From Deltaproteobacteria bacterium (GTDB lineage: Bacteria; Myxococcota; Kuafuiibacteriia; Kuafuiibacteriales; Kuafuiibacteriaceae), in the NCBI GenBank assembly GCA_040218735.1, contig JAVJQW010000057.1, positions 224,001 through 288,000 of the forward strand: 64,000 nt of DNA, in the 5' to 3' direction. Below the pieces are notes generated by a model. It was given only the letters and a program-made list of their open reading frames with translations. It ran no database searches and was not told the DNA's origin. Made by a program: the position numbers and the translations under genes. Below are positions 1 through 64,000 of this stretch, piece by piece (positions within the stretch are counted from its first letter, which is position 1; every line of letters begins with the position of its first letter).

Positions 1-1382
1 ACGTGAAGTCGAACGCAGAGGCGGACGTCGGCAAACGCAAGGCCGCGATCGCGGCGCCCGACGAGGCGCGCAAGATGGCGGCGGCGCTCGACGAGGCGCG
101 CGCCGCGGCGGCGGACGACTCCGACGCGAAGGCGCAGAAGAAGGCCGCGAAATCGGTGAAGGCGCTGGAGAAGAAGCTCCGCGCGAAGCTGAACCTCGAC
201 GCGGACGCCCCGCTCGACGACCTGTCCGCGCAGTACGCCGCGCTGGAGGACGCCGCGAAGAAGGCCGAGGCCGAGCTCCCGCAGGTCGAGGCGCTCGACC
301 GCGAGGCGCGTATGTTCCTCAAGGCGATGGAGGACGGTGAAGACGCCGCGCTCGCCGCGTGGCGGGAGTTCCGCGAGACGTCGATCGAGGAGTTCAAGCG
401 CGTCTACGACCGGATGGGTGTGGAGTTCACGTCCATCGAGGGGGAGTCACGCTACGGCGACGCCTTGGAGAGCGCGCTGGAGCGCGTCCGCGAGAAGCCC
501 GGCACCGAGATGAGCGAGGGCGCGGAGATCGTGAAGATGGAGGTCGACAAGGGCGAGCCCCCGGCCATCCTCGTCACGCGCGATGGCACTGCGCTCTACC
601 TCACGCGCGACATCGCGGCGGCGATGGACCGCCACGAGCGCTTCACATTCGAGCGCTCGCTGTACGTCGTCGCGGCGGACCAGAGCCTGCACTTCAAGCT
701 GCTGTTCAAGACCCTCGCCGCGATGGGCTTCGAGTGGGCGGACAAGTGCGAGCACGTCCCGTTCGGGCGGGTGCACGGGATGAGCACGCGCAAGGGGAAC
801 GTGGTGTTCCTCGACGAGGTGCTGCAGCAGGCCGTCGACAAGGCGCGCACCGTCTGTGAGCAGTCCGAGAAGCTCGACGCGGAGCACTTCGACGCCACGG
901 TCGAGGCGATCGGCACCGGCGTGATCATGTTCGGCGACCTGAAGAACCTCCGCACCAGCGACTACGAGTTCTCCTGGGACGAGGTGCTGAGCTTCTCGGG
1001 GCACACCGGCCCGTACGTGCAGTTCTCGCACGCGCGCGCGTGTTCGATCCTGAAGAAGGGCGGCGGCGTCCCCGCGGAGGCGGACGTCAGCAAGCTCGTC
1101 CTCCCCGAGGAGCAGGCGCTGATCGTCGCGCTCGCGAAGTACCCGGCCGCGGTCCTCGCCGCGTGTGACGCCTACGAGCCGTCGTACGTCACGCGCGCGA
1201 TCCTGGAGGTCGCGCAGAAGACCGCGAGTTACCTCACCGCGGGCAACCGCGACCGCTCGATGCGCGTGCTCAACGACGACGACGCGCTCCAGGCGGCGCG
1301 CTTGCACCTGATCGACGGCGTCCGCCACGTGCTCTCGCACGGGCTCGGCCTCCTCGGCGTGCGCGCACCCGACGCGATGTGA
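1..1382 (+). CDS. argS: Arginine--tRNA ligase, 5'-truncated by window edge
   Basis: GESRY, TRDGTALYLTRDIAAA, YVVAADQSLHF, KMSKS-equivalent GMSTRKG, GHTGPYVQFSHAR and DALR anticodon-binding C-terminus (LGLLGVRAPDAM). Confidence 0.97.
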   Translation, partial: VKSNAEADVGKRKAAIAAPDEARKMAAALDEARAAAADDSDAKAQKKAAKSVKALEKKLRAKLNLDADAPLDDLSAQYAALEDAAKKAEAELPQVEALDREARMFLKAMEDGEDAALAAWREFRETSIEEFKRVYDRMGVEFTSIEGESRYGDALESALERVREKPGTEMSEGAEIVKMEVDKGEPPAILVTRDGTALYLTRDIAAAMDRHERFTFERSLYVVAADQSLHFKLLFKTLAAMGFEWADKCEHVPFGRVHGMSTRKGNVVFLDEVLQQAVDKARTVCEQSEKLDAEHFDATVEAIGTGVIMFGDLKNLRTSDYEFSWDEVLSFSGHTGPYVQFSHARACSILKKGGGVPAEADVSKLVLPEEQALIVALAKYPAAVLAACDAYEPSYVTRAILEVAQKTASYLTAGNRDRSMRVLNDDDALQAARLHLIDGVRHVLSHGLGLLGVRAPDAM

Positions 1383-1439
1383 TCCGCGCCAGCCGGCCAC
1401 GGCACAGACCGACGCCTCGCGTTCGGACCACAGCGCATT

Positions 1440-3011
1440 TCAGCCGGTGCGCGAAGCGTACGGATCCGTCGTTTGGATGCGGTCGTCCTCGACGGGGCCG
1501 CCGACCGTGAAGTGGTAGAGCGTCGCCCGCCTCGAGCCGTCGAGGCCGAGGATCTCGTGCGTGAGGTCGTCGAAGAAGCAGCCGATGCCCGTGGCGCGGA
1601 TGCCCGCCGCTTCCGCCTCCAGGTAGAGGACCTGGCCGATCGCGCCCGCCTCCCAGTGTAGCGCTCGGTAGAACCAGGCGCCGTGCTCTTCGAGGGCGTC
1701 TTCGAGCTCCGCGATCATCGCGACGGCAAACGCGCCGTCGGCGGCGATCGCTTGGCCGCAAGAGATCGCCGCCGCGACCTCGCCGGCGTCCCCCACCCGA
1801 AGGCGGAACAGATCGAGCGACGCGGGGCAGCCCTCGGGCTTCGCCCAGTCGAGGTCGGGGTGTTCTTCGCGCCAAGGCTCGATCGCGTCGGGGCGTCGTA
1901 GGAGCAGATAGAGCCCCGGGTCGAGCCCCTGCACCCGGTGCACGAAGAGCGCGAGGTGCACACGCTGCGACCAGGGCAACACGTCGAACGGACGGTGCCC
2001 CTCACCCGCGCAGGTGCGGAGGAGCATCTCGTAGAACGCGTCGCGCGTGATCCCGGTGCGTCCGTCCATCGCGACCGCGCTGCGGCGCGTTCGGATCACC
2101 CGCCGCGCGTCGGGGGCATCGTCGTGTTCCGGGAGCGCGTGCACGACGCGCCCAGAGGATTCGATCGCCGAAGCGTCGAGTCGCTCCGCGGCGGCGGCCA
2201 CGTCGTCGATGACCGGCCACGGGTGATGTTCTCTACTCAGTGTATTCGTTTCGAACCCGTGCGGCGCGCCTGGCGACGGAACCCACACCGGGCCCTCTGC
2301 CGGCACAACCTCGACCGCGAGCAATACGTCCGGGTGCTCGCGCTCCGGCCCCGTCTGCGCGTCGATCCCGAGCAGCGCCGCGAGCGCCGCGTCTTCGATC
2401 GGCACCTGACGCACCCGCCACCCGAGCAGCGCCGCCGCGAGCGACACCGCGGCGATCGCGTGCCCGACGTCGTGCTGACAGTACCGATACGCGCGCTCGC
2501 CGTACTTCCACGCTTCGCGCCAGTGGATCGAAGTAAGGCCCACCCAGAACGTTCCGTCCGCGAACCCATCGACCGCCCCCAAGCGCTCCAGCGCGTGCGC
2601 CCGAGGCGCGTAGTGATGCACGGCGGGCGCCTGAGCGATCCCCTCCACCGCGGGGAGCACGAGGTACCCTTCCGTCGGGTGCAGGTTCCCGCTCGACGGG
2701 TTCACGCGCAGCCACCACCGGTTCGTCCCGGCGGCCTTCTCGGCGGAGAGCGCGAGGCTGTCGAACAGCATCTGCGAGATCGACGCGCGCGACAGCGGCG
2801 CCGGCTCACGCGCGCCGACGAACAGCTCCGGATACTTCGGCGCGCCGTTCGGCGGCACCACGTCGAGCGCGACCGTCGGCGCTCCTACGAATCTTCTGAA
2901 TGGATCCGGCTGCGTGTCCCAGTCGAGGTACCCGAGGCTCCTCGCGTACCGCCCCGGCGCATGTTTCGTGCGCGCGTGGTACGCGCGAACGGCCTCACGG
3001 GAATCGGTCAC
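1440..3011 (-). CDS. SagB/ThcOx-family nitroreductase-fold protein with two tandem FMN-binding domains
   Basis: YHARTKH, LRVNPSSGNLHPTEGY, WREAWKYGERAYRYCQHDVGHA, second domain RTRRSA ... EAGAIGQVLYLEAEAAG..ATGIGCFFDD; GTG start overlaps the upstream TGA (GTGA 3008-3011). Confidence 0.88.
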   Translation of the reverse strand: MTDSREAVRAYHARTKHAPGRYARSLGYLDWDTQPDPFRRFVGAPTVALDVVPPNGAPKYPELFVGAREPAPLSRASISQMLFDSLALSAEKAAGTNRWWLRVNPSSGNLHPTEGYLVLPAVEGIAQAPAVHHYAPRAHALERLGAVDGFADGTFWVGLTSIHWREAWKYGERAYRYCQHDVGHAIAAVSLAAALLGWRVRQVPIEDAALAALLGIDAQTGPEREHPDVLLAVEVVPAEGPVWVPSPGAPHGFETNTLSREHHPWPVIDDVAAAAERLDASAIESSGRVVHALPEHDDAPDARRVIRTRRSAVAMDGRTGITRDAFYEMLLRTCAGEGHRPFDVLPWSQRVHLALFVHRVQGLDPGLYLLLRRPDAIEPWREEHPDLDWAKPEGCPASLDLFRLRVGDAGEVAAAISCGQAIAADGAFAVAMIAELEDALEEHGAWFYRALHWEAGAIGQVLYLEAEAAGIRATGIGCFFDDLTHEILGLDGSRRATLYHFTVGGPVEDDRIQTTDPYASRTG

Positions 3012-3970
3012 GCGAATCGGTCACGGTCGTGGGCACCGCCCAACGCGATGCGCGGCCCCTTCGGCACGATGCCGTGCGGGTTGATGGACTTGTGGCTCCC
3101 GAAGTAGTGCCGCTTGATGTGCTCGAAGTTGCACACGTCGCGCACGCCGGGGATCTGGTAGAGCGCTTTGAGGTAGTTGAAGAGGTTCGGGTACTCGTAG
3201 ACGTGCCGCAGGTTGCACTTGAAGTGCGTGTAGTAGACGAGGTCGAACCGTAGCAGCGTCGTGAACAGGCACCAGTCGGCCTCGGTCAGCACGTCGCCAC
3301 ACAGGTAGCGCTGTTTCCCGAGCACCTCCTCCCAGTGGTCGAGCGCCTCGAACAGCTCGGTCACGGCCTCCAGGTAGGCGTCCTGGCTCCCCGCGAACCC
3401 GCTCCGGTACACGCCGTTGTTGATCGGGTCGTAGATCGCCGTGATGACCTCGTCGATCCGTTCCTCCATTCCGGGCGGGCAGAACGTCACGCTTGGATCG
3501 CCGAGCCCCATCATCGTCGTGTCGAGCATCCGGATGATCTCGCGCGACTCGTTGTTGACGATGGTCTCTTCCTTCTTGTCCCACAGCACCGGGACCGTCA
3601 CGCGCGTCGACACCTTCGGGTCGGCCTTCACGTAGACCTCCCGCAGGAACTTCGCGCCGTTCACGCTGTCGGGGATCGCGCCGGGTTCCTCCGAAAAGTG
3701 CCACCCGTCCTCCGTCATGTGGTGATCCACCACCGACAGTCCGATGTGCTCCTCCAACCCGCGCAGCTGGCGGACGATCAGGACCCGGTGCGCCCACGGG
3801 CACGCCCACGACGCGTACAGATGATAACGACCGGACTCGACGGGGTGCGGCGTCGAGCCGTCCGTCGACAGCTGCCCGCGAAACGTCGTCGGCTTTCGTT
3901 TGAAACGACCGTCGCCCGCGTCATGCCATTGTTTGTCGGTGACCCACTCGCCTTCGACCAATCGACCCAT
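3008..3970 (-). CDS. yqjG: Glutathionyl-hydroquinone reductase (Xi/omega-like glutathione transferase, YqjG/ECM4 family)
   Basis: GRYHLY..ACPWAHR active site, RVTVPVLWDKK, IVNNESREI, INNGVYRSGFA, RFDLVYYTHFKCN, HIKRHYFGSH..INP.GIVP.GP. Confidence 0.93.
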   Translation of the reverse strand: MGRLVEGEWVTDKQWHDAGDGRFKRKPTTFRGQLSTDGSTPHPVESGRYHLYASWACPWAHRVLIVRQLRGLEEHIGLSVVDHHMTEDGWHFSEEPGAIPDSVNGAKFLREVYVKADPKVSTRVTVPVLWDKKEETIVNNESREIIRMLDTTMMGLGDPSVTFCPPGMEERIDEVITAIYDPINNGVYRSGFAGSQDAYLEAVTELFEALDHWEEVLGKQRYLCGDVLTEADWCLFTTLLRFDLVYYTHFKCNLRHVYEYPNLFNYLKALYQIPGVRDVCNFEHIKRHYFGSHKSINPHGIVPKGPRIALGGAHDRDRFA

Positions 3971-4015
3971 GCGATGGCCTTAACACATCGAGGGGTCTTC
4001 GAATGCCCAGCGGCG

Positions 4016-6262
4016 TCAGGCGGCGCGCGCGTCGGGTCCGTCGCCGAACGCAGCGGGGACCGCGTCGACTTCGCCCTCCAGCGTGTCGACGCCGAGGATC
4101 CGCAGATCCGCGCGATCGCCGAGCCCGAACAGCCCCTTGGGCGTCTCGTACGCCGTCGCCTCGTTGACGAGGCCGTACTGGCCGCCTTCGGTCTTCTGCA
4201 TCAGACCGGACGAGACGGAGATCTCGGCGGGGAACGCGTCGAGCTCCACCTTGAACCCACCTGGCGACACATCCACGACCGTGCCGGACATCGCTTCGCC
4301 GACGTGCGGCTCGAGGAGCATCGACCCGAGGATCGACGTGCACTGCGAAGCGATCGTCCCGTGCATCCGCGCCGCGCGTTCGTTGCACCGCGCGATGAAG
4401 TCGAGGTTGTCGTCGTCCTGGTGCGGAATGGGCGTGCCCTCGACGATCGCCGCGAGCACCCGCGCGGCGACGATGTCCGGGTAGCGACGCATCGGCGCGG
4501 TGAAGTGGAGGTAGTGCTTCAGCTTCAACCCGTGGTGCCCCGGCGAGTCGGGCGTGTAACTCGCCCGGACGTTCGTGCGCGTCGCCATGCGACGGATGCA
4601 CGCGGTCTTCGGATCGGTCGAATCCAGCGCCGCGAGGTAGTCCGACATCGCCTGGTCCTTCGGCCACGGGCGACCGAGCACCGCGACGCTCCGACGGAAC
4701 GCAGCGACCTTCTCCGGATCCGGCTCCGGGTGCGCGCGGTGGAGAGCCTTCACGTCCTCGGCCTCGAGCCGCGCCGCGACGGCGTGGTTCGTCATCAGCG
4801 AGATCTGTTCGTTGAAACGCTCGACCATCAGACGCCCGCGTGACTTCAGCTCGAACCCACACGGCGTCGCGTCGCTCGGGACGCCGCGCGACTCGGACGC
4901 CTGGCTGTCGACGACCTTCCGATCCTTGGCGCGATCGATCAGTGTCCCGCCGATCGTCTGGAGCAGCTCGAGCGAACGTGAGTACTCCTGGTTCGCGAGC
5001 GGCCCCGACTTGGTGTCCATGAACTCTTGGACCCCTTCGAAGTCGAGCTTCGCGCGCGCCTTGATCACGCCGCGCTCGAACTTCGAGTCGAGGAGCTTGC
5101 CCTGGTCGTCGAGCTCCATCGTCACGACGAACGCACGGCGCCGCTGGTTCGCGACCAGCGAGCACAGGTCCTCCGACAGCTCACGCGGGAGCATCGGGAT
5201 GGAGCGCCCCGGGAGGTACGCGGAGAGCGAACGTTTCACCGCTTCCTTGTCGAGCGCGCTCCCCTCCTTCACGTAGTACGCAGCGTCGGCGATCGCGTAG
5301 TGCACGACGACGCCCCCGCCCGGCCGCTCCTGCACACACACCGCCTGGTCGAGGTCGACGGTGTCCTTCCCGTCGATCGTCACGAACGGCAGCGCCTCGA
5401 AGCTCTTCCCGGTGATCTCTTCCTGCTGGAACGCCCGCACCTCGGCCATCGCCTCCTCGGGGTGTGTGAGGGACAGGCCATTGTCGGTGGCGACGGAGAG
5501 GAACCGCGCCCGCGCGCCGTCGGACGGTCCCAGCGTTTCGAGCACGTGACCGACGCAGTCCGGCTTACCGCGGTTCTGGACGTGGCAGACGATCGCCTGG
5601 CCCTCCAGCTGGGGTGCGCGCGCCGCCGCCGCATCATCGAGCGGAACGGTCTCGTAGGCACGGTTCGCGCCGATGCCTCGCGCGACCCACCGTCCGTCGA
5701 CCTTCGCGACCTCGCCCACGAACGCACGGCCGAAGTCCTCGCGGTCGGTGAGGATCCGCTGCTTCGTCTCTCCCGACGGCGTGGTCGTCGTCTCGATCTC
5801 GACCTCGGCGCCGTGGCGGAGGCCCCAGGTGTCCTCGAGCTCGAGCGGGAACGGCTGGATCTGTTTGTCGTGCGGACGGAAGAGCACGCGCTGCTTGCCG
5901 CGTTTGACGGAGCGATCGATCCGGCCGGAGATCGGCGGGTCGCCCCTGAGCGACGCCGGCGTCAGCGCGGCGATCGCCGGCATGCGCTGCACGCGCTGCA
6001 GCGCCGCGCGCACCGGGCCTTCGAACTGCGTCATCGCCTGCGCGATGCGGTCCTTGGTCAACAGCGCGCGTGTCGCGGCCGGGAATCGTTTGGTGAGTGG
6101 GGTTCGCTCGGGCGCCGCGTGCTGGCCGGTCCGGGTGAGGCCCTCTAACCCCGAGGTCCCCGACGACTCCGCCTGGCTGCGACGCACGGACTGGATGTCG
6201 ACGGTCGGCGTGGTGTCGATGACCTGCCGCCGGCCGAGCGGTCGACGCGGGATGGAGCTCAC
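4016..6262 (-). CDS. RNB-domain (RNase II/RNase R family) exoribonuclease with long low-complexity N-terminal extension
   Basis: FVTIDGKDTVDLDQA acidic motif, YAIADAAYYV, SAYLPGRSIPMLPRELSEDLCSL, HHGLKLKHYLHFTAPMRRYPD, C-terminal S1-like region; start reassigned to GTG 6262, which overlaps the TGA of the TPR gene. Confidence 0.9.
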   Translation of the reverse strand: MSSIPRRPLGRRQVIDTTPTVDIQSVRRSQAESSGTSGLEGLTRTGQHAAPERTPLTKRFPAATRALLTKDRIAQAMTQFEGPVRAALQRVQRMPAIAALTPASLRGDPPISGRIDRSVKRGKQRVLFRPHDKQIQPFPLELEDTWGLRHGAEVEIETTTTPSGETKQRILTDREDFGRAFVGEVAKVDGRWVARGIGANRAYETVPLDDAAAARAPQLEGQAIVCHVQNRGKPDCVGHVLETLGPSDGARARFLSVATDNGLSLTHPEEAMAEVRAFQQEEITGKSFEALPFVTIDGKDTVDLDQAVCVQERPGGGVVVHYAIADAAYYVKEGSALDKEAVKRSLSAYLPGRSIPMLPRELSEDLCSLVANQRRRAFVVTMELDDQGKLLDSKFERGVIKARAKLDFEGVQEFMDTKSGPLANQEYSRSLELLQTIGGTLIDRAKDRKVVDSQASESRGVPSDATPCGFELKSRGRLMVERFNEQISLMTNHAVAARLEAEDVKALHRAHPEPDPEKVAAFRRSVAVLGRPWPKDQAMSDYLAALDSTDPKTACIRRMATRTNVRASYTPDSPGHHGLKLKHYLHFTAPMRRYPDIVAARVLAAIVEGTPIPHQDDDNLDFIARCNERAARMHGTIASQCTSILGSMLLEPHVGEAMSGTVVDVSPGGFKVELDAFPAEISVSSGLMQKTEGGQYGLVNEATAYETPKGLFGLGDRADLRILGVDTLEGEVDAVPAAFGDGPDARAA

Positions 6263-6696
6263 TTGCGAGCCTCGAGCATCGACAACATGTCGAGAGCGTG
6301 CCGACGCGCGACGGAGGACTCGGTCAGCTCGACGAGCAACCACGACAGCAGCGACCGCGCGCGGTCCTCTTCGCCCGAGTCCATGTACAGACGCGCGAGC
6401 TCCAGGAGTGTGTGCGGGTCCCGTTCCTCCGCGGTGATGGCACGTTCGTACGCGTCACGCGCCTCGAGCGGTCGGTTGAGGCGGTCCAACGTGAGGCCGA
6501 GCATCGCGAGCGCGCGCGGGTGGTCGGACTCGAGCGCCAGCGCGGCCGTGAGCAACGCGTACGCGTCGTTGAAGGCGTGCGCGCGCAGAGAAGCGGAGGC
6601 GCACGCGATCAGGAGCTCCGGATCGAGCATGGGCTGCTCGCCCGTCACCGTGTCGAAGGACGGGCGTGGCGGCGTGGCTCCGGTGGCGAAGGGCAT
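6259..6696 (-). CDS. Small tetratricopeptide-repeat protein (SycD/LcrH-like chaperone size and pattern)
   Basis: About three TPR-like helical pairs (AYALLTAALALESDHPRALAMLG, ARDAYERAITAEERDPHTLLELARLYMDSGEEDRAR); alternative start ATG 6630. Confidence 0.7.
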   Translation of the reverse strand: MPFATGATPPRPSFDTVTGEQPMLDPELLIACASASLRAHAFNDAYALLTAALALESDHPRALAMLGLTLDRLNRPLEARDAYERAITAEERDPHTLLELARLYMDSGEEDRARSLLSWLLVELTESSVARRHALDMLSMLEARK

Positions 6697-6712
6697 GGTG
6701 GACCCGACGTCG

Positions 6713-6739
6713 TTATCGGACGCCGCGTCCGCGGGTTGC
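6713..6739 (-). promoter_or_regulatory. Putative sigma28 (FliA/WhiG-type) promoter
   Basis: Minus strand GCAA-N15-TCCGATAA versus consensus TAAA-N15-GCCGATAA, ending 16 nt before ATG 6696. Confidence 0.45.
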
Positions 6740-6748
6740 GAGATCGGA

Positions 6749-6768
6749 GGTCGGTCAAAAGTCCGACC
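6749..6768 (-). terminator. Short hairpin downstream of cheY
   Basis: GGTCGG-N8-CCGACC inverted repeat 13 nt after the cheY stop; no clear U-tract. Confidence 0.25.
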
Positions 6769-6781
6769 GCCGGGTCACAGA

Positions 6782-7150
6782 CTACAGGCCCAGTACCTTC
6801 GTAATCGCCTTCATCAGCAGGTCGGGGTTGAAGGGCTTCACCATCCACGCGGTCGCGCCGGCGGCCTTGCCCTCTTGGACCTTCGCCTTCGACGACTCGG
6901 TGGTGACCATGAAGATCGGGGTCTTCGCGTGTTTGTCGAGCTGGCGCACCTTCCCGATCATCTCGATGCCGTTCATCACCGGCATGTTCACGTCGACGAG
7001 CATCAGCGCGACGTCCTCGGACTGGGCCTTTTCGTAGCCCTGCTGTCCGTCCTGGGCTTCGACGACCTCGAAGCCCTTGGAGCGCAGGAACATCCCGGCT
7101 TGCTGGCGAATGGTGGCGGAGTCGTCCACGACGAGAATCTTGTGCGTCAT
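6782..7150 (-). CDS. cheY: Single-domain response regulator, CheY-like
   Basis: ILVVDDS, phosphoacceptor in LVDVNMPVMNG, MVTTE, WMVKPF; 122 aa; SD-like AGGA upstream. Confidence 0.9.
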   Translation of the reverse strand: MTHKILVVDDSATIRQQAGMFLRSKGFEVVEAQDGQQGYEKAQSEDVALMLVDVNMPVMNGIEMIGKVRQLDKHAKTPIFMVTTESSKAKVQEGKAAGATAWMVKPFNPDLLMKAITKVLGL

Positions 7151-7170
7151 CGTTGTTCCTTCTTGTTCCT

Positions 7171-8172
7171 CTACAGAAACATCATGTCGCCCACGGCGAC
7201 TTCGTCGTCGCCGTGTGCTTCAGGCTGATCGAGGGCCGGCTCACACCGGTCCTCGACGTAGGTTTGATCGAGCTTCGAAATCGCCTCGACGATGGCGGCC
7301 TTGAGCGGCCCATCTTCCGCGCCCTCGACCGCGCGGAGGACATCATCGACGAAGGCGGACACCTGCGTGACGTGCTCACCCGCGAGCTGCAGCGTCTGCT
7401 CTACGCGATCTTGGAACTGCAGCCGCTTCAGGACGTCGTAGCAGTGTCCCTGCACGCGGTCCGTTCGCGTCTGTGCGGAACCGACCGCCGAGGTGATCGC
7501 GCCGCTGGCACGGGTGTAGGAGCGCTCGAGGTCCGAGTTGCCATCGCGCAGCTGTCGCTGGCTCTGGCTGCAGGACTTCGTGACGACGCGGACCGACTTC
7601 ACCATCTCGGGGAGCCGCTCACACAGCGTTGCGACGAGGTTGTCCATCACGGCGGCCGACTCGGTCGAGCGCGCGGCGAGGGCCTTCATCTCCTCGGCCA
7701 ATGCGACGAGCGTCTCGCCGTCGGCGCGGTCGCGCGCCGACTCGACGCGAGCGTTGAACGAAAGGAGCCGCGCGCGCTTGCTCACGTCGCGCATCGTCGC
7801 CGCGAGCGGCGCGAGCTCCTGCGCACGGACGTCGATCTCGTCCGATTGATCGCGAATGTGAACCGACGAAGACGTGATGTCGCCGACGAGCGTCGTGACG
7901 TCTTCGAGCGCGCCACGGAGCGCCGCTACGACATCGCCGAAGCGCTCCTCACCCGCGGGCGCCGAGCCGGTGGTGGTCTCGAACTGTTCCGCGAGTCGCG
8001 CGAGCTCCGCGACCTGTCGCTCACCCTCCTCGAGGATCACGGCGAGGTGCTCCCCCGCCGCGAGGACCTCGCCCCGCGTGAGCTCGACGCAGCTCTCGAG
8101 CATCCCCGACAGCTCCGCGTTCTTCGCGGCCGCGTTGGTGCGGGCGCTGCGTACGCTGGCTCCGCTGTTCAT
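7171..8172 (-). CDS. Cytoplasmic methyl-accepting chemotaxis-like protein with degenerate signalling hairpin and CheZ-like QFQDxxxQ motif
   Basis: LLSFNARVESAR...ALAEEMKALAARS resembles the MCP tip; LQFQDRVEQ; no TM segments; ATGA overlap with the kinase gene. Confidence 0.7.
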   Translation of the reverse strand: MNSGASVRSARTNAAAKNAELSGMLESCVELTRGEVLAAGEHLAVILEEGERQVAELARLAEQFETTTGSAPAGEERFGDVVAALRGALEDVTTLVGDITSSSVHIRDQSDEIDVRAQELAPLAATMRDVSKRARLLSFNARVESARDRADGETLVALAEEMKALAARSTESAAVMDNLVATLCERLPEMVKSVRVVTKSCSQSQRQLRDGNSDLERSYTRASGAITSAVGSAQTRTDRVQGHCYDVLKRLQFQDRVEQTLQLAGEHVTQVSAFVDDVLRAVEGAEDGPLKAAIVEAISKLDQTYVEDRCEPALDQPEAHGDDEVAVGDMMFL

Positions 8173-10298
8173 CCCTCCATCTCCATCGACTCACTCGCCG
8201 GGAACGAGATCGCGAACCGCGTGCCGACGCCGACGTCGGACTCGACCACGATCGACGCGCCGAGCTCGTCACAGACACTACGCAACGCGGCCATGCCGAC
8301 GCCGCGCCCCGAGGTCTCGGTGATTGTCGTTCGCGTCGACACCCCGTCGGAGAGCAGCGCGTCGCGCAGGTCCGAAGTCGTGTCCGCGGGGAGCCCGAGC
8401 GCTTGGGCCTTCTCGGCGACCGCGCCCCAGTCGATCCCGCGACCATCGTCCTCGATCTCGACGGTGCACACGCCGCCTTCGAGCCGTGTCGCGAGACGAA
8501 TGCGTCCCTTCGCCGGCTTCCCGGCGGCGACGCGCTCTTCGGGCGCCTCCAAGCCGTGGTCGACGGCGTTGCGAACGACGTGGGAGAACGCCGACCAGAA
8601 CGTCGACCACCGCTCGTGCGGGATGCGGACGTTGTTCGGCTCGATCTGCACGTCGATCGTGCCCTTGTCGAGGCGACGCCCGAGAGCCCGCGTCTGATCC
8701 GCGACCCGCTCCAGACGGACGGACGCACGGTCGTGCTGCCAGCGATCGAGCGAGTCGAGGATGACCTCGTAGCTCGCCCCCTCGCTGATGAGCTCGCGGA
8801 GCCGATCGTAGTCCTCCGGCTCGACCGCGAGCAGCTCGCGCCCCTCCGGAGCGAGGACCTTGAGACGCTGGGTGATGGACTCCCACCCGGCGACGAGGCG
8901 ATCCCGACCGGCCACGTCGAGGACGTCACAGGTCTCGTCGATCACGTCCTCGAGCTCGTGACAGAGCTTCGCGACGGTGTGGATCCCGAACAGCGCGCAG
9001 TTGCCCTTCAGCGTGTGGAGCGCGCGCTTCATGAGCACCATGTCGTCCCCGGAAACCACGGACTCGACGAGCGACGTCGCCTCGTCGAAGAACTCCATGA
9101 AGCCGTCGCGGTCGACCATGAGGCGCTGGAACATCGCGAGGAAGTCGCGCTGCTCCGCCTCGGCGCGCTCGCGTTCGACCTGCGCGGTGATGTCCGAGAC
9201 AATCACGAGCAGCTTCTCGACCTCGTCGTCGGTTCCGATGGGGCGGTACTCGACGGAGAGCGAGCGACCGTTGGCCTCGAGACGCTCCGGCATCTGCGCC
9301 AGGGTCACGTCCGTCGGCATGATCCCGTCGTGGAGCGCTTCCCAGCCGAGCTCGAACCAGTCGGCGAACGTCCCGTCGTGTTCGCGGATCTGCTCGTCGA
9401 AACGAACGCCGGATCGCGGCGCTCCGAACCACGCCGCGTAGCGCGCGGAGCACTCTTCGCTCGGCGTGCCGTCGGCCTCGACCGTCACGATCGCCTGACC
9501 GACGTTGTCCATGACCAGCCGCAGCGCGCGGTTGCGAACCGCCAGCGCCTGCGTGCGCTCTTCGACCATCGACTCGAGGTTCGAACGGTGGGCTTCCAGC
9601 TCCTGGTCCCGTCGTTCGATGCCAGAGAGCATCGCGTTGAACGCCTCGGTGAGGACGCCGAGCTCGTCATCGCTCTTCTTTTCGACGCGGATCGAGTAGT
9701 CAGAGCTGTCGCGAACCCGGGTCGCGCTGCTCGCGAGCGCCTCGACCGGCGTGGAGATGACGCTGTGCAAACGGAGCGCCGCCAGCATCGCGAAGAGCAG
9801 CGCGCCCATGAGCACCGCGATGGCGATACGCAGGAACTGCTGCGTTCGCGCCGCGATGTCCGAGGTGGACAGCTCGACGACCAACGTTCCGACGCGCTCC
9901 CCGTCCTTGGCGATCGGTCGTACGATGGTGAGCGCGTGCGCGGAGTAGTGCGCGCCCTCTCGAGCGTCCGCCGGCGACACGACGTCGGCGTCGTCGCCTT
10001 CCTTGAACCAACCCGCGAGGCGCTCGCCGCCCTCCTGCGAGAAGATCCCAGCCCGAACGGCGGTGGGCTCGCTCCCCAGCGTCTCGAGCACGTACTTGGC
10101 GGACTCGGCATCACCGAACGCGGTCGGCCCGTAGGCGCTCCCCGCGATCGCGTCGGCCAGCACGGTCATCGTGACCTTCTTCGCCTCGGCGTAGCTCTTG
10201 CGGTCGTACCAGACGAACGCCGCGCACGCGGCGATCAGCGCCAGCGTGCACACGCCGGCGACCAGCCCGATCAACTTCCCTTTGATGTTGAGCCTCAT
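8169..10298 (-). CDS. Membrane sensor fused to a CheA-type kinase core (TM-periplasmic sensor-TM-HAMP-PAS-Hpt-HATPase), no CheW/P5 domain
   Basis: Start MRLNIKGKLIGLV (ATG 10298, ATGA overlap); YfiN/CHASE8-like AFGDAESAKYVLETL; HAMP DELGVLTEAFNAML; Hpt ALHTLKGN; CheA boxes HVVRNAVDHGLE, DDGRGID, SGRGVGM; protein ends right after the ATPase. Confidence 0.85.
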   Translation of the reverse strand: MRLNIKGKLIGLVAGVCTLALIAACAAFVWYDRKSYAEAKKVTMTVLADAIAGSAYGPTAFGDAESAKYVLETLGSEPTAVRAGIFSQEGGERLAGWFKEGDDADVVSPADAREGAHYSAHALTIVRPIAKDGERVGTLVVELSTSDIAARTQQFLRIAIAVLMGALLFAMLAALRLHSVISTPVEALASSATRVRDSSDYSIRVEKKSDDELGVLTEAFNAMLSGIERRDQELEAHRSNLESMVEERTQALAVRNRALRLVMDNVGQAIVTVEADGTPSEECSARYAAWFGAPRSGVRFDEQIREHDGTFADWFELGWEALHDGIMPTDVTLAQMPERLEANGRSLSVEYRPIGTDDEVEKLLVIVSDITAQVERERAEAEQRDFLAMFQRLMVDRDGFMEFFDEATSLVESVVSGDDMVLMKRALHTLKGNCALFGIHTVAKLCHELEDVIDETCDVLDVAGRDRLVAGWESITQRLKVLAPEGRELLAVEPEDYDRLRELISEGASYEVILDSLDRWQHDRASVRLERVADQTRALGRRLDKGTIDVQIEPNNVRIPHERWSTFWSAFSHVVRNAVDHGLEAPEERVAAGKPAKGRIRLATRLEGGVCTVEIEDDGRGIDWGAVAEKAQALGLPADTTSDLRDALLSDGVSTRTTITETSGRGVGMAALRSVCDELGASIVVESDVGVGTRFAISFPASESMEMEG

Positions 10299-10747
10299 GG
10301 CAACTTCACCACCTTCACTCCAGCCAGGTCCTGACCTTCGACCTCGGAGGCGAGCGCGAAGGAGATCGCACCCGGGTTCTTCTTCAAGAGCTCCACGACG
10401 CGCGTGATCGTGTCGGCGCTCTGGGGCTTCACGCCCTGGCCAGCGAGCTGCCGGCTCGTCCAGTACGCCTCGTAGCGCGCGCCGGTCATCTGAACGACGG
10501 GCTCGTAGAATGCGTTGCCCGCGTCCGTCTTCGCACCGCGCACCACGAGCTTCACCGGCACGACGCCGTGCCAGAAGGCGGTGTTGCCGAGGAACATCGA
10601 CACGACTTTCCCGCGCGGGATCTTCTTCGTCGGGTTGCGCTTGTTCAGCAGCAACACGACCTCGTCCGCGTGCGCGGTGTCGGGCGCCGCCGTGGCGGCC
10701 ATCCCGAACAGCAACGAAGCGATGAGGCAGCGACCCAGAGCATTCAT
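10295..10747 (-). CDS. Small exported protein, phosphate-ABC substrate-binding-like single domain
   Basis: Signal peptide (..TAHA/DEVV), VVSMFLG..W, YW.SRQLAGQG..P, LKKNPGAISF pattern typical of porin-associated small binding proteins; ATGA overlaps at both ends. Confidence 0.7.
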   Translation of the reverse strand: MNALGRCLIASLLFGMAATAAPDTAHADEVVLLLNKRNPTKKIPRGKVVSMFLGNTAFWHGVVPVKLVVRGAKTDAGNAFYEPVVQMTGARYEAYWTSRQLAGQGVKPQSADTITRVVELLKKNPGAISFALASEVEGQDLAGVKVVKLP

Positions 10748-12102
10748 CGCGGGAGCTCCCACAGGTACGAGAGCGACAGACGAATTTCGGGGTAGATGAC
10801 CGACTCACCGTTGAACTGTTGGATGTGCGCGCTGCCGTCGACCTTGAAGGCGACCTGCGGCACGGGCCGTACGACGGCACCCGCGGTGACCTTCCAGAAC
10901 TGGCCGTCGTCGGTGATGCCGGCTTCGGCGTCGCCGCCGAGGTCCTTGGAGGCGACGGTCTCGGGGTTCTTGTAGAAGTCGGCCTGTGCGTAGGGGATCA
11001 GCGCGAAGCCGCTCTCGAACGCCAGCTCGTAGCCCGCGCGGATGTAGAAGGTCTGTACCGCGTAGCTCGCCTCGGCGTTGACCCCCTGCATCGGGTCGCC
11101 GTTGACGAAGAACCGCTCGAGCTGCCGCTGGTTGAGGTCACCGTCGGCGAGCGCGAGCGTCGACTCGGCGTTGCGTCGGGCGTCGTGGTTCGCCTGCCAG
11201 TACGCGGCCTGCACGATGACGCCGGACATCTGAAGCTGCCCGTACCCTCCGAACACGACGTACCGATCGCGGTCCATCCAGTTGACGACGCCGCCGCGGG
11301 GCGAGCCGTCGCCCACGTCGCGCGAAGGGGTCGCGTCGCCGCCGGTCCAGTAGAAGGAGGTCCCCAGCGTGAACATTCCGCCGCCGATCAGGCGAAGGTC
11401 CGCGCCCACCGGGAAGGAGCGGTCGGCGCGCTCGTCGTTGCCGGTCGCGACGGAGTAACGGAGCGCGTACCCGTTCGACATCGCCGCGGTGCCGTGGAGC
11501 ATCAGGTTCGTGGTCCGCGTGAGCATGAGGTGGTCTTTGTCGAACAGCTCGGGAGGCTCGATGCCGATGAACGTCGGCACCGCGTCGAGGATCTCGTTGT
11601 AGAGGCCGAACCGTCGGTAGGTCTTGCCGGCGCGGACGACCAAGAGATTGTCGAGCAGGGGCGCTTCGACCCAGGCGTTGCGAACCGCGATCGCCTCGTC
11701 GCCCGTGACACCACCGGAGCCCGGCGCCGCGAGGTTCACGAAGAAGCGGTACTTGCCGTAGATCGTGCCCTGCACCATCGCGTGCAGGTTGAGGACGTCG
11801 AACTCGTACGGGTTGGACTCGAAGACCGTGTCGCCGTTTCCGTCGACGCCGGCCGGCGTGTCCGCGACCTGCTCGAAGTACGAGTCGATGTAGCCGTAGA
11901 GGCGCGCTTCGAAGATCGGCGTCTCCTCGGCCTCGAAGTCGGAGAGGTCACCCCAGCCGGCGGCCTCCTCCTCCATCGCCTCGGCGGCAGAGGACGTGTC
12001 TGATTGGGCCCAGGCGGACGCGGAGCACGTCAGCCAGGGCGCCAGTAGTGCGGCGGCTGCGAGTCCGATGTGTCGGACGCGACTCGTGACTAGGGGAGAC
12101 AT
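10744..12102 (-). CDS. Outer-membrane beta-barrel (porin-like) protein
   Basis: Signal peptide (ASAWA/Q), alternating beta-strand pattern, AWVE, VRAGK..RRFGLYNE, terminal strand IRLSLSYLW; start uncertain (12102 or 12165). Confidence 0.75.
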   Translation of the reverse strand: MSPLVTSRVRHIGLAAAALLAPWLTCSASAWAQSDTSSAAEAMEEEAAGWGDLSDFEAEETPIFEARLYGYIDSYFEQVADTPAGVDGNGDTVFESNPYEFDVLNLHAMVQGTIYGKYRFFVNLAAPGSGGVTGDEAIAVRNAWVEAPLLDNLLVVRAGKTYRRFGLYNEILDAVPTFIGIEPPELFDKDHLMLTRTTNLMLHGTAAMSNGYALRYSVATGNDERADRSFPVGADLRLIGGGMFTLGTSFYWTGGDATPSRDVGDGSPRGGVVNWMDRDRYVVFGGYGQLQMSGVIVQAAYWQANHDARRNAESTLALADGDLNQRQLERFFVNGDPMQGVNAEASYAVQTFYIRAGYELAFESGFALIPYAQADFYKNPETVASKDLGGDAEAGITDDGQFWKVTAGAVVRPVPQVAFKVDGSAHIQQFNGESVIYPEIRLSLSYLWELPR

Positions 12103-12200
12103 CCAACACCACCCGTTCGGCCAGGGCGGAGCAACCTGTAGTCGTCGGACTACGCGTCGTCCCAATTCGAACGAGACTCATGTCCGGCCGAGGACGACCG

Positions 12201-13097
12201 ATGGAGACTGCGATGCAGAGTACGCGTGGAATCAGCGGCAACATCCTCCTCATCGACGACGCAGGTCGCGACGCGGCGCTCCCACGGGCCCTCGAGCAAG
12301 CGGGCCTCGCGGTCTCGGTCATCGACGCCCCCAGCAAGCTGCTCACGGCCACGGAGCAGGACGCGACGCTCGCCGGGATCGTCCTCCGCGGCTGCCAGCC
12401 CAAAGCGATGGGCGACGCGCTCACCGCGCTCCGGCACCGAAACCCGCACATCCCGGTGTTTGCGAACATCGCCGGCGACCGTCGCTACGGCGTGGATCTG
12501 ATCCGCCCCGGATCACCCGTCACGCAGGTCGTGAACACGATTCGCGAGCGTCTGGACGGGCACCACTACGACGAGCGCGTCGTCGACGCGATCGTCGAGA
12601 TGACCACGCGCACGCTGAAGATGAGCGTCGCGGACCTCGACGTCGAAGCGACCGCGCACTTCGTACGCTACGACGCGCGCATGTTGGGACGCGTCAGCGC
12701 GATGATCGACGTGATGGGCACGGGCCTCGTCGGCAAGGTCATGATCTCCGCCGCGCTCGAGTGGTTCGAGACCCAGTCACGCGCGATGCTCGCCGTCGAC
12801 GAACCGAACGAGTCGATGATCAGCGACGCCGCCGCCGAGATCAGCAACCTCCTCGCGGCCGACGTGCGAACGCACTACCTCGCGCGCGGCCTCGACTCCG
12901 TCATGGGCACCCCGACGGTGTTCGGCGGCAGCGACGTGTTCGTGCGCATCTACAGCCCGCGCCCGAGCCTCGTCGTGCGCTTCGAATCCGCCGCGTTCGA
13001 GACGCCGTTCTTCGTGGAGTGGCTCCTCGAGCGCAAGGGCGAGGACCAAGAAGGTGAGTCCCCCGTGATCGACGCGGGTGAGCTCGAGTTCTTCTAG
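12201..13097 (+). CDS. cheX: CheX-family phosphatase domain fused to a degenerate receiver-like N-terminus
   Basis: ILLIDD receiver-like start; SDAAAEISNLLA (ExxN) and GTPTVFGG typical of CheX; divergent from the che-like operon; possible starts 12180, 12201, 12213. Confidence 0.7.
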   Translation: METAMQSTRGISGNILLIDDAGRDAALPRALEQAGLAVSVIDAPSKLLTATEQDATLAGIVLRGCQPKAMGDALTALRHRNPHIPVFANIAGDRRYGVDLIRPGSPVTQVVNTIRERLDGHHYDERVVDAIVEMTTRTLKMSVADLDVEATAHFVRYDARMLGRVSAMIDVMGTGLVGKVMISAALEWFETQSRAMLAVDEPNESMISDAAAEISNLLAADVRTHYLARGLDSVMGTPTVFGGSDVFVRIYSPRPSLVVRFESAAFETPFFVEWLLERKGEDQEGESPVIDAGELEFF

Positions 13098-15547
13098 TCC
13101 GCGCCGGACTCCTCACACCCCGCGGGGTCGAGCTCGAACGTCACGAGGTCCTTGCGTCGCGCCTTCGCGCTCGGCCCCCTCGACACCGCAGGCACTCCCC
13201 ACTCGCCCCCTCGATAACGTCGCACGCGCGCACACGCCGCGCCGTCGACTTCGATCGTCGTCGCCCGATCACTCGCGATCCAGATCCGTGTTTGCTCGCG
13301 GTGCGCGGCCCATCGTGCATCGCCGTCGACACGAACCTCGAACCGCTCCGCCGACGGGACCTCGGCCGGAGGTACCTCCTCCCAGAAGCCGCGCACCCAG
13401 CTCGTCTCGAACGGGTTGTTGCTGCGGATCCACCGGTCGTGGACCGGGTCGTGGATGTACTTCGCGGGATCGTGCGGACCGATGCGCCCGTCGCGCGAGA
13501 ACGCCAACAGCTCCGCCGGCCCCACGAGGATGACGTTGGCGCTCGTGGGCGTCGGGCGCACGCGCGGGCAGTCGGTCGCGGTCGACAGGAGCGCACGTCC
13601 ATCACCGAGCGCGACGTCGTCACGACCGTCTCCGTCGACGTCCGCGATCGACCACGCCACGTCCGGCGGCATCACCGCCCAGATCGCGGGGGAGAAGCGC
13701 TGCCCGTCGGAGGTCGCAACCCACGCGTGCAGACGTTTTGCCTTCGGATCGCGGAGCACGGCGAACAGATCCGTGCGGCCGTCTCCGTCGAAGTCACCCG
13801 TCGCGATCGGGACGTCGGCGGGCGTGAAGTGCGCCCAAACCTCTTCCTCGCCCGCGCCCGTCGCCACGAACGCGAGCGCCGACGCACCCGTGCGATCGAC
13901 GCGGAGGCGATCGGCGGCTCCGTCCCCGTCGAAGTCGAGCGCCCGCGCCGCGTTCGAAGCCGCGCCCACCCCCGCCTCGAATCGCATCACCCGACACCGA
14001 TCTCCGAAGAGGAACGCCAGCGCCGGCGGGAACGCGCGCGCCAAGCGCATCGCGTGCGGCGCCCAGCGAAGGGGCGCACTCGGCGGTGCGAGCGGGTTCG
14101 AGCTGACCCGCGACTGCTCGTCGACGACGTCGATGAACCAGGGCTCCCCCGTCCCCGACGACTCGTAGCTCGTCGCGATCCCGCCCATCGACGCGCGCGG
14201 GTAGTAACTCGAACCGCCGATCGTCGAGACCCGCGGAACGTCGAACGCGTAGTCGAACCACCCGTACAGTCGCGCGCCGTCCTGGTGCCCCGGGTACAAG
14301 CGGTCGAGCAACGCGCGGGTGCCCGGGTGGTAGCGCTCCACGATCGCACCCCACCGCGCCGCGGTCGGCACGTCGCCCACCAACGTCGCCGCTTCGGCCA
14401 TCGACGCCGCGAAGTGGATCGCGCGCGCGTGGGTGTTGAACACCCCGCGCGGCCCCCCCGCCGCCTCCTTCTTGTGCGCGGAGTACGCGACGTACGGGAC
14501 GCCGTCCTCGGTGTGATCCTCGAAGGCTGCGTCGAGGATCCGCCGAGCCCCTTGGAGCGCGTCGTAGATCCGGCGTGCGTCCGAATGCCCGCGCGACAGC
14601 TCCAAGTGCGCCCACGTCGACAACAACGGCAGCAGCGCGCCGACGTGCGCGGCCTGCCAGTCCGCGTGCGGGTAGACCGACCACGCGAACGTCTTGGGCC
14701 AGCCGCCGTCCTTCTCTACGCGCTCGAGGAGGTGCATGCCGGTGCGTATCAGCGCGTCCTCGCCGACCACGTCGCGAACCGGCAGGAGCGCGCCGAGATC
14801 CTCGAAGCGGTTCCAGTTCACGAACGTGTACCCGTCCGTCCCGCGAAACGGCGGCGCGCGCAGACCGAGGCCGACGTAGAACGGGTGCGCATCGAGCGGG
14901 CGCGGGCGGAGGTCGCGCTCGGGCTCCCCGTGGGAGACCGCGACGCCGAAGGCCAGCCGCCGATTCGGCGCGAGCTCCAGCGGTCGAACGGCGAGGCTCC
15001 ACCGGCCGTCCTCGACGGCGGCGTCGAGTTTGTTCCCCCACCGCGCGTCGTGCAGGCCTCCGAGGGAGTCCGTCGGTTCGAGGATCAGCATCGCCGGCGC
15101 CGTCACCCCGACGTCGACCTTGGCGTCCGCGAGCGACCACGCGAGGCGATCGATGCGCGCCGCCTTCGAACGCGCGCGCAAGCTGACTTGCACGTAGAGG
15201 TAGGGCCCCGTGGTGAGTTCGTAGGTGCGTTCGACGACGACGTCCTCGAGGACTACGCGGGTGTCTACGCGCGCGTAGTACGAACGGACGTCGTGGATGC
15301 GTACCGTCGCCTCCGCCGAACGCCGCAACCCGGTGAGGCGCTCGGCGCCCGCGACCTCCTCCCCGTCGACCTCGATGCTCTCGACATGACCGCGCCGACG
15401 ATCGATGCGAACACGCACACGGCTGTTCGCGAGCACGACGTCGTCACCGTCGGAGCCGCAGCTCACCGTCCCGGGCTCGGGGGGTGCGTACGGGCGCAGC
15501 GTCGCGCAGGCGCACGTCCCGGCCAACAGCACGACGGCCCACCGCAT
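13094..15547 (-). CDS. Putative lipoprotein with FG-GAP/VCBS repeats and a predicted carbohydrate-enzyme-like core
   Basis: Start MRWAVVLLAGTCAC (lipobox-like); DFDGDGAAD, GDFDGDGRTD, ADVDGDGRDD calcium-blade repeats; N-terminal LANSRVRVRIDRRRGHVESI supersandwich-like strand. Confidence 0.65.
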   Translation of the reverse strand: MRWAVVLLAGTCACATLRPYAPPEPGTVSCGSDGDDVVLANSRVRVRIDRRRGHVESIEVDGEEVAGAERLTGLRRSAEATVRIHDVRSYYARVDTRVVLEDVVVERTYELTTGPYLYVQVSLRARSKAARIDRLAWSLADAKVDVGVTAPAMLILEPTDSLGGLHDARWGNKLDAAVEDGRWSLAVRPLELAPNRRLAFGVAVSHGEPERDLRPRPLDAHPFYVGLGLRAPPFRGTDGYTFVNWNRFEDLGALLPVRDVVGEDALIRTGMHLLERVEKDGGWPKTFAWSVYPHADWQAAHVGALLPLLSTWAHLELSRGHSDARRIYDALQGARRILDAAFEDHTEDGVPYVAYSAHKKEAAGGPRGVFNTHARAIHFAASMAEAATLVGDVPTAARWGAIVERYHPGTRALLDRLYPGHQDGARLYGWFDYAFDVPRVSTIGGSSYYPRASMGGIATSYESSGTGEPWFIDVVDEQSRVSSNPLAPPSAPLRWAPHAMRLARAFPPALAFLFGDRCRVMRFEAGVGAASNAARALDFDGDGAADRLRVDRTGASALAFVATGAGEEEVWAHFTPADVPIATGDFDGDGRTDLFAVLRDPKAKRLHAWVATSDGQRFSPAIWAVMPPDVAWSIADVDGDGRDDVALGDGRALLSTATDCPRVRPTPTSANVILVGPAELLAFSRDGRIGPHDPAKYIHDPVHDRWIRSNNPFETSWVRGFWEEVPPAEVPSAERFEVRVDGDARWAAHREQTRIWIASDRATTIEVDGAACARVRRYRGGEWGVPAVSRGPSAKARRKDLVTFELDPAGCEESGAD

Positions 15548-15573
15548 CGAGGCCCGTTGTGCCAGGTAAGGAG

Positions 15574-16170
15574 CTATCGGGCCAGGGCGCGCCGCACGTC
15601 GTCGTCGAGCACCCGGACCACGTAGCGCCGCGTCTCGCGCGGCATCGCGTACGTGCCGCTGCGTGGGATGCGTCCGGGGCCGGCGTTGTACGCGGCGACG
15701 ACGCGCGCCGCGTCGCCGCCGTAGCGCTTCCACAGCCACGCGAGGTAGCGCACGCCCCCGTCGATGTTCGCGGCGGCGTCGAACGGATCCGCCACGCCCA
15801 TCTGCCGCGCGGTGCCGGGCATCAGCTGCATCACCCCCATGGCGCCCGCGTGACTCACGGCGTGAGAAGCGCCGCGTGACTCGGCGTGAGCGACCGAGCG
15901 CACCAGCGCGACCGGGACGCGGTGACGCCGCGCCGCGCGCGCGAGTTGACGGTCACGCCCCGACCGACACGACCCGAAGAAGTGTCGCGGCACGTGCTCG
16001 ACATAATGTCGAAGCGCCGCGAGTTTGTCCGGCATGAACCGCGGCGAGAGCAGGTGGGGCCCGCCGCCGAGCATGCGGATCGATCCGTTGACCAGGACCA
16101 GGAAGGTCGCGACCAACGTCGCGAGGGTGAGCCAGGGGCGGCGTCGCGCACCGCGGAGGATTCGTCGCAT
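15574..16170 (-). CDS. Lytic transglycosylase (SLT domain) with N-terminal membrane anchor
   Basis: Catalytic AHAES, GAMGVMQLMP, NIDGGVRYL, AAYNAG, ETRRYV; start 16170 or 16203. Confidence 0.9.
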   Translation of the reverse strand: MRRILRGARRRPWLTLATLVATFLVLVNGSIRMLGGGPHLLSPRFMPDKLAALRHYVEHVPRHFFGSCRSGRDRQLARAARRHRVPVALVRSVAHAESRGASHAVSHAGAMGVMQLMPGTARQMGVADPFDAAANIDGGVRYLAWLWKRYGGDAARVVAAYNAGPGRIPRSGTYAMPRETRRYVVRVLDDDVRRALAR

Positions 16171-16242
16171 CAAGCGACGTACAAGCGCGCGAACGAGACC
16201 CAACCATTCCCTTATCGCGTACCGCGGAGGCGGTCGCGAGTT

Positions 16243-17457
16243 TCAGGCCCACCCGTCCACGGTGCGGCCGCGATACCTCGGGCTGTCCCGCCGCTCCTGG
16301 GCGATGTACTCCGTGACACTCGGCCCCGCCCGAACGCTCGCTTCGACGCGACGCGCTTCGCGGTCGAGGCGCTCCAGCGCCGAGAGTTTGTCCTTCTCGC
16401 CGAGCGAAGCGCGGTCCACGGCGTCCTTCCAGACGCGGATCGTCGCGTCGTAGACGTCGAGAGGCACCGGGAAGGGGTGGCCGTCCTTGCCGCCGTGCGC
16501 GAGGGAGAACCGCGCCGGATCCGAGAACCGGCTCGGCGCGCCGTGCACGACCTCGCTGACCATCGCGAGGGAACGCAGCGTCCGCGGCCCGACGCCGGGG
16601 ACGAGGAGCAACGACTCGAAGTCCTCCGGCGCCGCAGCGTCCGCCGCGGACAGTGACGCCCAGAGCCTCCGCTCGACGACGTCCTTCGGGCGGACGTCAT
16701 GGTGATGCGGCATGTGCAGGTGCGGTATCAGCTCGAGCTGCGGCTGCTCGACCGGCGCGACCTCGCGGAGCGCGGCGAGCACCCGCGACGGCCCCTCCTC
16801 CACGAGCGAGACACACGCGCTGCGCGCCGCGCGCGAGCGACGGTCGGCGAGGTTCACGATCGCGCCGCGGTTCTTGCCGTCGATCGCCTGGTGCGGATCG
16901 TCCACGAAGCTCTCGAGCCCGTCCGACAGCCAGTGATACCGACGCGCCTCCCCGCGGTCGCCGTCCATCCCCTGCTGCACGACGGCCCACTGTCCGTCGG
17001 CGCCGACGATCATCGAGTGCAGATAGATCTGAAAGCCGTCTTGCACCGCGGTGTTGTCGACCTTCGCCACCAGCCGGCTCGTGTCGACGAGCGGCGCGGC
17101 GTCGAGGCCCGTCTTCTCGCCGAGCGCGCACAGCTCCGCCGGGGTCTTTCGGCTCTGCTTTCCGCGCCCGCCGCAGACGTACAGGCCGAGCTCGTCCTTA
17201 ACCGGATCGAGGCCGCGCTTGAGCGCGCCGAGCACACTCGTCGTGATCCCCGACGAGTGCCAGTCCATCCCCATCACGCAGCCGAGCGCCTGGAACCAGA
17301 ACGGATGCGCGAGCCGCGACAGCACGGCGTCGCGGCCCTCGTGCAGGACGATCGCCTCGACGATCACGCGCCCGAGCTTCGCCATGCGCGTCGCGAGCCA
17401 CGGAGGCACGCGGCCGCCGTGGAGCGGGAGGTCGGCGCGCCCGGTTCGCTGCCCCAT
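16243..17457 (-). CDS. DUF763 family protein
   Basis: GRADLPLHGGRVPPWL, WFQALGCVMGMDWHSSGITT, AKVDNTAVQDGFQIYLH, HhH-like VPGVGPRTLR, FSLAHGGKDGHPFPV. Confidence 0.88.
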   Translation of the reverse strand: MGQRTGRADLPLHGGRVPPWLATRMAKLGRVIVEAIVLHEGRDAVLSRLAHPFWFQALGCVMGMDWHSSGITTSVLGALKRGLDPVKDELGLYVCGGRGKQSRKTPAELCALGEKTGLDAAPLVDTSRLVAKVDNTAVQDGFQIYLHSMIVGADGQWAVVQQGMDGDRGEARRYHWLSDGLESFVDDPHQAIDGKNRGAIVNLADRRSRAARSACVSLVEEGPSRVLAALREVAPVEQPQLELIPHLHMPHHHDVRPKDVVERRLWASLSAADAAAPEDFESLLLVPGVGPRTLRSLAMVSEVVHGAPSRFSDPARFSLAHGGKDGHPFPVPLDVYDATIRVWKDAVDRASLGEKDKLSALERLDREARRVEASVRAGPSVTEYIAQERRDSPRYRGRTVDGWA

Positions 17458-17498
17458 ACAGGCGTTCAGTACCGCATCCGTGGGCCCGCGGACAAGCC

Positions 17499-18864
17499 TC
17501 AGCGCCCCAGGAACGCGTACCCCAACGCGAGGAGCCGAGCGTCGGACCAGCGTGGGCCGAAGAACGACAGCCCCACCGGGCGCCCGTCGATCTTCCCCAT
17601 CGGGACCGTGAGGTGCGGCGCGCCCTCGATCGCCGCCGGCCCCGACGCGCTCGCGGTGATCTGGTCGCCGGCCTCGTAGTCGATCGGCCACGCCGGCGAG
17701 CCGGTCGGCGCGATGAAGGCGTCGAGCCGGTGCGTCGCGGCCACCTTCGCCAACCCCTTCGCAGCGATCTGCTCGGCGATGCGCGCCCGGGCGTGTGCGT
17801 TGCCCTCGGCGTCGACCTCGGACTGCGCGGCGAGGAACAGGTCCTGTCCGAAGTGCGGCATCACGCGGTCGGCGTGCCCGCCGTTGAACGCGATGAGCTC
17901 GGCGAGGTCCTTCGGCTGTCCGTCGCGCGCGTGGGATGCGAGGTAGAGGTTCAAGCCCGCGCGGAACTCGTAGAGCAGCGTGTACAGCTCGTCCGCGCCG
18001 TAGGCCTCGCGCTCCAGCAGCTCCACCTCGACGAGCGTCGCACCGGCCGCCTCCAAGCGCCGGCGCGCGTCGACGAAGATCGCGTCGAGCGCCGGCTCGT
18101 CGCCGAGCATCGTGGTCACGACGCCGAGCCGCACGTCTTTGAGGCTCACCTGGGTCAGCGAGGCCTCGAAGTCGTAGGCCATCTCCTTCGGGATCGCGGA
18201 CGTCGCCGGGTCGGCGTCGTCACGCCCCGCGATCACACCGAGGATCCGCGCGGCGTCCGCGACGCTGCGGGTCATCGGCCCCGCCGTGTCCTGCGTCTCG
18301 GAGATCGGCACGATGCCGTGACGCGAGACGAGGCCGACCGTCGGCTTGAAGCCGACGATGCCGTTCACCGCGGCCGGGCAGACGATCGAGCCGTCGGTCT
18401 CCGTACCGAGCGCCGCGGCCGCGAGGCCGGCCGCGACGGCGACACCCGATCCCGAGCTCGAACCGCAGGGGTTGAGGCCGTGCACGCCCCGCGTCTGACC
18501 GCCGAAGCTGCTCCACCCGCTGGTGGACTTCACGCTGCGGATGTTCGCCCACTCCGAGAGGTTCGTCTTGCCGAGCACGACGCCACCCGCGGCGCGCAGC
18601 CGTCGAACGATCGGAGCGTCGGCGGCGGGTGTGTTCTTCGCCAACGCGAGTGAGCCCGCGGTCGTCGCGAACCCCGTCGCGTCGATGTTGTCCTCGAGGA
18701 GGATCGTCGCGCCGAACAGCGGCCCCTTCGACGCGGCCCTTCCGCACGGCTTCGGCCTGCGCGACGAGCGGCGCGTCGAGGAGCGCACCGACGTCGGGCG
18801 TCGAAGGGGCCGCCACCTTCGTGCACCCCACGACCAACAGACACGCGGCGAGCCTCACGTTCAT
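17499..18864 (-). pseudogene. Amidase-signature family lipoprotein, disrupted by deletion plus frameshift near 18730
   Basis: Lipoprotein N-terminus [14 protein letters not shown] (ATG 18864) is in a different frame from the amidase core ([35 protein letters not shown]); catalytic Lys motif reads LEDN instead of LKDN. Confidence 0.75.
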
Positions 18865-18915
18865 CGGGGCCGAGTGTGCTAGCGTCACGCCGACGAACCA
18901 AGGGCACCTCGGACG

Positions 18916-20214
18916 ATGAAGCCGACCACCTCGAACCGCGCCGCGCTCGCGTTCCTCCTGCTGGTGGCGTGCAGCCGGGTCGACGTCGAGAACCGGTTCC
19001 TCGCCTCGCCGCTCCCGGAGGGCACCCGCGCGGCGATCCTGGCGGTGACCTCCGGCGGTTCGCTCACGGTCGAAGCGTTCGACGTCGACGCCGCCGAACC
19101 GCTCCTCCCCGGCGCGACGTTCGAAGAAGACGCGTCGCTGGAGCTCCTCGGCTTCACGCGCTCCCTCGACACACTCGGCCTCGAGCCGGGCGAGCTCGGC
19201 GCGCTGGAGGACGGGACGGCCCTCCCCTCCCCCGCGACGGTGCACCGCGCGACGCTCGAACGCAGCGACTGGGTGCCGGCCGACGCACCGAGCGATCGCG
19301 TCGCGATGTTTCGGACGGGCCGGACCGAGACGGACCCGTGCGCGAAGCTCGACGTCCAGACGCTGTTCCTCGACACGGTCTCTCCCGCGACGAGCGTCGT
19401 CCCGGTCGGCGACGCGCTGTGGATCTTCACCGAGGCACCGGGAGAGGTCTTCGTCTTCGACGGCACGACGACACAACGCACGCTGACCTCCCCCGTCGTG
19501 GACACCCGCGAAGTCGGCGTGGGCCCCGACGGTCGCCTCGCGGTCTTCACCTACCGCGAGCTGTACCGAGGGCGCCCCGATGGCCTCGAGCTCGACCTCG
19601 TCGTCGAAACCTCGTCGATCGGGCGAGGTGTCGTCTCGCGCGTCTTCGTCACCGACGACCGCGTCCTGCTCATCACCACCGCGGGACGCGTGGTCGAGGC
19701 GGGGTCGACCTCTTCGATCTTCGAGTTCGATCTCGCGACGACGTCGGATGACACCGGCATCATCGAAGTCGACGGGGTGATCTACGCCGTCTCCGAGAAC
19801 ACCACGCGGATGGTGCGCGTACCCGCGAACGGCCCCGCGCGACTCATCGGCGTCCCGTCGTCGAGCGGCCCACTGAGCATCGCCCACCTCGACGGCTACG
19901 GCGTCGTCGTCGGCACGGTGTCATCCGAGGTCTACCGAGTCGTCGACGACCGCCTGGATCTCATCGGCGTCGTCGGGCTCAACAAGTCGCGCACCGTGCT
20001 GCCGTGGGGTGACGACATCCTCGTCGGCGGCAACAACGGCAGCGTCGCGATCCTCGCGCGCGACGGCACGACGTGCACGACCGGCCGCGAGACCGTCGAG
20101 GACCTCGCGATCGGCGCGCGCCTCGGCGACGCCGCGGTGTTCCTGCCGACGTCGGGGTCGGACCGCGTACGCGCGGGCGGCAACACGCCGATGACCGTGG
20201 TGCGCGTTCGTTAG
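18916..20214 (+). CDS. Hypothetical lipoprotein, beta-propeller-like C-terminal region
   Basis: Lipobox LLVAC; repeated short beta-strand blades; host-like codon usage. Confidence 0.7.
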   Translation: MKPTTSNRAALAFLLLVACSRVDVENRFLASPLPEGTRAAILAVTSGGSLTVEAFDVDAAEPLLPGATFEEDASLELLGFTRSLDTLGLEPGELGALEDGTALPSPATVHRATLERSDWVPADAPSDRVAMFRTGRTETDPCAKLDVQTLFLDTVSPATSVVPVGDALWIFTEAPGEVFVFDGTTTQRTLTSPVVDTREVGVGPDGRLAVFTYRELYRGRPDGLELDLVVETSSIGRGVVSRVFVTDDRVLLITTAGRVVEAGSTSSIFEFDLATTSDDTGIIEVDGVIYAVSENTTRMVRVPANGPARLIGVPSSSGPLSIAHLDGYGVVVGTVSSEVYRVVDDRLDLIGVVGLNKSRTVLPWGDDILVGGNNGSVAILARDGTTCTTGRETVEDLAIGARLGDAAVFLPTSGSDRVRAGGNTPMTVVRVR

Positions 20215-21065
20215 CGCGCCGTCGTCGAGGTCCGCGCCCGCGCGATCGCGAGCCGGTCGGACTCGGTGGGCTCGAGCAGTCCGAACGCCCCGCGCCACTC
20301 GACCTGGAGCGCGTCCGCGCCGTCGAGCGCGCCCAGCGGGATACGAGCGCGCCCCGCCGGATCGGTGTTGAAGGGGACGGCGCCCCGGCAGACTTCCTGC
20401 GCCCCGCCGATGACACTCGCGCCGCCTACAACGCAGCCGGCGCTCCCGAGGAGCAACGTGGCGGCGACAGAGGCGGCGGGCTTTTCGAGGCACGGACGTG
20501 GCTCGGAGGCCTTGCGTTCGACGACCTCGTACGTGCGTGTGTCTTCGCGCTCCATCACCGAGCCGATGATGATGTCCACCATGCCGATCAGGAACCCGGT
20601 TGCGATGACGACGCCGCCCGCGATCAGCAAGGCCCCGGCCAGGTCGTCGCTGACCTCCGTCGGTTCGTCGTCGTCGTCGTCGCAGACGCTGGTCGCACCG
20701 CACAGGGGGATGGCCAAACCCAGTGTGAGGCCGGCGAGGATCTCCGCACCGCCGAAGCTCGACATGCTCGTGACCTCGTCTTCGTCATCGACCCACGCGG
20801 TGAGCTCCGTCTCCACGACATCGACGTGCTCGGTGCGGTGCTCGATGCAGGTGTCGGCCTCCATCAGCGTGAACGTGAGGGTGTCGTCGTCGACGCGGAG
20901 GCCCTCGGCGTAGACTCGACGGGGGCCGACCGCCTCTTCCCGGGTCTCGACGTCGGTGACCTCCCGCGAGATCACCTCGCCGGGGACCTGCTTCAAGGTG
21001 TGCGTCGAGATGCCGCACCCCGTCATCCATCCTGCGAGAAGCCCCACCGCCCCACGTCGCCACAT
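20211..21065 (-). CDS. Hypothetical lipoprotein with internal Gly-rich hydrophobic hairpin
   Basis: Lipobox-like WMTGC; two hydrophobic segments (AEILAGLTLGLAIPL, LAGALLIAGGVVIATGFLIG); convergent 4-bp stop overlap with the previous gene. Confidence 0.65.
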   Translation of the reverse strand: MWRRGAVGLLAGWMTGCGISTHTLKQVPGEVISREVTDVETREEAVGPRRVYAEGLRVDDDTLTFTLMEADTCIEHRTEHVDVVETELTAWVDDEDEVTSMSSFGGAEILAGLTLGLAIPLCGATSVCDDDDDEPTEVSDDLAGALLIAGGVVIATGFLIGMVDIIIGSVMEREDTRTYEVVERKASEPRPCLEKPAASVAATLLLGSAGCVVGGASVIGGAQEVCRGAVPFNTDPAGRARIPLGALDGADALQVEWRGAFGLLEPTESDRLAIARARTSTTAR

Positions 21066-21173
21066 GCTCGGGGGCGAGGATGCCAGAGCGCGTTAGGGGA
21101 CCCGAAACCTTGGCGGCGCTCACACGAGCGGCAACCTTGGCCGGTGGGTGCAACCGGAGCGGTCACACCTGCC

Positions 21174-21203
21174 GTCCGGGACGGTCCGGGACGGTCGCGG
21201 ACG
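21174..21203 (+). repeat. Three 10-bp tandem units GTCCGGGACG/GTCGCGGACG
   Basis: Direct reading; a further direct repeat AACCTTGGC lies at 21106 and 21133. Confidence 0.7.
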
Positions 21204-21236
21204 CTGCGTTCGGACCCGAATCGACTCGATCCTCGG

Positions 21237-21252
21237 TGGCACGCGAAGTGCT
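21237..21252 (+). promoter_or_regulatory. Putative sigma54 promoter
   Basis: TGGCACG-CGAA-GTGCT, GG-N10-GC spacing. Confidence 0.65.
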
Positions 21253-21280
21253 CAGTGGGTCGGTCAGGAGGCACGAACCC

Positions 21281-21454
21281 ATGACGAAGTCGAACCGCCG
21301 CACCCCGAAGGCCCGCTGGGCCGCCGCGCGCACGCCCCAGACCACCCACGCGACCCGCCCGATCGACCCCAAGCTGAAGACGCTCCAGGACCGCACCTCG
21401 GACATGGGCACGATCTTCTCGATGCTCGCGCGGATCCGGTCGGAGCGCGGCTGA
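21281..21454 (+). CDS. Small basic protein (57 aa), unknown function
   Basis: AGGAGG Shine-Dalgarno 9 nt before ATG, sigma54 motif upstream, GC3-rich codons. Confidence 0.7.
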   Translation: MTKSNRRTPKARWAAARTPQTTHATRPIDPKLKTLQDRTSDMGTIFSMLARIRSERG

Positions 21455-21527
21455 CCGGCGTCGAAGCGGATTCTCGCCTCGGCAGTTAGGCGGTCGAGGG
21501 CGCCCGAAGATTGGGTATGCTCGGCCC

Positions 21528-22523
21528 ATGCGTCGGACGTTGCCGCTCCTCGCGCTCGCGACGACCCTCGCCTGCACCGAGGAGCACCCCAACGACTTCA
21601 CGATCGAGCTGCTGGGCGACCAAGCCTCGCTCGCGCTCCTCGCCCGCCAAGAGCTCGCCGTGCGCGACGCGTGCGAGACACCCGCTTCCTGCGTCAACGA
21701 ACCGTGCTGCGTGACGCAGCAGATCGCGGTCGTGGGCGCGGGCGTGGACGCGCCGGTCGCGGTCGCGACGGTCGACGGACGCTCCGTCATCGTGTCCGCG
21801 CAGATCCCCGGCGACGCGACCCTCACGGTGCGCGCCACCCTCGACGGCGTGCCCGTCGAGACCACGCGCTCCCTGCGCGTGCGCGCCCCCGACCAAGTCA
21901 CGCTCGCCGCGCCGATCCCCGAGCGTCCCGACCGACGGAACGATCTGGTGTGCCTCCCGCCGGCCCTGTTCGAGGTCGGCACCACGGGGATCGTGCCGTA
22001 CCGCGCGACAGCCGCGGGTGAGACGCTGGTCACCGAGGGGTGGATGCCCGTCGCTTCGAGCGGCCCGGCGGTTCGTTTGAATGGACTCGGCGGAACGACC
22101 ACCCAACCGACGCAGCAGTTCGTCGCCAGCCAGGTCGGCGAAGCGACGATCTTCGCGGAGGTCGGACAACGATCGTCGGTCGCGTTGGTGGCGGTCGACG
22201 CCGGTGACTACGACGGCGTTCGCATCGGCCACCCCGGCGAAGTCGGCGTAGGTCGAAGCGTACGCGTCGAGGTCCCGGTCCAGGTGGACCGCCAGGACGT
22301 CTGCAACGACGCCGTCTCTCGCGTCATCTACATCGACACCCCGGACCTCTGTGCGTTCTCGACTTCGCAGCCCTCGGTCGCGCAGCCCCAGGCGAACCGG
22401 ATCGATCTCCCGGTCGGCGTCCTCACGGCGAGCCTCTCGGGCACCCAAGCCGGGACCTGCCAGCTCCGCGTTCGCGTGAATGGAACGAGCCTCGAGGCCA
22501 CGGCCTCGATCCCCGTGCGTTAG
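21528..22523 (+). CDS. Hypothetical lipoprotein with Ig-like folds
   Basis: MRRTLPLLALATTLAC lipobox; beta-rich; TATGCT -10 element 6 nt before ATG. Confidence 0.72.
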   Translation: MRRTLPLLALATTLACTEEHPNDFTIELLGDQASLALLARQELAVRDACETPASCVNEPCCVTQQIAVVGAGVDAPVAVATVDGRSVIVSAQIPGDATLTVRATLDGVPVETTRSLRVRAPDQVTLAAPIPERPDRRNDLVCLPPALFEVGTTGIVPYRATAAGETLVTEGWMPVASSGPAVRLNGLGGTTTQPTQQFVASQVGEATIFAEVGQRSSVALVAVDAGDYDGVRIGHPGEVGVGRSVRVEVPVQVDRQDVCNDAVSRVIYIDTPDLCAFSTSQPSVAQPQANRIDLPVGVLTASLSGTQAGTCQLRVRVNGTSLEATASIPVR

Positions 22524-22538
22524 GCGCGACCCCGTCCG

Positions 22539-23279
22539 TCACACGCTGACGCGTTCGCGGAAGTCCGGCGCGAACGACAGGGGCGTCGGGCGCATCGTGA
22601 ACAGGTAGAGCACGAGGGGCGCGCCGCCGTTGAGCGCGCGGACGAGCGTGAAACACGCGCCGCCGTCGACGCCGAAGTAGATCATGCGCATCGACGCGGT
22701 GAGGAAGCCCCAGAACGCCATGTAGACGAGCACCGGCTTCGAGGGGCGCAAGACGACGAGCACGGCGAGGATCACGTCGATGACGCCGATCAGGAACGTC
22801 GCGGTGGCGGTGACCGGAGCGTGGAGCACCACGCCGAAGACCTTGTCGATCGAGACTTCGATGTACGCGAGGAACGGCGGGTGCAGCACGAGCGCCTTGA
22901 TGCCGTGCGCGAGGAACACCGCGGCGATCGTCCAGCGCAACACCGTCCGCGCCCGTCGCTCGTCCCCACGCGCGAGCAGCCACAAGGCGATCGGTCCACC
23001 GTAGCGGATGGCCTGCGACAGCAGCGACATTCGACCGGCGTAACCGTCGGCGCGCGCGACGGCGAACAGCGCCTCGAAGAACATGACCGCCGCGATCGGG
23101 AGCAGCCACGCGGCGCTCGGGCGAATCACCGCCACCAACCCGAGGAACACGATCGTGTGGGCGACGAACGGCACGCCGAGCTGCGAGCCGTCGCGCAGCC
23201 ACCACCAGGCGGCGCCGACACACTGCAGGAGCACGAGCACCCCGAGTGCCCGCTCCGCGACCGAGCGTTCCGACCTCAC
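22539..23279 (-). CDS. Integral membrane protein (DoxX-like, about 7 TM)
   Basis: Multiple hydrophobic helices, LRWTIAAVFLAHG, YMAFWGFLTASMR; TATGCT 7 nt before GTG. Confidence 0.7.
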   Translation of the reverse strand: MRSERSVAERALGVLVLLQCVGAAWWWLRDGSQLGVPFVAHTIVFLGLVAVIRPSAAWLLPIAAVMFFEALFAVARADGYAGRMSLLSQAIRYGGPIALWLLARGDERRARTVLRWTIAAVFLAHGIKALVLHPPFLAYIEVSIDKVFGVVLHAPVTATATFLIGVIDVILAVLVVLRPSKPVLVYMAFWGFLTASMRMIYFGVDGGACFTLVRALNGGAPLVLYLFTMRPTPLSFAPDFRERVSV

Positions 23280-23332
23280 CGGTCACAGCATAGGCGCCAC
23301 ACCCGAACGGGCACATGCGAAAAAGGACGGAC

Positions 23333-23348
23333 TGGCCTAGCTCTTGAA
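23333..23348 (+). promoter_or_regulatory. Putative sigma54 promoter (-12 variant)
   Basis: TGGCCTA-GCTC-TTGAA, 12 nt before ATG 23361. Confidence 0.45.
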
Positions 23349-23360
23349 TCTACCGGGGGC

Positions 23361-24692
23361 ATGAAAACGCCCCAGCGCTGGATGTCCCTCTCGATCGCGC
23401 TCCTCCTGTTCGCCACCTCCGCAGGGGTCGGAATGTTCTTCGACGACGTCGTGCGCGGTGCCCTGGCCGTGGACGCGGTCGCGGCGCACGCGCACGTCCT
23501 CACCGTCGGTCTGGTCTGGGTGGCGGCGGCGATGGCCGCGCTCCTCGTCACCGTCGTCGTGCGGAGTCACTTCGTCGACGGTCGGGGCATCTCGCGCACG
23601 CGGCGCGCGGCGCGGGCGACGCGCTTCACGATCGGCCTCGTGGTCGCGACGCTGCTCGCGTTGCGCATGGGTGCGCCGTACTTCCTGGAGGCGGTGTTCG
23701 ACGACGCGCTCGGCACGCTCCCCGACCACTGGGGCTCGGTGCAGGACGTCGACCTCGCGCTGTACCGAGGGCGCTACACCGCGCACGGCCTCGTCGTCCT
23801 CGAACGCAACGCCGACACCGATCACCCGGTGCTCGCGCTGAAACGAACGGAGGTCGAGCTGGACTGGGAGCGGCTCCTCGACGGCGAGATCGACGCGGTC
23901 GTCGCGCTCACCGGTCCGCGCATCGCGATCGTGAAGACCAAAACGACGCTGCAGACAGGCGAGAGCCCCGCGCTTCGACAGCTGCTCCTGGACTTCGTCC
24001 CGCTCGACATCTCGCGGTTCACGGTCGACGGTGGGCGCTTCCTCTTCGTCGACGAGACGGCCTCGCCACGCGTCGAGCTCGACCTTCGCGACATCCACGC
24101 GCGCGCGTCGGGCCTGTCGACGCGGCCGCGCGTCGAGGATCGTACGAAGCCGGGCGCCCTCCCCGCGCACGTGGAAGCGCGTGCCTCCGTTCTCGGCCAG
24201 GCGCCGCTCACGGTGGAGCTCGACCTCGACGCGTTTGCGACGGAGCCGACGTTCGACTTCGCCATGCAGATGGATCGGCTCCCGCTCGCGGCGCTCAACG
24301 ATGTCACTCAGGCGTACGCAGGCTTCGACTACGAGGCCGGGACCCTCGCGTTTTCGTCCGAGCTCGCCGCCGCCAACGGCGCCCTGGAGGGCTACGCCAA
24401 GCCGGTGCTCGCCGACCCGGACGTGCTCGACACCGACGGCAACGACGAGGACGACGGCATCCTCGAAGTGAGCTGGAACGCGTTCGTCGGCGCGGTGTCG
24501 TTGCTCCTCGAGAACCACACGACGGACACCGTCGCGACGCGCATCCCCCTCGAAGGTCGTTTCGACCAGCCGGACGTCGGGGTGATCGCGACCGTGCTGA
24601 ACCTACTCGGGCATGCCTTCGTCGACACGATCAACGCCAACGTCGAAGGCTCGATCTCCATCGAGGACGTCTTGGCTCGAGAGGCCAGCTGA
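23361..24692 (+). CDS. DUF748 (AsmA-like) domain membrane-anchored protein
   Basis: Three N-terminal TM helices then GSVQDVDLALYRGRY, LNDVTQAYAGFDYEAG, LEGYAKP, LENHTTDTVATRIPLEGRFDQP pattern. Confidence 0.8.
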   Translation: MKTPQRWMSLSIALLLFATSAGVGMFFDDVVRGALAVDAVAAHAHVLTVGLVWVAAAMAALLVTVVVRSHFVDGRGISRTRRAARATRFTIGLVVATLLALRMGAPYFLEAVFDDALGTLPDHWGSVQDVDLALYRGRYTAHGLVVLERNADTDHPVLALKRTEVELDWERLLDGEIDAVVALTGPRIAIVKTKTTLQTGESPALRQLLLDFVPLDISRFTVDGGRFLFVDETASPRVELDLRDIHARASGLSTRPRVEDRTKPGALPAHVEARASVLGQAPLTVELDLDAFATEPTFDFAMQMDRLPLAALNDVTQAYAGFDYEAGTLAFSSELAAANGALEGYAKPVLADPDVLDTDGNDEDDGILEVSWNAFVGAVSLLLENHTTDTVATRIPLEGRFDQPDVGVIATVLNLLGHAFVDTINANVEGSISIEDVLAREAS

Positions 24693-24769
24693 GACGCACG
24701 CGGCGTGGTCGACGTGCACGCGCGTGGCAACGTGCCTCGCTTCTCGTAACCCAGCGCGTGCACTCCCCG

Positions 24770-24785
24770 TGGCCCACATCCTGCT
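24770..24785 (+). promoter_or_regulatory. Putative sigma54 promoter
   Basis: TGGCCCA-CATC-CTGCT, GG-N10-GC, 12 nt before ATG 24798. Confidence 0.6.
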
Positions 24786-24797
24786 CTTGGGCGGGAC

Positions 24798-26906
24798 ATG
24801 TTCAGCCCCAGGACACCATGGACCCTCGCCGTCGCAATCTGCGCGAGTAGCGCTGTCGCGCACGCGCAGCCCGTCGACCGAACCGCAGAGGCCGGCGCGA
24901 CCGTCACCGCGCGCGGTGACAACACGAGCGCCAACGAAGGCATCGCCCAGCTCGTCGACGACGGCCCCCAGACCAAGTGGCTCGACTTCGCGCCGACGAC
25001 GTGGGTCCAGATCGACTTCGGCGGCACGAGCGCCGGCGCGTACGCCGTCACGAGCTACGCGCTGACCTCGGCGAACGACTACCCCGAACGCGACCCGGCC
25101 GACTGGACCCTCTCGGGCTCCGACGACGGCGCGAGCTGGACCGTGCTCGACACCCGGACCGGCGAGACCTTCCCCACGCGCTTCGCGGTGAACAGCTACA
25201 CGATCGGCAACACGACGGCGTACCGCTACTACCGCCTCGACCTCACCAACGCCGCCAGCGCGCAGAACACGTGGGCGCCCACGCAGGTCGCCGAGCTCGA
25301 GCTGTTCGCCGGCGCCGCGACACCACCGCCGCCCGTCTGCGGCGACGGGACCTGCGAAGGCGCGGAGGACTCGAACACCTGCCCCGCCGACTGCGGAGCG
25401 CCGCCTCCTCCGCCCTCGCCGCCCGCTTCGGATCTCACGTCGGGAGCGTCGGTGACGGCGCGCGGTGAGTATCAGTGGGTCGGCGACGTCGCGCCCAACC
25501 TCGTCGATGACGACGCGCAGACCAAGTGGCGCGACGACGCTGCCGCGTCCTGGGTCGAGATCGATCTGTACGCCGCCTACGCGGTCGACGGCTACAGCCT
25601 CACCTCCGCCAACAACGCGTGGCGCCGCGACCCGTCGGCGTGGACGCTGTCGGGCTCCAACGACGGCGCGAGCTGGACCACGGTCGACAACCGAGCGAAC
25701 GAGTCCTTCGGCTCACGTCTCCTCACGCGCAGCTTCACCGCGAACAACACGACCGCCTACCGCTACTGGCGCTTCGACTTCACCAACAGCGGCGCGAGCG
25801 AGACGCAGCTCGCCGAGATCGAGCTGTTCGCGAGCGGCGGCGCGCCGACGCCCGTCTGCGGCGACGGAACCTGCAACGGCGCCGAGGACTCGGCGTCCTG
25901 CCCCGCCGACTGCGGCGCTCCGCCGCCCCCCGTCTGCGGCGACGGCGTCTGCAACGGCGCCGAGGACTCGGCGTCCTGCCCCGCCGACTGCGGCGCTCCG
26001 CCGCCCCCTCCGCCGCCGGCCGGCGTGCCGACGTACTCCGGCGGCACCTGCCCGACGTTGCAGCAGGGCATGAACGTGGGCTTCTACGTCGCCAACGCCA
26101 ACTCCGCGATGCCGACCGCGCCCGGCGCGTCCGTGACGTACCGCGACGTCGAGATTCGGCTCCCCGCGAACCCGAACGGCGCCCCCGTGGTGTTCACGTG
26201 GCACTGGTACGGCGGCACGAGCGACCGCGCGATCGACTGGACCGGGCTCGGCGGCACCGGCTACGCCGAGAACTTCATCGTCGTGTCGCCCGTGTCGGTC
26301 ACCGACGCGCCGCAGAACGACGTCGGCTACTTCGAGTGGTACACGGGCGCGGCCCCGAACGGGAACCCGGACCTCGAGCTCGCCGAGGACCTGCTCGCGT
26401 GCCTCTACGATCAGTTCGGGGTGGACCTCGACCGCGTCTACGCGACCGGACACAGCGCCGGCGCGATGTTCGTCAGCTACCTACTCCAGCACTGGAGTCA
26501 CCGCCTCGCCGCGGCCGCGACGATGTCCGGCGGCGAGCAGTACATCGCGAGTTATCTGCCCGCGAGTGACCGTAGCAATCCTCCGTACGCGACGCCGAGC
26601 TACGCGCTCCCCGTGCTTGCCGTCCACGGCGGCGCCGGTGACATCTTCTATTCGTCGTACCACACGGACTACAGCTTCATGGACGGCACCCAGCTGCTCG
26701 CCGACGACCTCACCACGGACGGGAGCGCGGTCGTGATCTGCGACGGTGGATTCGGCCATCAGATCCCACCGCCCCAGAACACCGTGACGGTCTCCGACTA
26801 CCTGCTGTGGCCGTTCTTCCTGGACCACCCGCGCACCGGGACACCGTACGCGTCCTCCGCCGACTTCCCCGCGTCGTTCCCCAGCGGTTGGTGCGCGATG
26901 AACTGA
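24798..26906 (+). CDS. Secreted modular esterase: two discoidin/F5-8-type domains, three Cys-rich repeats, C-terminal alpha/beta hydrolase (PHB depolymerase/feruloyl esterase-like)
   Basis: Signal peptide AHA/Q; YxLTSAN..RDP..WTLSGS.DG.SW twice; CGDGxCxGAEDSxxCPADC x3; nucleophile elbow ATGHSAGA, HGGAGD, GFGHQIP. Confidence 0.85.
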   Translation: MFSPRTPWTLAVAICASSAVAHAQPVDRTAEAGATVTARGDNTSANEGIAQLVDDGPQTKWLDFAPTTWVQIDFGGTSAGAYAVTSYALTSANDYPERDPADWTLSGSDDGASWTVLDTRTGETFPTRFAVNSYTIGNTTAYRYYRLDLTNAASAQNTWAPTQVAELELFAGAATPPPPVCGDGTCEGAEDSNTCPADCGAPPPPPSPPASDLTSGASVTARGEYQWVGDVAPNLVDDDAQTKWRDDAAASWVEIDLYAAYAVDGYSLTSANNAWRRDPSAWTLSGSNDGASWTTVDNRANESFGSRLLTRSFTANNTTAYRYWRFDFTNSGASETQLAEIELFASGGAPTPVCGDGTCNGAEDSASCPADCGAPPPPVCGDGVCNGAEDSASCPADCGAPPPPPPPAGVPTYSGGTCPTLQQGMNVGFYVANANSAMPTAPGASVTYRDVEIRLPANPNGAPVVFTWHWYGGTSDRAIDWTGLGGTGYAENFIVVSPVSVTDAPQNDVGYFEWYTGAAPNGNPDLELAEDLLACLYDQFGVDLDRVYATGHSAGAMFVSYLLQHWSHRLAAAATMSGGEQYIASYLPASDRSNPPYATPSYALPVLAVHGGAGDIFYSSYHTDYSFMDGTQLLADDLTTDGSAVVICDGGFGHQIPPPQNTVTVSDYLLWPFFLDHPRTGTPYASSADFPASFPSGWCAMN

Positions 26907-26987
26907 CGCGAGGCAAATCGCCTCGGGCGCGGCCGCGAGTGAGACGTCTCCCCTCACCCCGCCGCGCACCGCGCGCGCCCGTCGCGC

Positions 26988-27003
26988 TGGTCCGAATCCT
27001 GCT
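26988..27003 (+). promoter_or_regulatory. Putative sigma54 promoter
   Basis: TGGTCCG-AATC-CTGCT, 13 nt before ATG 27017. Confidence 0.6.
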
Positions 27004-27016
27004 CTCTGACTCGGGC

Positions 27017-27319
27017 ATGAACGAGAACAACGAGCTCCGCGGCGTCGGCCTCATCGACAGCGACGCCGGACAGGACGAACGCTCCGACGCGCAGATCAAG
27101 GACGAGATCGAACGCACCGTGCGCCAGCTGCTCCGCGTGCAGCGCGCCGACGCCGAGCAGTACCCGGTGCACGTACGTGTGAAGCACGGCAAGGTCGTGC
27201 TCACGGGCAAGCTCCCGGATCGCGGGACGCGCCGCCTCCTCGTGCAGTTCACCACCGACATCCCGTCGGTCCGCGGCGTAGATTGCTCGGCCCTGTCGCC
27301 GACGAGCCTCCTCGACTGA
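27017..27319 (+). CDS. BON domain protein (single domain, no signal peptide)
   Basis: RSDAQIKDEI ... VHVRVKHGKVVLTGKL ... IPSVRGVD BON pattern. Confidence 0.78.
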   Translation: MNENNELRGVGLIDSDAGQDERSDAQIKDEIERTVRQLLRVQRADAEQYPVHVRVKHGKVVLTGKLPDRGTRRLLVQFTTDIPSVRGVDCSALSPTSLLD

Positions 27320-27329
27320 GGTGCCCGCG

Positions 27330-28250
27330 ATGACGATCGAACCCATCGACAAACTCACTTTCCTTCCCCCGGAGCGCACCCGGCGCGCCGACGGCGCGCT
27401 GCGCCGCGCCGGCTTCGAGATCGAGCTGGGCGGCGCGAAGCCGGGCGCGGTCGCCCGCATCGTCGCGAGCCTCTTCGACGGCGACGCGACTCGCGTGAAC
27501 CCGCACGTCTGGCGAATCGACGGAACCCGCTTCGGCGCCTTTCGCGTCGAGCTCGACTGGCGCTTCCTCACCCAGCAGGGCTACCGGAGCTTTCTGGAGC
27601 GCGCGGGGATCGAGGTGTCCGCGTCGCTCGAAGACTTCGTCAACGACGTCGCGCACCACGTGGTGCCGTGTGAGATCGTCTGCCCGCCGATCGCCGTCGA
27701 CGCGCTCCAGAACCTGAACGCCCTGGAGGAGATGCTGCGCTGGGAGGGCGCGGAGGGGTCCGACGCCTCCGTGCTCAACGCGCTGGGCCTTCAGATCAAC
27801 ATCGAGCTCTGCGACGAATCGATCGAGTCCATCCTCGCGCACCTTCGTGCGTTCATCGATCGCTACGCGTGGCTCGAGCGGCAGATCGATCCCGGCCTGA
27901 CCCGTCGCGTGACGCGCTTCGCGGCGCCCTTCCCCGACGACTACGCGCAGCTCGTGCTCGACCCCGACTACGCGCCGAACGCGGAGCGATTCACCGACGA
28001 CTACCTGGCCCACAACCCCACGCGGAACCGAGCCCTCGACCTCCTCCCGATCCTCGCGCACCTCGACGAGGACCGCGTGCTCGCGCGCGCACGCGAGCCC
28101 GAGCTGGTGAAGCCGCGCCCCGCGCTGCACTACCGGCTCCCGAGCTGCCGCCTCGACGATCCCGACTGGTCGATCGCGCTGGAGTGGAACCGCTGGCTCG
28201 AGATCGAGCGTCGCGCCGAGCACTGGATGTCGGCGCGGGTGACGTGTTGA
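27330..28250 (+). CDS. Putative amidoligase (COOH-NH2 ligase, Amidoligase_2 family)
   Basis: RRAGFEIELGG, FRVELDW, VPCEIVCPP, ALGLQINIE, YLAHNPTRNRALDLLP, KPRPALHYRLP; GAGGT SD before ATG 27330. Confidence 0.85.
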   Translation: MTIEPIDKLTFLPPERTRRADGALRRAGFEIELGGAKPGAVARIVASLFDGDATRVNPHVWRIDGTRFGAFRVELDWRFLTQQGYRSFLERAGIEVSASLEDFVNDVAHHVVPCEIVCPPIAVDALQNLNALEEMLRWEGAEGSDASVLNALGLQINIELCDESIESILAHLRAFIDRYAWLERQIDPGLTRRVTRFAAPFPDDYAQLVLDPDYAPNAERFTDDYLAHNPTRNRALDLLPILAHLDEDRVLARAREPELVKPRPALHYRLPSCRLDDPDWSIALEWNRWLEIERRAEHWMSARVTC

Positions 28251-29005
28251 GCCGACCGCGCGTCGGCGTCACCGGCCCGGATCGCGGCGGCCGCGCAGCG
28301 TGGTGGGCGACGCACGTCGCCCTCGCGCGCAGCGGCGCACGTGCCGTTCGCATCACGCCGAGTCGGCCCTGCGAAGACCCGTCGACGTTGAGCGCGCTCG
28401 TCGTCGGCGGCGGCGCGGACGTCGACCCGCAGCTCTACGACGCACCCGAGCTCCCGACGAACACCGCGACTCCTTCCGCGAAGGCGCGCTTCTGGGGCGG
28501 CGTCGTGCACGTGGTTCGTCGGCTCTCCATGGCGAAGCGGCGCACCGGCCTCGACCACGCGCGTGACGCGATGGAGACCGAGCTCGTGCGGCACATGCTC
28601 ACCGCTCGCAAGCCGATCCTCGGCATCTGTCGCGGCGCGCAGCTGATCAACGTCGTCCTCGGTGGCTCCCTCTTCCAGGACCTCGGTTCGTTCTACGCCG
28701 AGCGTCCGAACCCTCACACCGTGCTCCCGAAGAAACGCGTCGCGGTCGACCCCGAGAGCCGCCTGCACGCGCTCGTCGGCCGCGCGGACCTGCGCGTCAA
28801 TGCGCTCCACAAGCAGGCGATCAAGGACGTCGCACCCGCGCTCCGCCGCGTGGCCGTCGAATCGAACGGCGTCACGCAGGCGGTGGAGGCACGAGATGGT
28901 TTTGTGGTCGGCGTGCAGTGGCACCCCGAGTACATGCCGCAGAGCGCGGCGCAGCTGAGGATCTTCGGCGGGCTCGTCGCGGCGGCTCAGACGCCCTCGA
29001 GCTGA
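28247..29005 (+). CDS. Gamma-glutamyl-gamma-aminobutyrate hydrolase family (peptidase C26, class I glutamine amidotransferase)
   Basis: GGGADVDP, RDAME, LGICRGAQLINV, VNALHKQA, GVQWHPE; TTG start overlaps the upstream TGA. Confidence 0.9.
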   Translation: MSRPRVGVTGPDRGGRAAWWATHVALARSGARAVRITPSRPCEDPSTLSALVVGGGADVDPQLYDAPELPTNTATPSAKARFWGGVVHVVRRLSMAKRRTGLDHARDAMETELVRHMLTARKPILGICRGAQLINVVLGGSLFQDLGSFYAERPNPHTVLPKKRVAVDPESRLHALVGRADLRVNALHKQAIKDVAPALRRVAVESNGVTQAVEARDGFVVGVQWHPEYMPQSAAQLRIFGGLVAAAQTPSS

Positions 29006-30264
29006 GGGACGTCGAGCAGGAAGTCGTGGCCGATCACGGCGTCGCCGCGTTCGTTGCGCCCCCGGAGGTGAACGCCGATGACGTCGCCGCCGTCGTCGTC
29101 GACCTCGACGGTGCCGAACTGGCCGCGCCGCGTGATGGTGCCTTCGCTGTACGGTCCCCCCTTCACCGACGTCGATCGATCCAGCGGCCCGCCGTGGAAG
29201 ACGGGGAAGCCGCCATGGGCGTTGTTGCGGCCGTTGTCGATCGCGAGCATGTGCGCGTCACCGGAGAGCATGAGCATCCGGTCGAACCCGCGCTCTGCGA
29301 ACGCGCGCCCCAGCTCGACGCGCTCGCGTTGGAAGCCACCCCACGAGTCCGTCTCCGAGCGATCGCTGATCCACGCGACCGCCGACACCCAGACTACGAG
29401 GGCGTGCGTCGCGTGGGCCTGCTCGAGCTCGTCGAGGAGCCACGTACGCTGATCGGCGCCGAGCATGGTTCCGGCGTCGCGGTTCCGTGCGGAGCGCAGG
29501 TCCGTCATCACGAACCGGATGCGTCCGAACGAGAACGCCTGGTGGATCGGTCCGGACTCCCCCGTCGGGAGCGTGTAGTGCGGCACGACCTGGCGATAGG
29601 CCTCCTGCGCCGCGGGGCGTCCGGCCGCGCTGGCGTCGGAGTTGTCCGGCCCGTAGTCGTGGTCGTCCCAGACGTACGCCGTCGGAAACTCCTGGTGAAG
29701 CGCGGCGCGGCGCGCGGCGCCGAACGCACGGTCGTACGCCGTGCGAAACGCCATCACGTCGTTCCTCGAGATGTCCTCGTAGTGAAAGTCGCCATCGAGG
29801 AGGAAGAAGTCCGGTGCGTACCGACGAATGGCGTCGAACACGACGTGGTTGCTTCCGGTGTCCGCGCAGCTCCCGAACGCGAGGCGGAGGTTCGACGGCC
29901 CGTCCGGGAACGTCGCGAAGCGTCCGATGCGCGGCCCCTCGGTGCCGTCGTTCTCGAGGCCATAGTAGTAGCGCGTCGACGGCTCGAGCCCGTCGACCGC
30001 GAACCGTAGGAGTGGTTCGTGGATGCGGGCTGGCTCGAAGACCGTAGCGTCGGTCAGGTCCGGCTCGGTGCTCACGAGGAGGTTGCGCCCCTCGGTCGCG
30101 AGCGCCTTCACGACCACGCTCGCGTCCGTCGGCGTGACCCCGCCCGACCACGCCCAGGCAGGCGCGGGGGGCGGAGGCGGCGCACACCGCGCGAGCGCGG
30201 CGGCGCCCGTCACGGCGGCGGTGCCCTCCAGGAAGGTACGTCGGTCGAATCTTCTGTTCTTCAT
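28987..30264 (-). CDS. phoD: Alkaline phosphatase D family (PhoD) with Tat/lipoprotein signal
   Basis: DRRTFL twin-arginine signal followed by ALARC; FGSC, GDFHYED, WDDHDYG, DLRSAR, TMLGADQ..W, DSWGGF..ER, LSGDAH; ATGA overlap with the kinase gene. Confidence 0.88.
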   Translation of the reverse strand: MKNRRFDRRTFLEGTAAVTGAAALARCAPPPPPAPAWAWSGGVTPTDASVVVKALATEGRNLLVSTEPDLTDATVFEPARIHEPLLRFAVDGLEPSTRYYYGLENDGTEGPRIGRFATFPDGPSNLRLAFGSCADTGSNHVVFDAIRRYAPDFFLLDGDFHYEDISRNDVMAFRTAYDRAFGAARRAALHQEFPTAYVWDDHDYGPDNSDASAAGRPAAQEAYRQVVPHYTLPTGESGPIHQAFSFGRIRFVMTDLRSARNRDAGTMLGADQRTWLLDELEQAHATHALVVWVSAVAWISDRSETDSWGGFQRERVELGRAFAERGFDRMLMLSGDAHMLAIDNGRNNAHGGFPVFHGGPLDRSTSVKGGPYSEGTITRRGQFGTVEVDDDGGDVIGVHLRGRNERGDAVIGHDFLLDVPQLEGV

Positions 30265-31901
30265 GGTGACTCCTCGGCCCGAACGACGCCCACGATCCGG
30301 CGCCCCTCGGGGCCGCGCCCGAGGTGGACCTCGACGGGCTCCAGCTCGGCGCCGTCGCGTTCGGTGGTGATCTTCAGGATGACGTACGGGTCGACGGTCG
30401 ACAGGAAGTCGTCGACACACACGACGCCGGACGACGACGGCGCGACCGCGTAGGCGTCCAGCGGTCGTCCCTCGCTCGTGAAGGCGACGACCTCGTACGC
30501 CGTCGATTCGGGGGCGGCGAAGCCGTGTTCGATCCACGCATCGACGAAGCAGAAACGCCCGGGCTCGACGCGAAAACGATCGAGCGGCGTCACGCGCGAG
30601 AAGCCGAGCTCGAGCAGCGTCCGGCGGCGCTCGACGAGCGTCCGCACCATGTACGCCTCCGCCCTCGGGTCCGTGTACTGCGCGGCGCGTACCGCCGCTT
30701 CGATGTGCGCCGGCGTGACCTTGGCGAGCACGGACGCCGCCCAGAGCTCGTCGTACCGAGTGCGCTCACGAAAGACGGGTTGCGGATACTTCGGGACCCA
30801 CTCGTCCGGGAGGAAGACGTCGCTCTGGAAGCGCGCGATGCCGCGCATCCCGCGCACCGGCGCGATGCGTTCCCAGGGACGCGTCCACAACCCGAACGTC
30901 GGGAGCGTCGCCAGCGCGTAGCCGACATCCCAGGCCACGGCGAACCCGTCGACGGCGCGCGGGTGGAGGGTCGCGTTGACGCCGAGGGTCTTGTCGAAGT
31001 CGACGAGGTAGTGCCGAACGAAGCTCCGCCCGTCGTCGGAGACGAACACGTCGAGGCGGTTGTCCTTCTTGAAGTCGGTGTGTTCGAGCCACGCCGCGAA
31101 CATGTGCAGGCCACGCAGCTCACGCCGGTGCTGGTGCTCGATGATGTCGTTCGGGTCGTCGGCGCGGCGGCCTTCGGCGGTCCACCCGCCGATCGGCTCA
31201 CCATCCAGGAAGCGACTGAAGAGCCCGCGGATCCCCGCCTCGTCTCGGCCGACGTCCGCGAGCAGCTCGTCGAGGAGCTCGCGGTCGAGCTTCAACCGCG
31301 CGCCGTTCAGCATGAGCTCGACCTCCTCCGCGATGCGGAGCTCGTCGGGCGAGAAGTACGCGATGTGGTCCTCGGGCACGTGATAGCCGAGCGCGTAGAA
31401 GAGCCGCTGCGCCACGATGTTCGCCGCCGACTTCATCTCCGGGTGGGCGGCGTCGTCGAACTTCAGGATGAACTTCAGACCGCGCGCGTCCTCGACGATG
31501 AACCCCACCGACTTACCGCCCTGCTTCGCGGACTTCACGACGAACGGGGGCGTCGGCGCGTCGACCTCGCGCCCCGGACCCCGGAGGACCTCCTCGGGCG
31601 TCAGGAACCGGTTCTCGAACCAGCTCGAGTCCGGGACGCCGCCGATCGCGTTCACGTTCTTCGCGCGCAGCACCGGCGGCGCGGCGAGGGCGCGGTCGAT
31701 CGGCTCCGCGATGATCGAATCGAACACGTGGTGCGCGCGTTGGAAGGACGTGATCTCGGGCCGCTCCTCGACGTGAGCGCCGTCCGTCACCTTCCACACG
31801 ATGGGGCGGTCCTCGAAGCGAACGTCGGAGATCGGGCCGGTCGTCGCGCACGCGCTCACGGCGCCGGCGACGAGGACGAGGGTCGGGGTTCGAAGGTTCA
31901 T
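30261..31901 (-). CDS. Lipoprotein with protein-kinase-like fold
   Basis: Lipobox AVSAC; Gly loop KQGGKSVGF, FILKFD, HPE, catalytic loop HTDFKKDN, metal-binding YLVDFD. Confidence 0.75.
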   Translation of the reverse strand: MNLRTPTLVLVAGAVSACATTGPISDVRFEDRPIVWKVTDGAHVEERPEITSFQRAHHVFDSIIAEPIDRALAAPPVLRAKNVNAIGGVPDSSWFENRFLTPEEVLRGPGREVDAPTPPFVVKSAKQGGKSVGFIVEDARGLKFILKFDDAAHPEMKSAANIVAQRLFYALGYHVPEDHIAYFSPDELRIAEEVELMLNGARLKLDRELLDELLADVGRDEAGIRGLFSRFLDGEPIGGWTAEGRRADDPNDIIEHQHRRELRGLHMFAAWLEHTDFKKDNRLDVFVSDDGRSFVRHYLVDFDKTLGVNATLHPRAVDGFAVAWDVGYALATLPTFGLWTRPWERIAPVRGMRGIARFQSDVFLPDEWVPKYPQPVFRERTRYDELWAASVLAKVTPAHIEAAVRAAQYTDPRAEAYMVRTLVERRRTLLELGFSRVTPLDRFRVEPGRFCFVDAWIEHGFAAPESTAYEVVAFTSEGRPLDAYAVAPSSSGVVCVDDFLSTVDPYVILKITTERDGAELEPVEVHLGRGPEGRRIVGVVRAEESP

Positions 31902-33217
31902 CGTTCACTCCTCGGGGGACGTTCGAAGTCGGGGCTCAGCACGAAGTTGAAGACGACGTCGCCGTCCTTCGAGCCGCCCGCCTGGATGCGCGCGACGACG
32001 GAGTCCATCCCGTGCACCTGGAGGCCGCCGCCGAACCCGAGCCCCCAGAAGTCGACGTCGAGCTCGGACCAACGCGGGAACACACGACCGCCATCGACGA
32101 AGAGGAACGCGTCGAAGTGCGCGGACAGGGGGTAGCGGTACTCGACGCTGCCCAACACGACGTTCTGATCGCGGAAGCGGTCACGGCGGTAACCGCGCAA
32201 CAGCTCGGGGCCGCCGAGGCGCGGCAGGTCGATCGTCGGCACGTCGTCCGCGCCGAACACCCCTTCGGTGTAGACGCGGAGCACGAGCACGCGGGTGCCG
32301 TACGCGACGTCGATCAGGTACTGCGCGTCGGCCGAGTAGCGGAAGTACTGCGTCGGCGCGTCGGACGTGACCTGCGTGGCGCCGAAGGTCCCCGACACGT
32401 ACAGGCCCTCGCTCGGCGTCGCCGCCGGCACGAGCTCCGCCGGGCGACGGGAGTCGTAGGTGAAGCGCAGCTCCTCGTAGAACAGGTCGACCTGCGGACG
32501 GAACGCGGCGAGGTCGGCGTTCGGGTTGTCGATGGAGTTGCGGACGTCGGAGCGCGAGTACACGCCGGAACCGGTGAACGCGAGGCGGTCGGTGGGCCTT
32601 ACGACGAACCCCGCGCGGCCGAGGGAGCGCCGACGTTGGATGCGAATCAGGTCCGAGCCAGGTGTCGGGCCCAGACCGAAGAACCGCTCGTTCGGAAGGT
32701 CTTCGTAGGCGCCCTCCGCGACGAACGCGAAGTGGCGACCGAGGAGCGTCCCGGTGTCGAGGTCGGCGCCGTAGCTCTGGCGAAAGCGGCCGCCGTAGCC
32801 GGCGCGCGCGCCGAGGTGCGCGTTCTCGTCGAACACGTTGCGCAGCTCGGCCCGAGCGCCGACGTTCAAGCCGAAGCCCGTCTCGACGAACGCCGTCGGG
32901 TACACGCCGAACGTGCGGCTGTCGTTGTAGAACAGGTCGACGAGGAACCCGGGCACGTCGTTCTTCTCGAGCACGTAGATCGCCTGCCCGAGCGGCCACA
33001 GCACGGCGTTCGACGCGACGCGCGGCAGGAACAGGACCCCCTGGAGCACACGACGACCGGGGGACACCGATTCGTCGGGCTCGACGCGATAGGTCGTCGC
33101 GGCGTCGGGCGCGGCCGTACCGACCGTTGCGGTCTGCGTACTGCCCGCGAGCCCGGCGCCGCCCGTGACCGTCGCGGACAGGACGAGCGGGAGGAGTGGA
33201 AGCGCGTTGGGGGGCAT
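31898..33217 (-). CDS. BamA/TamA (Omp85) family outer-membrane barrel without obvious POTRA array
   Basis: Signal peptide MPPNALPLL (ATG 33217); LGGPELLRGYRRDRFRD (VRGF/Y loop), GSVEYRYPL, FLFVDGGRVF, LGFGGGL. Confidence 0.82.
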   Translation of the reverse strand: MPPNALPLLPLVLSATVTGGAGLAGSTQTATVGTAAPDAATTYRVEPDESVSPGRRVLQGVLFLPRVASNAVLWPLGQAIYVLEKNDVPGFLVDLFYNDSRTFGVYPTAFVETGFGLNVGARAELRNVFDENAHLGARAGYGGRFRQSYGADLDTGTLLGRHFAFVAEGAYEDLPNERFFGLGPTPGSDLIRIQRRRSLGRAGFVVRPTDRLAFTGSGVYSRSDVRNSIDNPNADLAAFRPQVDLFYEELRFTYDSRRPAELVPAATPSEGLYVSGTFGATQVTSDAPTQYFRYSADAQYLIDVAYGTRVLVLRVYTEGVFGADDVPTIDLPRLGGPELLRGYRRDRFRDQNVVLGSVEYRYPLSAHFDAFLFVDGGRVFPRWSELDVDFWGLGFGGGLQVHGMDSVVARIQAGGSKDGDVVFNFVLSPDFERPPRSER

Positions 33218-33232
33218 CGGGCGAAACCGAAT

Positions 33233-33248
33233 TGCAACGCGCGTACCG
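33233..33248 (-). promoter_or_regulatory. Putative sigma54 promoter for the Omp85-kinase-phoD operon
   Basis: Minus strand CGGTACG-CGCG-TTGCA, 15 nt before ATG 33217. Confidence 0.55.
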
Positions 33249-33368
33249 CCGCCGCGAATCGTGCGGCGCTGCGGCGAACCGGTCGGGATACGCGGCACCG
33301 TGCCACGAGCGCGACCCGTGCTGAGGCATCCTGTCTCGCCGCGCGCCCCGGCGAGGCCGGCTTCGGCG

Positions 33369-33384
33369 CGGCACGTCCCCTGCA
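33369..33384 (+). promoter_or_regulatory. Putative sigma54 promoter for the NTT-HEAT operon
   Basis: CGGCACG-TCCC-CTGCA, 12 nt before GTG 33397. Confidence 0.6.
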
Positions 33385-33396
33385 CTCGTCGAGCGG

Positions 33397-35994
33397 GTGC
33401 GCGGACAACGGACGACCACCACGATCGCGCAGGTCGCCCTCGGACTGATCATGGCCGCGCACCAGGCCTCCGAGACCGCGCGCGACGCGTTGTTCCTCGC
33501 CAAGCTCGGACCGACCGAGCTCCCGACCGTCTATCTGATCCTCGCCGCAATCGGGATCCCGGTCGCGATGCTCCCGCACACGAAGCGACGCCCGCTCACC
33601 GCGGGGCTCCTCTGGCTCTTCGCGCCGATCACCGTGTCGTTCGCGTGGACGATCACGATGAGCCCGCACGCCTCGCGCGCGCTCTACGTCTGGACCGGCC
33701 TGTCGACGACCATCGTCGTCACGTTCTTCTGGCGCTCCCTCGCCGACCGCTACGACATCCCGCACGCGAAGTCTGCGTTCCCGCGCATCGCGCTCGGCGG
33801 CATCGTCGGCGCCGCGCTCGGCGCGCTCGGCGCCCGCGGGCTCGTCGAGTACTTCGACACACGCTTCCTGCTCGCCGGCGCCGGGGTGCTGTGGGCGATC
33901 GCCGGCGGCGTCACCTGGTGGCTGCAGCGACGCCTCGGGGAGCGCACCGACGCCGCGCGCGACGCCGACGACGAACCACGCCCGAGGAGCCGCCTCGACG
34001 ACCTCCGGCAGGCGTTCGGATCGAAGTACGTGCGGAGCGTGGGGGTGCTGCTCGTCATCGCCTCGATGACGTTCACGAGCCTCGACTACACGTTCAAGGC
34101 GGTCGTCGCGAACCAGGTCGACGTCGCGAAGCTCGCCAGCTCGTTCGCGACGTTCTACCTCGTGCTGAACGTCGTCGCGCTCGTGACCCAAGTGGTCCTC
34201 GCGAAGCGTGTGCTCCACCGCATCGGCCTCGGCACGCTCGTGCTCTTCCTTCCCAGCCTGATCGTCCTCGGCTCCGTCGGCGTGATCATCGGCGGCGGCG
34301 CGATCGCCGCCCTCGCCCTGAAGGGCATCGACGGCAGCCTGCGCCACTCACTCCACCGCACGTCGACCGAGCTGCTGTTCGTTCCGATGTCCTCGAACGA
34401 CCGCTCCGTCACCAAGCCGATCTTCGACATCGTCGGCAAACGCGGCGGCCAAGCGCTCGGGTCGCTGCTCATCCTGGCCTTCCTGCTGATCTCGAAGGAC
34501 ACCACCGTGTTCGCTTCGATCACCGCGGGCCTCGCCGCGATCTGGTTCGCCGGCGGCGTCCTCGTGCGCAAGCGCTACCTCGATGTCTTCCGCTCCGCGC
34601 TACGCGACCGCGCCGCGTTCCCCGCGGACCTCCCGGAGCTCGGGCTGACCGAGCTGTCGACGATGTTGGAGGCGCTCAACAGCGACGCCGAGGGCGAAGT
34701 CATCGGCGCGATCGACGTCCTCGAAGCGCACGGACAGATCGCGACCGTGCCCGACCTCATCCTCTATCACCCGTCGCCCGAGGTCCTGATCCGCGCGCTG
34801 ACCGCGTTCCGCGCGCAGGGGCGACGCCGCGTTCGTCGCCTCGCGGTGCGCCTCCTCGGCCACGAACGCGCCGACGTCCGCGCCGAGGCCCTCCTCACGC
34901 TCGCCGCGATGTCCGAGGCTGCGCCGCACCTCGAACGCGCGCGCGCCGACGTCGACCCGGTGGTCCGCGGCATCGCGACGGCGCTCACCTGGACCCCCGA
35001 CGAGGTCGAGTGGTTCGAAGTCTTCGACGGAAGGACCACCCCCGAGACCCGCGCGGTGCAGGTCGGCGTCGCGCGCGCGTTCCGCTACCTGCAGGATTCG
35101 ATTCGCGATCGTCTGACCGTCGAGCACTTCGAAGCCGCGTCGGCGGAAGCCCAACGTGCGCTCGCGGAGGCGCTCGCCGAGCGACCCAAGACACGCGACG
35201 TCCCAATCCACATCGCATCACTCGCGTTCCGCGGACCGCGTGAGCACGCCCGTGCGGCGCTCGTCGCGATCGGCCAGCCCGCGCTCGACGCCTGCATCGA
35301 AGCGCTCCGCGCGAGCGACACCGATCTGTCGATCCGCGTGCACCTCCCCCGCACGCTCAGCCTGTTCGACCCGGTGAAGGTCGCGCCGATCCTCGCCACC
35401 AGCATCGTCGACGAGACCGACGAGCTCGTCCGCCACAAAGCCCTGCGCGGCCTCGGTCGACTGGTCGTGACGCACCCCGGCCTCCCGCTCCACGAAGACC
35501 GCCTCGTCGCGGCCTGCGAGCGCGAGCTGCGCTGGACGTTCCGCATGATCGCGGTTCGACGGGTGCTCGAGACCATCGACGACGTCCCGCCAACGACCAC
35601 CGCGATCCACGAAGCCCTCCTCGCGCTCCTCGCGGAGTCCGAGCGACGCGGCATCGAGCACATCTTCCGCCTGCTCCACCTCATGAACCCGGAGCCGGAC
35701 CTCGAGACCATGTTCCACAGCGTCATGAGCGCCGACGACCGACAGCGCATCGGCGCGCGCGAGCTGCTGACCGACCTCGTCGAGCTGCGGTTCCGCGCCG
35801 CGGTCCTCGCACTGGTGTCCGACGACGACGACGACATCCGACTCGAAGCCGGCGCCGAGTGGCTCGGACGTCCGGTGCACGATCTGAGCGACGCCCTCGA
35901 CGAGCTCGCGGGCGTCCGAGGCCCGCTGGAGCAGGCCGCGTCGCGGTACCGTGAGGTGCTCGACGCAACGCTCCGCCAACCGGAGGTCGCATGA
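33397..35994 (+). CDS. Npt1/Npt2 (TLC/NTT ATP/ADP translocase family) transporter fused to HEAT repeats
   Basis: About 12 TM; ETARDALFL, LDYTFK, DGSLRHSLHRTSTELLFVPM...TKPIFD..GKRGGQALG; C-terminal HEAT pattern (LLGHERADVRAEA, DVDPVVRG, DELVRHKALRGL). Confidence 0.85.
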   Translation: MRGQRTTTTIAQVALGLIMAAHQASETARDALFLAKLGPTELPTVYLILAAIGIPVAMLPHTKRRPLTAGLLWLFAPITVSFAWTITMSPHASRALYVWTGLSTTIVVTFFWRSLADRYDIPHAKSAFPRIALGGIVGAALGALGARGLVEYFDTRFLLAGAGVLWAIAGGVTWWLQRRLGERTDAARDADDEPRPRSRLDDLRQAFGSKYVRSVGVLLVIASMTFTSLDYTFKAVVANQVDVAKLASSFATFYLVLNVVALVTQVVLAKRVLHRIGLGTLVLFLPSLIVLGSVGVIIGGGAIAALALKGIDGSLRHSLHRTSTELLFVPMSSNDRSVTKPIFDIVGKRGGQALGSLLILAFLLISKDTTVFASITAGLAAIWFAGGVLVRKRYLDVFRSALRDRAAFPADLPELGLTELSTMLEALNSDAEGEVIGAIDVLEAHGQIATVPDLILYHPSPEVLIRALTAFRAQGRRRVRRLAVRLLGHERADVRAEALLTLAAMSEAAPHLERARADVDPVVRGIATALTWTPDEVEWFEVFDGRTTPETRAVQVGVARAFRYLQDSIRDRLTVEHFEAASAEAQRALAEALAERPKTRDVPIHIASLAFRGPREHARAALVAIGQPALDACIEALRASDTDLSIRVHLPRTLSLFDPVKVAPILATSIVDETDELVRHKALRGLGRLVVTHPGLPLHEDRLVAACERELRWTFRMIAVRRVLETIDDVPPTTTAIHEALLALLAESERRGIEHIFRLLHLMNPEPDLETMFHSVMSADDRQRIGARELLTDLVELRFRAAVLALVSDDDDDIRLEAGAEWLGRPVHDLSDALDELAGVRGPLEQAASRYREVLDATLRQPEVA

Positions 35995-36959
35995 AACGAA
36001 AGAAACATCGCCCGCGCGCGTACCGCGTCTCGCCCCAGGAACGGATGACCCACCTGCGCAGCGCCCCCTTCTTCCGCGCGCTCCCGACTCGCGATCTCGT
36101 GCCGTTCGCGGAGCTGGCCTCCGAGCGATCACACCGACGCGGCACCGCGATCGTCGAACGGTCGACCGCGCCCCGTGGCTTCCACGTCTTGGTCGAAGGG
36201 GAAGCCGTGATGCGCCGACGCCGCCTCACCGTGCGTCGCGTGGGTGCGGGGTGCCCGATCGGATTGTTGGCGCTCCTCGCGCGCGAAGAGCGCGACACGG
36301 AGGTCGTCGCGGTCACGCCCGCCCTCACCCTCTCCCTCGACGCTGCGGTGTTCTTCGGCCTGCTCGAAGAACGCTTCGACGCGTTCCTCCACGTCCTCCG
36401 TGCGACCGCGTCTCAGCTCGTCTACGAGCGCAACGTCGTCGGCCTCGCGCGTGCGCTGCGCGCGAGTCGTTCGCGCACGAACCGCGGCGTGGACGCCGAC
36501 GACGCGGTCGATCGTTTCATCGGCCTCAGGCGCGCCGCGCCCTTCGGCGACGACGGCCTCTTCGGGCTGTGGCACCTCGCGCGACGCGCACGCACCGTGA
36601 CCTTCGAGCGGGGCGATCGTCTCATCGCCGAGGGGGAGCCGGCGCGAACGCTCTTCGTCCTCACGGACGGCGACGTCGAGATCGACCGTGACGGCCGCGG
36701 GCTCGCGACGCTCGGCGCGCAGGACACGTTGAGCGCCGTCGAGCTGCTCGCGCAGGAGCCGCGTGCGTACGGCGCGGTCGCCAACACGAGCGGCGCGGCG
36801 ATCGTGGTGGACCGCGAAGAGTTGTTCGACGTGTTCGAGGATCATTTCGAGCTCGGGACGAGCTTCCTCGCGCGAATCTCGCGGGCGGTGCTGGACTTGA
36901 TGGAGGCGCGCGCCCGGCGCGAGGAAGAGCTACCGAGCGGCTTCGATCGACTGAGCTGA
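35991..36959 (+). CDS. Tandem cyclic-nucleotide-binding (cNMP) domain protein
   Basis: LRSAPFFRAL, FHVLVEGEA, second domain FERGDRLIAEGEPARTLFVLTDGDVEI, EPRAYGAVA; ATGA overlap; no HTH. Confidence 0.85.
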   Translation: MKRKKHRPRAYRVSPQERMTHLRSAPFFRALPTRDLVPFAELASERSHRRGTAIVERSTAPRGFHVLVEGEAVMRRRRLTVRRVGAGCPIGLLALLAREERDTEVVAVTPALTLSLDAAVFFGLLEERFDAFLHVLRATASQLVYERNVVGLARALRASRSRTNRGVDADDAVDRFIGLRRAAPFGDDGLFGLWHLARRARTVTFERGDRLIAEGEPARTLFVLTDGDVEIDRDGRGLATLGAQDTLSAVELLAQEPRAYGAVANTSGAAIVVDREELFDVFEDHFELGTSFLARISRAVLDLMEARARREEELPSGFDRLS

Positions 36960-36961
36960 CT

Positions 36962-37987
36962 TCAGAGCGTCTCGAGCAGTTTTGCGAAGCGGATCCGAAC
37001 GTCCTGAATCTCCTGCTTCGTGAGACCGAGCTGCACGACCCCCTCACCGCGACGAATCCCCGCGTCGGACTCGAGCGGCGGGAACCGATCTCCGAGCGGA
37101 CGCGGAACCTCGGTCACGACCCAGGCGTCCCCCTGTCGACGGAGGACCGCGACGGTGGCGAGGCGATCGAACTCGACCGGGTCGACGCGGAGGAGCTGCT
37201 CGTGCACCGGCCCGGGGAGCGACGGGATGACCGGCTTCGCCCAGTCGCGGTCCTTGTCGAACCAGCGCACGAGGGGGTTGAAGAGCCCGCTGAACGCGAA
37301 GCCGTTGTCGATCAGGAAGACGCGCTTGGGGGCCTTGGCGTCGTCCACCAGGACGTTGCGGGAGTGGGAGTCACCGTGGGCGATGACGTTCGCGAGCACG
37401 TTCAGGCGAGCCACGGCGACGCGGTAGCTCGGATCCTCGGCGTAGCGCTGGGGGTCCCAGAGCTCCTCGACGGACTCCGCGTTGTAGATCCACGGCGTCA
37501 CCAGCCCGGCGACGCAGGCGTCGTCCTCGAAGGTCGCCTCCGCGTCGGCGAGCAGCTGGGGGTAACGGTCGCGCGACAGACAGAGCACCGTGGAGTGCGG
37601 CACGACCTCCTGACTCTCGCCGAACAACATGTCCGCGGTCGCCGCCGCCGCGAGCTCGCGACGCGGGCTGTTGTTGAACGCGTCGGCGAAGTCGGGCGCG
37701 ACGGTGCGCCATTTGAACAACACGCGCACACGCGGTTCGCGCTCGAAGCGCGCGAGCACCTTCTTCGCCGGCGTGGTGCCCGGGACGGGGACGGACTCGA
37801 GGACTTCGAACGGTTCCGTGGCGAGGCGCGCCACGAGGTCGGTCCCCGGTACGCAGACCTCGTCGGACTCGACGCCGCCACCGCAGACGGCCTCTGGGCC
37901 CGATGGTGTCCGCGTCATGGGCCGATTGGGGTTCCTCGAACAGCCGGCGAGGAACAGGACGACGAGAAGGCAGGTCGCGCGATTCAT
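36962..37987 (-). CDS. Lipoprotein with atypical kinase fold (PI3/4-kinase, HipA or Fam20-like motifs)
   Basis: Lipobox FLAGC (ATG 37987); VLFKW, RRELAA, HGDSHSRNVL, FLIDNGFAF. Confidence 0.75.
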   Translation of the reverse strand: MNRATCLLVVLFLAGCSRNPNRPMTRTPSGPEAVCGGGVESDEVCVPGTDLVARLATEPFEVLESVPVPGTTPAKKVLARFEREPRVRVLFKWRTVAPDFADAFNNSPRRELAAAATADMLFGESQEVVPHSTVLCLSRDRYPQLLADAEATFEDDACVAGLVTPWIYNAESVEELWDPQRYAEDPSYRVAVARLNVLANVIAHGDSHSRNVLVDDAKAPKRVFLIDNGFAFSGLFNPLVRWFDKDRDWAKPVIPSLPGPVHEQLLRVDPVEFDRLATVAVLRRQGDAWVVTEVPRPLGDRFPPLESDAGIRRGEGVVQLGLTKQEIQDVRIRFAKLLETL

Positions 37988-37999
37988 GAGCGCTGACGA

Positions 38000-38015
38000 T
38001 GCAGGATGTTTGCCA
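38000..38015 (-). promoter_or_regulatory. Putative sigma54 promoter
   Basis: Minus strand TGGCAAA-CATC-CTGCA, 12 nt before ATG 37987. Confidence 0.62.
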
Positions 38016-38113
38016 GCGCCGGCTCGCGCGCTTCGTCCGACGCGGCGTGGCCAACTGCCACAGGTCGGCGAAGTCGCCCCGCCCGAACACACGGAGACAC
38101 GTCGGGTCACGCC

Positions 38114-38129
38114 TGGAACCCGAGTTGCA
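38114..38129 (+). promoter_or_regulatory. Putative sigma54 promoter
   Basis: TGGAACC-CGAG-TTGCA, 13 nt before GTG 38143. Confidence 0.6.
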
Positions 38130-38142
38130 TCGACCGGACCTC

Positions 38143-39711
38143 GTGCGCATCGCAGCCATCGACATCGGGTCGAACTCCGTCCACATGATCGCCGCCGACG
38201 CTCGCGCCGCCGGCGGCCTCGACCTGATCGACAAAGCGAAGGACTTCGTACGGCTCGGCGACGGGGTCTTCGAGACCGGCTTGCTGCGCGAGGACCGCGT
38301 CGAAGCCGCCGTCCAGGCAATCGACGGCTACGCACGCATCGCGCGCTCGATCGGCGCCGAGCGCGTCGTCACCGTCGCGACCAGCGCGACGCGCGACGCC
38401 GAGAACGGCGAGGACTTCGTGCGCCGACTCCGCGACCGCACCGGCGTCGACGCGCGCGTCATCTCCGGCGAGGAGGAGGCGCGCCTGATCTACCTCGCGG
38501 TGCTCCAGAAGATCGATCTGCACGGCAAGCGCGCGCTGGTCGTGGACGTCGGCGGCGGCAGCGTGGAGCTCTCGCTCGGCACGGGCGAACAGATCGCGAT
38601 GGCCGAGAGCCTCGACCTCGGCGTCCGCCGCCTCCGCGATACCGTCGGCGCCCCCGGGAAGCTCGACGGCGAAACGATCGAGCGCGTGCGTCGGCACGTC
38701 GAGCGGACGGCGGAGTCGATCGTCGATCGCGTCCACGAACACGGCGTCGACCTCCTCGTCGGCACCTCCGGCACGCTGAAGACCCTCGGCGAGCTCACGG
38801 TGCACCCCGACGCCGGGTGGAAGACGATCAACTCCGAGTCGACCTCCCTGGAGGACCTCGAAGCGATCACCAAGAGGCTCGTGAAGCAGACGCCGGACGA
38901 GCGCGTCGAGAAGTCGGGCGTGGAGCGGCGCCGCGCGGACACCATCCACCTCGGCGCGCTGCTCATCACCACGTTGATGAAGCGCCTCGGGATGGACGCG
39001 ATCACCTTCTCCGACGCTTCGCTCCGCGAGGGTGTCATCCAAGATCACCTCCGAGCGAGTGAAGCCGCCGCCGGGCGAGCGCTGACCGGTTCGCTGCAGC
39101 GCCGCTCGGTGTTCGAGCTGGGGCGCCGCTACGGCGCGGACGGCCCTCGCGCTCGCCACGTCCGAACCCTCGCGCTCGAGCTGTTCGATCGCACCCGCGA
39201 ACTTCATCAGCTCGACGAGGACGATCGGCGCTTCCTGGAGTACGCGTCCGAGCTGCACCGCGTCGGCCACTTCGTGAGCTACCGCCGCAACCACAAACAC
39301 GCGCGTTACCTGATTCGACACGCGAGAATGCCGGGCTTCACGAACGACGAAGTGCGCTTCCTCGCCCTCCTCGTCCGCTACCACCGTAAGGCGAAGCCGA
39401 AGAAGAAACACAAGCGCTACAAGAAGCTCTCGAAGTCACGGCGCCGCGCGATTCGCGTCCTCGCCGGGCTCCTGCGCGTCGCGATCGCACTCGACCGCAA
39501 GGGGGGCCAGACCGTCACGTCGGCGTTGGTGGAGGTGCACGACGACCGCGTCGAGATCTACGCGTCGGGGGAGAGTGTGTTGGACGAGGTGCGCGCCGCG
39601 CGCTCGGAGCGCGCGCTGCTCGAGCGCTCGTTGGATCGCGAAGTCGTGATTCAGTCCGGGGTCGACGAGGCTTCGTCGATGCCCCACTTGTCGAGCCCGC
39701 GTTCTTCCTGA
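38143..39711 (+). CDS. ppx: Exopolyphosphatase / pppGpp phosphohydrolase (Ppx/GppA, long form with HD-like domain)
   Basis: RIAAIDIGSNS, VATSATRDAEN, ISGEEEARLIY, DVGGGSVE, GTSGT, LREG, HKHARYLI; start reassigned to GTG 38143. Confidence 0.93.
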   Translation: MRIAAIDIGSNSVHMIAADARAAGGLDLIDKAKDFVRLGDGVFETGLLREDRVEAAVQAIDGYARIARSIGAERVVTVATSATRDAENGEDFVRRLRDRTGVDARVISGEEEARLIYLAVLQKIDLHGKRALVVDVGGGSVELSLGTGEQIAMAESLDLGVRRLRDTVGAPGKLDGETIERVRRHVERTAESIVDRVHEHGVDLLVGTSGTLKTLGELTVHPDAGWKTINSESTSLEDLEAITKRLVKQTPDERVEKSGVERRRADTIHLGALLITTLMKRLGMDAITFSDASLREGVIQDHLRASEAAAGRALTGSLQRRSVFELGRRYGADGPRARHVRTLALELFDRTRELHQLDEDDRRFLEYASELHRVGHFVSYRRNHKHARYLIRHARMPGFTNDEVRFLALLVRYHRKAKPKKKHKRYKKLSKSRRRAIRVLAGLLRVAIALDRKGGQTVTSALVEVHDDRVEIYASGESVLDEVRAARSERALLERSLDREVVIQSGVDEASSMPHLSSPRSS

Positions 39712-41084
39712 GTGCCGGGGATCGTGTTGTCGAGGACGACCGCGATCAGCGCGCCGACACCCATGCCCGTCTTACCGAGCGCGTTGAGGATGTCCGAGAG
39801 CCACACGAACGAAGCCCCGAGGTCGATCGCGTTCGCCTCGTTCGCGAAGTACTCCGGCACCGACAGCCCCATGAAGAACGCGAAGCCGATGATGAAGAGG
39901 TTGCGCGCCGAGTTGAGGTCGACGAACTGCAGGTTCGACAGGCCAACCCCGGCGATCATCCCGAACATCGCGCAGTACATCCCGCCGACCACCGGCTGCG
40001 GGATGGTCGTGAACAGCGCACCGAACTTCCCGAACGCACCGAGCACGAGCATGATCGTCGCGCCCATCTGGACGACGCGCCGACTACCGACGCGCGTCAG
40101 ACCGATCGCGCCGATGTTCTCGCTGTAGGAGGTCGTACCGTTACCGGTGCCGAAGACGCCGGCGATCAAACACCCGACACCCTCCATCCCGATGCCGCGG
40201 TTGATCGTCTTCTTCGTCGGCGTCGGAGCGCCGGAGAGGCGCGCCGCCGCGAAGTAGTCACCGATCGACTCGACCATCGACGCGACGTACCCCGCGATCA
40301 TCCCGATCGCCGCCGCGACGCCGAACTTCGGCGTCCCCCACTGGAACGGGTACGGCACCCGGAACCACGGCGCAGACGCGAGCACGTCCGTCTTCACGTG
40401 CGCAGGGTGCCCCTCCGGGAACACGCCTGTGAACGTGAGCAACGCCGACGTCCCCCACGCGAGCAGGATCGCGAGCAGGATGGGGAACAGCTCGAAGACC
40501 CGGTGCGACCGTCGCAGGTACTGCGAGAAGAGGATGATGAGCCCGATCGTCAGCCCGCCGATCCCCCAGTGCGAGCCCGCGATCGGCGCGCCGAACTTGA
40601 ACAGCGCCAGACCGATCAACGCGATCGTGGGAGCGATCGTCACGGGCCCGACGAACCGAAGCATCGCCCCGACCAACCCGGTGTAGCCGACGATGATCTC
40701 GAAGACCGCACCGATGATGATCGCGCCCTGCACGTGCTGGAGGCGCGTCTCGTACCCGGCCGACGCGAGCGCGGCCATGCCGCAGATCGCAAACGTCGGC
40801 GCGAAGAACGAGAACGTGCCGCCCTGCACGATCGGGAGCCGATTCCCGAACGTCGTCTGCATCAGCGTGGTGATCCCGCTGATGAAGAACATGGTGCCGA
40901 TCAACAGACCGAGCTCGACCGGCTTGTCCTTCAGCCCGAGGGGCTCCGCGAGGATCAACGGGATGGCCACCGTCGACCCGAACATCGTCAGGTAGTGCTG
41001 GAAGCCGAGGGTGATCGACTCCGCCAACGGAGGGACGTCGTCGATGCCGTACAGGATGTCGGGTTTGGTGGGGCGGTTGGCCAT
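39651..41084 (-). CDS. Nucleobase:cation symporter-2 (NAT/SLC23 family) permease
   Basis: QHYLTMFG, RLPIVQGGTFSF, ESIGDY, NAT motif SYSENIGAIGLTRVGSRRV, RNLFIIG. Confidence 0.93.
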   Translation of the reverse strand: MANRPTKPDILYGIDDVPPLAESITLGFQHYLTMFGSTVAIPLILAEPLGLKDKPVELGLLIGTMFFISGITTLMQTTFGNRLPIVQGGTFSFFAPTFAICGMAALASAGYETRLQHVQGAIIIGAVFEIIVGYTGLVGAMLRFVGPVTIAPTIALIGLALFKFGAPIAGSHWGIGGLTIGLIILFSQYLRRSHRVFELFPILLAILLAWGTSALLTFTGVFPEGHPAHVKTDVLASAPWFRVPYPFQWGTPKFGVAAAIGMIAGYVASMVESIGDYFAAARLSGAPTPTKKTINRGIGMEGVGCLIAGVFGTGNGTTSYSENIGAIGLTRVGSRRVVQMGATIMLVLGAFGKFGALFTTIPQPVVGGMYCAMFGMIAGVGLSNLQFVDLNSARNLFIIGFAFFMGLSVPEYFANEANAIDLGASFVWLSDILNALGKTGMGVGALIAVVLDNTIPGTQEERGLDKWGIDEASSTPD

Positions 41085-41087
41085 GAC

Positions 41088-42197
41088 TCAGTCGGACGTC
41101 AGCGCCGCGGTCTGTTCCTTGATCGCGTCGCCCGACCACTCGTCGTCACGGCTCCGCTGGCCCGCACGTTCGATCTTCGCCTGCTTCTGACGCTCGACGA
41201 GGTCGAAGTGCGTCGTGAAGTACTCGAGCGCCTTGCCCTCGAAGTCCTTCAGCGTGGTGAAGCCCATCTCGTCCATGTACGCGAGGAGGTCGTCGCAGAG
41301 CTCGGTGATGATGTCGAAGCCGCGCAGCATCGCGCCCGTGCAGATCTGCACCGTGGACGAGCCCATCGCGATGAACTCGGCCGCGTCCATCGCGGTCTCG
41401 ATGCCACCGATGCCGCTGATCGACGCCTTGCCGTACAGCGCGCGTCCGATCTCCGAGACGTGCCGCAGCGCGATCGGACGGACCGCCTGCGCCGAGTAGC
41501 CGCCGGGCACGGTGTACCCCTCGACCGTCGGCCGCGGGCGGAGCTTCTTCAGGTCCACGCCGATCACCGAGAGGATCGTGTTGATCGCTGCGATGCCGTT
41601 CGCGCCCGCCTCGACCGCCGCGAGCGCAGGCTGCGTGATGTCCGTGATGTTGGGCGTCATCTTCGCCCACACCGGAATCGTCGCGACCTCGGTGACCCAG
41701 CCGACCACCTCCTTGGTGATCTCCGGCGACTGCCCCATCGCGGCGCCCATGCGTCGCTCCGGGAGGCCGTGCGGGCACGAGAGGTTCAGCTCGAAAGCGT
41801 CGACGCCCGTCTCCTGGACCTCCTTCGTGATGCGCTGCCACGCCGCCTTGTCGTACTCCTCCATGATGGAGGCGATGAGCATGTGCTCCGGGTACTCCTT
41901 TTTGACGTCGGCGAACTCTTCCAGCCACGTCTCGTAGGGGCGGTCGGAGATCAGCTCGATGTTCTCGAAGCCGATCACCTCGTTGTTGTCGCGTGACTTC
42001 AACTTCCCGTAGCGCGGCGCGACGTTGATGACCTTGCTGCTGTCGAGCGAGATCGTCTTGGCGACGACGCCGCCCCACCCGCGCTCGAAGGCCTTCTTGA
42101 TCACGCGCCCGTTCGTGCCGGGCGGGCCGGAGCCCAGCACGAAGGGGTTCTTGAACTTCATGCCGTCGACTTCGACGGCGAGCGTCGCTTTGCTCAT
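41088..42197 (-). CDS. preA: Dihydropyrimidine dehydrogenase FMN subunit (PreA/PYD1-type)
   Basis: NPFVLGSGPPGTN, ENIELISDRP, ELNLSCPHG, WAKMTPNITDI, GGYSAQAVRPIAL, SGIGGIET, VQICTG. Confidence 0.92.
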   Translation of the reverse strand: MSKATLAVEVDGMKFKNPFVLGSGPPGTNGRVIKKAFERGWGGVVAKTISLDSSKVINVAPRYGKLKSRDNNEVIGFENIELISDRPYETWLEEFADVKKEYPEHMLIASIMEEYDKAAWQRITKEVQETGVDAFELNLSCPHGLPERRMGAAMGQSPEITKEVVGWVTEVATIPVWAKMTPNITDITQPALAAVEAGANGIAAINTILSVIGVDLKKLRPRPTVEGYTVPGGYSAQAVRPIALRHVSEIGRALYGKASISGIGGIETAMDAAEFIAMGSSTVQICTGAMLRGFDIITELCDDLLAYMDEMGFTTLKDFEGKALEYFTTHFDLVERQKQAKIERAGQRSRDDEWSGDAIKEQTAALTSD

Positions 42198-43069
42198 GGC
42201 AGCTGCTCCGTCATGTCGCCGTACGTCTCGGGGCGACGGTCACGGTAGAACTGCCAGGTGCGGCGGACCTCCTCGATCATGTCGAGGTCGATGTCCGCGA
42301 CGACGAGGTCGTCCTCGGTCTCGCTCCCGACCGCGAGCATCTGGCCGCGCGGATCACAGATGTAGCTCGACCCGTAGAAGTGGCCGATGTTCCACGGCGC
42401 CTCGGTGCCGACGCGGTTGCTCGCCGCGATGAAGTAACCGTTCGCGACGGCGTGCGCGGGCTGCTCGAGCTTCCACAGGTACTGCGAGAGACCGGCGACC
42501 GTCGCCGAAGGGTTGAAGACGATCTCCGCGCCGTTGAGGCCGAGCAGACGCGCGCCCTCCGGGAAGTGGCGGTCGTAGCAGATGTAGACGCCGACCTTGC
42601 CGTAGCGCGTGTCGAACACCGGGTACCCGAGGTTGCCGGGCTTGAAGTAGTACTTCTCCCAGAACCCATTCGTGTGCGGGATGTGGTTCTTGCGGTACTT
42701 GCCGAGGTAGGTGCCGTCGGCGTCGATGACCGCCGCGGTGTTGTAGTACACGCCGGGCTGCGTCCGCTCGTAGATCGGGACGACGATCACCATCTCGTAC
42801 TTCTTCGCGTACTCGGCCATCCGCTCGGTCGTCGGACCAGGGACCGCCTCCGCGGAGTCACACCACACGGGCTCCTGCGCGGGGCAGAAGTACGGAGTGT
42901 TGAAGATCTCCTGCAGGCCGAGCATCTGTACGCCGGCCTCGCCGGCCTTCTCGATCCACGGGATGTGCTTGGCCTCCATGGCCTCCATCACGTCCTTCAC
43001 CATCCCGTCACCCTCGGTGATCGGGGGACAGGACGTCTGGATGAGGCCAACCTTCACGTTACGCGGCAT
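42194..43069 (-). CDS. Beta-ureidopropionase (nitrilase/carbon-nitrogen hydrolase family)
   Basis: LQEIFNTPYFC, GKYRKNHIP, FWEKYYFKPG, ICYDRHFPE, EQPAHAVANG, TWQFYRDRRP; operon with preA and the permease. Confidence 0.88.
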   Translation of the reverse strand: MPRNVKVGLIQTSCPPITEGDGMVKDVMEAMEAKHIPWIEKAGEAGVQMLGLQEIFNTPYFCPAQEPVWCDSAEAVPGPTTERMAEYAKKYEMVIVVPIYERTQPGVYYNTAAVIDADGTYLGKYRKNHIPHTNGFWEKYYFKPGNLGYPVFDTRYGKVGVYICYDRHFPEGARLLGLNGAEIVFNPSATVAGLSQYLWKLEQPAHAVANGYFIAASNRVGTEAPWNIGHFYGSSYICDPRGQMLAVGSETEDDLVVADIDLDMIEEVRRTWQFYRDRRPETYGDMTEQLP

Positions 43070-43220
43070 TCGAATCTTCTCCCTTCGCGAAAGGCGGCAA
43101 CCTCGCCTAGCGAAGATCCCGTGTCAATCCGTTGGGATCGTGGATGCCCGACCGGGATGACACCGCGCGTCAACGTGCGTTGCGGTGACGATTTCGACGG
43201 CGGGCGGGCACTGTAATGCT

Positions 43221-46112
43221 GTGAAGCGCTGGATTCTCGCGGCGGCGCTCGCCGCGGCCGGGTGTGTGTCGGAGTCGACGGACGACGATCTCGAAGCGTC
43301 CGTTGCCGCGCCGACCGCGCCGGAGCTCGTCGAGTTCGGTGAGGTCGGGCTGGACGGCGCCGCCGTCACGCGGGGCGTGGGGATCTTCAACCCCAACGCG
43401 TTCGCCGTGGAGGTCGAGTCGATCGCCATCGTGGGTGACCCGGCGTTCACGGTGATGGGGTTCTCGCGCCTGTCGTCGCTCGCCCCGCAGACGACGGAGG
43501 AGCTGAGGGTTCGTTTCGCCCCGACCGTGCTCGGACCGACGGCGGCCGAGCTGGTGCTCCGCGCCGGGGGTCACGAGGTTCGATCGCGCCTGACCGGTAT
43601 CGGCACGGACCCGGAGATCGCCGTGGCGCCGGTGGTGCTCGACTTCGGCAAGGTCGTCATCGACGAGGCCAAGACGTTGTCGGTGCAGCTGATGGCGACG
43701 GGCGACGGCGGGGTCTTCGCGATCGACCGCGACCAAAACGCTCGGCTCTGCGACGAGGATACCCGAGACGACTTCTGCTACGCGCAGCCGAGCATCAACG
43801 TCCCGTCCGGCGAAACGGTCGACCTCGAGCTCACGTTCATGCCGGTCGGCGTCGGGCGCACGCGCGGCTCGGTGCGGGTAGAGACCGCGCCCGGTGTGTG
43901 GGTCGAGATCGACATGCGCGGCACGGGCACGGACTCGCCGCTCGACTGCCCCGGGCACAACGTCGGCACCGTCAACCTCGGGACGTGTGTCGAGCACACC
44001 GTCCCCTGCGAGAACGTCGGCGTGGAGGCGGCGACCATCGTGGAAGCGACGCTCCTCGACAGCACCAGCTGGTCGCTCGCGCGCCCCGTCCCGGTTCGGG
44101 TCCTTCAAAGCGGCGAGGTCGGCGGCATCGACGTCGTCTTCTGCCCCACCGCGTTCGGCAGTGAAGGCGCCTCGCTGCGCGTCGAGGTGGCCTACGCCAT
44201 TCGCAGGAGCGACGCGTTCGCCCCGCTGATCGGTACCGGAGGTGGCGCGGACCTGTTGATGACGCCGAGCCGCCTCGACTTCGGCCTCGTGTCGACGGTG
44301 ACCCCGGGCCGCCGTGTGCTGAGTTTGGCGAACCTGGGCGCCGAGCACTTGGTGCTGTCGGACGTCACCGTGACGGCACCCTTCTCCACGACGTTCTCCA
44401 CGGCGTCCCTCGCGCCCGGCGAAGGGCTCGAGGTGACCGTGGAGCTGTCACCCACGGGGTCGGGGGCCGTGAACGGGACGCTGACCTTCGAGACCAACGA
44501 TCCGGACCGGCCGGTGGTCGAGGTTCCGTTGACCGGCGATGGAGTGGACGTCGGGCCCTGCACGTACGCGGTCGACGCGACGCTGGCGTTCGGCGAAGTC
44601 GAAGCGCAACGTGCCTTGCGGCGCGCGGTGCGAGTGACCAACGTGGGTTCGAGCCGATGTCTGATCACCGACGCCGAGATCACTTCGAGTTCGGAGTTCT
44701 CCGTGGATGCGACGTCGTCGCTGTGGATCGAGCCCGGGCGAACGGCGCTGCTCGGGGTCAAGTTCGCGCCCGATCTCACGGGGGGCGCACAAGCCTGGCT
44801 GACCGGGTCGATCTCGAGCACGGCGGCGCCGAGCTTCGAGGTGGAGTTGACCGGCGCGGGCGTAGACCGCGGACCACTGCTCGCTCCGGACGAGCTGATG
44901 TTCGGCGCGTTGGATTCGAGCTGCGGTGCGAAGGTGGAGTCGGTTCGGTTCTACAACCCACTGGATGTGAATCTGGAGTTGGGTTCGGTCGCACTCGACA
45001 TCGGTGACGCGGGCTTCGCGGTCACGGGGCTGCCGATGGGTTTGGAGAGTGGGCCCATCACGCTGGCGCCGGATGACTTCGTCGAGGTGGAGGTCACGTT
45101 CACGGCGATCGGGCCGAACGCGTACGCAGATGGGTTGGTCTTCGTCGGCATGGCCGCCGGGAGCGCATTCGAAGCGGTCGTGGGCTTGGAGGCGAGCTCG
45201 GGAGCTGGGCTGCTGCAGGTCGATCGATTCACGCAGGTGGGTACGCGGGCAGCGGACGTGTTGTACGTCATCGACTCGAGCAGCTCGACGGGCCAAGAGC
45301 AGATGGAGATATCGAGCAACGCGACGAACATCTTGCATGTCGCTCGCGGGATGGTCGGTGACTTCCAGATCGGCGTAGCGACGATGGATACGGGCGCGGA
45401 CTTGGGGCGGCTCGTCCACCCGGCCATCGGGGGCATGAGTCCGTACGGCGGTCCGCCGCAGCACAAGATCGTCACCGACGCGACCGCGCCCTCCCCCGCC
45501 GCCGTCCTCGAGTCGAACCTCCTGCGGGGGACCTCGGGCTCGGGCACGGAACGCGGCCTCGAGCCGGTGTATCTCGCGCTCACCGCACCCACCGCGCTCG
45601 GTCACAACGCAGGCTTCCTACGGCGCGACGCCGTGTTCGGCGTCATCATCCTGACCGACGAGCCGGACCTGTCGCCGCGCACGGTCGACTTCTACGCGGA
45701 CTTCTTCCGCTCCCTGAAGCAAGACGCCAACCAGGTCTCGTTCACCGCGATCTCCGGAGACATCCCGAGCGGCTGCAACGGCCCGGTCGGCTCCGCGGTG
45801 GCAGGCCCGCGCTACGCCGAGATGGTGCGTCGCACGGGTGGGTCGTTCCGTTCGATCTGCGACCAGGACTACACGGAGACCGCGATGAGTACGATGCGAA
45901 CGGCGGTTGGGTTCCGCGACAACGTCGTACTCACGACAGTACCCAACCCATCGACCCTAGAAGTCACCATCGATGGGTTCGTGGTGCCCGCGGTGGCTCC
46001 GTCGGGCACGGTGAACTGGCGCTACGAAAACGGGAAGGTGTGGTTCACGCCCTTCGCAGTGCCGGAGCCGGGGGCGGAGGTCGAGGTGCGGTACGCGGTG
46101 TCGTGCCTGTGA
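43221..46112 (+). CDS. Lipoprotein with multiple Ig-like (choice-of-anchor D/ASH) domains and C-terminal vWA domain (CglB-like)
   Basis: Lipobox AAAGC; about six DFG.V..G Ig modules, FETNDPDRP; MIDAS DVLYVIDSSSS, GSGTERGLE, GFLRRDA, LTDEPD, SICDQDY. Confidence 0.85.
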   Translation: MKRWILAAALAAAGCVSESTDDDLEASVAAPTAPELVEFGEVGLDGAAVTRGVGIFNPNAFAVEVESIAIVGDPAFTVMGFSRLSSLAPQTTEELRVRFAPTVLGPTAAELVLRAGGHEVRSRLTGIGTDPEIAVAPVVLDFGKVVIDEAKTLSVQLMATGDGGVFAIDRDQNARLCDEDTRDDFCYAQPSINVPSGETVDLELTFMPVGVGRTRGSVRVETAPGVWVEIDMRGTGTDSPLDCPGHNVGTVNLGTCVEHTVPCENVGVEAATIVEATLLDSTSWSLARPVPVRVLQSGEVGGIDVVFCPTAFGSEGASLRVEVAYAIRRSDAFAPLIGTGGGADLLMTPSRLDFGLVSTVTPGRRVLSLANLGAEHLVLSDVTVTAPFSTTFSTASLAPGEGLEVTVELSPTGSGAVNGTLTFETNDPDRPVVEVPLTGDGVDVGPCTYAVDATLAFGEVEAQRALRRAVRVTNVGSSRCLITDAEITSSSEFSVDATSSLWIEPGRTALLGVKFAPDLTGGAQAWLTGSISSTAAPSFEVELTGAGVDRGPLLAPDELMFGALDSSCGAKVESVRFYNPLDVNLELGSVALDIGDAGFAVTGLPMGLESGPITLAPDDFVEVEVTFTAIGPNAYADGLVFVGMAAGSAFEAVVGLEASSGAGLLQVDRFTQVGTRAADVLYVIDSSSSTGQEQMEISSNATNILHVARGMVGDFQIGVATMDTGADLGRLVHPAIGGMSPYGGPPQHKIVTDATAPSPAAVLESNLLRGTSGSGTERGLEPVYLALTAPTALGHNAGFLRRDAVFGVIILTDEPDLSPRTVDFYADFFRSLKQDANQVSFTAISGDIPSGCNGPVGSAVAGPRYAEMVRRTGGSFRSICDQDYTETAMSTMRTAVGFRDNVVLTTVPNPSTLEVTIDGFVVPAVAPSGTVNWRYENGKVWFTPFAVPEPGAEVEVRYAVSCL

Positions 46113-46310
46113 TCCGAGGCCCGAAACAGGACCCGAATCTCGATTCGAGACCAGACCACGGACCCTGTAGACCACGCCCGAGACCCGCTTCAGTTTTGAA
46201 AGCTCCCGTTCCCGGCAGCCCCGTGTAAACGTGCTCGAACTTTCGTACAGGTGCAGAATTAGAACAGATTTGACACACAACGGCGGTAGACATTGCGTCC
46301 GCGGTTGCAG

Positions 46311-49300
46311 ATGGTGCACGCCGTGCCCCGTACCCTCCTCGCCTCGTATCTCATTCTGAACGGCCTCCTTCCGGCGGCCGCGCTCGCTCAGACGACGGTC
46401 GCTCTTCCGCCGAGCGGGCTCTCGACGGCGTGGGACATCGGCAACGATGGGACGTTCGACAACGTGAACGCGGGCAACTGCAACGTCGTCTCCGGGTCCC
46501 TGGAGGCACGGTGCCTCGTATCGTTCAACGTATCGACGCTGACGACGCCGATCGCACACGCCTATCTGGAGCTTGCGCAGTCATCGTACGTCTCGAGCGG
46601 CTCGCCCGTCCGAATCTCCCTGTTCACCGACGATGGCGTACTCACGACGTTGGATGCGACCACCGCCGCAACCGAAGCCGGAACGTACCTGCCGACGGAG
46701 GTCGGCACTGCGGTGAGGCTCATCCCACTGGACGCCAACGTCCTTCAGGCAGCCATCAACAATCAGACTTGGCTCGGCGTCCGGATCGAGGCCGTGACGG
46801 GCCAGAGCGACATCGACATCGGCTTCGTTCAGCTCCACGTGACACCCATGCTCCCGGAGCTCTCCGTCGAAGGTGGATTTCCGCGCGTCACCTTTGGCGA
46901 GGGGCACTTCGGTTATCGGGTATGCAATACCGGCGGCGCCGACGTGACCTCGGCCGTCGAGCTCGGCTTGTACCGCAGCACCGACACCCAGTTCGGGCCC
47001 CCCGACGAAGTCGTCGCGACGATCAACATCCCGGCAGCCCAGCTGACCGCCGGCGCCTGCGTCGTCCATGACGCGATCGTACCGGTCACGCCTACGCCCA
47101 CCGCGCTCTACTACGGCTTCAACGTCGACCCGAACAACCTCATCGCCGAGATCGACGAGTCGAACAACAGAAGCACCGGCGCTGCCATCGGAGCAGGAAG
47201 TGGTCCCGACCTGCTGATTCGGCGCTTGGAAGTCGTCCCCTACCTCGATAGCAACCCGCGGATCGAAGTCGAGATCTGCAACCAAGGCGACGTCGCGTCC
47301 GGTCAGTTCCTACTCACGGTCGGGCACGCCGTGGCATCGACCTTTGCTCGAACACCGCGATTCAGCAATGTGAGGCCGAGCCTCGAGGCCCACGCCTGCT
47401 ATACGCTCTCCTATTCCCTGCCGACGCCGGTTAACGCGGACTCGATCGACCGACGTTACTACGCAGACGTCGATGTGGACGGCCTGATCGCGGAGACGAA
47501 CGAGCGCAACAATCGAATCTACGGTGAGAACGTGAACTTCTCTCCAAACCCAGACCTGGACGTCGAGATCCGAGGCCCGTCCCATACGTTCGATCAACGC
47601 CCATCCTATGACGTCTACGTCTGCAACCGAAACGCGGCGAACCCACAGGAGACGATCGTTCGCCTCTACGCGCTCAGCGAACCCATCGTACCTCCCAACC
47701 CTCTGAGCTCTACAGAGGGGAGCTTCGATCTCGGGTCCGAGGATTGCGCGGCCTTCTCTCTACAATCGAACCTTCCTGCACAAGGGACGTGGTACGTCGC
47801 AGCACACGCGGACCCACTTCACGCCGTCGTGGAGGGAGACCTCCGGAACAACGTTGCGTTCCATCGGGTCACGTGGACTTCGAGCTACGACCTTTCGATC
47901 GCGGCCCTGGACGTCCCCGAGGTCATCGCCACCAACGGAGCCCCGCCCCCACTGACGGCGTCCGTGTGCAACGAAGGCTTCGCGGCATCCCCCGCCACGT
48001 CCTTGGCCGTCAGCGCCAACCCGACGATCGGGTACGGAGCCGCCGACGTCGTGCCCGCCGCCACGCTGCTCAGCGTTCCGAGCCTTCAACCCGGCGGTTG
48101 CATCGATCTCACCGCATCCGTGCCCGTACCGACCTTCACGGGCGCTCGCCTGCACTCTGCCGTGCGCGTCTCTCTGGACCCGGGCGGAACACTCGGGGCG
48201 GACGCCGACCCGCTGGACCACGCGCGAACGGCCCGGGTCGTCTTCGGATCAGACGTGAACTTCACCGTGAGCAGTGTCGGCGTCCCCGCGTCGTTCGAGG
48301 TTGGGGCGCCAGGCTCAGTCGAGGCGACCGTGTGCAACTCGGGCGGCGTCGCCGCAGTTCGACCGGCGGTGTCCTTCGTGTACGGTTACGACCGAGTCGT
48401 ACCGGGAGCCAACGACTACCACGTCGGCGATCCGTTGTTCCCCTTCGGCTCCGTACCGGCGGGCGGCGTCCTCGCCGCGGGTAGCTGCGAGGTCGTCGCC
48501 GCGACGGGTTCCATCCACGCCTCGGATGGCAGGACGTTCGTGGGTGCCAGCCTGGATCGTACGGCAACTCAGATCTCCTACGTGGACGCGCTAGCGACGA
48601 GCCCTCGAACGTTCACGACTTTTCCCGGCGGTCCTGTCTTCGAGTTGGCCAATGTCAGCGTGGCGGTGAACGGCATGGGTGGGTCAGGCACCTTGTCCTA
48701 TGACCTGTGCAACGTCGGCTACGGCCCCGTCACGGGGCCGGTCACGATCAGTGTCATTCGCTACTTCGACGCCGAGCGCTCGTTCTCCTCAGGCAGCGCA
48801 GATCGACTCGTAGCGAGCGAAGTCGTGTCCACGTCCTTGGCCGTCGGCGCATGTCTGTCGCGTACCGCTGCCATTGCAACCTCTGGCTACTTCGTCATCC
48901 AGGTCTCGGGAGGAGGAGGCGTTCCCGTCAGGACCTTCGTCCCGATCGCGGCGACTATCCCAAGGGTCTCCGATTTGTTCGTACAACAGCTGACCGCGGC
49001 AACTCAGGTCACCGGAGCGACATTCCCCGTAACCATTCAGCTCTGTAGCGGCGAGGGAGCCACTGCGCAGCCGCCCGTCGCATTCTATCTCTCGAATGAC
49101 GCGCAGGTCGTGAGCACCGACGAAGACCCGCTCACGACGGACGTCGTCATCGCAAGCGGCATGGGCGTCGCGCTGCAGCAGAACACGTGCGAGGACATCA
49201 CCTACAACCTCCCCACCCCGCCGACCAACGGAACCTTTTACTTGGGTGCGTTCGTAAACAGTGGGTTCGCCGTCGCAGAGGACGTCACCAACAACAACAT

Positions 49301-52300
49301 GAGTCCGGCCCACATGTTCACCGTCGGTGCGCCCGCGCCGTGCGGTGACGGAACCCTCGATACCGGCGAGGAATGCGATGATGGCAACACCCTGTCCGGT
49401 GACGGCTGCGACGCCGCCTGCGTCCTCGAGTACTGCGGCGATGGTGTCACGAACAACACAAACGAGACGTGCGACGACGGCAACGTCGTCGCCGGGGACG
49501 GCTGTAGCTCGACGTGTGTGTCGGAGTTCTGCGGCGATGGCGTCGTCAACAACAGCGGCGCCGAGACGTGCGATGACGGCAACACGGTACCCGGGGATGG
49601 CTGCGACGCGGCCTGTCAGTACGAAACGCAACCGAACGGCCCGGATCTCACGATTGAGGGTGGGTTCCCGCCTGTCATCGCGAGCGATGGGCACTTCGGA
49701 TACCGCGTCTGCAACCGCGGAAATTCGGACGTCGCGCCGACCGCGCAGGTGGGGATCCGATTGGTTCGCGGCCCGGATTCCTCCGTGGATCTCATCGACA
49801 CCGTGGTCGCCGACATCTTCGTGAGCGCAGCTCAACTCACCGCGGGCAACTGCAGCATTGCGGACTTCACGACCGCCGTCGCGGCGGCGCCGTCGGCCGA
49901 CCACTTCGGATTCATCGTCGACCCGCAGAACCAGATCATCGAGAGCGACGAGTCGAACAATCAAACGGTGGCACAGCCGATCGGCACCGGGTCAGGCGTC
50001 GACCTCTGGATCGAGCAAGTCGAAGTGGGTGGCTCCCAGACGTCCCAGACCGCCCTCCACTCGGTTCACGTGTGCAACCTGGGTGATACGGCGGCCGGGC
50101 CCTACTCCGTCGTGACGGGGCACGTCGATGTCAACGGAGCCACGACCGTGGCGGGCACCCGCCAGCTGCCCGGCTTGTCCGCTCATGCCTGTACGGTCGT
50201 TTGGTTTCAACAGGTCTTCGCTTCGACAACGGGAAATGTTCGGGTCTACGCCCAAGTAGATGCGGCGAACCAGGTGTCGGAGCTCAACGAGCACAACAAC
50301 CGGCACTACGCTGACGAGAGGAACTTCGATCCAGGCCCGGACGGCGAGGTCACCATTGCGGGCTCGCGCCTAACCGGGAACGGCGCGTTCAGAGTCGCGT
50401 CGTACCTATGCCCCCGCGTGTCCAACACCCCTATTGGCGCCGTCGTAGATAACTTCATTTCATCCGATACCGCCTATCAGCCCTCCGATCTCCTGTTCGA
50501 CTCTGGGCTCGTGAGCTCGCCCATCAATCAGTGCGCCCGTCGGGTGAGCGACGGTACACTCCCGAGTCCCGGCGTGTGGCAAATTGGTGCGTTCGCCGAC
50601 CGCGCGCAGACCACGTCCGATCCCGATCGTCGCAACAACGAGGCCTACCTGCCCGTCGTGTTCACGACGAGCTACGACCTGGAGCTCTCCGCGCTGGAGA
50701 TCGATCCCGTTCAGGCCATCGGCGCCCCTGGTCAGGCAACCGTTACGATCTGCAACCGAGGCGCTGCGACGGCACCTGCAACTACGGTGGCTCTTCATCT
50801 CAACCCATTGCGAATCGGCGCCCCCGGCGACGACGTCGGTATCGCCCCGGCTCATGCGGTGCCATCGCTTTCACCTGAGACCTGCACCACGCTCACGGTA
50901 CCCGTCCCCAGCAACCCATCCACATCGGCACGTATCGTCACTGGACTCCACGCGTTGCTGGATCCCGCCGGCGCGCTCGCCCAAGACGCGGACCCGACCA
51001 ATCAACAGGCGTGGGTGCCGGTCACCCGGGGAGCTGGAACCAACTTCCGAGTCACGTCGTTGACCGTACCGGACCCCGTCGTCCGCCACGCGCCTTTCAA
51101 CATACAAGCGACGGTCTGTAACTTCGGAGACACCGGCGCGGCCCGCCCCGCCGCCGAGTTCCTCTCGAGCTTCGGGGGTCCGGTCATCGCGCTTCAGGAT
51201 ACGACGTCGGCGGCCATCACCGCGCTCGGCAGCGCACCAACCGGAGCCTTCTTGGCGCCGGGGGCTTGCGAGGACATCAACGCGACGGTGACCCACACAT
51301 GGCACTCGCGCGTCAGTGAATTCGGCGTCAGCCTCGCTCGATCGACCGGGTCACTCGAACTCACGTTCGCGGATGATATGGCCGTCGTCCGGCGCGAGGT
51401 CGTCGACAATCAGGCCGCACTGCGCGTCGTCAATCCTTCGATCGTGCGTTTCGGATCGAGCGCCGGCCTCGCTACCTACGAGGTCTGCAACGTAGGCACA
51501 GCGCCGACCACGAACGACGGCGTACAGTTCCTCCGCCACTACGACCCGGACTACAGGTATCGAGTCATCGGCGCGGCAGGCTACTCCTTCGACACGCTCC
51601 CCGTCTTGCAGCCGGGCGCGTGCCTTTCGAGATCACTACAGCTCAACGAGGGTGGTGGCTATGTGCGCGTGCGGACGATCGCCGGCGGCCATGGCTCCGA
51701 TCATCCCGTACGGCTTGGGCAGGTCTGGAACACCACGGGGAACGACCTCTACGTGGAGCAGTTCACCGCACCGGCCAGTGGCCCCGCATCGTTCACGGCG
51801 ACCGCGCGCGTGTGCAACTCCGGGTTCGGATCGATCCCGGCGTCGACGCTCGCCGTGTACGCGTCCTACGACGCGACCGTCACCAGCCTCGACGTCGATC
51901 CGGGCTCGATCGATACGATTCTGACCACCGCGGTCGTCCCCGCATTGGTCGGGGCAACGTGCGCCGACATCACGATTCCGGGAGTACCGTCCGCAGGCGC
52001 GGTCGGCGATCGCTACGTCGCGGCCGTCGCGAACCATGGCCTCTCCGTCTTGGCCGACACCATTGCGGAGAACAACGTGGGCCCGGTCAGCGCGATCACC
52101 TTCACGGGTCAGCTCTGCGGCGATGGGATCGCGGACGGCGGAGAGGAGTGCGACGACGGCAATGGCGTAGACGGCGATGGCTGCACGGCTGCCTGCATCG
52201 CCGAGTTCTGCGGCGACGGCGTCATCAACGACACGGACGAGACCTGCGACGACAGTAACGCGATCGCGGGCGACGGCTGCGGCGTCACCTGCCAGATCGA

Positions 52301-55300
52301 GGTCTGCGGCGACGGCATCGTCAACAACAACGGCACCGAAGAGTGCGACGACGGCAACACGGCGGCTGGTGACGGATGTACGGACCTCTGCGTCGTCGAG
52401 TTCTGCGGGGACGGCATCGTCAACGACACCAACGAGACGTGCGACGACGGAAACACGACCGCCGGCGACGGCTGCAATTCGAGCTGCGTCATCGAGGTCT
52501 GCGGCGACGGCGTCGTGAACAACAACGGCACCGAGGAGTGCGACGACGGCAACACGACGGCGGGTGACGGATGCGACTCGAGCTGCATCGTCGAGCTCTG
52601 CGGCGACGGCATCGTCAACAACGCCGGCACCGAGACCTGCGACGACGGAAACACGACGAGCGGCGACGGCTGCTCGGCGTCCTGCGCGCTGGAGTTCTGC
52701 GGCGACGGCGTCGTCAACAACACCTCCGAGCAATGCGACGACGGCAACACGACCGCGGGGGACGGCTGCACCTCGACGTGCCTCCTCGAGTTCTGTGGCG
52801 ACGGGGTGATCAACGACGGCGGCGTCGAGGAGTGTGACGACGGAAACGCGTCGGCGGGTGACGGATGCAGCGACCTCTGCATCACGGAGTTCTGCGGCGA
52901 CGGCGTCGTGAACAACGGAACGGAGACCTGCGACGACGCCAACAACGTGAACGGCGACGGCTGCAGCGCGGCCTGCGTCATCGAAGCGCCCAGCAACGCC
53001 CCCGACCTCGTGATCGACGGCGGCTACCCGGACCTGGTGTCGACCGGGCTCGGGCAGTTCGGCTATCGCGTATGCAACCTCGGCGACGCCGACATGACGT
53101 CGCCGGCCGTCGTGCACCTCTACGGAAGCACCGACACGACCTACGCCGCACCCGACGTGCTCGTGACCTCGTTCAGCGTCCCGGCGTCGGAGCTTTCGGC
53201 TGGCGCCTGTACCGTGGGCGACCTGGCCCTCCCGCTCACGCCGACGGCGACAGCGCTCTACTACGGTTATGTGATCGACCCTCTGAACCAGGTGCTCGAG
53301 CTGAACGAGGGGAACAACGTCCCGGTCGGCGCAGCGATTGGCGCGGGTAGCGGGCCCGATCTCCTCGTCGCGAGTGTTGACAGCGTCGGAAACGAATGGT
53401 CGGGCATCCGTACCTACCGTGTCCGCGTGTGCAACCAGGGCGACGTCGACGCGACGCCGTTCCGACTGACGCTCGGGCACGCCGACGCTGCGACGCTGCA
53501 GCGCGTCCCCGACGTCATTCAGACGCAGCCCGCGCTCACGGCCCACACCTGCTACGACATCGACCTGAGCGTGGGTACCTATGGGCAGGTCTCGGGCGAG
53601 CGCATCGTCTACGCCGACGCCGACGGTGACGGACAGATCGTCGAGCGCAACGAACGAAACAATCGAAGCTACGGAACGGGGACGACCTTCGATCTCGACG
53701 TCAACATGGTCGTCGAGTTGTCGGGCACGACGCGGACGGCATCGGGTGACTTCCGGCTCGACGTGACCGTATGTGATCGTGGGACGAATGGTCCGTCGGC
53801 GGCGCGACAGATCGAGTACTTCATCTCGACCGACGCGACCTTCGATCCGACGGTCGACACGATCCTGCAGTCGGACTCCGTGGCCACCGGGAGCTGCCAA
53901 CGGCTCGAGCTCACTTCGACGCTTCCGACTGCCGGCGTTTGGTACGTCGGTGCCATCGTGGACCGCGGGGAGATGCTGCCCGACACCGACCGCCGCGACA
54001 ACGTCGCCTTTCATCGAATCGTCTCGGGCCCAGGCTTCGACCTCGAGCTCGCCGCCATCGATGTTCCGCCCGTGGTCGGTGTGGCGGCCGCCGAGCTCGC
54101 CGACGTGACCGTGTGTAACCGCGGTTCGGTCCCATCCCCCGACACCGAGGTGGCGGTCGGCTTCAACCCGCTCGCGATCGACGGCGGCCCGGACCACTTC
54201 ACCGGTGGGAACCGTCAGCCGGTGCCGGCGCTCGAGAACGGCGAGTGCGTCGACATTTCGGTGCCGTTGCCGGTACTCCCGCCGCAGCGCTGGTACACAC
54301 GCGCGCGCGCGACGTTGGATCCGGACGTCCTCCTCACGGGGGATGCGGATCCTTCGAACCACGGTCGGTCGGTGTCGATCCTGGCGGGCGTGGGCGCCAA
54401 CTTCCGCGTGACCGCGCTGAGCGCGCCCGTCACCGTGCCCGGCAACGATCCTGTGGATCTCACGGCCACGGTCTGCAACACGGGCGACGCGGGTGCGGCC
54501 CGCCCGCCCCTCGAGTTCATCGCGGATGGTCTCGTCCTCCCCGCCTCCAGTCAGGACGACCCAACCGCGACCGTCGTCGCTACGGTTCCCATCGGCGGTA
54601 CACTTGCGCCCGGAGCGTGTGCGGACGTCAGCGTGTCCGTGCCTCAGAATGGACACACGCCGTACTTCGGAGCTGCGATCGTTCGAACGCAACCCTCGGA
54701 GATCGCGCACACCGATGACATCGCGCACGCCCCGTACGTGTATTTCCGCGGAACCCAGGATATCGGGCTTTGGGACTTCCAGAACGTCTCACTGACCTAC
54801 AGCGCGGTGGGTCAAGGTTCCCTTTCGCTCGACCTCTGTAACCTCGGTGCCGTCGCAACGTTCGGAAATACGATCCTCAACGTCGATGGGTACCTGGACG
54901 CCGAGCTGCGGTACCAGGCCGCACGCCCCGGACACCTCCAGATGACGACGCCGATCGCGCCGGGACAGTGCCTGCCCTTGACCCTCCCGCTCTCTGCGTT
55001 CGGTGGATACCTGAACCTCGTGGTCTTCGGGGAGGGCGCACCGGAGCGGCAGCTCCCGCTCGGGTCGGGGTGGTACACGACCTCGACCGACGTCTACGTC
55101 GAGCAACTGACGGTCCCCGGTGCCGTCGACGCGAGCTTCGACGCGACGGTGCGCGTCTGCGCCGCTGGCCCCGGTCCGGTACCGGCGTCGCAGGTCGCGC
55201 TCTACATGTCACACGACGCGACGGTGACGAGCCTCGACGAGGATCCCGGCACGACGGATCAGATCCTCGCGACGGCATCCGTGCCCGCTTTCAACGGCAC

Positions 55301-57950
55301 CCAATGTCACGACGTCTTGCTCTCGAACGTCTCGACAGGTGGGTTCCTCGGGAACGTGTACATCGCGGCGGTGGCGAACCACACACTCGCTGCGACGCCG
55401 GATGAGTTCACCGAGAACAACGTCGGCCCGACTCACCCCGTTCTGTTCACGACTCAGGTGTGCGGCGACGGGGTCGTGGTCGCGCCGGAGATGTGCGACG
55501 ACGGAAACGCCCTGAACGGTGACGGTTGTGATGCGACGTGCGCGCTCGAGTTCTGCGGCGACGGCATCGTCAACAATGTCTCCGAGGCCTGTGACGACGG
55601 AAACGTCGTCAACGGCGATGGGTGCGATCAGCTCTGCATGGATGAGTTCTGTGGAGACGGCCTCGTCAACAACGCCGGCACCGAGGAGTGCGACGACGGG
55701 AACACCGCCGCCGACGACGGGTGCAGCGCGGCCTGCGTCGTCGAGTTCTGCGGGGACGGCGTCGTCAACAACGGGGCCGAGACGTGCGACGACGGCAACG
55801 TCGCCAACAACGATGGCTGCAATCAGCTCTGCCTGACCGAGTTCTGTGGGGACGGCGTCGTCAACAACGGGAACGAAGGCTGCGACGACGGAAACAACGT
55901 GGCGGGCGACGGCTGCAACGCGGCTTGCGTGGCTGAGTTCTGCGGCGACGCAATCGTGAACAACGTCAACGAGACTTGCGACGACGGGAACGTCGCGGTG
56001 GGTGATGGCTGTGATGCCTTCTGCCAGATCGAGAACCTCCCGGCCGCGCGGCTCGGAGAGGTGCTCTTCGACCGGAACCAGCAGCAGGTCCTCTCGACGC
56101 AGGTCTCGGGGACCCACCCGCTCAACAGCAACGCCTTCACGCTCGCGATGTGGGCGCGCGCGCCGCAGAACCAGTTCGAGGCCGTGGCCAACCGCTGGAA
56201 CAACGGCGGCCAGGTCTGGTGGCTCGGTCACTACCCCCAGGGCACGCTCGGCGTGGGTATCGCGCAGAGCCTGTCAGGCGCCGGGGGCGTCGGGCGTGAG
56301 TTTGCTTCGCCCATCGTCGGGGGTGAGTGGATGCACATCATCGTCACCTACGACGCCGGCACCGTGCACCTGTACCGCGACGGCGTGAACGACGACGGCA
56401 CGATCAACGGGCCCATCCCGACCAACCTGACCGGCGGCGACGCGCCGCTGATCATCGGCCAGGACATCTACACCGGCGCCGTAGGTAACGTCGTGTTCCT
56501 CGACCGCGCGGTGACCGCCGCGGAGGCCGAAGACATCCACTGCACGTTCACCACGAGCACCCAGCCGTGCGCGTGCGGCGTGGACGACCACGCCTGCTCA
56601 CTCAACGACGTGCTCACCATGCCGGGCCTCGTCTCGTACTGGCCGATGCACTCGGGACCGCAGGACACCGTCGGTGGGTACGATCTCTTCGAGACCAGCC
56701 CGCCGTTCGTGTACCGCGAGCGCTTCCCGTTCGGACCGCCGGCGGACGGCGGCGTCGACGCGGGCACAACGCCCGTCGACAGCGGCGTGGCGGTGGACTC
56801 CGGTGTGCCGCCGGACTCGGGCGTGCCGCCGGACTCGGGCGTGCCGCCGGACTCGGGCGTGCCGCCGGACTCGGGTGTGCCGCCGGACTCGGGTGTGCCG
56901 CCGGACTCGGGCGTGCCTCCCGACTCAGGTGTACCTCCGGACTCCGGCGTGCCGCCGGACTCGGGCGTGCCTCCCGACTCAGGTGTACCTCCGGACTCCG
57001 GCGTGCCTCCCGACTCGGGCGTGCCTCCCGACTCGGGCGTGCCACCGGACTCGGGCGTGCCTCCGGACTCGGGCGTGCCTCCGGACTCCGGCGTGCCTCC
57101 CGACTCGGGCGTGCCTCCGGACTCGGGCGTGCCACCGGACTCCGGCGTACCTCCGGACTCCGGCGTCCCCCCCGACGCCGGCTTCGTCGACGCGGGTGTC
57201 CCGCCGGACGGCGGCGCCGCGCCGGACGGCGGCGCCGTCCCGCCCGTGCCGTTCGTACCCGACGCCGTGCAGCAGCCCGGGCAGTGGGCCTCGCTCAACG
57301 CGGGCGCCGGGCAGGCGCTCAGCTCGGGCACCGTCGCGCCGGGCTCGCCGCTCGACACCAGCGCGTTCACGATCGCGGTCTGGGGTCAGCAGCCGCCGCT
57401 GTACACCGCGCTCGCCCACCGCTGGGACGAGGGCGGGCAGGTCTGGTGGCTCGGCAACGTCACCAACGGCGCCATGTCGTTCGGCCTCGCGCAGAGCACC
57501 TCCGGCGCCGGTGGGTTCGGGCGTGACTTCGCGACGCCGGTGTACGCCGGCGAGTGGCACCACTTCGTCGTCACCTACGACCAGGGCGTGATCCACACGT
57601 ACCTCGACGGGCTCAACGACGACGGCGCGGTGTTCGGGCCCGTCCCGACGAGCGTCACGGGTGGTAACTCACCGATGTACCTCGGCCAGTCGTACCTCTA
57701 CGACGGCCCGGTCGCGTCCGCGGCGTACTTCGATCGCGCGCTCGACCCGCTCGAGGTTCAGCAGGTCTTCTGCACGACCGGCGGCAGCGCCCAGGGTTGT
57801 TGGTGCGGCACCGCGCAGTCCTGCGCGCCCGCCGACCTGTACAACCTGCAGGGCCTCGTCTGTCACTGGCCCCTCGCGGGCGACGCCACCGACGCGACGG
57901 GCACACTCGACCTCATCGAGATCAACGGCCCCGTCACCTACGCCCCGTAG
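46311..57950 (+). CDS. Giant secreted/surface protein (3,879 aa): three CARDB-like super-repeats, 18 myxobacterial Cys-rich (DUF4215-type) repeats, two LamG-like domains, DSGVPP linker
   Basis: Signal peptide ALA/Q; VCNxG and ExxExNN CARDB motifs; CGDG..CDDGN..GDGC repeats; W.H..VTYD LamG motifs; uninterrupted ORF. Confidence 0.92.
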   Translation: MVHAVPRTLLASYLILNGLLPAAALAQTTVALPPSGLSTAWDIGNDGTFDNVNAGNCNVVSGSLEARCLVSFNVSTLTTPIAHAYLELAQSSYVSSGSPVRISLFTDDGVLTTLDATTAATEAGTYLPTEVGTAVRLIPLDANVLQAAINNQTWLGVRIEAVTGQSDIDIGFVQLHVTPMLPELSVEGGFPRVTFGEGHFGYRVCNTGGADVTSAVELGLYRSTDTQFGPPDEVVATINIPAAQLTAGACVVHDAIVPVTPTPTALYYGFNVDPNNLIAEIDESNNRSTGAAIGAGSGPDLLIRRLEVVPYLDSNPRIEVEICNQGDVASGQFLLTVGHAVASTFARTPRFSNVRPSLEAHACYTLSYSLPTPVNADSIDRRYYADVDVDGLIAETNERNNRIYGENVNFSPNPDLDVEIRGPSHTFDQRPSYDVYVCNRNAANPQETIVRLYALSEPIVPPNPLSSTEGSFDLGSEDCAAFSLQSNLPAQGTWYVAAHADPLHAVVEGDLRNNVAFHRVTWTSSYDLSIAALDVPEVIATNGAPPPLTASVCNEGFAASPATSLAVSANPTIGYGAADVVPAATLLSVPSLQPGGCIDLTASVPVPTFTGARLHSAVRVSLDPGGTLGADADPLDHARTARVVFGSDVNFTVSSVGVPASFEVGAPGSVEATVCNSGGVAAVRPAVSFVYGYDRVVPGANDYHVGDPLFPFGSVPAGGVLAAGSCEVVAATGSIHASDGRTFVGASLDRTATQISYVDALATSPRTFTTFPGGPVFELANVSVAVNGMGGSGTLSYDLCNVGYGPVTGPVTISVIRYFDAERSFSSGSADRLVASEVVSTSLAVGACLSRTAAIATSGYFVIQVSGGGGVPVRTFVPIAATIPRVSDLFVQQLTAATQVTGATFPVTIQLCSGEGATAQPPVAFYLSNDAQVVSTDEDPLTTDVVIASGMGVALQQNTCEDITYNLPTPPTNGTFYLGAFVNSGFAVAEDVTNNNMSPAHMFTVGAPAPCGDGTLDTGEECDDGNTLSGDGCDAACVLEYCGDGVTNNTNETCDDGNVVAGDGCSSTCVSEFCGDGVVNNSGAETCDDGNTVPGDGCDAACQYETQPNGPDLTIEGGFPPVIASDGHFGYRVCNRGNSDVAPTAQVGIRLVRGPDSSVDLIDTVVADIFVSAAQLTAGNCSIADFTTAVAAAPSADHFGFIVDPQNQIIESDESNNQTVAQPIGTGSGVDLWIEQVEVGGSQTSQTALHSVHVCNLGDTAAGPYSVVTGHVDVNGATTVAGTRQLPGLSAHACTVVWFQQVFASTTGNVRVYAQVDAANQVSELNEHNNRHYADERNFDPGPDGEVTIAGSRLTGNGAFRVASYLCPRVSNTPIGAVVDNFISSDTAYQPSDLLFDSGLVSSPINQCARRVSDGTLPSPGVWQIGAFADRAQTTSDPDRRNNEAYLPVVFTTSYDLELSALEIDPVQAIGAPGQATVTICNRGAATAPATTVALHLNPLRIGAPGDDVGIAPAHAVPSLSPETCTTLTVPVPSNPSTSARIVTGLHALLDPAGALAQDADPTNQQAWVPVTRGAGTNFRVTSLTVPDPVVRHAPFNIQATVCNFGDTGAARPAAEFLSSFGGPVIALQDTTSAAITALGSAPTGAFLAPGACEDINATVTHTWHSRVSEFGVSLARSTGSLELTFADDMAVVRREVVDNQAALRVVNPSIVRFGSSAGLATYEVCNVGTAPTTNDGVQFLRHYDPDYRYRVIGAAGYSFDTLPVLQPGACLSRSLQLNEGGGYVRVRTIAGGHGSDHPVRLGQVWNTTGNDLYVEQFTAPASGPASFTATARVCNSGFGSIPASTLAVYASYDATVTSLDVDPGSIDTILTTAVVPALVGATCADITIPGVPSAGAVGDRYVAAVANHGLSVLADTIAENNVGPVSAITFTGQLCGDGIADGGEECDDGNGVDGDGCTAACIAEFCGDGVINDTDETCDDSNAIAGDGCGVTCQIEVCGDGIVNNNGTEECDDGNTAAGDGCTDLCVVEFCGDGIVNDTNETCDDGNTTAGDGCNSSCVIEVCGDGVVNNNGTEECDDGNTTAGDGCDSSCIVELCGDGIVNNAGTETCDDGNTTSGDGCSASCALEFCGDGVVNNTSEQCDDGNTTAGDGCTSTCLLEFCGDGVINDGGVEECDDGNASAGDGCSDLCITEFCGDGVVNNGTETCDDANNVNGDGCSAACVIEAPSNAPDLVIDGGYPDLVSTGLGQFGYRVCNLGDADMTSPAVVHLYGSTDTTYAAPDVLVTSFSVPASELSAGACTVGDLALPLTPTATALYYGYVIDPLNQVLELNEGNNVPVGAAIGAGSGPDLLVASVDSVGNEWSGIRTYRVRVCNQGDVDATPFRLTLGHADAATLQRVPDVIQTQPALTAHTCYDIDLSVGTYGQVSGERIVYADADGDGQIVERNERNNRSYGTGTTFDLDVNMVVELSGTTRTASGDFRLDVTVCDRGTNGPSAARQIEYFISTDATFDPTVDTILQSDSVATGSCQRLELTSTLPTAGVWYVGAIVDRGEMLPDTDRRDNVAFHRIVSGPGFDLELAAIDVPPVVGVAAAELADVTVCNRGSVPSPDTEVAVGFNPLAIDGGPDHFTGGNRQPVPALENGECVDISVPLPVLPPQRWYTRARATLDPDVLLTGDADPSNHGRSVSILAGVGANFRVTALSAPVTVPGNDPVDLTATVCNTGDAGAARPPLEFIADGLVLPASSQDDPTATVVATVPIGGTLAPGACADVSVSVPQNGHTPYFGAAIVRTQPSEIAHTDDIAHAPYVYFRGTQDIGLWDFQNVSLTYSAVGQGSLSLDLCNLGAVATFGNTILNVDGYLDAELRYQAARPGHLQMTTPIAPGQCLPLTLPLSAFGGYLNLVVFGEGAPERQLPLGSGWYTTSTDVYVEQLTVPGAVDASFDATVRVCAAGPGPVPASQVALYMSHDATVTSLDEDPGTTDQILATASVPAFNGTQCHDVLLSNVSTGGFLGNVYIAAVANHTLAATPDEFTENNVGPTHPVLFTTQVCGDGVVVAPEMCDDGNALNGDGCDATCALEFCGDGIVNNVSEACDDGNVVNGDGCDQLCMDEFCGDGLVNNAGTEECDDGNTAADDGCSAACVVEFCGDGVVNNGAETCDDGNVANNDGCNQLCLTEFCGDGVVNNGNEGCDDGNNVAGDGCNAACVAEFCGDAIVNNVNETCDDGNVAVGDGCDAFCQIENLPAARLGEVLFDRNQQQVLSTQVSGTHPLNSNAFTLAMWARAPQNQFEAVANRWNNGGQVWWLGHYPQGTLGVGIAQSLSGAGGVGREFASPIVGGEWMHIIVTYDAGTVHLYRDGVNDDGTINGPIPTNLTGGDAPLIIGQDIYTGAVGNVVFLDRAVTAAEAEDIHCTFTTSTQPCACGVDDHACSLNDVLTMPGLVSYWPMHSGPQDTVGGYDLFETSPPFVYRERFPFGPPADGGVDAGTTPVDSGVAVDSGVPPDSGVPPDSGVPPDSGVPPDSGVPPDSGVPPDSGVPPDSGVPPDSGVPPDSGVPPDSGVPPDSGVPPDSGVPPDSGVPPDSGVPPDSGVPPDSGVPPDSGVPPDSGVPPDSGVPPDSGVPPDAGFVDAGVPPDGGAAPDGGAVPPVPFVPDAVQQPGQWASLNAGAGQALSSGTVAPGSPLDTSAFTIAVWGQQPPLYTALAHRWDEGGQVWWLGNVTNGAMSFGLAQSTSGAGGFGRDFATPVYAGEWHHFVVTYDQGVIHTYLDGLNDDGAVFGPVPTSVTGGNSPMYLGQSYLYDGPVASAAYFDRALDPLEVQQVFCTTGGSAQGCWCGTAQSCAPADLYNLQGLVCHWPLAGDATDATGTLDLIEINGPVTYAP
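49341..49620 (+). repeat. Cys-rich repeat block 1 (3 copies)
   Basis: CGDGx(6-8)ExCDDGNx3GDGCx3C units. Confidence 0.9.
52116..52985 (+). repeat. Cys-rich repeat block 2 (9 copies)
   Basis: Counted from the translation. Confidence 0.9.
55461..56033 (+). repeat. Cys-rich repeat block 3 (6 copies)
   Basis: Counted from the translation. Confidence 0.9.
56796..57173 (+). repeat. 18-bp coding tandem repeat, 21 copies, encoding DSGVPP
   Basis: GAC-TCN-GGY-GTN-CCN-CCN x21; only synonymous variation. Confidence 0.95.
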
Positions 57951-57962
57951 TCGGATCGAGCC

Positions 57963-57990
57963 GGGCCGGCACCCGAGCGGTGCCGAGCCC
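57963..57990 (+). terminator. GC-rich hairpin after the giant gene
   Basis: GGGC-CGGCACC-N5-GGTGCCG-A-GCCC, 12 nt after the stop; no U-tract. Confidence 0.3.
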
Positions 57991-58069
57991 ACTCGAACGA
58001 ATTTCGAACCCACGGCGAACGAACCCGGACGAATTCCGGACGACGACGACGTACGTCCGTCGTGCGCGC

Positions 58070-58085
58070 TGGCACGTCGTTTGGA
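58070..58085 (+). promoter_or_regulatory. Putative sigma54 promoter (-12 variant) preceded by phased repeats
   Basis: TGGCACG-TCGT-TTGGA; CGAACG/GGACG units about 11 bp apart at 57994-58045; AAAGGA SD before ATG 58116. Confidence 0.5.
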
Positions 58086-58115
58086 TTGGGCGACATCCAG
58101 AAAGGAACTCGCCCC

Positions 58116-59087
58116 ATGTTCACCACCGCCCTCCTCATCGCCTCCCTCCAGACCGCCGCCGCCGGACAGATCGGCATCGAAGCCGCCGACGCAAACGGCG
58201 CCGTCCGCGTCACCTCCGTCGACGCCGCCGGGCCCGCCGCCCGCTTCGCCAAGCCCGGCGACACCATCGTGTCGATCGACCGCATCCCCACGCCAACGCT
58301 CGAGATCTACGACGCGATCGTCAGCCGCATCCGCGCGGGCGACGCGATCGTCGTCGTCCTGAACAGCGAGGGCGTCACGCTCGGTCACCGCATCAAGGCC
58401 ATCGCACCCGCCGCCCCCGGCGAAGTCGCGATCGTCGATCACACGCAGGAAGCCGCCCCCGCGCCGATGCCCGCCGCGCCGACGACCGCGGCACCGCCGG
58501 CCCGCGCCTCGACCCAGCTCGCTCCGAAGCCCGTCGCCAAGAACACGCCGTTCGTCTTCTCGGCGTTCGGCAATGAAATCGGAAAGACGGCCGTGGGTGT
58601 CGGGCTCGCATACCACTCGGAGCTGCTCGGCGAGGTCAACGTCGTCACGCGCTTCACGAAGCTCGTGAGCTTGGACGTGAACCTCGGTACGAACCTCAGC
58701 ACCTCCTACGCCAACCTCGGCGCCCGCTTCACCGTCGTCGAAGGCGAGAGCTTCGCCGTCGCCGCTCGTGTCCGTGTCCACGCGACGGTCGCCAACCCCA
58801 ACGACACCGTGGTGCTCGGTGGGATGAGCGGGGGGCTGCTCGCGTCGTTCGGAAACGACGCCTTCAACGCGACCCTCGGCGTCGACGCGACGCACTACGA
58901 GTTCGCGTGGGTCGACCGCTCGTCCGGCGTGTTCGAGAACATCGGCTACGGCGTCCGGCCCTACGCGGCCGTCGAGTTCCACGCGGTGCAGGGCGTGGCC
59001 ATCTACGGCATGGGTTTCTTCGAGCGCGGGAAGGTCGGCACCGCCCGCTTCTCCGCCCCCGGCGTCGCCATCGGCGCCACCTACTGA
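58116..59087 (+). CDS. Exported protein: PDZ domain, Pro/Ala linker, predicted outer-membrane beta-barrel
   Basis: Signal peptide; IGIE..VRVTSVDAAGPAA..KPGDTIVSID PDZ pattern; amphipathic strands ending GVAIGATY. Confidence 0.72.
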   Translation: MFTTALLIASLQTAAAGQIGIEAADANGAVRVTSVDAAGPAARFAKPGDTIVSIDRIPTPTLEIYDAIVSRIRAGDAIVVVLNSEGVTLGHRIKAIAPAAPGEVAIVDHTQEAAPAPMPAAPTTAAPPARASTQLAPKPVAKNTPFVFSAFGNEIGKTAVGVGLAYHSELLGEVNVVTRFTKLVSLDVNLGTNLSTSYANLGARFTVVEGESFAVAARVRVHATVANPNDTVVLGGMSGGLLASFGNDAFNATLGVDATHYEFAWVDRSSGVFENIGYGVRPYAAVEFHAVQGVAIYGMGFFERGKVGTARFSAPGVAIGATY

Positions 59088-59106
59088 GCCCGACGCCGGG
59101 CGACCG

Positions 59107-59135
59107 TTGACAGCGGACGGGCCGCTGCCTACTCA
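59107..59135 (+). promoter_or_regulatory. Putative sigma70 promoter giving a leaderless mRNA
   Basis: TTGACA-N17-TACTCA, 6 nt before ATG 59142. Confidence 0.55.
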
Positions 59136-59141
59136 GGCCCG

Positions 59142-60623
59142 ATGCACGAACTGCTCACGAACTTCGTCAACGGCGCCTGGTCCGCCTCACCGTCCGGCCG
59201 GACGATCGACAACATCAACCCGGCCGACACCCGCCAGGTCCTCGGTCCGGTCACCCGCTCCACGCCGGACGACACCCGCGCCGCCGTCGAAGCCGCGAAG
59301 GCCGCGTTCCCCGCCTGGAAAGCCATGCCCGCCCCCAAGCGCGGCGCGATCCTCTTCGAGGCGACCCGCCTGATGAAGGAGCGCAAGGCCGAGATCGCGA
59401 AGGCGCTCACCCTCGAAGAGGGGAAGACGCTCGCCGAGTCGACCGGCGAAGTGCAGAAGTCGATCAACCTGCTCGAGTTCATCGCCGGCGAGGCGCGTCG
59501 TTTGAATGGAACGACGGTCCCTTCCGAGATGCCGAAGACGTTCGCGTACACCGTGCGGTCCCCGCTCGGCGTCGCGGGGCTCGTCACGCCGTGGAACTTC
59601 CCGGTGTGCATCCCCACCTGGAAGATCGCGCCCGCGCTCGTCGCGGGGAACACGATCGTCTTCAAGCCGGCGACCACCACGCCGTGGACCGCCGACCTCG
59701 TGACACGGGTCTTCGCCGACGCGGGGGTCCCCGCCGGCGTCATCAACCTCGTGCACGGCTCCGGCCGTGAGGTGGGCCAGGTGATCGTCGAGCACCCCGA
59801 GGTCCCCGCGCTGTCGTTCACGGGCTCCAACGACGTCGGCTGTCGCCTCTACCAGGACGGCGCCGCGCGCCTGAAGAAGGTGCAGTGTGAGATGGGCGGC
59901 AAGAACCCGCTGATCGTGCTGGGCGACGCCGACGTCGAGCTCGCCGCCATCGCGACGGCGCAGGGTGCGTTCGGCTCCACCGGCCAGCGCTGCACCGCGA
60001 CCTCCCGGGCGATCGTGGTCGACAGCGTCGCGGACGCGTTCGTCGCGCAGGTCGTCGAGGCGGCGAAGAAGCTGCGCGTCGGCAACGGCATGCACGACGG
60101 CGTCGACATGGGCCCCTCCGTCGACGAGGGCCAGATGAACACGGTGCTGAAGTACCACGCGATCGCGAAGGAGGAAGGCGCCAAGCTCATGTGCGGCGGC
60201 GGCCGCCTCACCGACGGCGACCTCGCGCACGGCTACTTCACGGCGCCGACGGTCTACGACCACGTGGATGGGAAGTCGCGGCTCGCCCAGGAGGAGATCT
60301 TCGGCCCGGTGCTCTCGGTCATCCGCGTGAAGGACTGGGCGGAGGCGATCGATGTCGCGAACAGCGTCGAGTACGGGCTGACGTCGTCGGTGTTCACGAA
60401 GGACGTCACGCGCGCGATGGAGTACGTCGACGAGGTCGAGACGGGCATGCTGCACGTCAACTCCCCGACCGTCGGCGGCGAAGCGCAGCTCCCCTTCGGC
60501 GGCGTGAAGGCGACCGGCGTCGGCCAGCGTGAGATGGGCCAGACCGCGATCGACTTCTTCACCGAGTGGAAGACGGTCTACATCGACTACACCGGCACGA
60601 AGCGCGACTCGAAGCTGTACTGA
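59142..60623 (+). CDS. NAD(P)-dependent aldehyde dehydrogenase (alpha-ketoglutaric semialdehyde dehydrogenase-like subfamily)
   Basis: TPWNFP, FKPA, SFTGS, EMGGKNP, GQRCTA, EEIFGPV, PFGGVKATG. Confidence 0.95.
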   Translation: MHELLTNFVNGAWSASPSGRTIDNINPADTRQVLGPVTRSTPDDTRAAVEAAKAAFPAWKAMPAPKRGAILFEATRLMKERKAEIAKALTLEEGKTLAESTGEVQKSINLLEFIAGEARRLNGTTVPSEMPKTFAYTVRSPLGVAGLVTPWNFPVCIPTWKIAPALVAGNTIVFKPATTTPWTADLVTRVFADAGVPAGVINLVHGSGREVGQVIVEHPEVPALSFTGSNDVGCRLYQDGAARLKKVQCEMGGKNPLIVLGDADVELAAIATAQGAFGSTGQRCTATSRAIVVDSVADAFVAQVVEAAKKLRVGNGMHDGVDMGPSVDEGQMNTVLKYHAIAKEEGAKLMCGGGRLTDGDLAHGYFTAPTVYDHVDGKSRLAQEEIFGPVLSVIRVKDWAEAIDVANSVEYGLTSSVFTKDVTRAMEYVDEVETGMLHVNSPTVGGEAQLPFGGVKATGVGQREMGQTAIDFFTEWKTVYIDYTGTKRDSKLY

Positions 60624-61225
60624 TGCGCGAGATCGACCCGAAGGACCTCGACCGACGGTCCGCGTACTTCTTCATGACGACGTCGGTCGTGCCACGCCCG
60701 ATCGGCTGGGCGAGCACGGTCAGCGAAACCGGCGCGGTGAACGTCGCGCCGTTTTCGTTCTTCAACGCCTGCTGCGCCGACCCGCCGATGGTGATGCTCA
60801 CCGTCGGCCGCCGGCGCGGCGAGCGAAAGGACACCGCCAACAACCTCCTGGCGACGAAGGAAGCAGTGGTCCACATCCCGACGCGCCCGGTCGCGGAGGC
60901 AATGGTGCAGACGTCCGCCGGGCTGCCGGCCGGCGAGAGCGAGATGGACTTCGCGAAGCTGACGGCCGTCGAGTCGAAGATCGTGAAGCCCCCGCGCATC
61001 GCGGAGGCCGCGGTCGCCATGGAGGCGAAGCTCGAGCGCCACCTGGAGATCGGCAACGGCACGGACATGTTCCTGCTGGAGGTCGTCTACTTCCACCTCG
61101 ACGAGGCCGTCCTCGGCGAAGACGGCTACCCCGACCCGGCGAAGCTCGCCGCCGTCGGCCGCCTCGGCGGAATCCGGTACTGCGAGACCACCGACGTCTT
61201 CGAAATCCCCGGCCCCCCGCGCTGA
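60623..61225 (+). CDS. Flavin reductase-like FMN-binding protein
   Basis: VVPRPIGWAST, NVAPFSFFN, KDTANN, VKPPRIAEA, VGRLGG; TGATG overlap with the ALDH gene. Confidence 0.9.
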   Translation: MREIDPKDLDRRSAYFFMTTSVVPRPIGWASTVSETGAVNVAPFSFFNACCADPPMVMLTVGRRRGERKDTANNLLATKEAVVHIPTRPVAEAMVQTSAGLPAGESEMDFAKLTAVESKIVKPPRIAEAAVAMEAKLERHLEIGNGTDMFLLEVVYFHLDEAVLGEDGYPDPAKLAAVGRLGGIRYCETTDVFEIPGPPR

Positions 61226-62848
61226 TCACTCCGCGGGCAGCGCGTAGTCCGCGTACTGCTCCCTCAGCTTCCGCTTCAGCACCTTCCCCGTCGCGCCGAG
61301 CGGCAGCGCGTCCACGAACTCCACGGCGTTCGGGAGCCACCACTTCGTGAGGTGCTGACCGAGGAACTCGAGCAGCTCCTCCTTCGTGACCTCCTGGTCG
61401 GGCGCCTTCACCACGATGAGGAGCGGGCGCTCCTGCCACTTCGGATGCGGCACGCCGATGACCGCGGCCTGCGCGACCTTGGGGTGACGCATCGCCGCGT
61501 TCTCGACGCCGATGCTGCTGACCCACTCCCCGCCGGACTTGATGACGTCCTTGCTGCGGTCGGTGATGTGCATGTAGCCGTCGGCGTCGATCGTCGCGAT
61601 GTCGCCGGTGTAGAACCAACCGTCGACGTGGTTCGCGTCGGCCTCACGTTTGAAGTAGCTGCTCGCGACCCACGGGCCCTTGATCTGCAGGTGGCCGGAG
61701 GTCTCGCCGTCGTGCGCCAGGACCTTGCCGGCGTCGTCGACGATGCGGAGGTCGACGCCGAAGATCGGGCGGCCCTGCTTGATCTCGATCTGCCGGCGCT
61801 CCGCCTCCGAGAGGTCGGCGTGTTTCGGCAGCAGCACGTTCGCCGTGCCCAGCGGGGACGTCTCCGTCATGCCCCACGCATGGATGACCCGCGCGCCGTG
61901 CTCCTTCTCGAACGCCTCGATCATCGACGGCGGGACCGCCGAGCCGCCGATTGTCACCGTGTCGACCGTGTCGAACCGCTTCCCCGCGGCGCGCGCCGCC
62001 GCGAGCAGGCCCATCCAAACCGTGGGCACACCGAGCAGGCTCGTCACCTTCTCGGTCTCGATCAGCTCGATCAGGCTGTTGCCGTCCATCCCCGGCCCGG
62101 GGAACACGAGCTTCGAGCCGCTCATCACCGCGGCGTACGGCACCCCCCACGCGTTGACGTGGAACATGGGGACAATCGGCAACGTCACGCTCTTCGCGGA
62201 GATCGCCAGCGTGTCCGCCATACACACCGCGTAGGAGTGGAGCACCGTCGACCGGTGCGAGTAGAGGACGCCCTTCGGCTCCGCCGTCGTCCCCGACGTG
62301 TAACAGAGCGACGACGCGGTGTTCTCGTCGAGCTGCGGCCACGCGAAGTCCTCCGACGCATCCGCGATCAGCGACTCGTAGGCCTGCGCAGCCTCGAAGT
62401 CCGCGGGGCGGTGTGCGTCGTCCGTCATCGCGACGTAGCTCTTGATGGACGACCCCGACGCCGCGAGGAGCTGCGCCAACTTCGTGAACGTGGTGTCGAA
62501 GAACAACGCCGTGTCCTCCGCGTGACCGACCACGTACTTCAGCTGGTCCGGCGGCAAGCGCGGATTGATCGTGTGGAGGATCGCGCCCATCCCCGACACC
62601 GCAAAATACAGCTCGAGGTGCCGGTGCGTGTTCCAGGCGATCGTCGCGACACGGTCGCCCGCCTTGACGCCCATCGCCGCGAGCGCGTTCGCGAGTTTCT
62701 TCGAGCGGCGATGAATCTCGCCGTAGTTGCTCCGATGAATCGGACCTTCGACGGTGCGCGTGACGCACTCCACCGACGGGTGGAACTTCGCGGCGAACTC
62801 GATCTGGTTCGAGAGGAGGAGGGGCAGGTCCATCATTTGGCCGAGCAT
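61226..62848 (-). CDS. Fatty acid--CoA ligase (AlkK/DmdB-like AMP-binding enzyme)
   Basis: LCYTSGTTAEPKGV, PMFHVNAWG, AWGMTE, WFYTGD, DRSKDVIKSGGEW, GKVLK; start ATG 62848. Confidence 0.95.
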   Translation of the reverse strand: MLGQMMDLPLLLSNQIEFAAKFHPSVECVTRTVEGPIHRSNYGEIHRRSKKLANALAAMGVKAGDRVATIAWNTHRHLELYFAVSGMGAILHTINPRLPPDQLKYVVGHAEDTALFFDTTFTKLAQLLAASGSSIKSYVAMTDDAHRPADFEAAQAYESLIADASEDFAWPQLDENTASSLCYTSGTTAEPKGVLYSHRSTVLHSYAVCMADTLAISAKSVTLPIVPMFHVNAWGVPYAAVMSGSKLVFPGPGMDGNSLIELIETEKVTSLLGVPTVWMGLLAAARAAGKRFDTVDTVTIGGSAVPPSMIEAFEKEHGARVIHAWGMTETSPLGTANVLLPKHADLSEAERRQIEIKQGRPIFGVDLRIVDDAGKVLAHDGETSGHLQIKGPWVASSYFKREADANHVDGWFYTGDIATIDADGYMHITDRSKDVIKSGGEWVSSIGVENAAMRHPKVAQAAVIGVPHPKWQERPLLIVVKAPDQEVTKEELLEFLGQHLTKWWLPNAVEFVDALPLGATGKVLKRKLREQYADYALPAE

Positions 62849-62909
62849 GCGGCGGACACTAGGACAGGTCCGCCCGGAGCGCACGCCGCACGCGGTCAAA
62901 CGCCTCGGC

Positions 62910-64000
<1,091 letters not shown>

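Follow-up and report, generated by a model that had tools for sequence, protein, structure and literature searches.

A seven-gene locus in the 64,000-nucleotide stretch of DNA analyzed here (the window) may encode a phosphotransfer module of the cell envelope that consumes ATP, is supplied by an inner-membrane exchanger of NTT type and has exported phosphatases as partners, a reading in which our confidence is evenly balanced. We found no description of such a module in the literature that we searched. Two of the genes encode lipoproteins with predicted kinase folds, referred to here as K1 and K2. A first-pass annotation of this DNA had proposed seven genes, three ATGA stop/start overlaps and four sigma54-like motifs, all of which were found where it had placed them, with two start codons corrected. 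Its observation is confirmed and its interpretation is partly supported.

Two lipoprotein families with predicted kinase folds

K1 (30261..31901, minus strand) is a 546-aa lipoprotein (lipobox ...AGAVSAC) from an unnamed family with at least 477 homologues, and K2 (36962..37987, minus strand) is a 341-aa lipoprotein (lipobox ...FLAGC) from a second unnamed family of 602 representative clusters. Neither lipoprotein had a match at E ≤ 0.01 in Pfam or in NCBIfam. In K1 the motifs HTDFKKDN...VDFD occupy positions that are conserved family-wide: among 61 sequences, Lys147 and Asp276 are each retained in 60, Asn281 in 59 and Asp301-Phe302 in all 61. The AF2 model (pLDDT 92.7, pTM 0.92) gave four Foldseek matches in the PDB at E ≤ 1e-3, all of them kinases, the best being PI4KIIalpha (3.7e-4) and CtkA (6.7e-4), with target TM 0.50-0.58. 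Further matches were Fam20C, HipA and CotH, and most of the weaker matches listed were kinases, with a few that were not. Six of the 61 relatives also matched HipA_2 weakly (best E 0.003).

The corresponding motifs of K2, HGDSHSRN...IDNG, are likewise conserved across the family, and K92, H204, D206, N211 and D227 are invariant in 8/8 sequences. Its AF2 model is less certain (pLDDT 69) and is poor exactly at the catalytic segment, where residues 205-254 fall below 50. Foldseek returned Fam20C (4.7e-4), PknB (9.5e-4) and also PI4KIIalpha, and the features of K2 appear PI3/4-kinase-like or Fam20-like. For both lipoproteins, then, models predict a kinase fold, as the first-pass annotation had claimed from intact motifs. 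The Foldseek E-values for K1 and K2 are modest (1e-4 to 1e-3) and the TM-scores low, and searches at the sequence level in the PDB yielded no significant match.

Export, also claimed there, is supported by the lipoboxes in the window and by export signals in both families. A strict lipobox is present in 34 of the 61 K1 relatives; the other N-termini printed are mostly near-lipobox or Sec-like by eye, and at least one begins within the mature part. Among K2 relatives, the N-termini bear either a lipobox or a signal peptide. In public gene calls K2 begins at an internal Met (318 aa), a choice that we disfavor; ATG 37987 is supported because homologues align across the lipoprotein signal.

An Omp85-family barrel as the partner of K1

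Directly upstream of K1, and joined to it by an ATGA overlap read directly from the sequence, lies a gene for a 16-strand-type Omp85-family barrel (31898..33217, minus strand; Pfam Omp85 35.4 bits, cut-off 24). We place its start at ATG 33217 (MPPNALP...), having rejected the upstream GTG of the open reading frame and a start at 33220. No POTRA domain was detected, and in the PDB a profile of the family matched nothing but the barrels of BamA and TamA. An Omp85 gene sits directly upstream of K1 on the same strand in 68/80 loci, or 64 of the 72 with at least 1.5 kb of upstream sequence; judged by gene order, the barrel is K1's conserved partner. Complex prediction for the pair scored 0.54 (best control 0.00), with at least 63% of contacts in common between runs and a partner pLDDT of at least 85. 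Of 80 solved complexes, 58 attain the mark that this pair reached, as do 2 of 110 mismatched pairs, but scores of 0.60 or less comprise only 7 of those 80 solved complexes and both mismatches. The prediction lends the pairing weak backing.

Heinz and Lithgow reportedly described a 'noNterm' class of Omp85 proteins in 2014. As in passenger-barrel (type Vd-like) and BamA-lipoprotein assemblies, the barrel is homologous to those of BamA and TamA and accompanies a functional N-terminal domain, either as a separate protein or on the same chain behind that domain. The latter is the case in P0277, a single chain of lipobox, K1 and partner barrel found on four contigs. The barrel differs in having no detected POTRA domain and in its partner, which is neither a patatin passenger nor a Bam lipoprotein but a kinase-fold lipoprotein.

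Transporter, cNMP protein and Ppx

The gene at 33397..35994 (plus strand) encodes an NTT/TLC-like MFS transporter (about residues 1-400; TLC 22.4 bits against a cut-off of 21) with C-terminal HEAT repeats (HEAT_2, 41.2 bits). It scored 28.5 against TIGR00769 (threshold 387), and residues 97-388 match the solved chloroplast NTT1 (9j3j) with E = 3e-7 in phmmer. Transporters neighboring the kinase-like genes in other loci have TLC scores of 33-75 bits, compared with more than 500 for canonical NTTs in related small genomes; MFS_1 scores fall below TLC, and TLC/NTT is the sole family matched. By these scores the transporters are distant TLC members, and therefore their cargo is not readable from homology. 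An ATGA overlap, again read directly, joins this gene to that of a cytoplasmic protein with two cyclic-nucleotide-binding domains (35991..36959, plus strand; Pfam cNMP_binding, two stretches, 82.7 bits).

An operon of this kind, an NTT with C-terminal HEAT repeats and a cNBD gene a few nucleotides downstream, was already described by Major, Embley and Williams in 2017 (PMC5381601). The available part of that paper reports the fusion as widespread in free-living bacteria and functionally uncharacterized, and discusses ATP uptake or intercellular ATP exchange. Kinase-fold, Omp85 and phosphatase neighbors go unmentioned in that part, whereas in the window the transporter gene is tied to kinase-like families that are exported, a link also shown by short TLC genes lacking HEAT repeats. 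Further NTT-HEAT paralogues in the window's genome adjoin Hanks kinases that are probably cytoplasmic, an arrangement as compatible with a regulatory link between kinase and transporter as with a supply link.

A Ppx/GppA-family phosphatase (38143..39711, plus strand; Pfam Ppx-GppA 218.9 bits) most likely starts at GTG 38143 (VRIAAIDIGSNS) rather than at ATG 37999. The first-pass annotation had included Ppx in the system, a role that the comparison did not support, with a relative in 0/80 K1 and 0/80 K2 loci.

Exported phosphoesterases at the two kinds of locus

A PhoD-like metallophosphoesterase gene (28987..30264, minus strand; Pfam PhoD 70 bits, cut-off 27) begins in an ATGA overlap with the K1 stop, again read directly. 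Its N-terminal sequence, MKNRRFDRRTFLEG, carries a twin-arginine signal, and the Pfam TAT_signal score of 21.6 bits is just below the cut-off of 22.7. The Tat-type signal and PhoD-family domain recall Pho-regulon PhoD; however, the protein scores far under the threshold of the NCBIfam PhoD equivalog (31.7 against 1000), its gene is translationally coupled to a kinase-fold gene, and non-orthologous phosphoesterases replace it in other genomes. PhoD had been proposed as the eraser, yet this enzyme is not a conserved neighbor, with one weak match beside K1 in 80 loci. Instead, Metallophos (purple-acid-like) or PAP2 genes occur in 19/80 K1 loci (PAP2 in six), and PPP-type Metallophos genes with an export signal in 18/80 K2 loci. 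The PPP-type motifs GDxHG, GDxxDRG and GNHE were seen in 17 of 22 Metallophos ORFs near K2. Judging from these genes, the phosphoesterase role at K1 is filled elsewhere by other, non-orthologous exported enzymes and not by PhoD.

Sigma54-like motifs

We searched for TGGCAC-N5-TTGC with at most two mismatches and found the -24/-12 type motif CGGTACGCGCGTTGC (33234..33248, minus strand) 16 nt before the Omp85 ATG, CGGCACGTCCCCTGC (33369..33383, plus strand) 13 nt before the NTT-HEAT GTG, TGGCAAACATCCTGC (38001..38015, minus strand) 13 nt before the K2 ATG, and TGGAACCCGAGTTGC (38114..38128, plus strand) 14 nt before the probable Ppx GTG. All four keep GG-N10-GC and are oriented toward their genes. 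Over the window as a whole the motif is no more frequent than chance predicts (30 matches versus 41 +/- 6 in shuffles). The two divergent intergenic regions together span roughly 330 bp, in which by our arithmetic about 0.2 matches would be expected, so that four is an unusual number. We infer that sigma54 may co-regulate the genes of the locus.

Neighborhoods and fusions in other genomes

Among 80 species-level K1 loci, 32 contain an NTT/TLC transporter, 28 of them within 3 kb; where at least 8 kb was available on both sides, it is present in 15/32 and absent from 17/32. Transporter-bearing K1 loci come from at least six phyla, with the labels Myxococcota, Acidobacteriota, Zixibacteria, Gemmatimonadota, Fibrobacteraceae and Cytophagia. 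In the window's own genome only one of four K1 paralogues is near an NTT gene. For K2 we used 80 metagenome loci, an independent set whose median length is 3.6 kb. TLC was found in 33/80 of these. Its share is 20/25 where at least 2 kb of downstream sequence was available and 10/11 where both flanks reached 3 kb or more, and in 18 loci it lies within 300 nt of K2. A PMT_2 GT-C glycosyltransferase is directly upstream of K2 in 8/80 loci. The TLC background is low (at most about 10 matches per genome among relatives, and 0/14 control genomes), so by our arithmetic chance adjacency within 10 kb is about 2% or less.

Three kinds of fusion agree with these neighborhoods. In addition to P0277, TLC is joined through a hydrophobic linker to K2 in P0201, and a signal peptide, K2 and a PPP phosphatase (Metallophos) are combined in P0161 and P0220. 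These fusions come from single representatives in the database, and a mis-called gene pair could underlie P0201. The main test named in the first-pass annotation, whether NTT(-HEAT), Omp85, a phosphatase and kinase-fold lipoproteins occur together across genomes, gave a positive result that went beyond expectation. The kinase-transporter association is not universal among the loci examined. The proposal that both kinases form one system was not upheld: K2 occurs in 0/80 K1 loci, K1 and the Omp85 barrel occur in 0/80 K2 loci, and in genome G006 no other gene of the module lies within about 20 kb of the K2 relative.

Discussion

We hypothesize that K1 is lipid-anchored and that its dedicated Omp85 barrel, which is POTRA-less, keeps it at the outer membrane. 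K1 would most likely be on the periplasmic side, where Omp85 proteins normally have their N-terminal domains. K2 would be a second, independent exported kinase-fold lipoprotein. An inner-membrane NTT/TLC-family transporter would provide nucleotide, most simply by swapping ATP out for ADP released by the kinases, and the cytoplasmic HEAT domain together with the two-cNMP-domain protein might set its activity. Provided that K1 and K2 are catalytically active, as we infer, their substrate could be an envelope protein, lipid or glycan. Exported phosphoesterases would reverse or process the phosphorylated product, using the Tat-dependent PhoD-like enzyme coupled to K1 at the window and purple-acid-like, PAP2 or PPP-type enzymes elsewhere.

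The same genes could instead serve nucleotide capture, with NTT-type transporters importing nucleotides from prey or decay, the kinase-fold proteins binding or processing them, the barrel acting as entry and the phosphatases salvaging phosphate; in a variant, the transporter-HEAT-cNMP unit would be a receptor for external nucleotide. We consider this rather unlikely, but several observations favor it. Many Myxococcota are predators, and the organism studied here groups with Myxococcota-like relatives. Phosphate scavenging is typical of PhoD and of purple-acid-type enzymes, and Pfam domains of both types were found; the GDxHG, GDxxDRG and GNHE motifs near K2 are common to PPP-type enzymes and ApaH nucleotide hydrolases; and other NTT-HEAT paralogues adjoin signaling kinases. 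In the available parts of PMC5381601 and a 2026 preprint, moreover, all characterized NTTs import or exchange nucleotide into the cell, and the mitochondrial carrier is, per the preprint, the only known ATP exporter. However, the catalytic-base Asp is kept in 60/61 K1 and 8/8 K2 sequences, and phosphotransfer needs this residue where binding does not. The K2-phosphatase fusions look less like a salvage chain than like a writer-eraser pair, and dephosphorylating nucleotides would compete with importing them. Acidobacteriota, Zixibacteria, Gemmatimonadota and Fibrobacteraceae also have the module, although these groups are not known to be predators, and we know of no precedent for a binding protein serving an MFS importer.

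Low TLC scores also leave room for a different cargo or donor, in which TLC-like carriers export a lipid-linked or sugar-phosphate precursor that is remodeled in the envelope, or the enzymes use a non-ATP donor or perform AMPylation or glutamylation. Neighbors of lipid or glycan type (PAP2 in 6/80 K1 loci, PMT_2 in 8/80 K2 loci) and the top structural match of K1 to a lipid kinase, PI4KIIalpha, fit this idea, and SelO and SidJ are precedents for non-kinase chemistry on kinase folds. We nevertheless judge it unlikely: the transporters match TLC/NTT alone, with MFS_1 lower, and are related to an ATP/ADP carrier of solved structure; Lys, HxDxxxxN and DFG are placed as they are in ATP-dependent phosphotransferases; and no conserved nearby gene for an alternative phosphoryl donor was found, Ppx/polyP genes being present in 0/160 loci. 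That the genes form no functional unit, being neighbors by chance or through shared phosphate-starvation regulation with fortuitous kinase-like motifs, is very improbable and already strongly disfavored. The window-wide sigma54 count, the unconserved Ppx and PhoD neighbors and the three of four K1 paralogues without a nearby NTT gene would fit it; yet in two independent families the neighborhoods recur at tens of times the background rate, gene order is maintained across phyla, three kinds of domain fusion are known, catalytic residues are conserved throughout both families, and we saw no sign that the loci come from one recently spread mobile element.

The proposed phosphotransfer module has partial parallels among known kinases. 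CtkA and CotH act outside the producing cytoplasm, and K1 shares its predicted fold with HipA/CtkA and CotH (the last described in the available text of PMC12189002). It differs from them in its extra N- and C-terminal domains, lipid anchor and dedicated barrel; neither a HipB-type antitoxin nor a spore-coat context turned up, and no family HMM reached threshold. Fam20C, Fam20B and POMK are secretory-pathway kinases that work outside the cytosol on ATP brought in by ER/Golgi carriers, with ADP/AMP moving out. Like them, K1 and K2 would be kinase-fold enzymes beyond the cytosol that rely on a membrane ATP carrier, and Fam20C is among the best structural matches to both. The PMT-type glycosyltransferase beside K2 (8/80 loci) recalls the O-mannose kinase pathway, which we take to be an analogy. 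In contrast to the eukaryotic system, K1 and K2 have no Pfam Fam20C match and no sequence-level membership (the only such lead is an Atlas bacterial cluster with PF06702 in 11% of members), the carrier is MFS/TLC rather than SLC35, and the compartment is a porin-open periplasm. By our own reasoning, ATP in such a periplasm could leak off, which speaks against the supply model. In many bacteria, exported kinase-like families nonetheless lie next to, and at times are fused with, relatives of ATP/ADP transporters and exported phosphatases, and this suggests that some bacteria may feed ATP to enzymes outside the cytoplasm.

Organization of the locus

Seven genes, arranged as four transcription units, occupy positions 28987-39711. 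On the reverse strand are an Omp85-family barrel (31898-33217), the lipoprotein K1 (546 aa; 30261-31901) and a PhoD-like phosphatase (28987-30264). A TLC/NTT-like transporter fused to HEAT repeats (NTT-HEAT; 33397-35994) and a protein with two cNMP-binding domains (35991-36959) are on the forward strand, followed by a second lipoprotein on the reverse strand, K2 (341 aa; 36962-37987), and a Ppx/GppA-family enzyme on the forward strand (38143-39711). Pfam assigned each of these proteins except K1 and K2, which match no family. The first-pass annotation had described translational coupling here, and three ATGA stop/start overlaps can be read directly, at the barrel/K1, K1/PhoD and transporter/cNMP junctions. 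The phosphatase has a PhoD domain (70 bits against a Pfam cut-off of 27) and a twin-arginine motif at its N-terminus; the Tat model scores just under threshold, yet the RR motif is present. It misses the equivalog threshold, and we therefore call it PhoD-like and not an orthologue. For K2, public records use an internal Met as the start; we favor the longer start because relatives align over the signal and a sigma54-type motif lies 13 nt upstream.

Sigma54-type motifs had been proposed for all four units, and the two divergent intergenic regions do contain four sites that differ from TGGCAC-N5-TTGC at no more than two positions. Each is oriented towards its own gene, ending 16, 13, 13 and 14 nt before the respective start codons, and all four keep GG-N10-GC, with (C/T)TGCA at the -12 element. 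Over the window as a whole the pattern shows no enrichment (30 matches versus 41 ± 6 in shuffles); by arithmetic from this result, the expectation for the ~330 bp of the two intergenic regions is only about 0.2 matches. In other genomes, a similar motif occurs upstream of homologous barrel genes at 0.50 per kb (14 in 27,948 nt) versus a background of 0.21 per kb (476 in 2,267,210 nt), a 2.4-fold difference. The four motifs are real sequence features and, judged by sequence and placement, may be promoters. If they are, their closeness to the start codons implies almost leaderless transcripts. No sigma54 activator gene was found among the ten flanking proteins scanned.

The gene flanks look unrelated to the seven genes. 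Convergent with the PhoD-like gene, 27321-29005(+) carries an Amidoligase_2 gene and then an ORF with a class I glutamine amidotransferase-looking C-terminal part. Just downstream of Ppx, at 39651-43069(-), are a nucleobase permease (Xan_ur_permease), a dihydropyrimidine-dehydrogenase-like gene of the DHO_dh family and a CN_hydrolase, which by gene content look like a pyrimidine-catabolism cluster. A 975-aa lipoprotein with HYDIN/ASH-type Ig-like domains is encoded at 43185-46112(+), and over 46-54 kb the G+C content falls from ~0.70 to 0.63-0.67, with few high-GC3 ORFs at 46000-54000.

K1 and K2 carry lipoprotein signals and predicted kinase folds

Export of both proteins as lipoproteins had been claimed, and lipoprotein signals do begin both K1 and K2. 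A strict lipobox is present in 34 of 61 K1 relatives; judged by eye, most of the other N-termini listed look like near-lipoboxes or ordinary signal peptides, and at least one sequence begins within the mature protein. K2 relatives, too, carry either a lipobox or a signal peptide. At E ≤ 0.01, neither protein matched anything in Pfam or NCBIfam, and each lies outside described families.

The K1 family has at least 477 members (7,999 candidates scored), and a Pfam domain is absent from all 120 relatives listed. K1 relatives occur in 583 of 599 pattern-matched stretches, drawn from one genome per species, which gives at least 583 species-level loci. Among named families, only HipA_2 shows any link at the sequence level, matching 6 of the 61 members weakly (best E = 0.003). 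Against PDB chains, the K1 and K2 sequences gave best E-values of 0.21 and 0.72, with a Tel1 kinase match at E = 1, and the K1 profile likewise found nothing significant among PDB sequences. The AF2 model of K1, built from the 61-member alignment, has a pLDDT of 92.7 and a pTM of 0.92. Foldseek against the PDB returned four matches at E ≤ 1e-3, all to chains of PI4KIIalpha or H. pylori CtkA (best 3.7e-4), and weaker matches mostly to kinases (Fam20C, HipA, CotH) plus a few non-kinase entries; target TM-scores reach 0.58. The family consensus reads NHTDxKEDN ... DFG, and the ATP-binding Lys, the HxDxKxxN catalytic loop and the Mg-binding DFG Asp are all kept family-wide (among 61 sequences, K147 in 60, H274 in 55, D276 in 60, K/R278 in 59, N281 in 59, and D301 and F302 in 61).

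For K2, a word-based search gave only 8 relatives. When 1.84 billion representatives were searched with a profile, 602 passed at E ≤ 1e-3, of which 420 also passed at 1e-10 and 250 at 1e-30. K92, H204, D206, N211 and D227 are invariant in all 8 aligned sequences. The K2 model has a pLDDT of 69, falling below 50 in the catalytic stretch 205-254, and the best Foldseek matches on that weak model are Fam20C (4.7e-4), PknB and PI4KIIalpha. Three fused K2 relatives show weak PI3_PI4_kinase matches (16-20 bits against a cut-off of 27.1). The first-pass annotation had assigned intact kinase-fold motifs to both lipoproteins. At the level of prediction, K1 can be regarded as securely kinase-folded with its active-site residues intact; for K2, whose catalytic stretch is modelled at pLDDT below 50, the same assignment is probable.

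We considered K1 and K2 as a single family and kept them separate, as only the catalytic motifs align and hhalign gave a profile-profile probability of 2%. Leads from the ESM Atlas included a bacterial Fam20C-like cluster and PI3/PI4-kinase-bearing clusters. Another Atlas lead, a K2-like C-terminal domain in a K2-linked phosphatase, was not confirmed, as hhalign of the K2 profile against that protein (L115:1380-3239) gave a probability of 0.3%.

Both families share two kinds of neighbor

The co-occurrence of transporter, kinase-fold lipoprotein and phosphatase proposed for this locus is conserved on both sides: a transporter is present at 32 of 80 K1 loci and 33 of 80 K2 loci, and a phosphatase at 19 and 18, respectively. 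By gene neighborhood, two unrelated exported kinase-fold families thus have the same two kinds of neighbor. The K1-side and K2-side phosphatases are not orthologous to each other, a pattern expected from recruitment for a shared role.

The K1 loci were the best 80 of the 583 species-level loci, analyzed by tblastn with the window proteins and by all-against-all ORF clustering. The barrel lies directly upstream on the same strand in 68 of the 80, and in 64 of the 72 having at least 1.5 kb upstream. The transporter count above is from tblastn; 28 of these genes are within 3 kb and 11 have HEAT repeats, and among the 32 loci having at least 8 kb on both sides, 15 carry the transporter. Clustering put it in 38 loci, at least three of which are ORFs overlapping K1 that we regard as artefacts. 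The cNMP protein was found in 13 of 80 loci by clustering and 8 of 80 by tblastn. The phosphatase cluster comprises Metallophos (14 loci) and PAP2 (6 loci), and the Metallophos neighbors tested are purple-acid-phosphatase-like; PhoD appears at one locus of 80, weakly. In L003, L006 and L011 a single strand carries a short TLC gene, NTT-HEAT, cNMP, barrel and K1, whereas in L044, L045 and L063 barrel, K1 and PAP2 are divergent from NTT-HEAT and cNMP, mirroring the window. These arrangements are operon-like. The transporter-bearing K1 loci are labelled Myxococcota, Acidobacteriota, Zixibacteria, Gemmatimonadota, Fibrobacteraceae and Cytophagia.

As background, TLC gives at most ~10 matches per genome in 61 relatives and is found in 0 of 14 control genomes. 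All 19 K1-bearing genomes among the 61 have TLC, and the 7 TLC-less genomes are all without K1; this comparison has little power (~1 in 10 by chance) because TLC is present in 54 of the 61 and the relatives are non-independent. In the source genome, one of four K1 paralogues is near any of the approximately nine NTT-like genes. Ser/Thr kinase (26/80) and histidine kinase (15/80) clusters near K1 were rejected as module parts, being about as frequent as expected from family abundance; in the source genome, a Hanks kinase lies within 5-8 kb of 16-24% of random positions.

K2 neighborhoods came from an independent metagenome-contig scan, which found relatives in 287 of 599 stretches; we used the best 80, with a median length of 3.6 kb. 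The TLC-family gene is found at 20 of the 25 loci having at least 2 kb downstream and at 10 of the 11 having at least 3 kb on both sides, and it lies within 300 nt of K2 at 18 loci. The K2-linked phosphatases are Metallophos proteins that carry signal peptides; 17 of 22 ORFs contain GDxHG, GDLLDRG and GNHE, motifs of the PPP type. NTT-HEAT is followed by K2 in four loci (L089, L114, L140, L148), with cNMP between them in three. The K2 relative in genome G006 has no counterpart of the remaining six proteins within ~20 kb.

A PMT_2 glycosyltransferase occurs at 8 of the 80 K2 loci. This GT-C, ArnT/PMT-like gene is directly upstream of K2 (L097, L101, L121, L124, L129, L156, L162, L167), usually with the PPP-type phosphatase next, plus a convergent TLC gene. 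By analogy only, the pairing recalls the eukaryotic O-mannose kinase pathway. A conserved protein of ~250 aa, matching nothing in Pfam, lies between NTT-HEAT/cNMP and K2 at L089:3784-4500, L114:2620-3378 and three other K2 loci.

The larger grouping in the first-pass annotation is not supported by this comparison. K1 and K2 had been read as one system and are never together in 160 other loci, with K2 at 0 of 80 K1 loci. Ppx, also given a place in that scheme, is not a conserved neighbor (0/80 K1 loci) and appears to be a bystander that may share regulation. From these neighborhoods, the window looks like two related modules, one of barrel, K1 and phosphatase and one of K2, around one transporter operon.

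Fusions and the K1-barrel pair

The barrel has a C-terminal Omp85 domain (35.4 bits against a Pfam cut-off of 24), and in the PDB its family profile aligns with the barrel portions of BamA and TamA, down to E = 5e-13. Unlike BamA, TamA and TpsB, it shows no detectable N-terminal POTRA domains: Pfam gives no POTRA match, and roughly the leading 100 positions of the profile find no counterpart in the PDB. Among K1 relatives, six longer ones were found. One, the database representative P0277, joins a lipobox, K1 and the partner barrel family (i-Evalue 3e-90 against the barrel profile) and is present on four contigs. The others (P0278-P0282; 960-1160 aa) have C-terminal extensions of 400-600 aa that match neither a Pfam family nor the barrel profile. 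Complex prediction for the barrel with K1 scored 0.54 versus 0.00 for the best control, with at least 63% of contacts common to the runs and partner pLDDT of at least 85. Of 80 solved complexes, 58 attain that mark, as do 2 of 110 mismatched pairs. The support is weak, since scores no higher than 0.60 were seen in just 7 of those 80 complexes and in both mismatches. Taken together, the fusion and the complex prediction argue for a single physical unit made up of K1 and the barrel. In Omp85 proteins the N-terminal domains normally face the periplasm, so K1 is most likely on the periplasmic side; by analogy with passenger-barrel secretion, surface display would be the alternative.

Long K2 representatives account for four of the 150 best. 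P0201 has a TLC domain (32.8 bits), then a hydrophobic segment, then the K2 domain. That extra segment would put K2 outside the cytoplasm if the TLC part shares the 12-helix layout of the solved carriers related to it; our hydropathy scan is too crude to settle its sidedness. P0161 and P0220 combine a signal peptide, K2 and a PPP-type phosphatase, and P0190 a signal peptide, a class-A-beta-lactamase-like domain, which is a periplasm-type partner, and K2. An over-long K2 ORF, L126:6110-10924, is of the same kind as P0190, with Beta-lactamase2 as its sole Pfam match. Over-long ORFs holding K2 or K1 in L093, L136 and L075 match nothing in Pfam and were set aside as probable read-through ORFs in GC-rich DNA. 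In L075, from a Polyangiaceae MAG, a single 910-aa ORF (1236-3965) covers both the barrel and K1 matches; it may be a second fusion or a frameshift.

The transporter is a distant relative of NTT1

The window transporter barely exceeds the cut-off of Pfam TLC (PF03219, TC 2.A.12; 22.4 bits versus 21) and scores 28.5 against 387 for TIGR00769, while neighboring short carriers reach TLC scores of 44.7, 57.1 and 75.1 bits, the last of these K2-linked. A phmmer comparison with the solved chloroplast ADP,ATP carrier 1 (9j3j) gave E = 3e-7 over residues 97-388, and on this alignment the transporter is genuinely, if distantly, related to the ATP/ADP carrier NTT1. A crude hydropathy scan counts 8 segments in residues 1-400, the NTT/TLC part, where MFS topology would have twelve helices. 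A 2017 survey describes NTT-HEAT proteins with a cyclic-nucleotide-binding (cNBD) neighbor as widespread and uncharacterised (Major et al. 2017; PMC5381601). Assigned by layout, the window transporter shares that organization of NTT domain, C-terminal HEAT repeats and adjacent cNBD gene.

Outside the window, two NTT-HEAT-like paralogues of the source genome (744 and 745 aa; C70:363554-367321 and C9:728464-732339) adjoin Hanks-type Ser/Thr kinases. These kinases have an N-terminal block of approximately six hydrophobic segments, and a positive-inside reading places their kinase domains probably in the cytoplasm. A Hanks catalytic motif lies within 8 kb of 7 of the 9 NTT-like loci in this genome versus 24% of random positions, which hints at a wider NTT-HEAT/kinase link, perhaps regulatory.

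Discussion

We propose that the carrier would pass ATP to the exported kinases and take ADP back, that cyclic nucleotides would control it from the cytoplasmic side, and that the exported phosphatases would serve as erasers or processors. We regard the case for this scheme as evenly balanced. The targets may be lipid or glycan, as hinted by the PAP2 and PMT_2 neighbors and the PI4K-like fold, or protein, as hinted by the PPP-type phosphatases. The generalization is more tentative, and we hold it at somewhat below even: many free-living diderms may phosphorylate with ATP in the periplasm or outer membrane, with NTT carriers, running opposite to their textbook role, as cyclic-nucleotide-controlled ATP-out/ADP-in exchangers feeding at least two new exported kinase families, one docked to its own Omp85 barrel, and exported phosphatases as erasers. 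If the ATP-out/ADP-in reading is true, bacteria would have their own equivalent of the secretory kinases of the ER/Golgi.

The neighbor counts for two separate families leave chance adjacency effectively excluded. The window transporter's family scores are low, and neither cargo nor direction can be read from homology. As the main alternative, the carrier could work in the known inward direction, making the locus a nucleotide capture or sensing system; we consider this unlikely. According to a 2026 preprint, no ATP exporter other than the mitochondrial carrier is known. The same low scores would fit a module that is kept as described but whose cargo is perhaps no nucleotide, or whose phosphate donor is not ATP. 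Set against the NTT1 alignment and the ATP-binding Lys and Mg-binding Asp of K1, that version also seems improbable to us. Even if the proposed outward supply is wrong in direction, the comparison of gene neighborhoods solidly establishes that transporter, kinase and phosphatase genes are associated.

In our literature search, a link between exported kinase-fold families and NTT carriers was nowhere described, the PMC5381601 supplements, which possibly list neighbors, lying outside its scope. It likewise returned no relevant paper on a periplasmic kinase with an ATP supply, on bacterial Fam20-like lipoproteins or on kinase-like proteins with Omp85. The module has few parts, and the predicted nucleotide exchange, phosphate transfer and dephosphorylation all have standard assays.

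If true, the proposed supply would give a function to the NTT and NTT-HEAT proteins of free-living bacteria, an open question since the 2017 survey (PMC5381601). It would also explain two large 'hypothetical' exported families (K1, at least 583 species-level loci; K2, 602 representative clusters) and assign a role to one class of POTRA-less Omp85 barrels. In standard teaching the periplasm is ATP-free, and envelope processes are thought to borrow energy via trans-envelope machines; this view would change if exported kinases did have a nucleotide supply dedicated to them.
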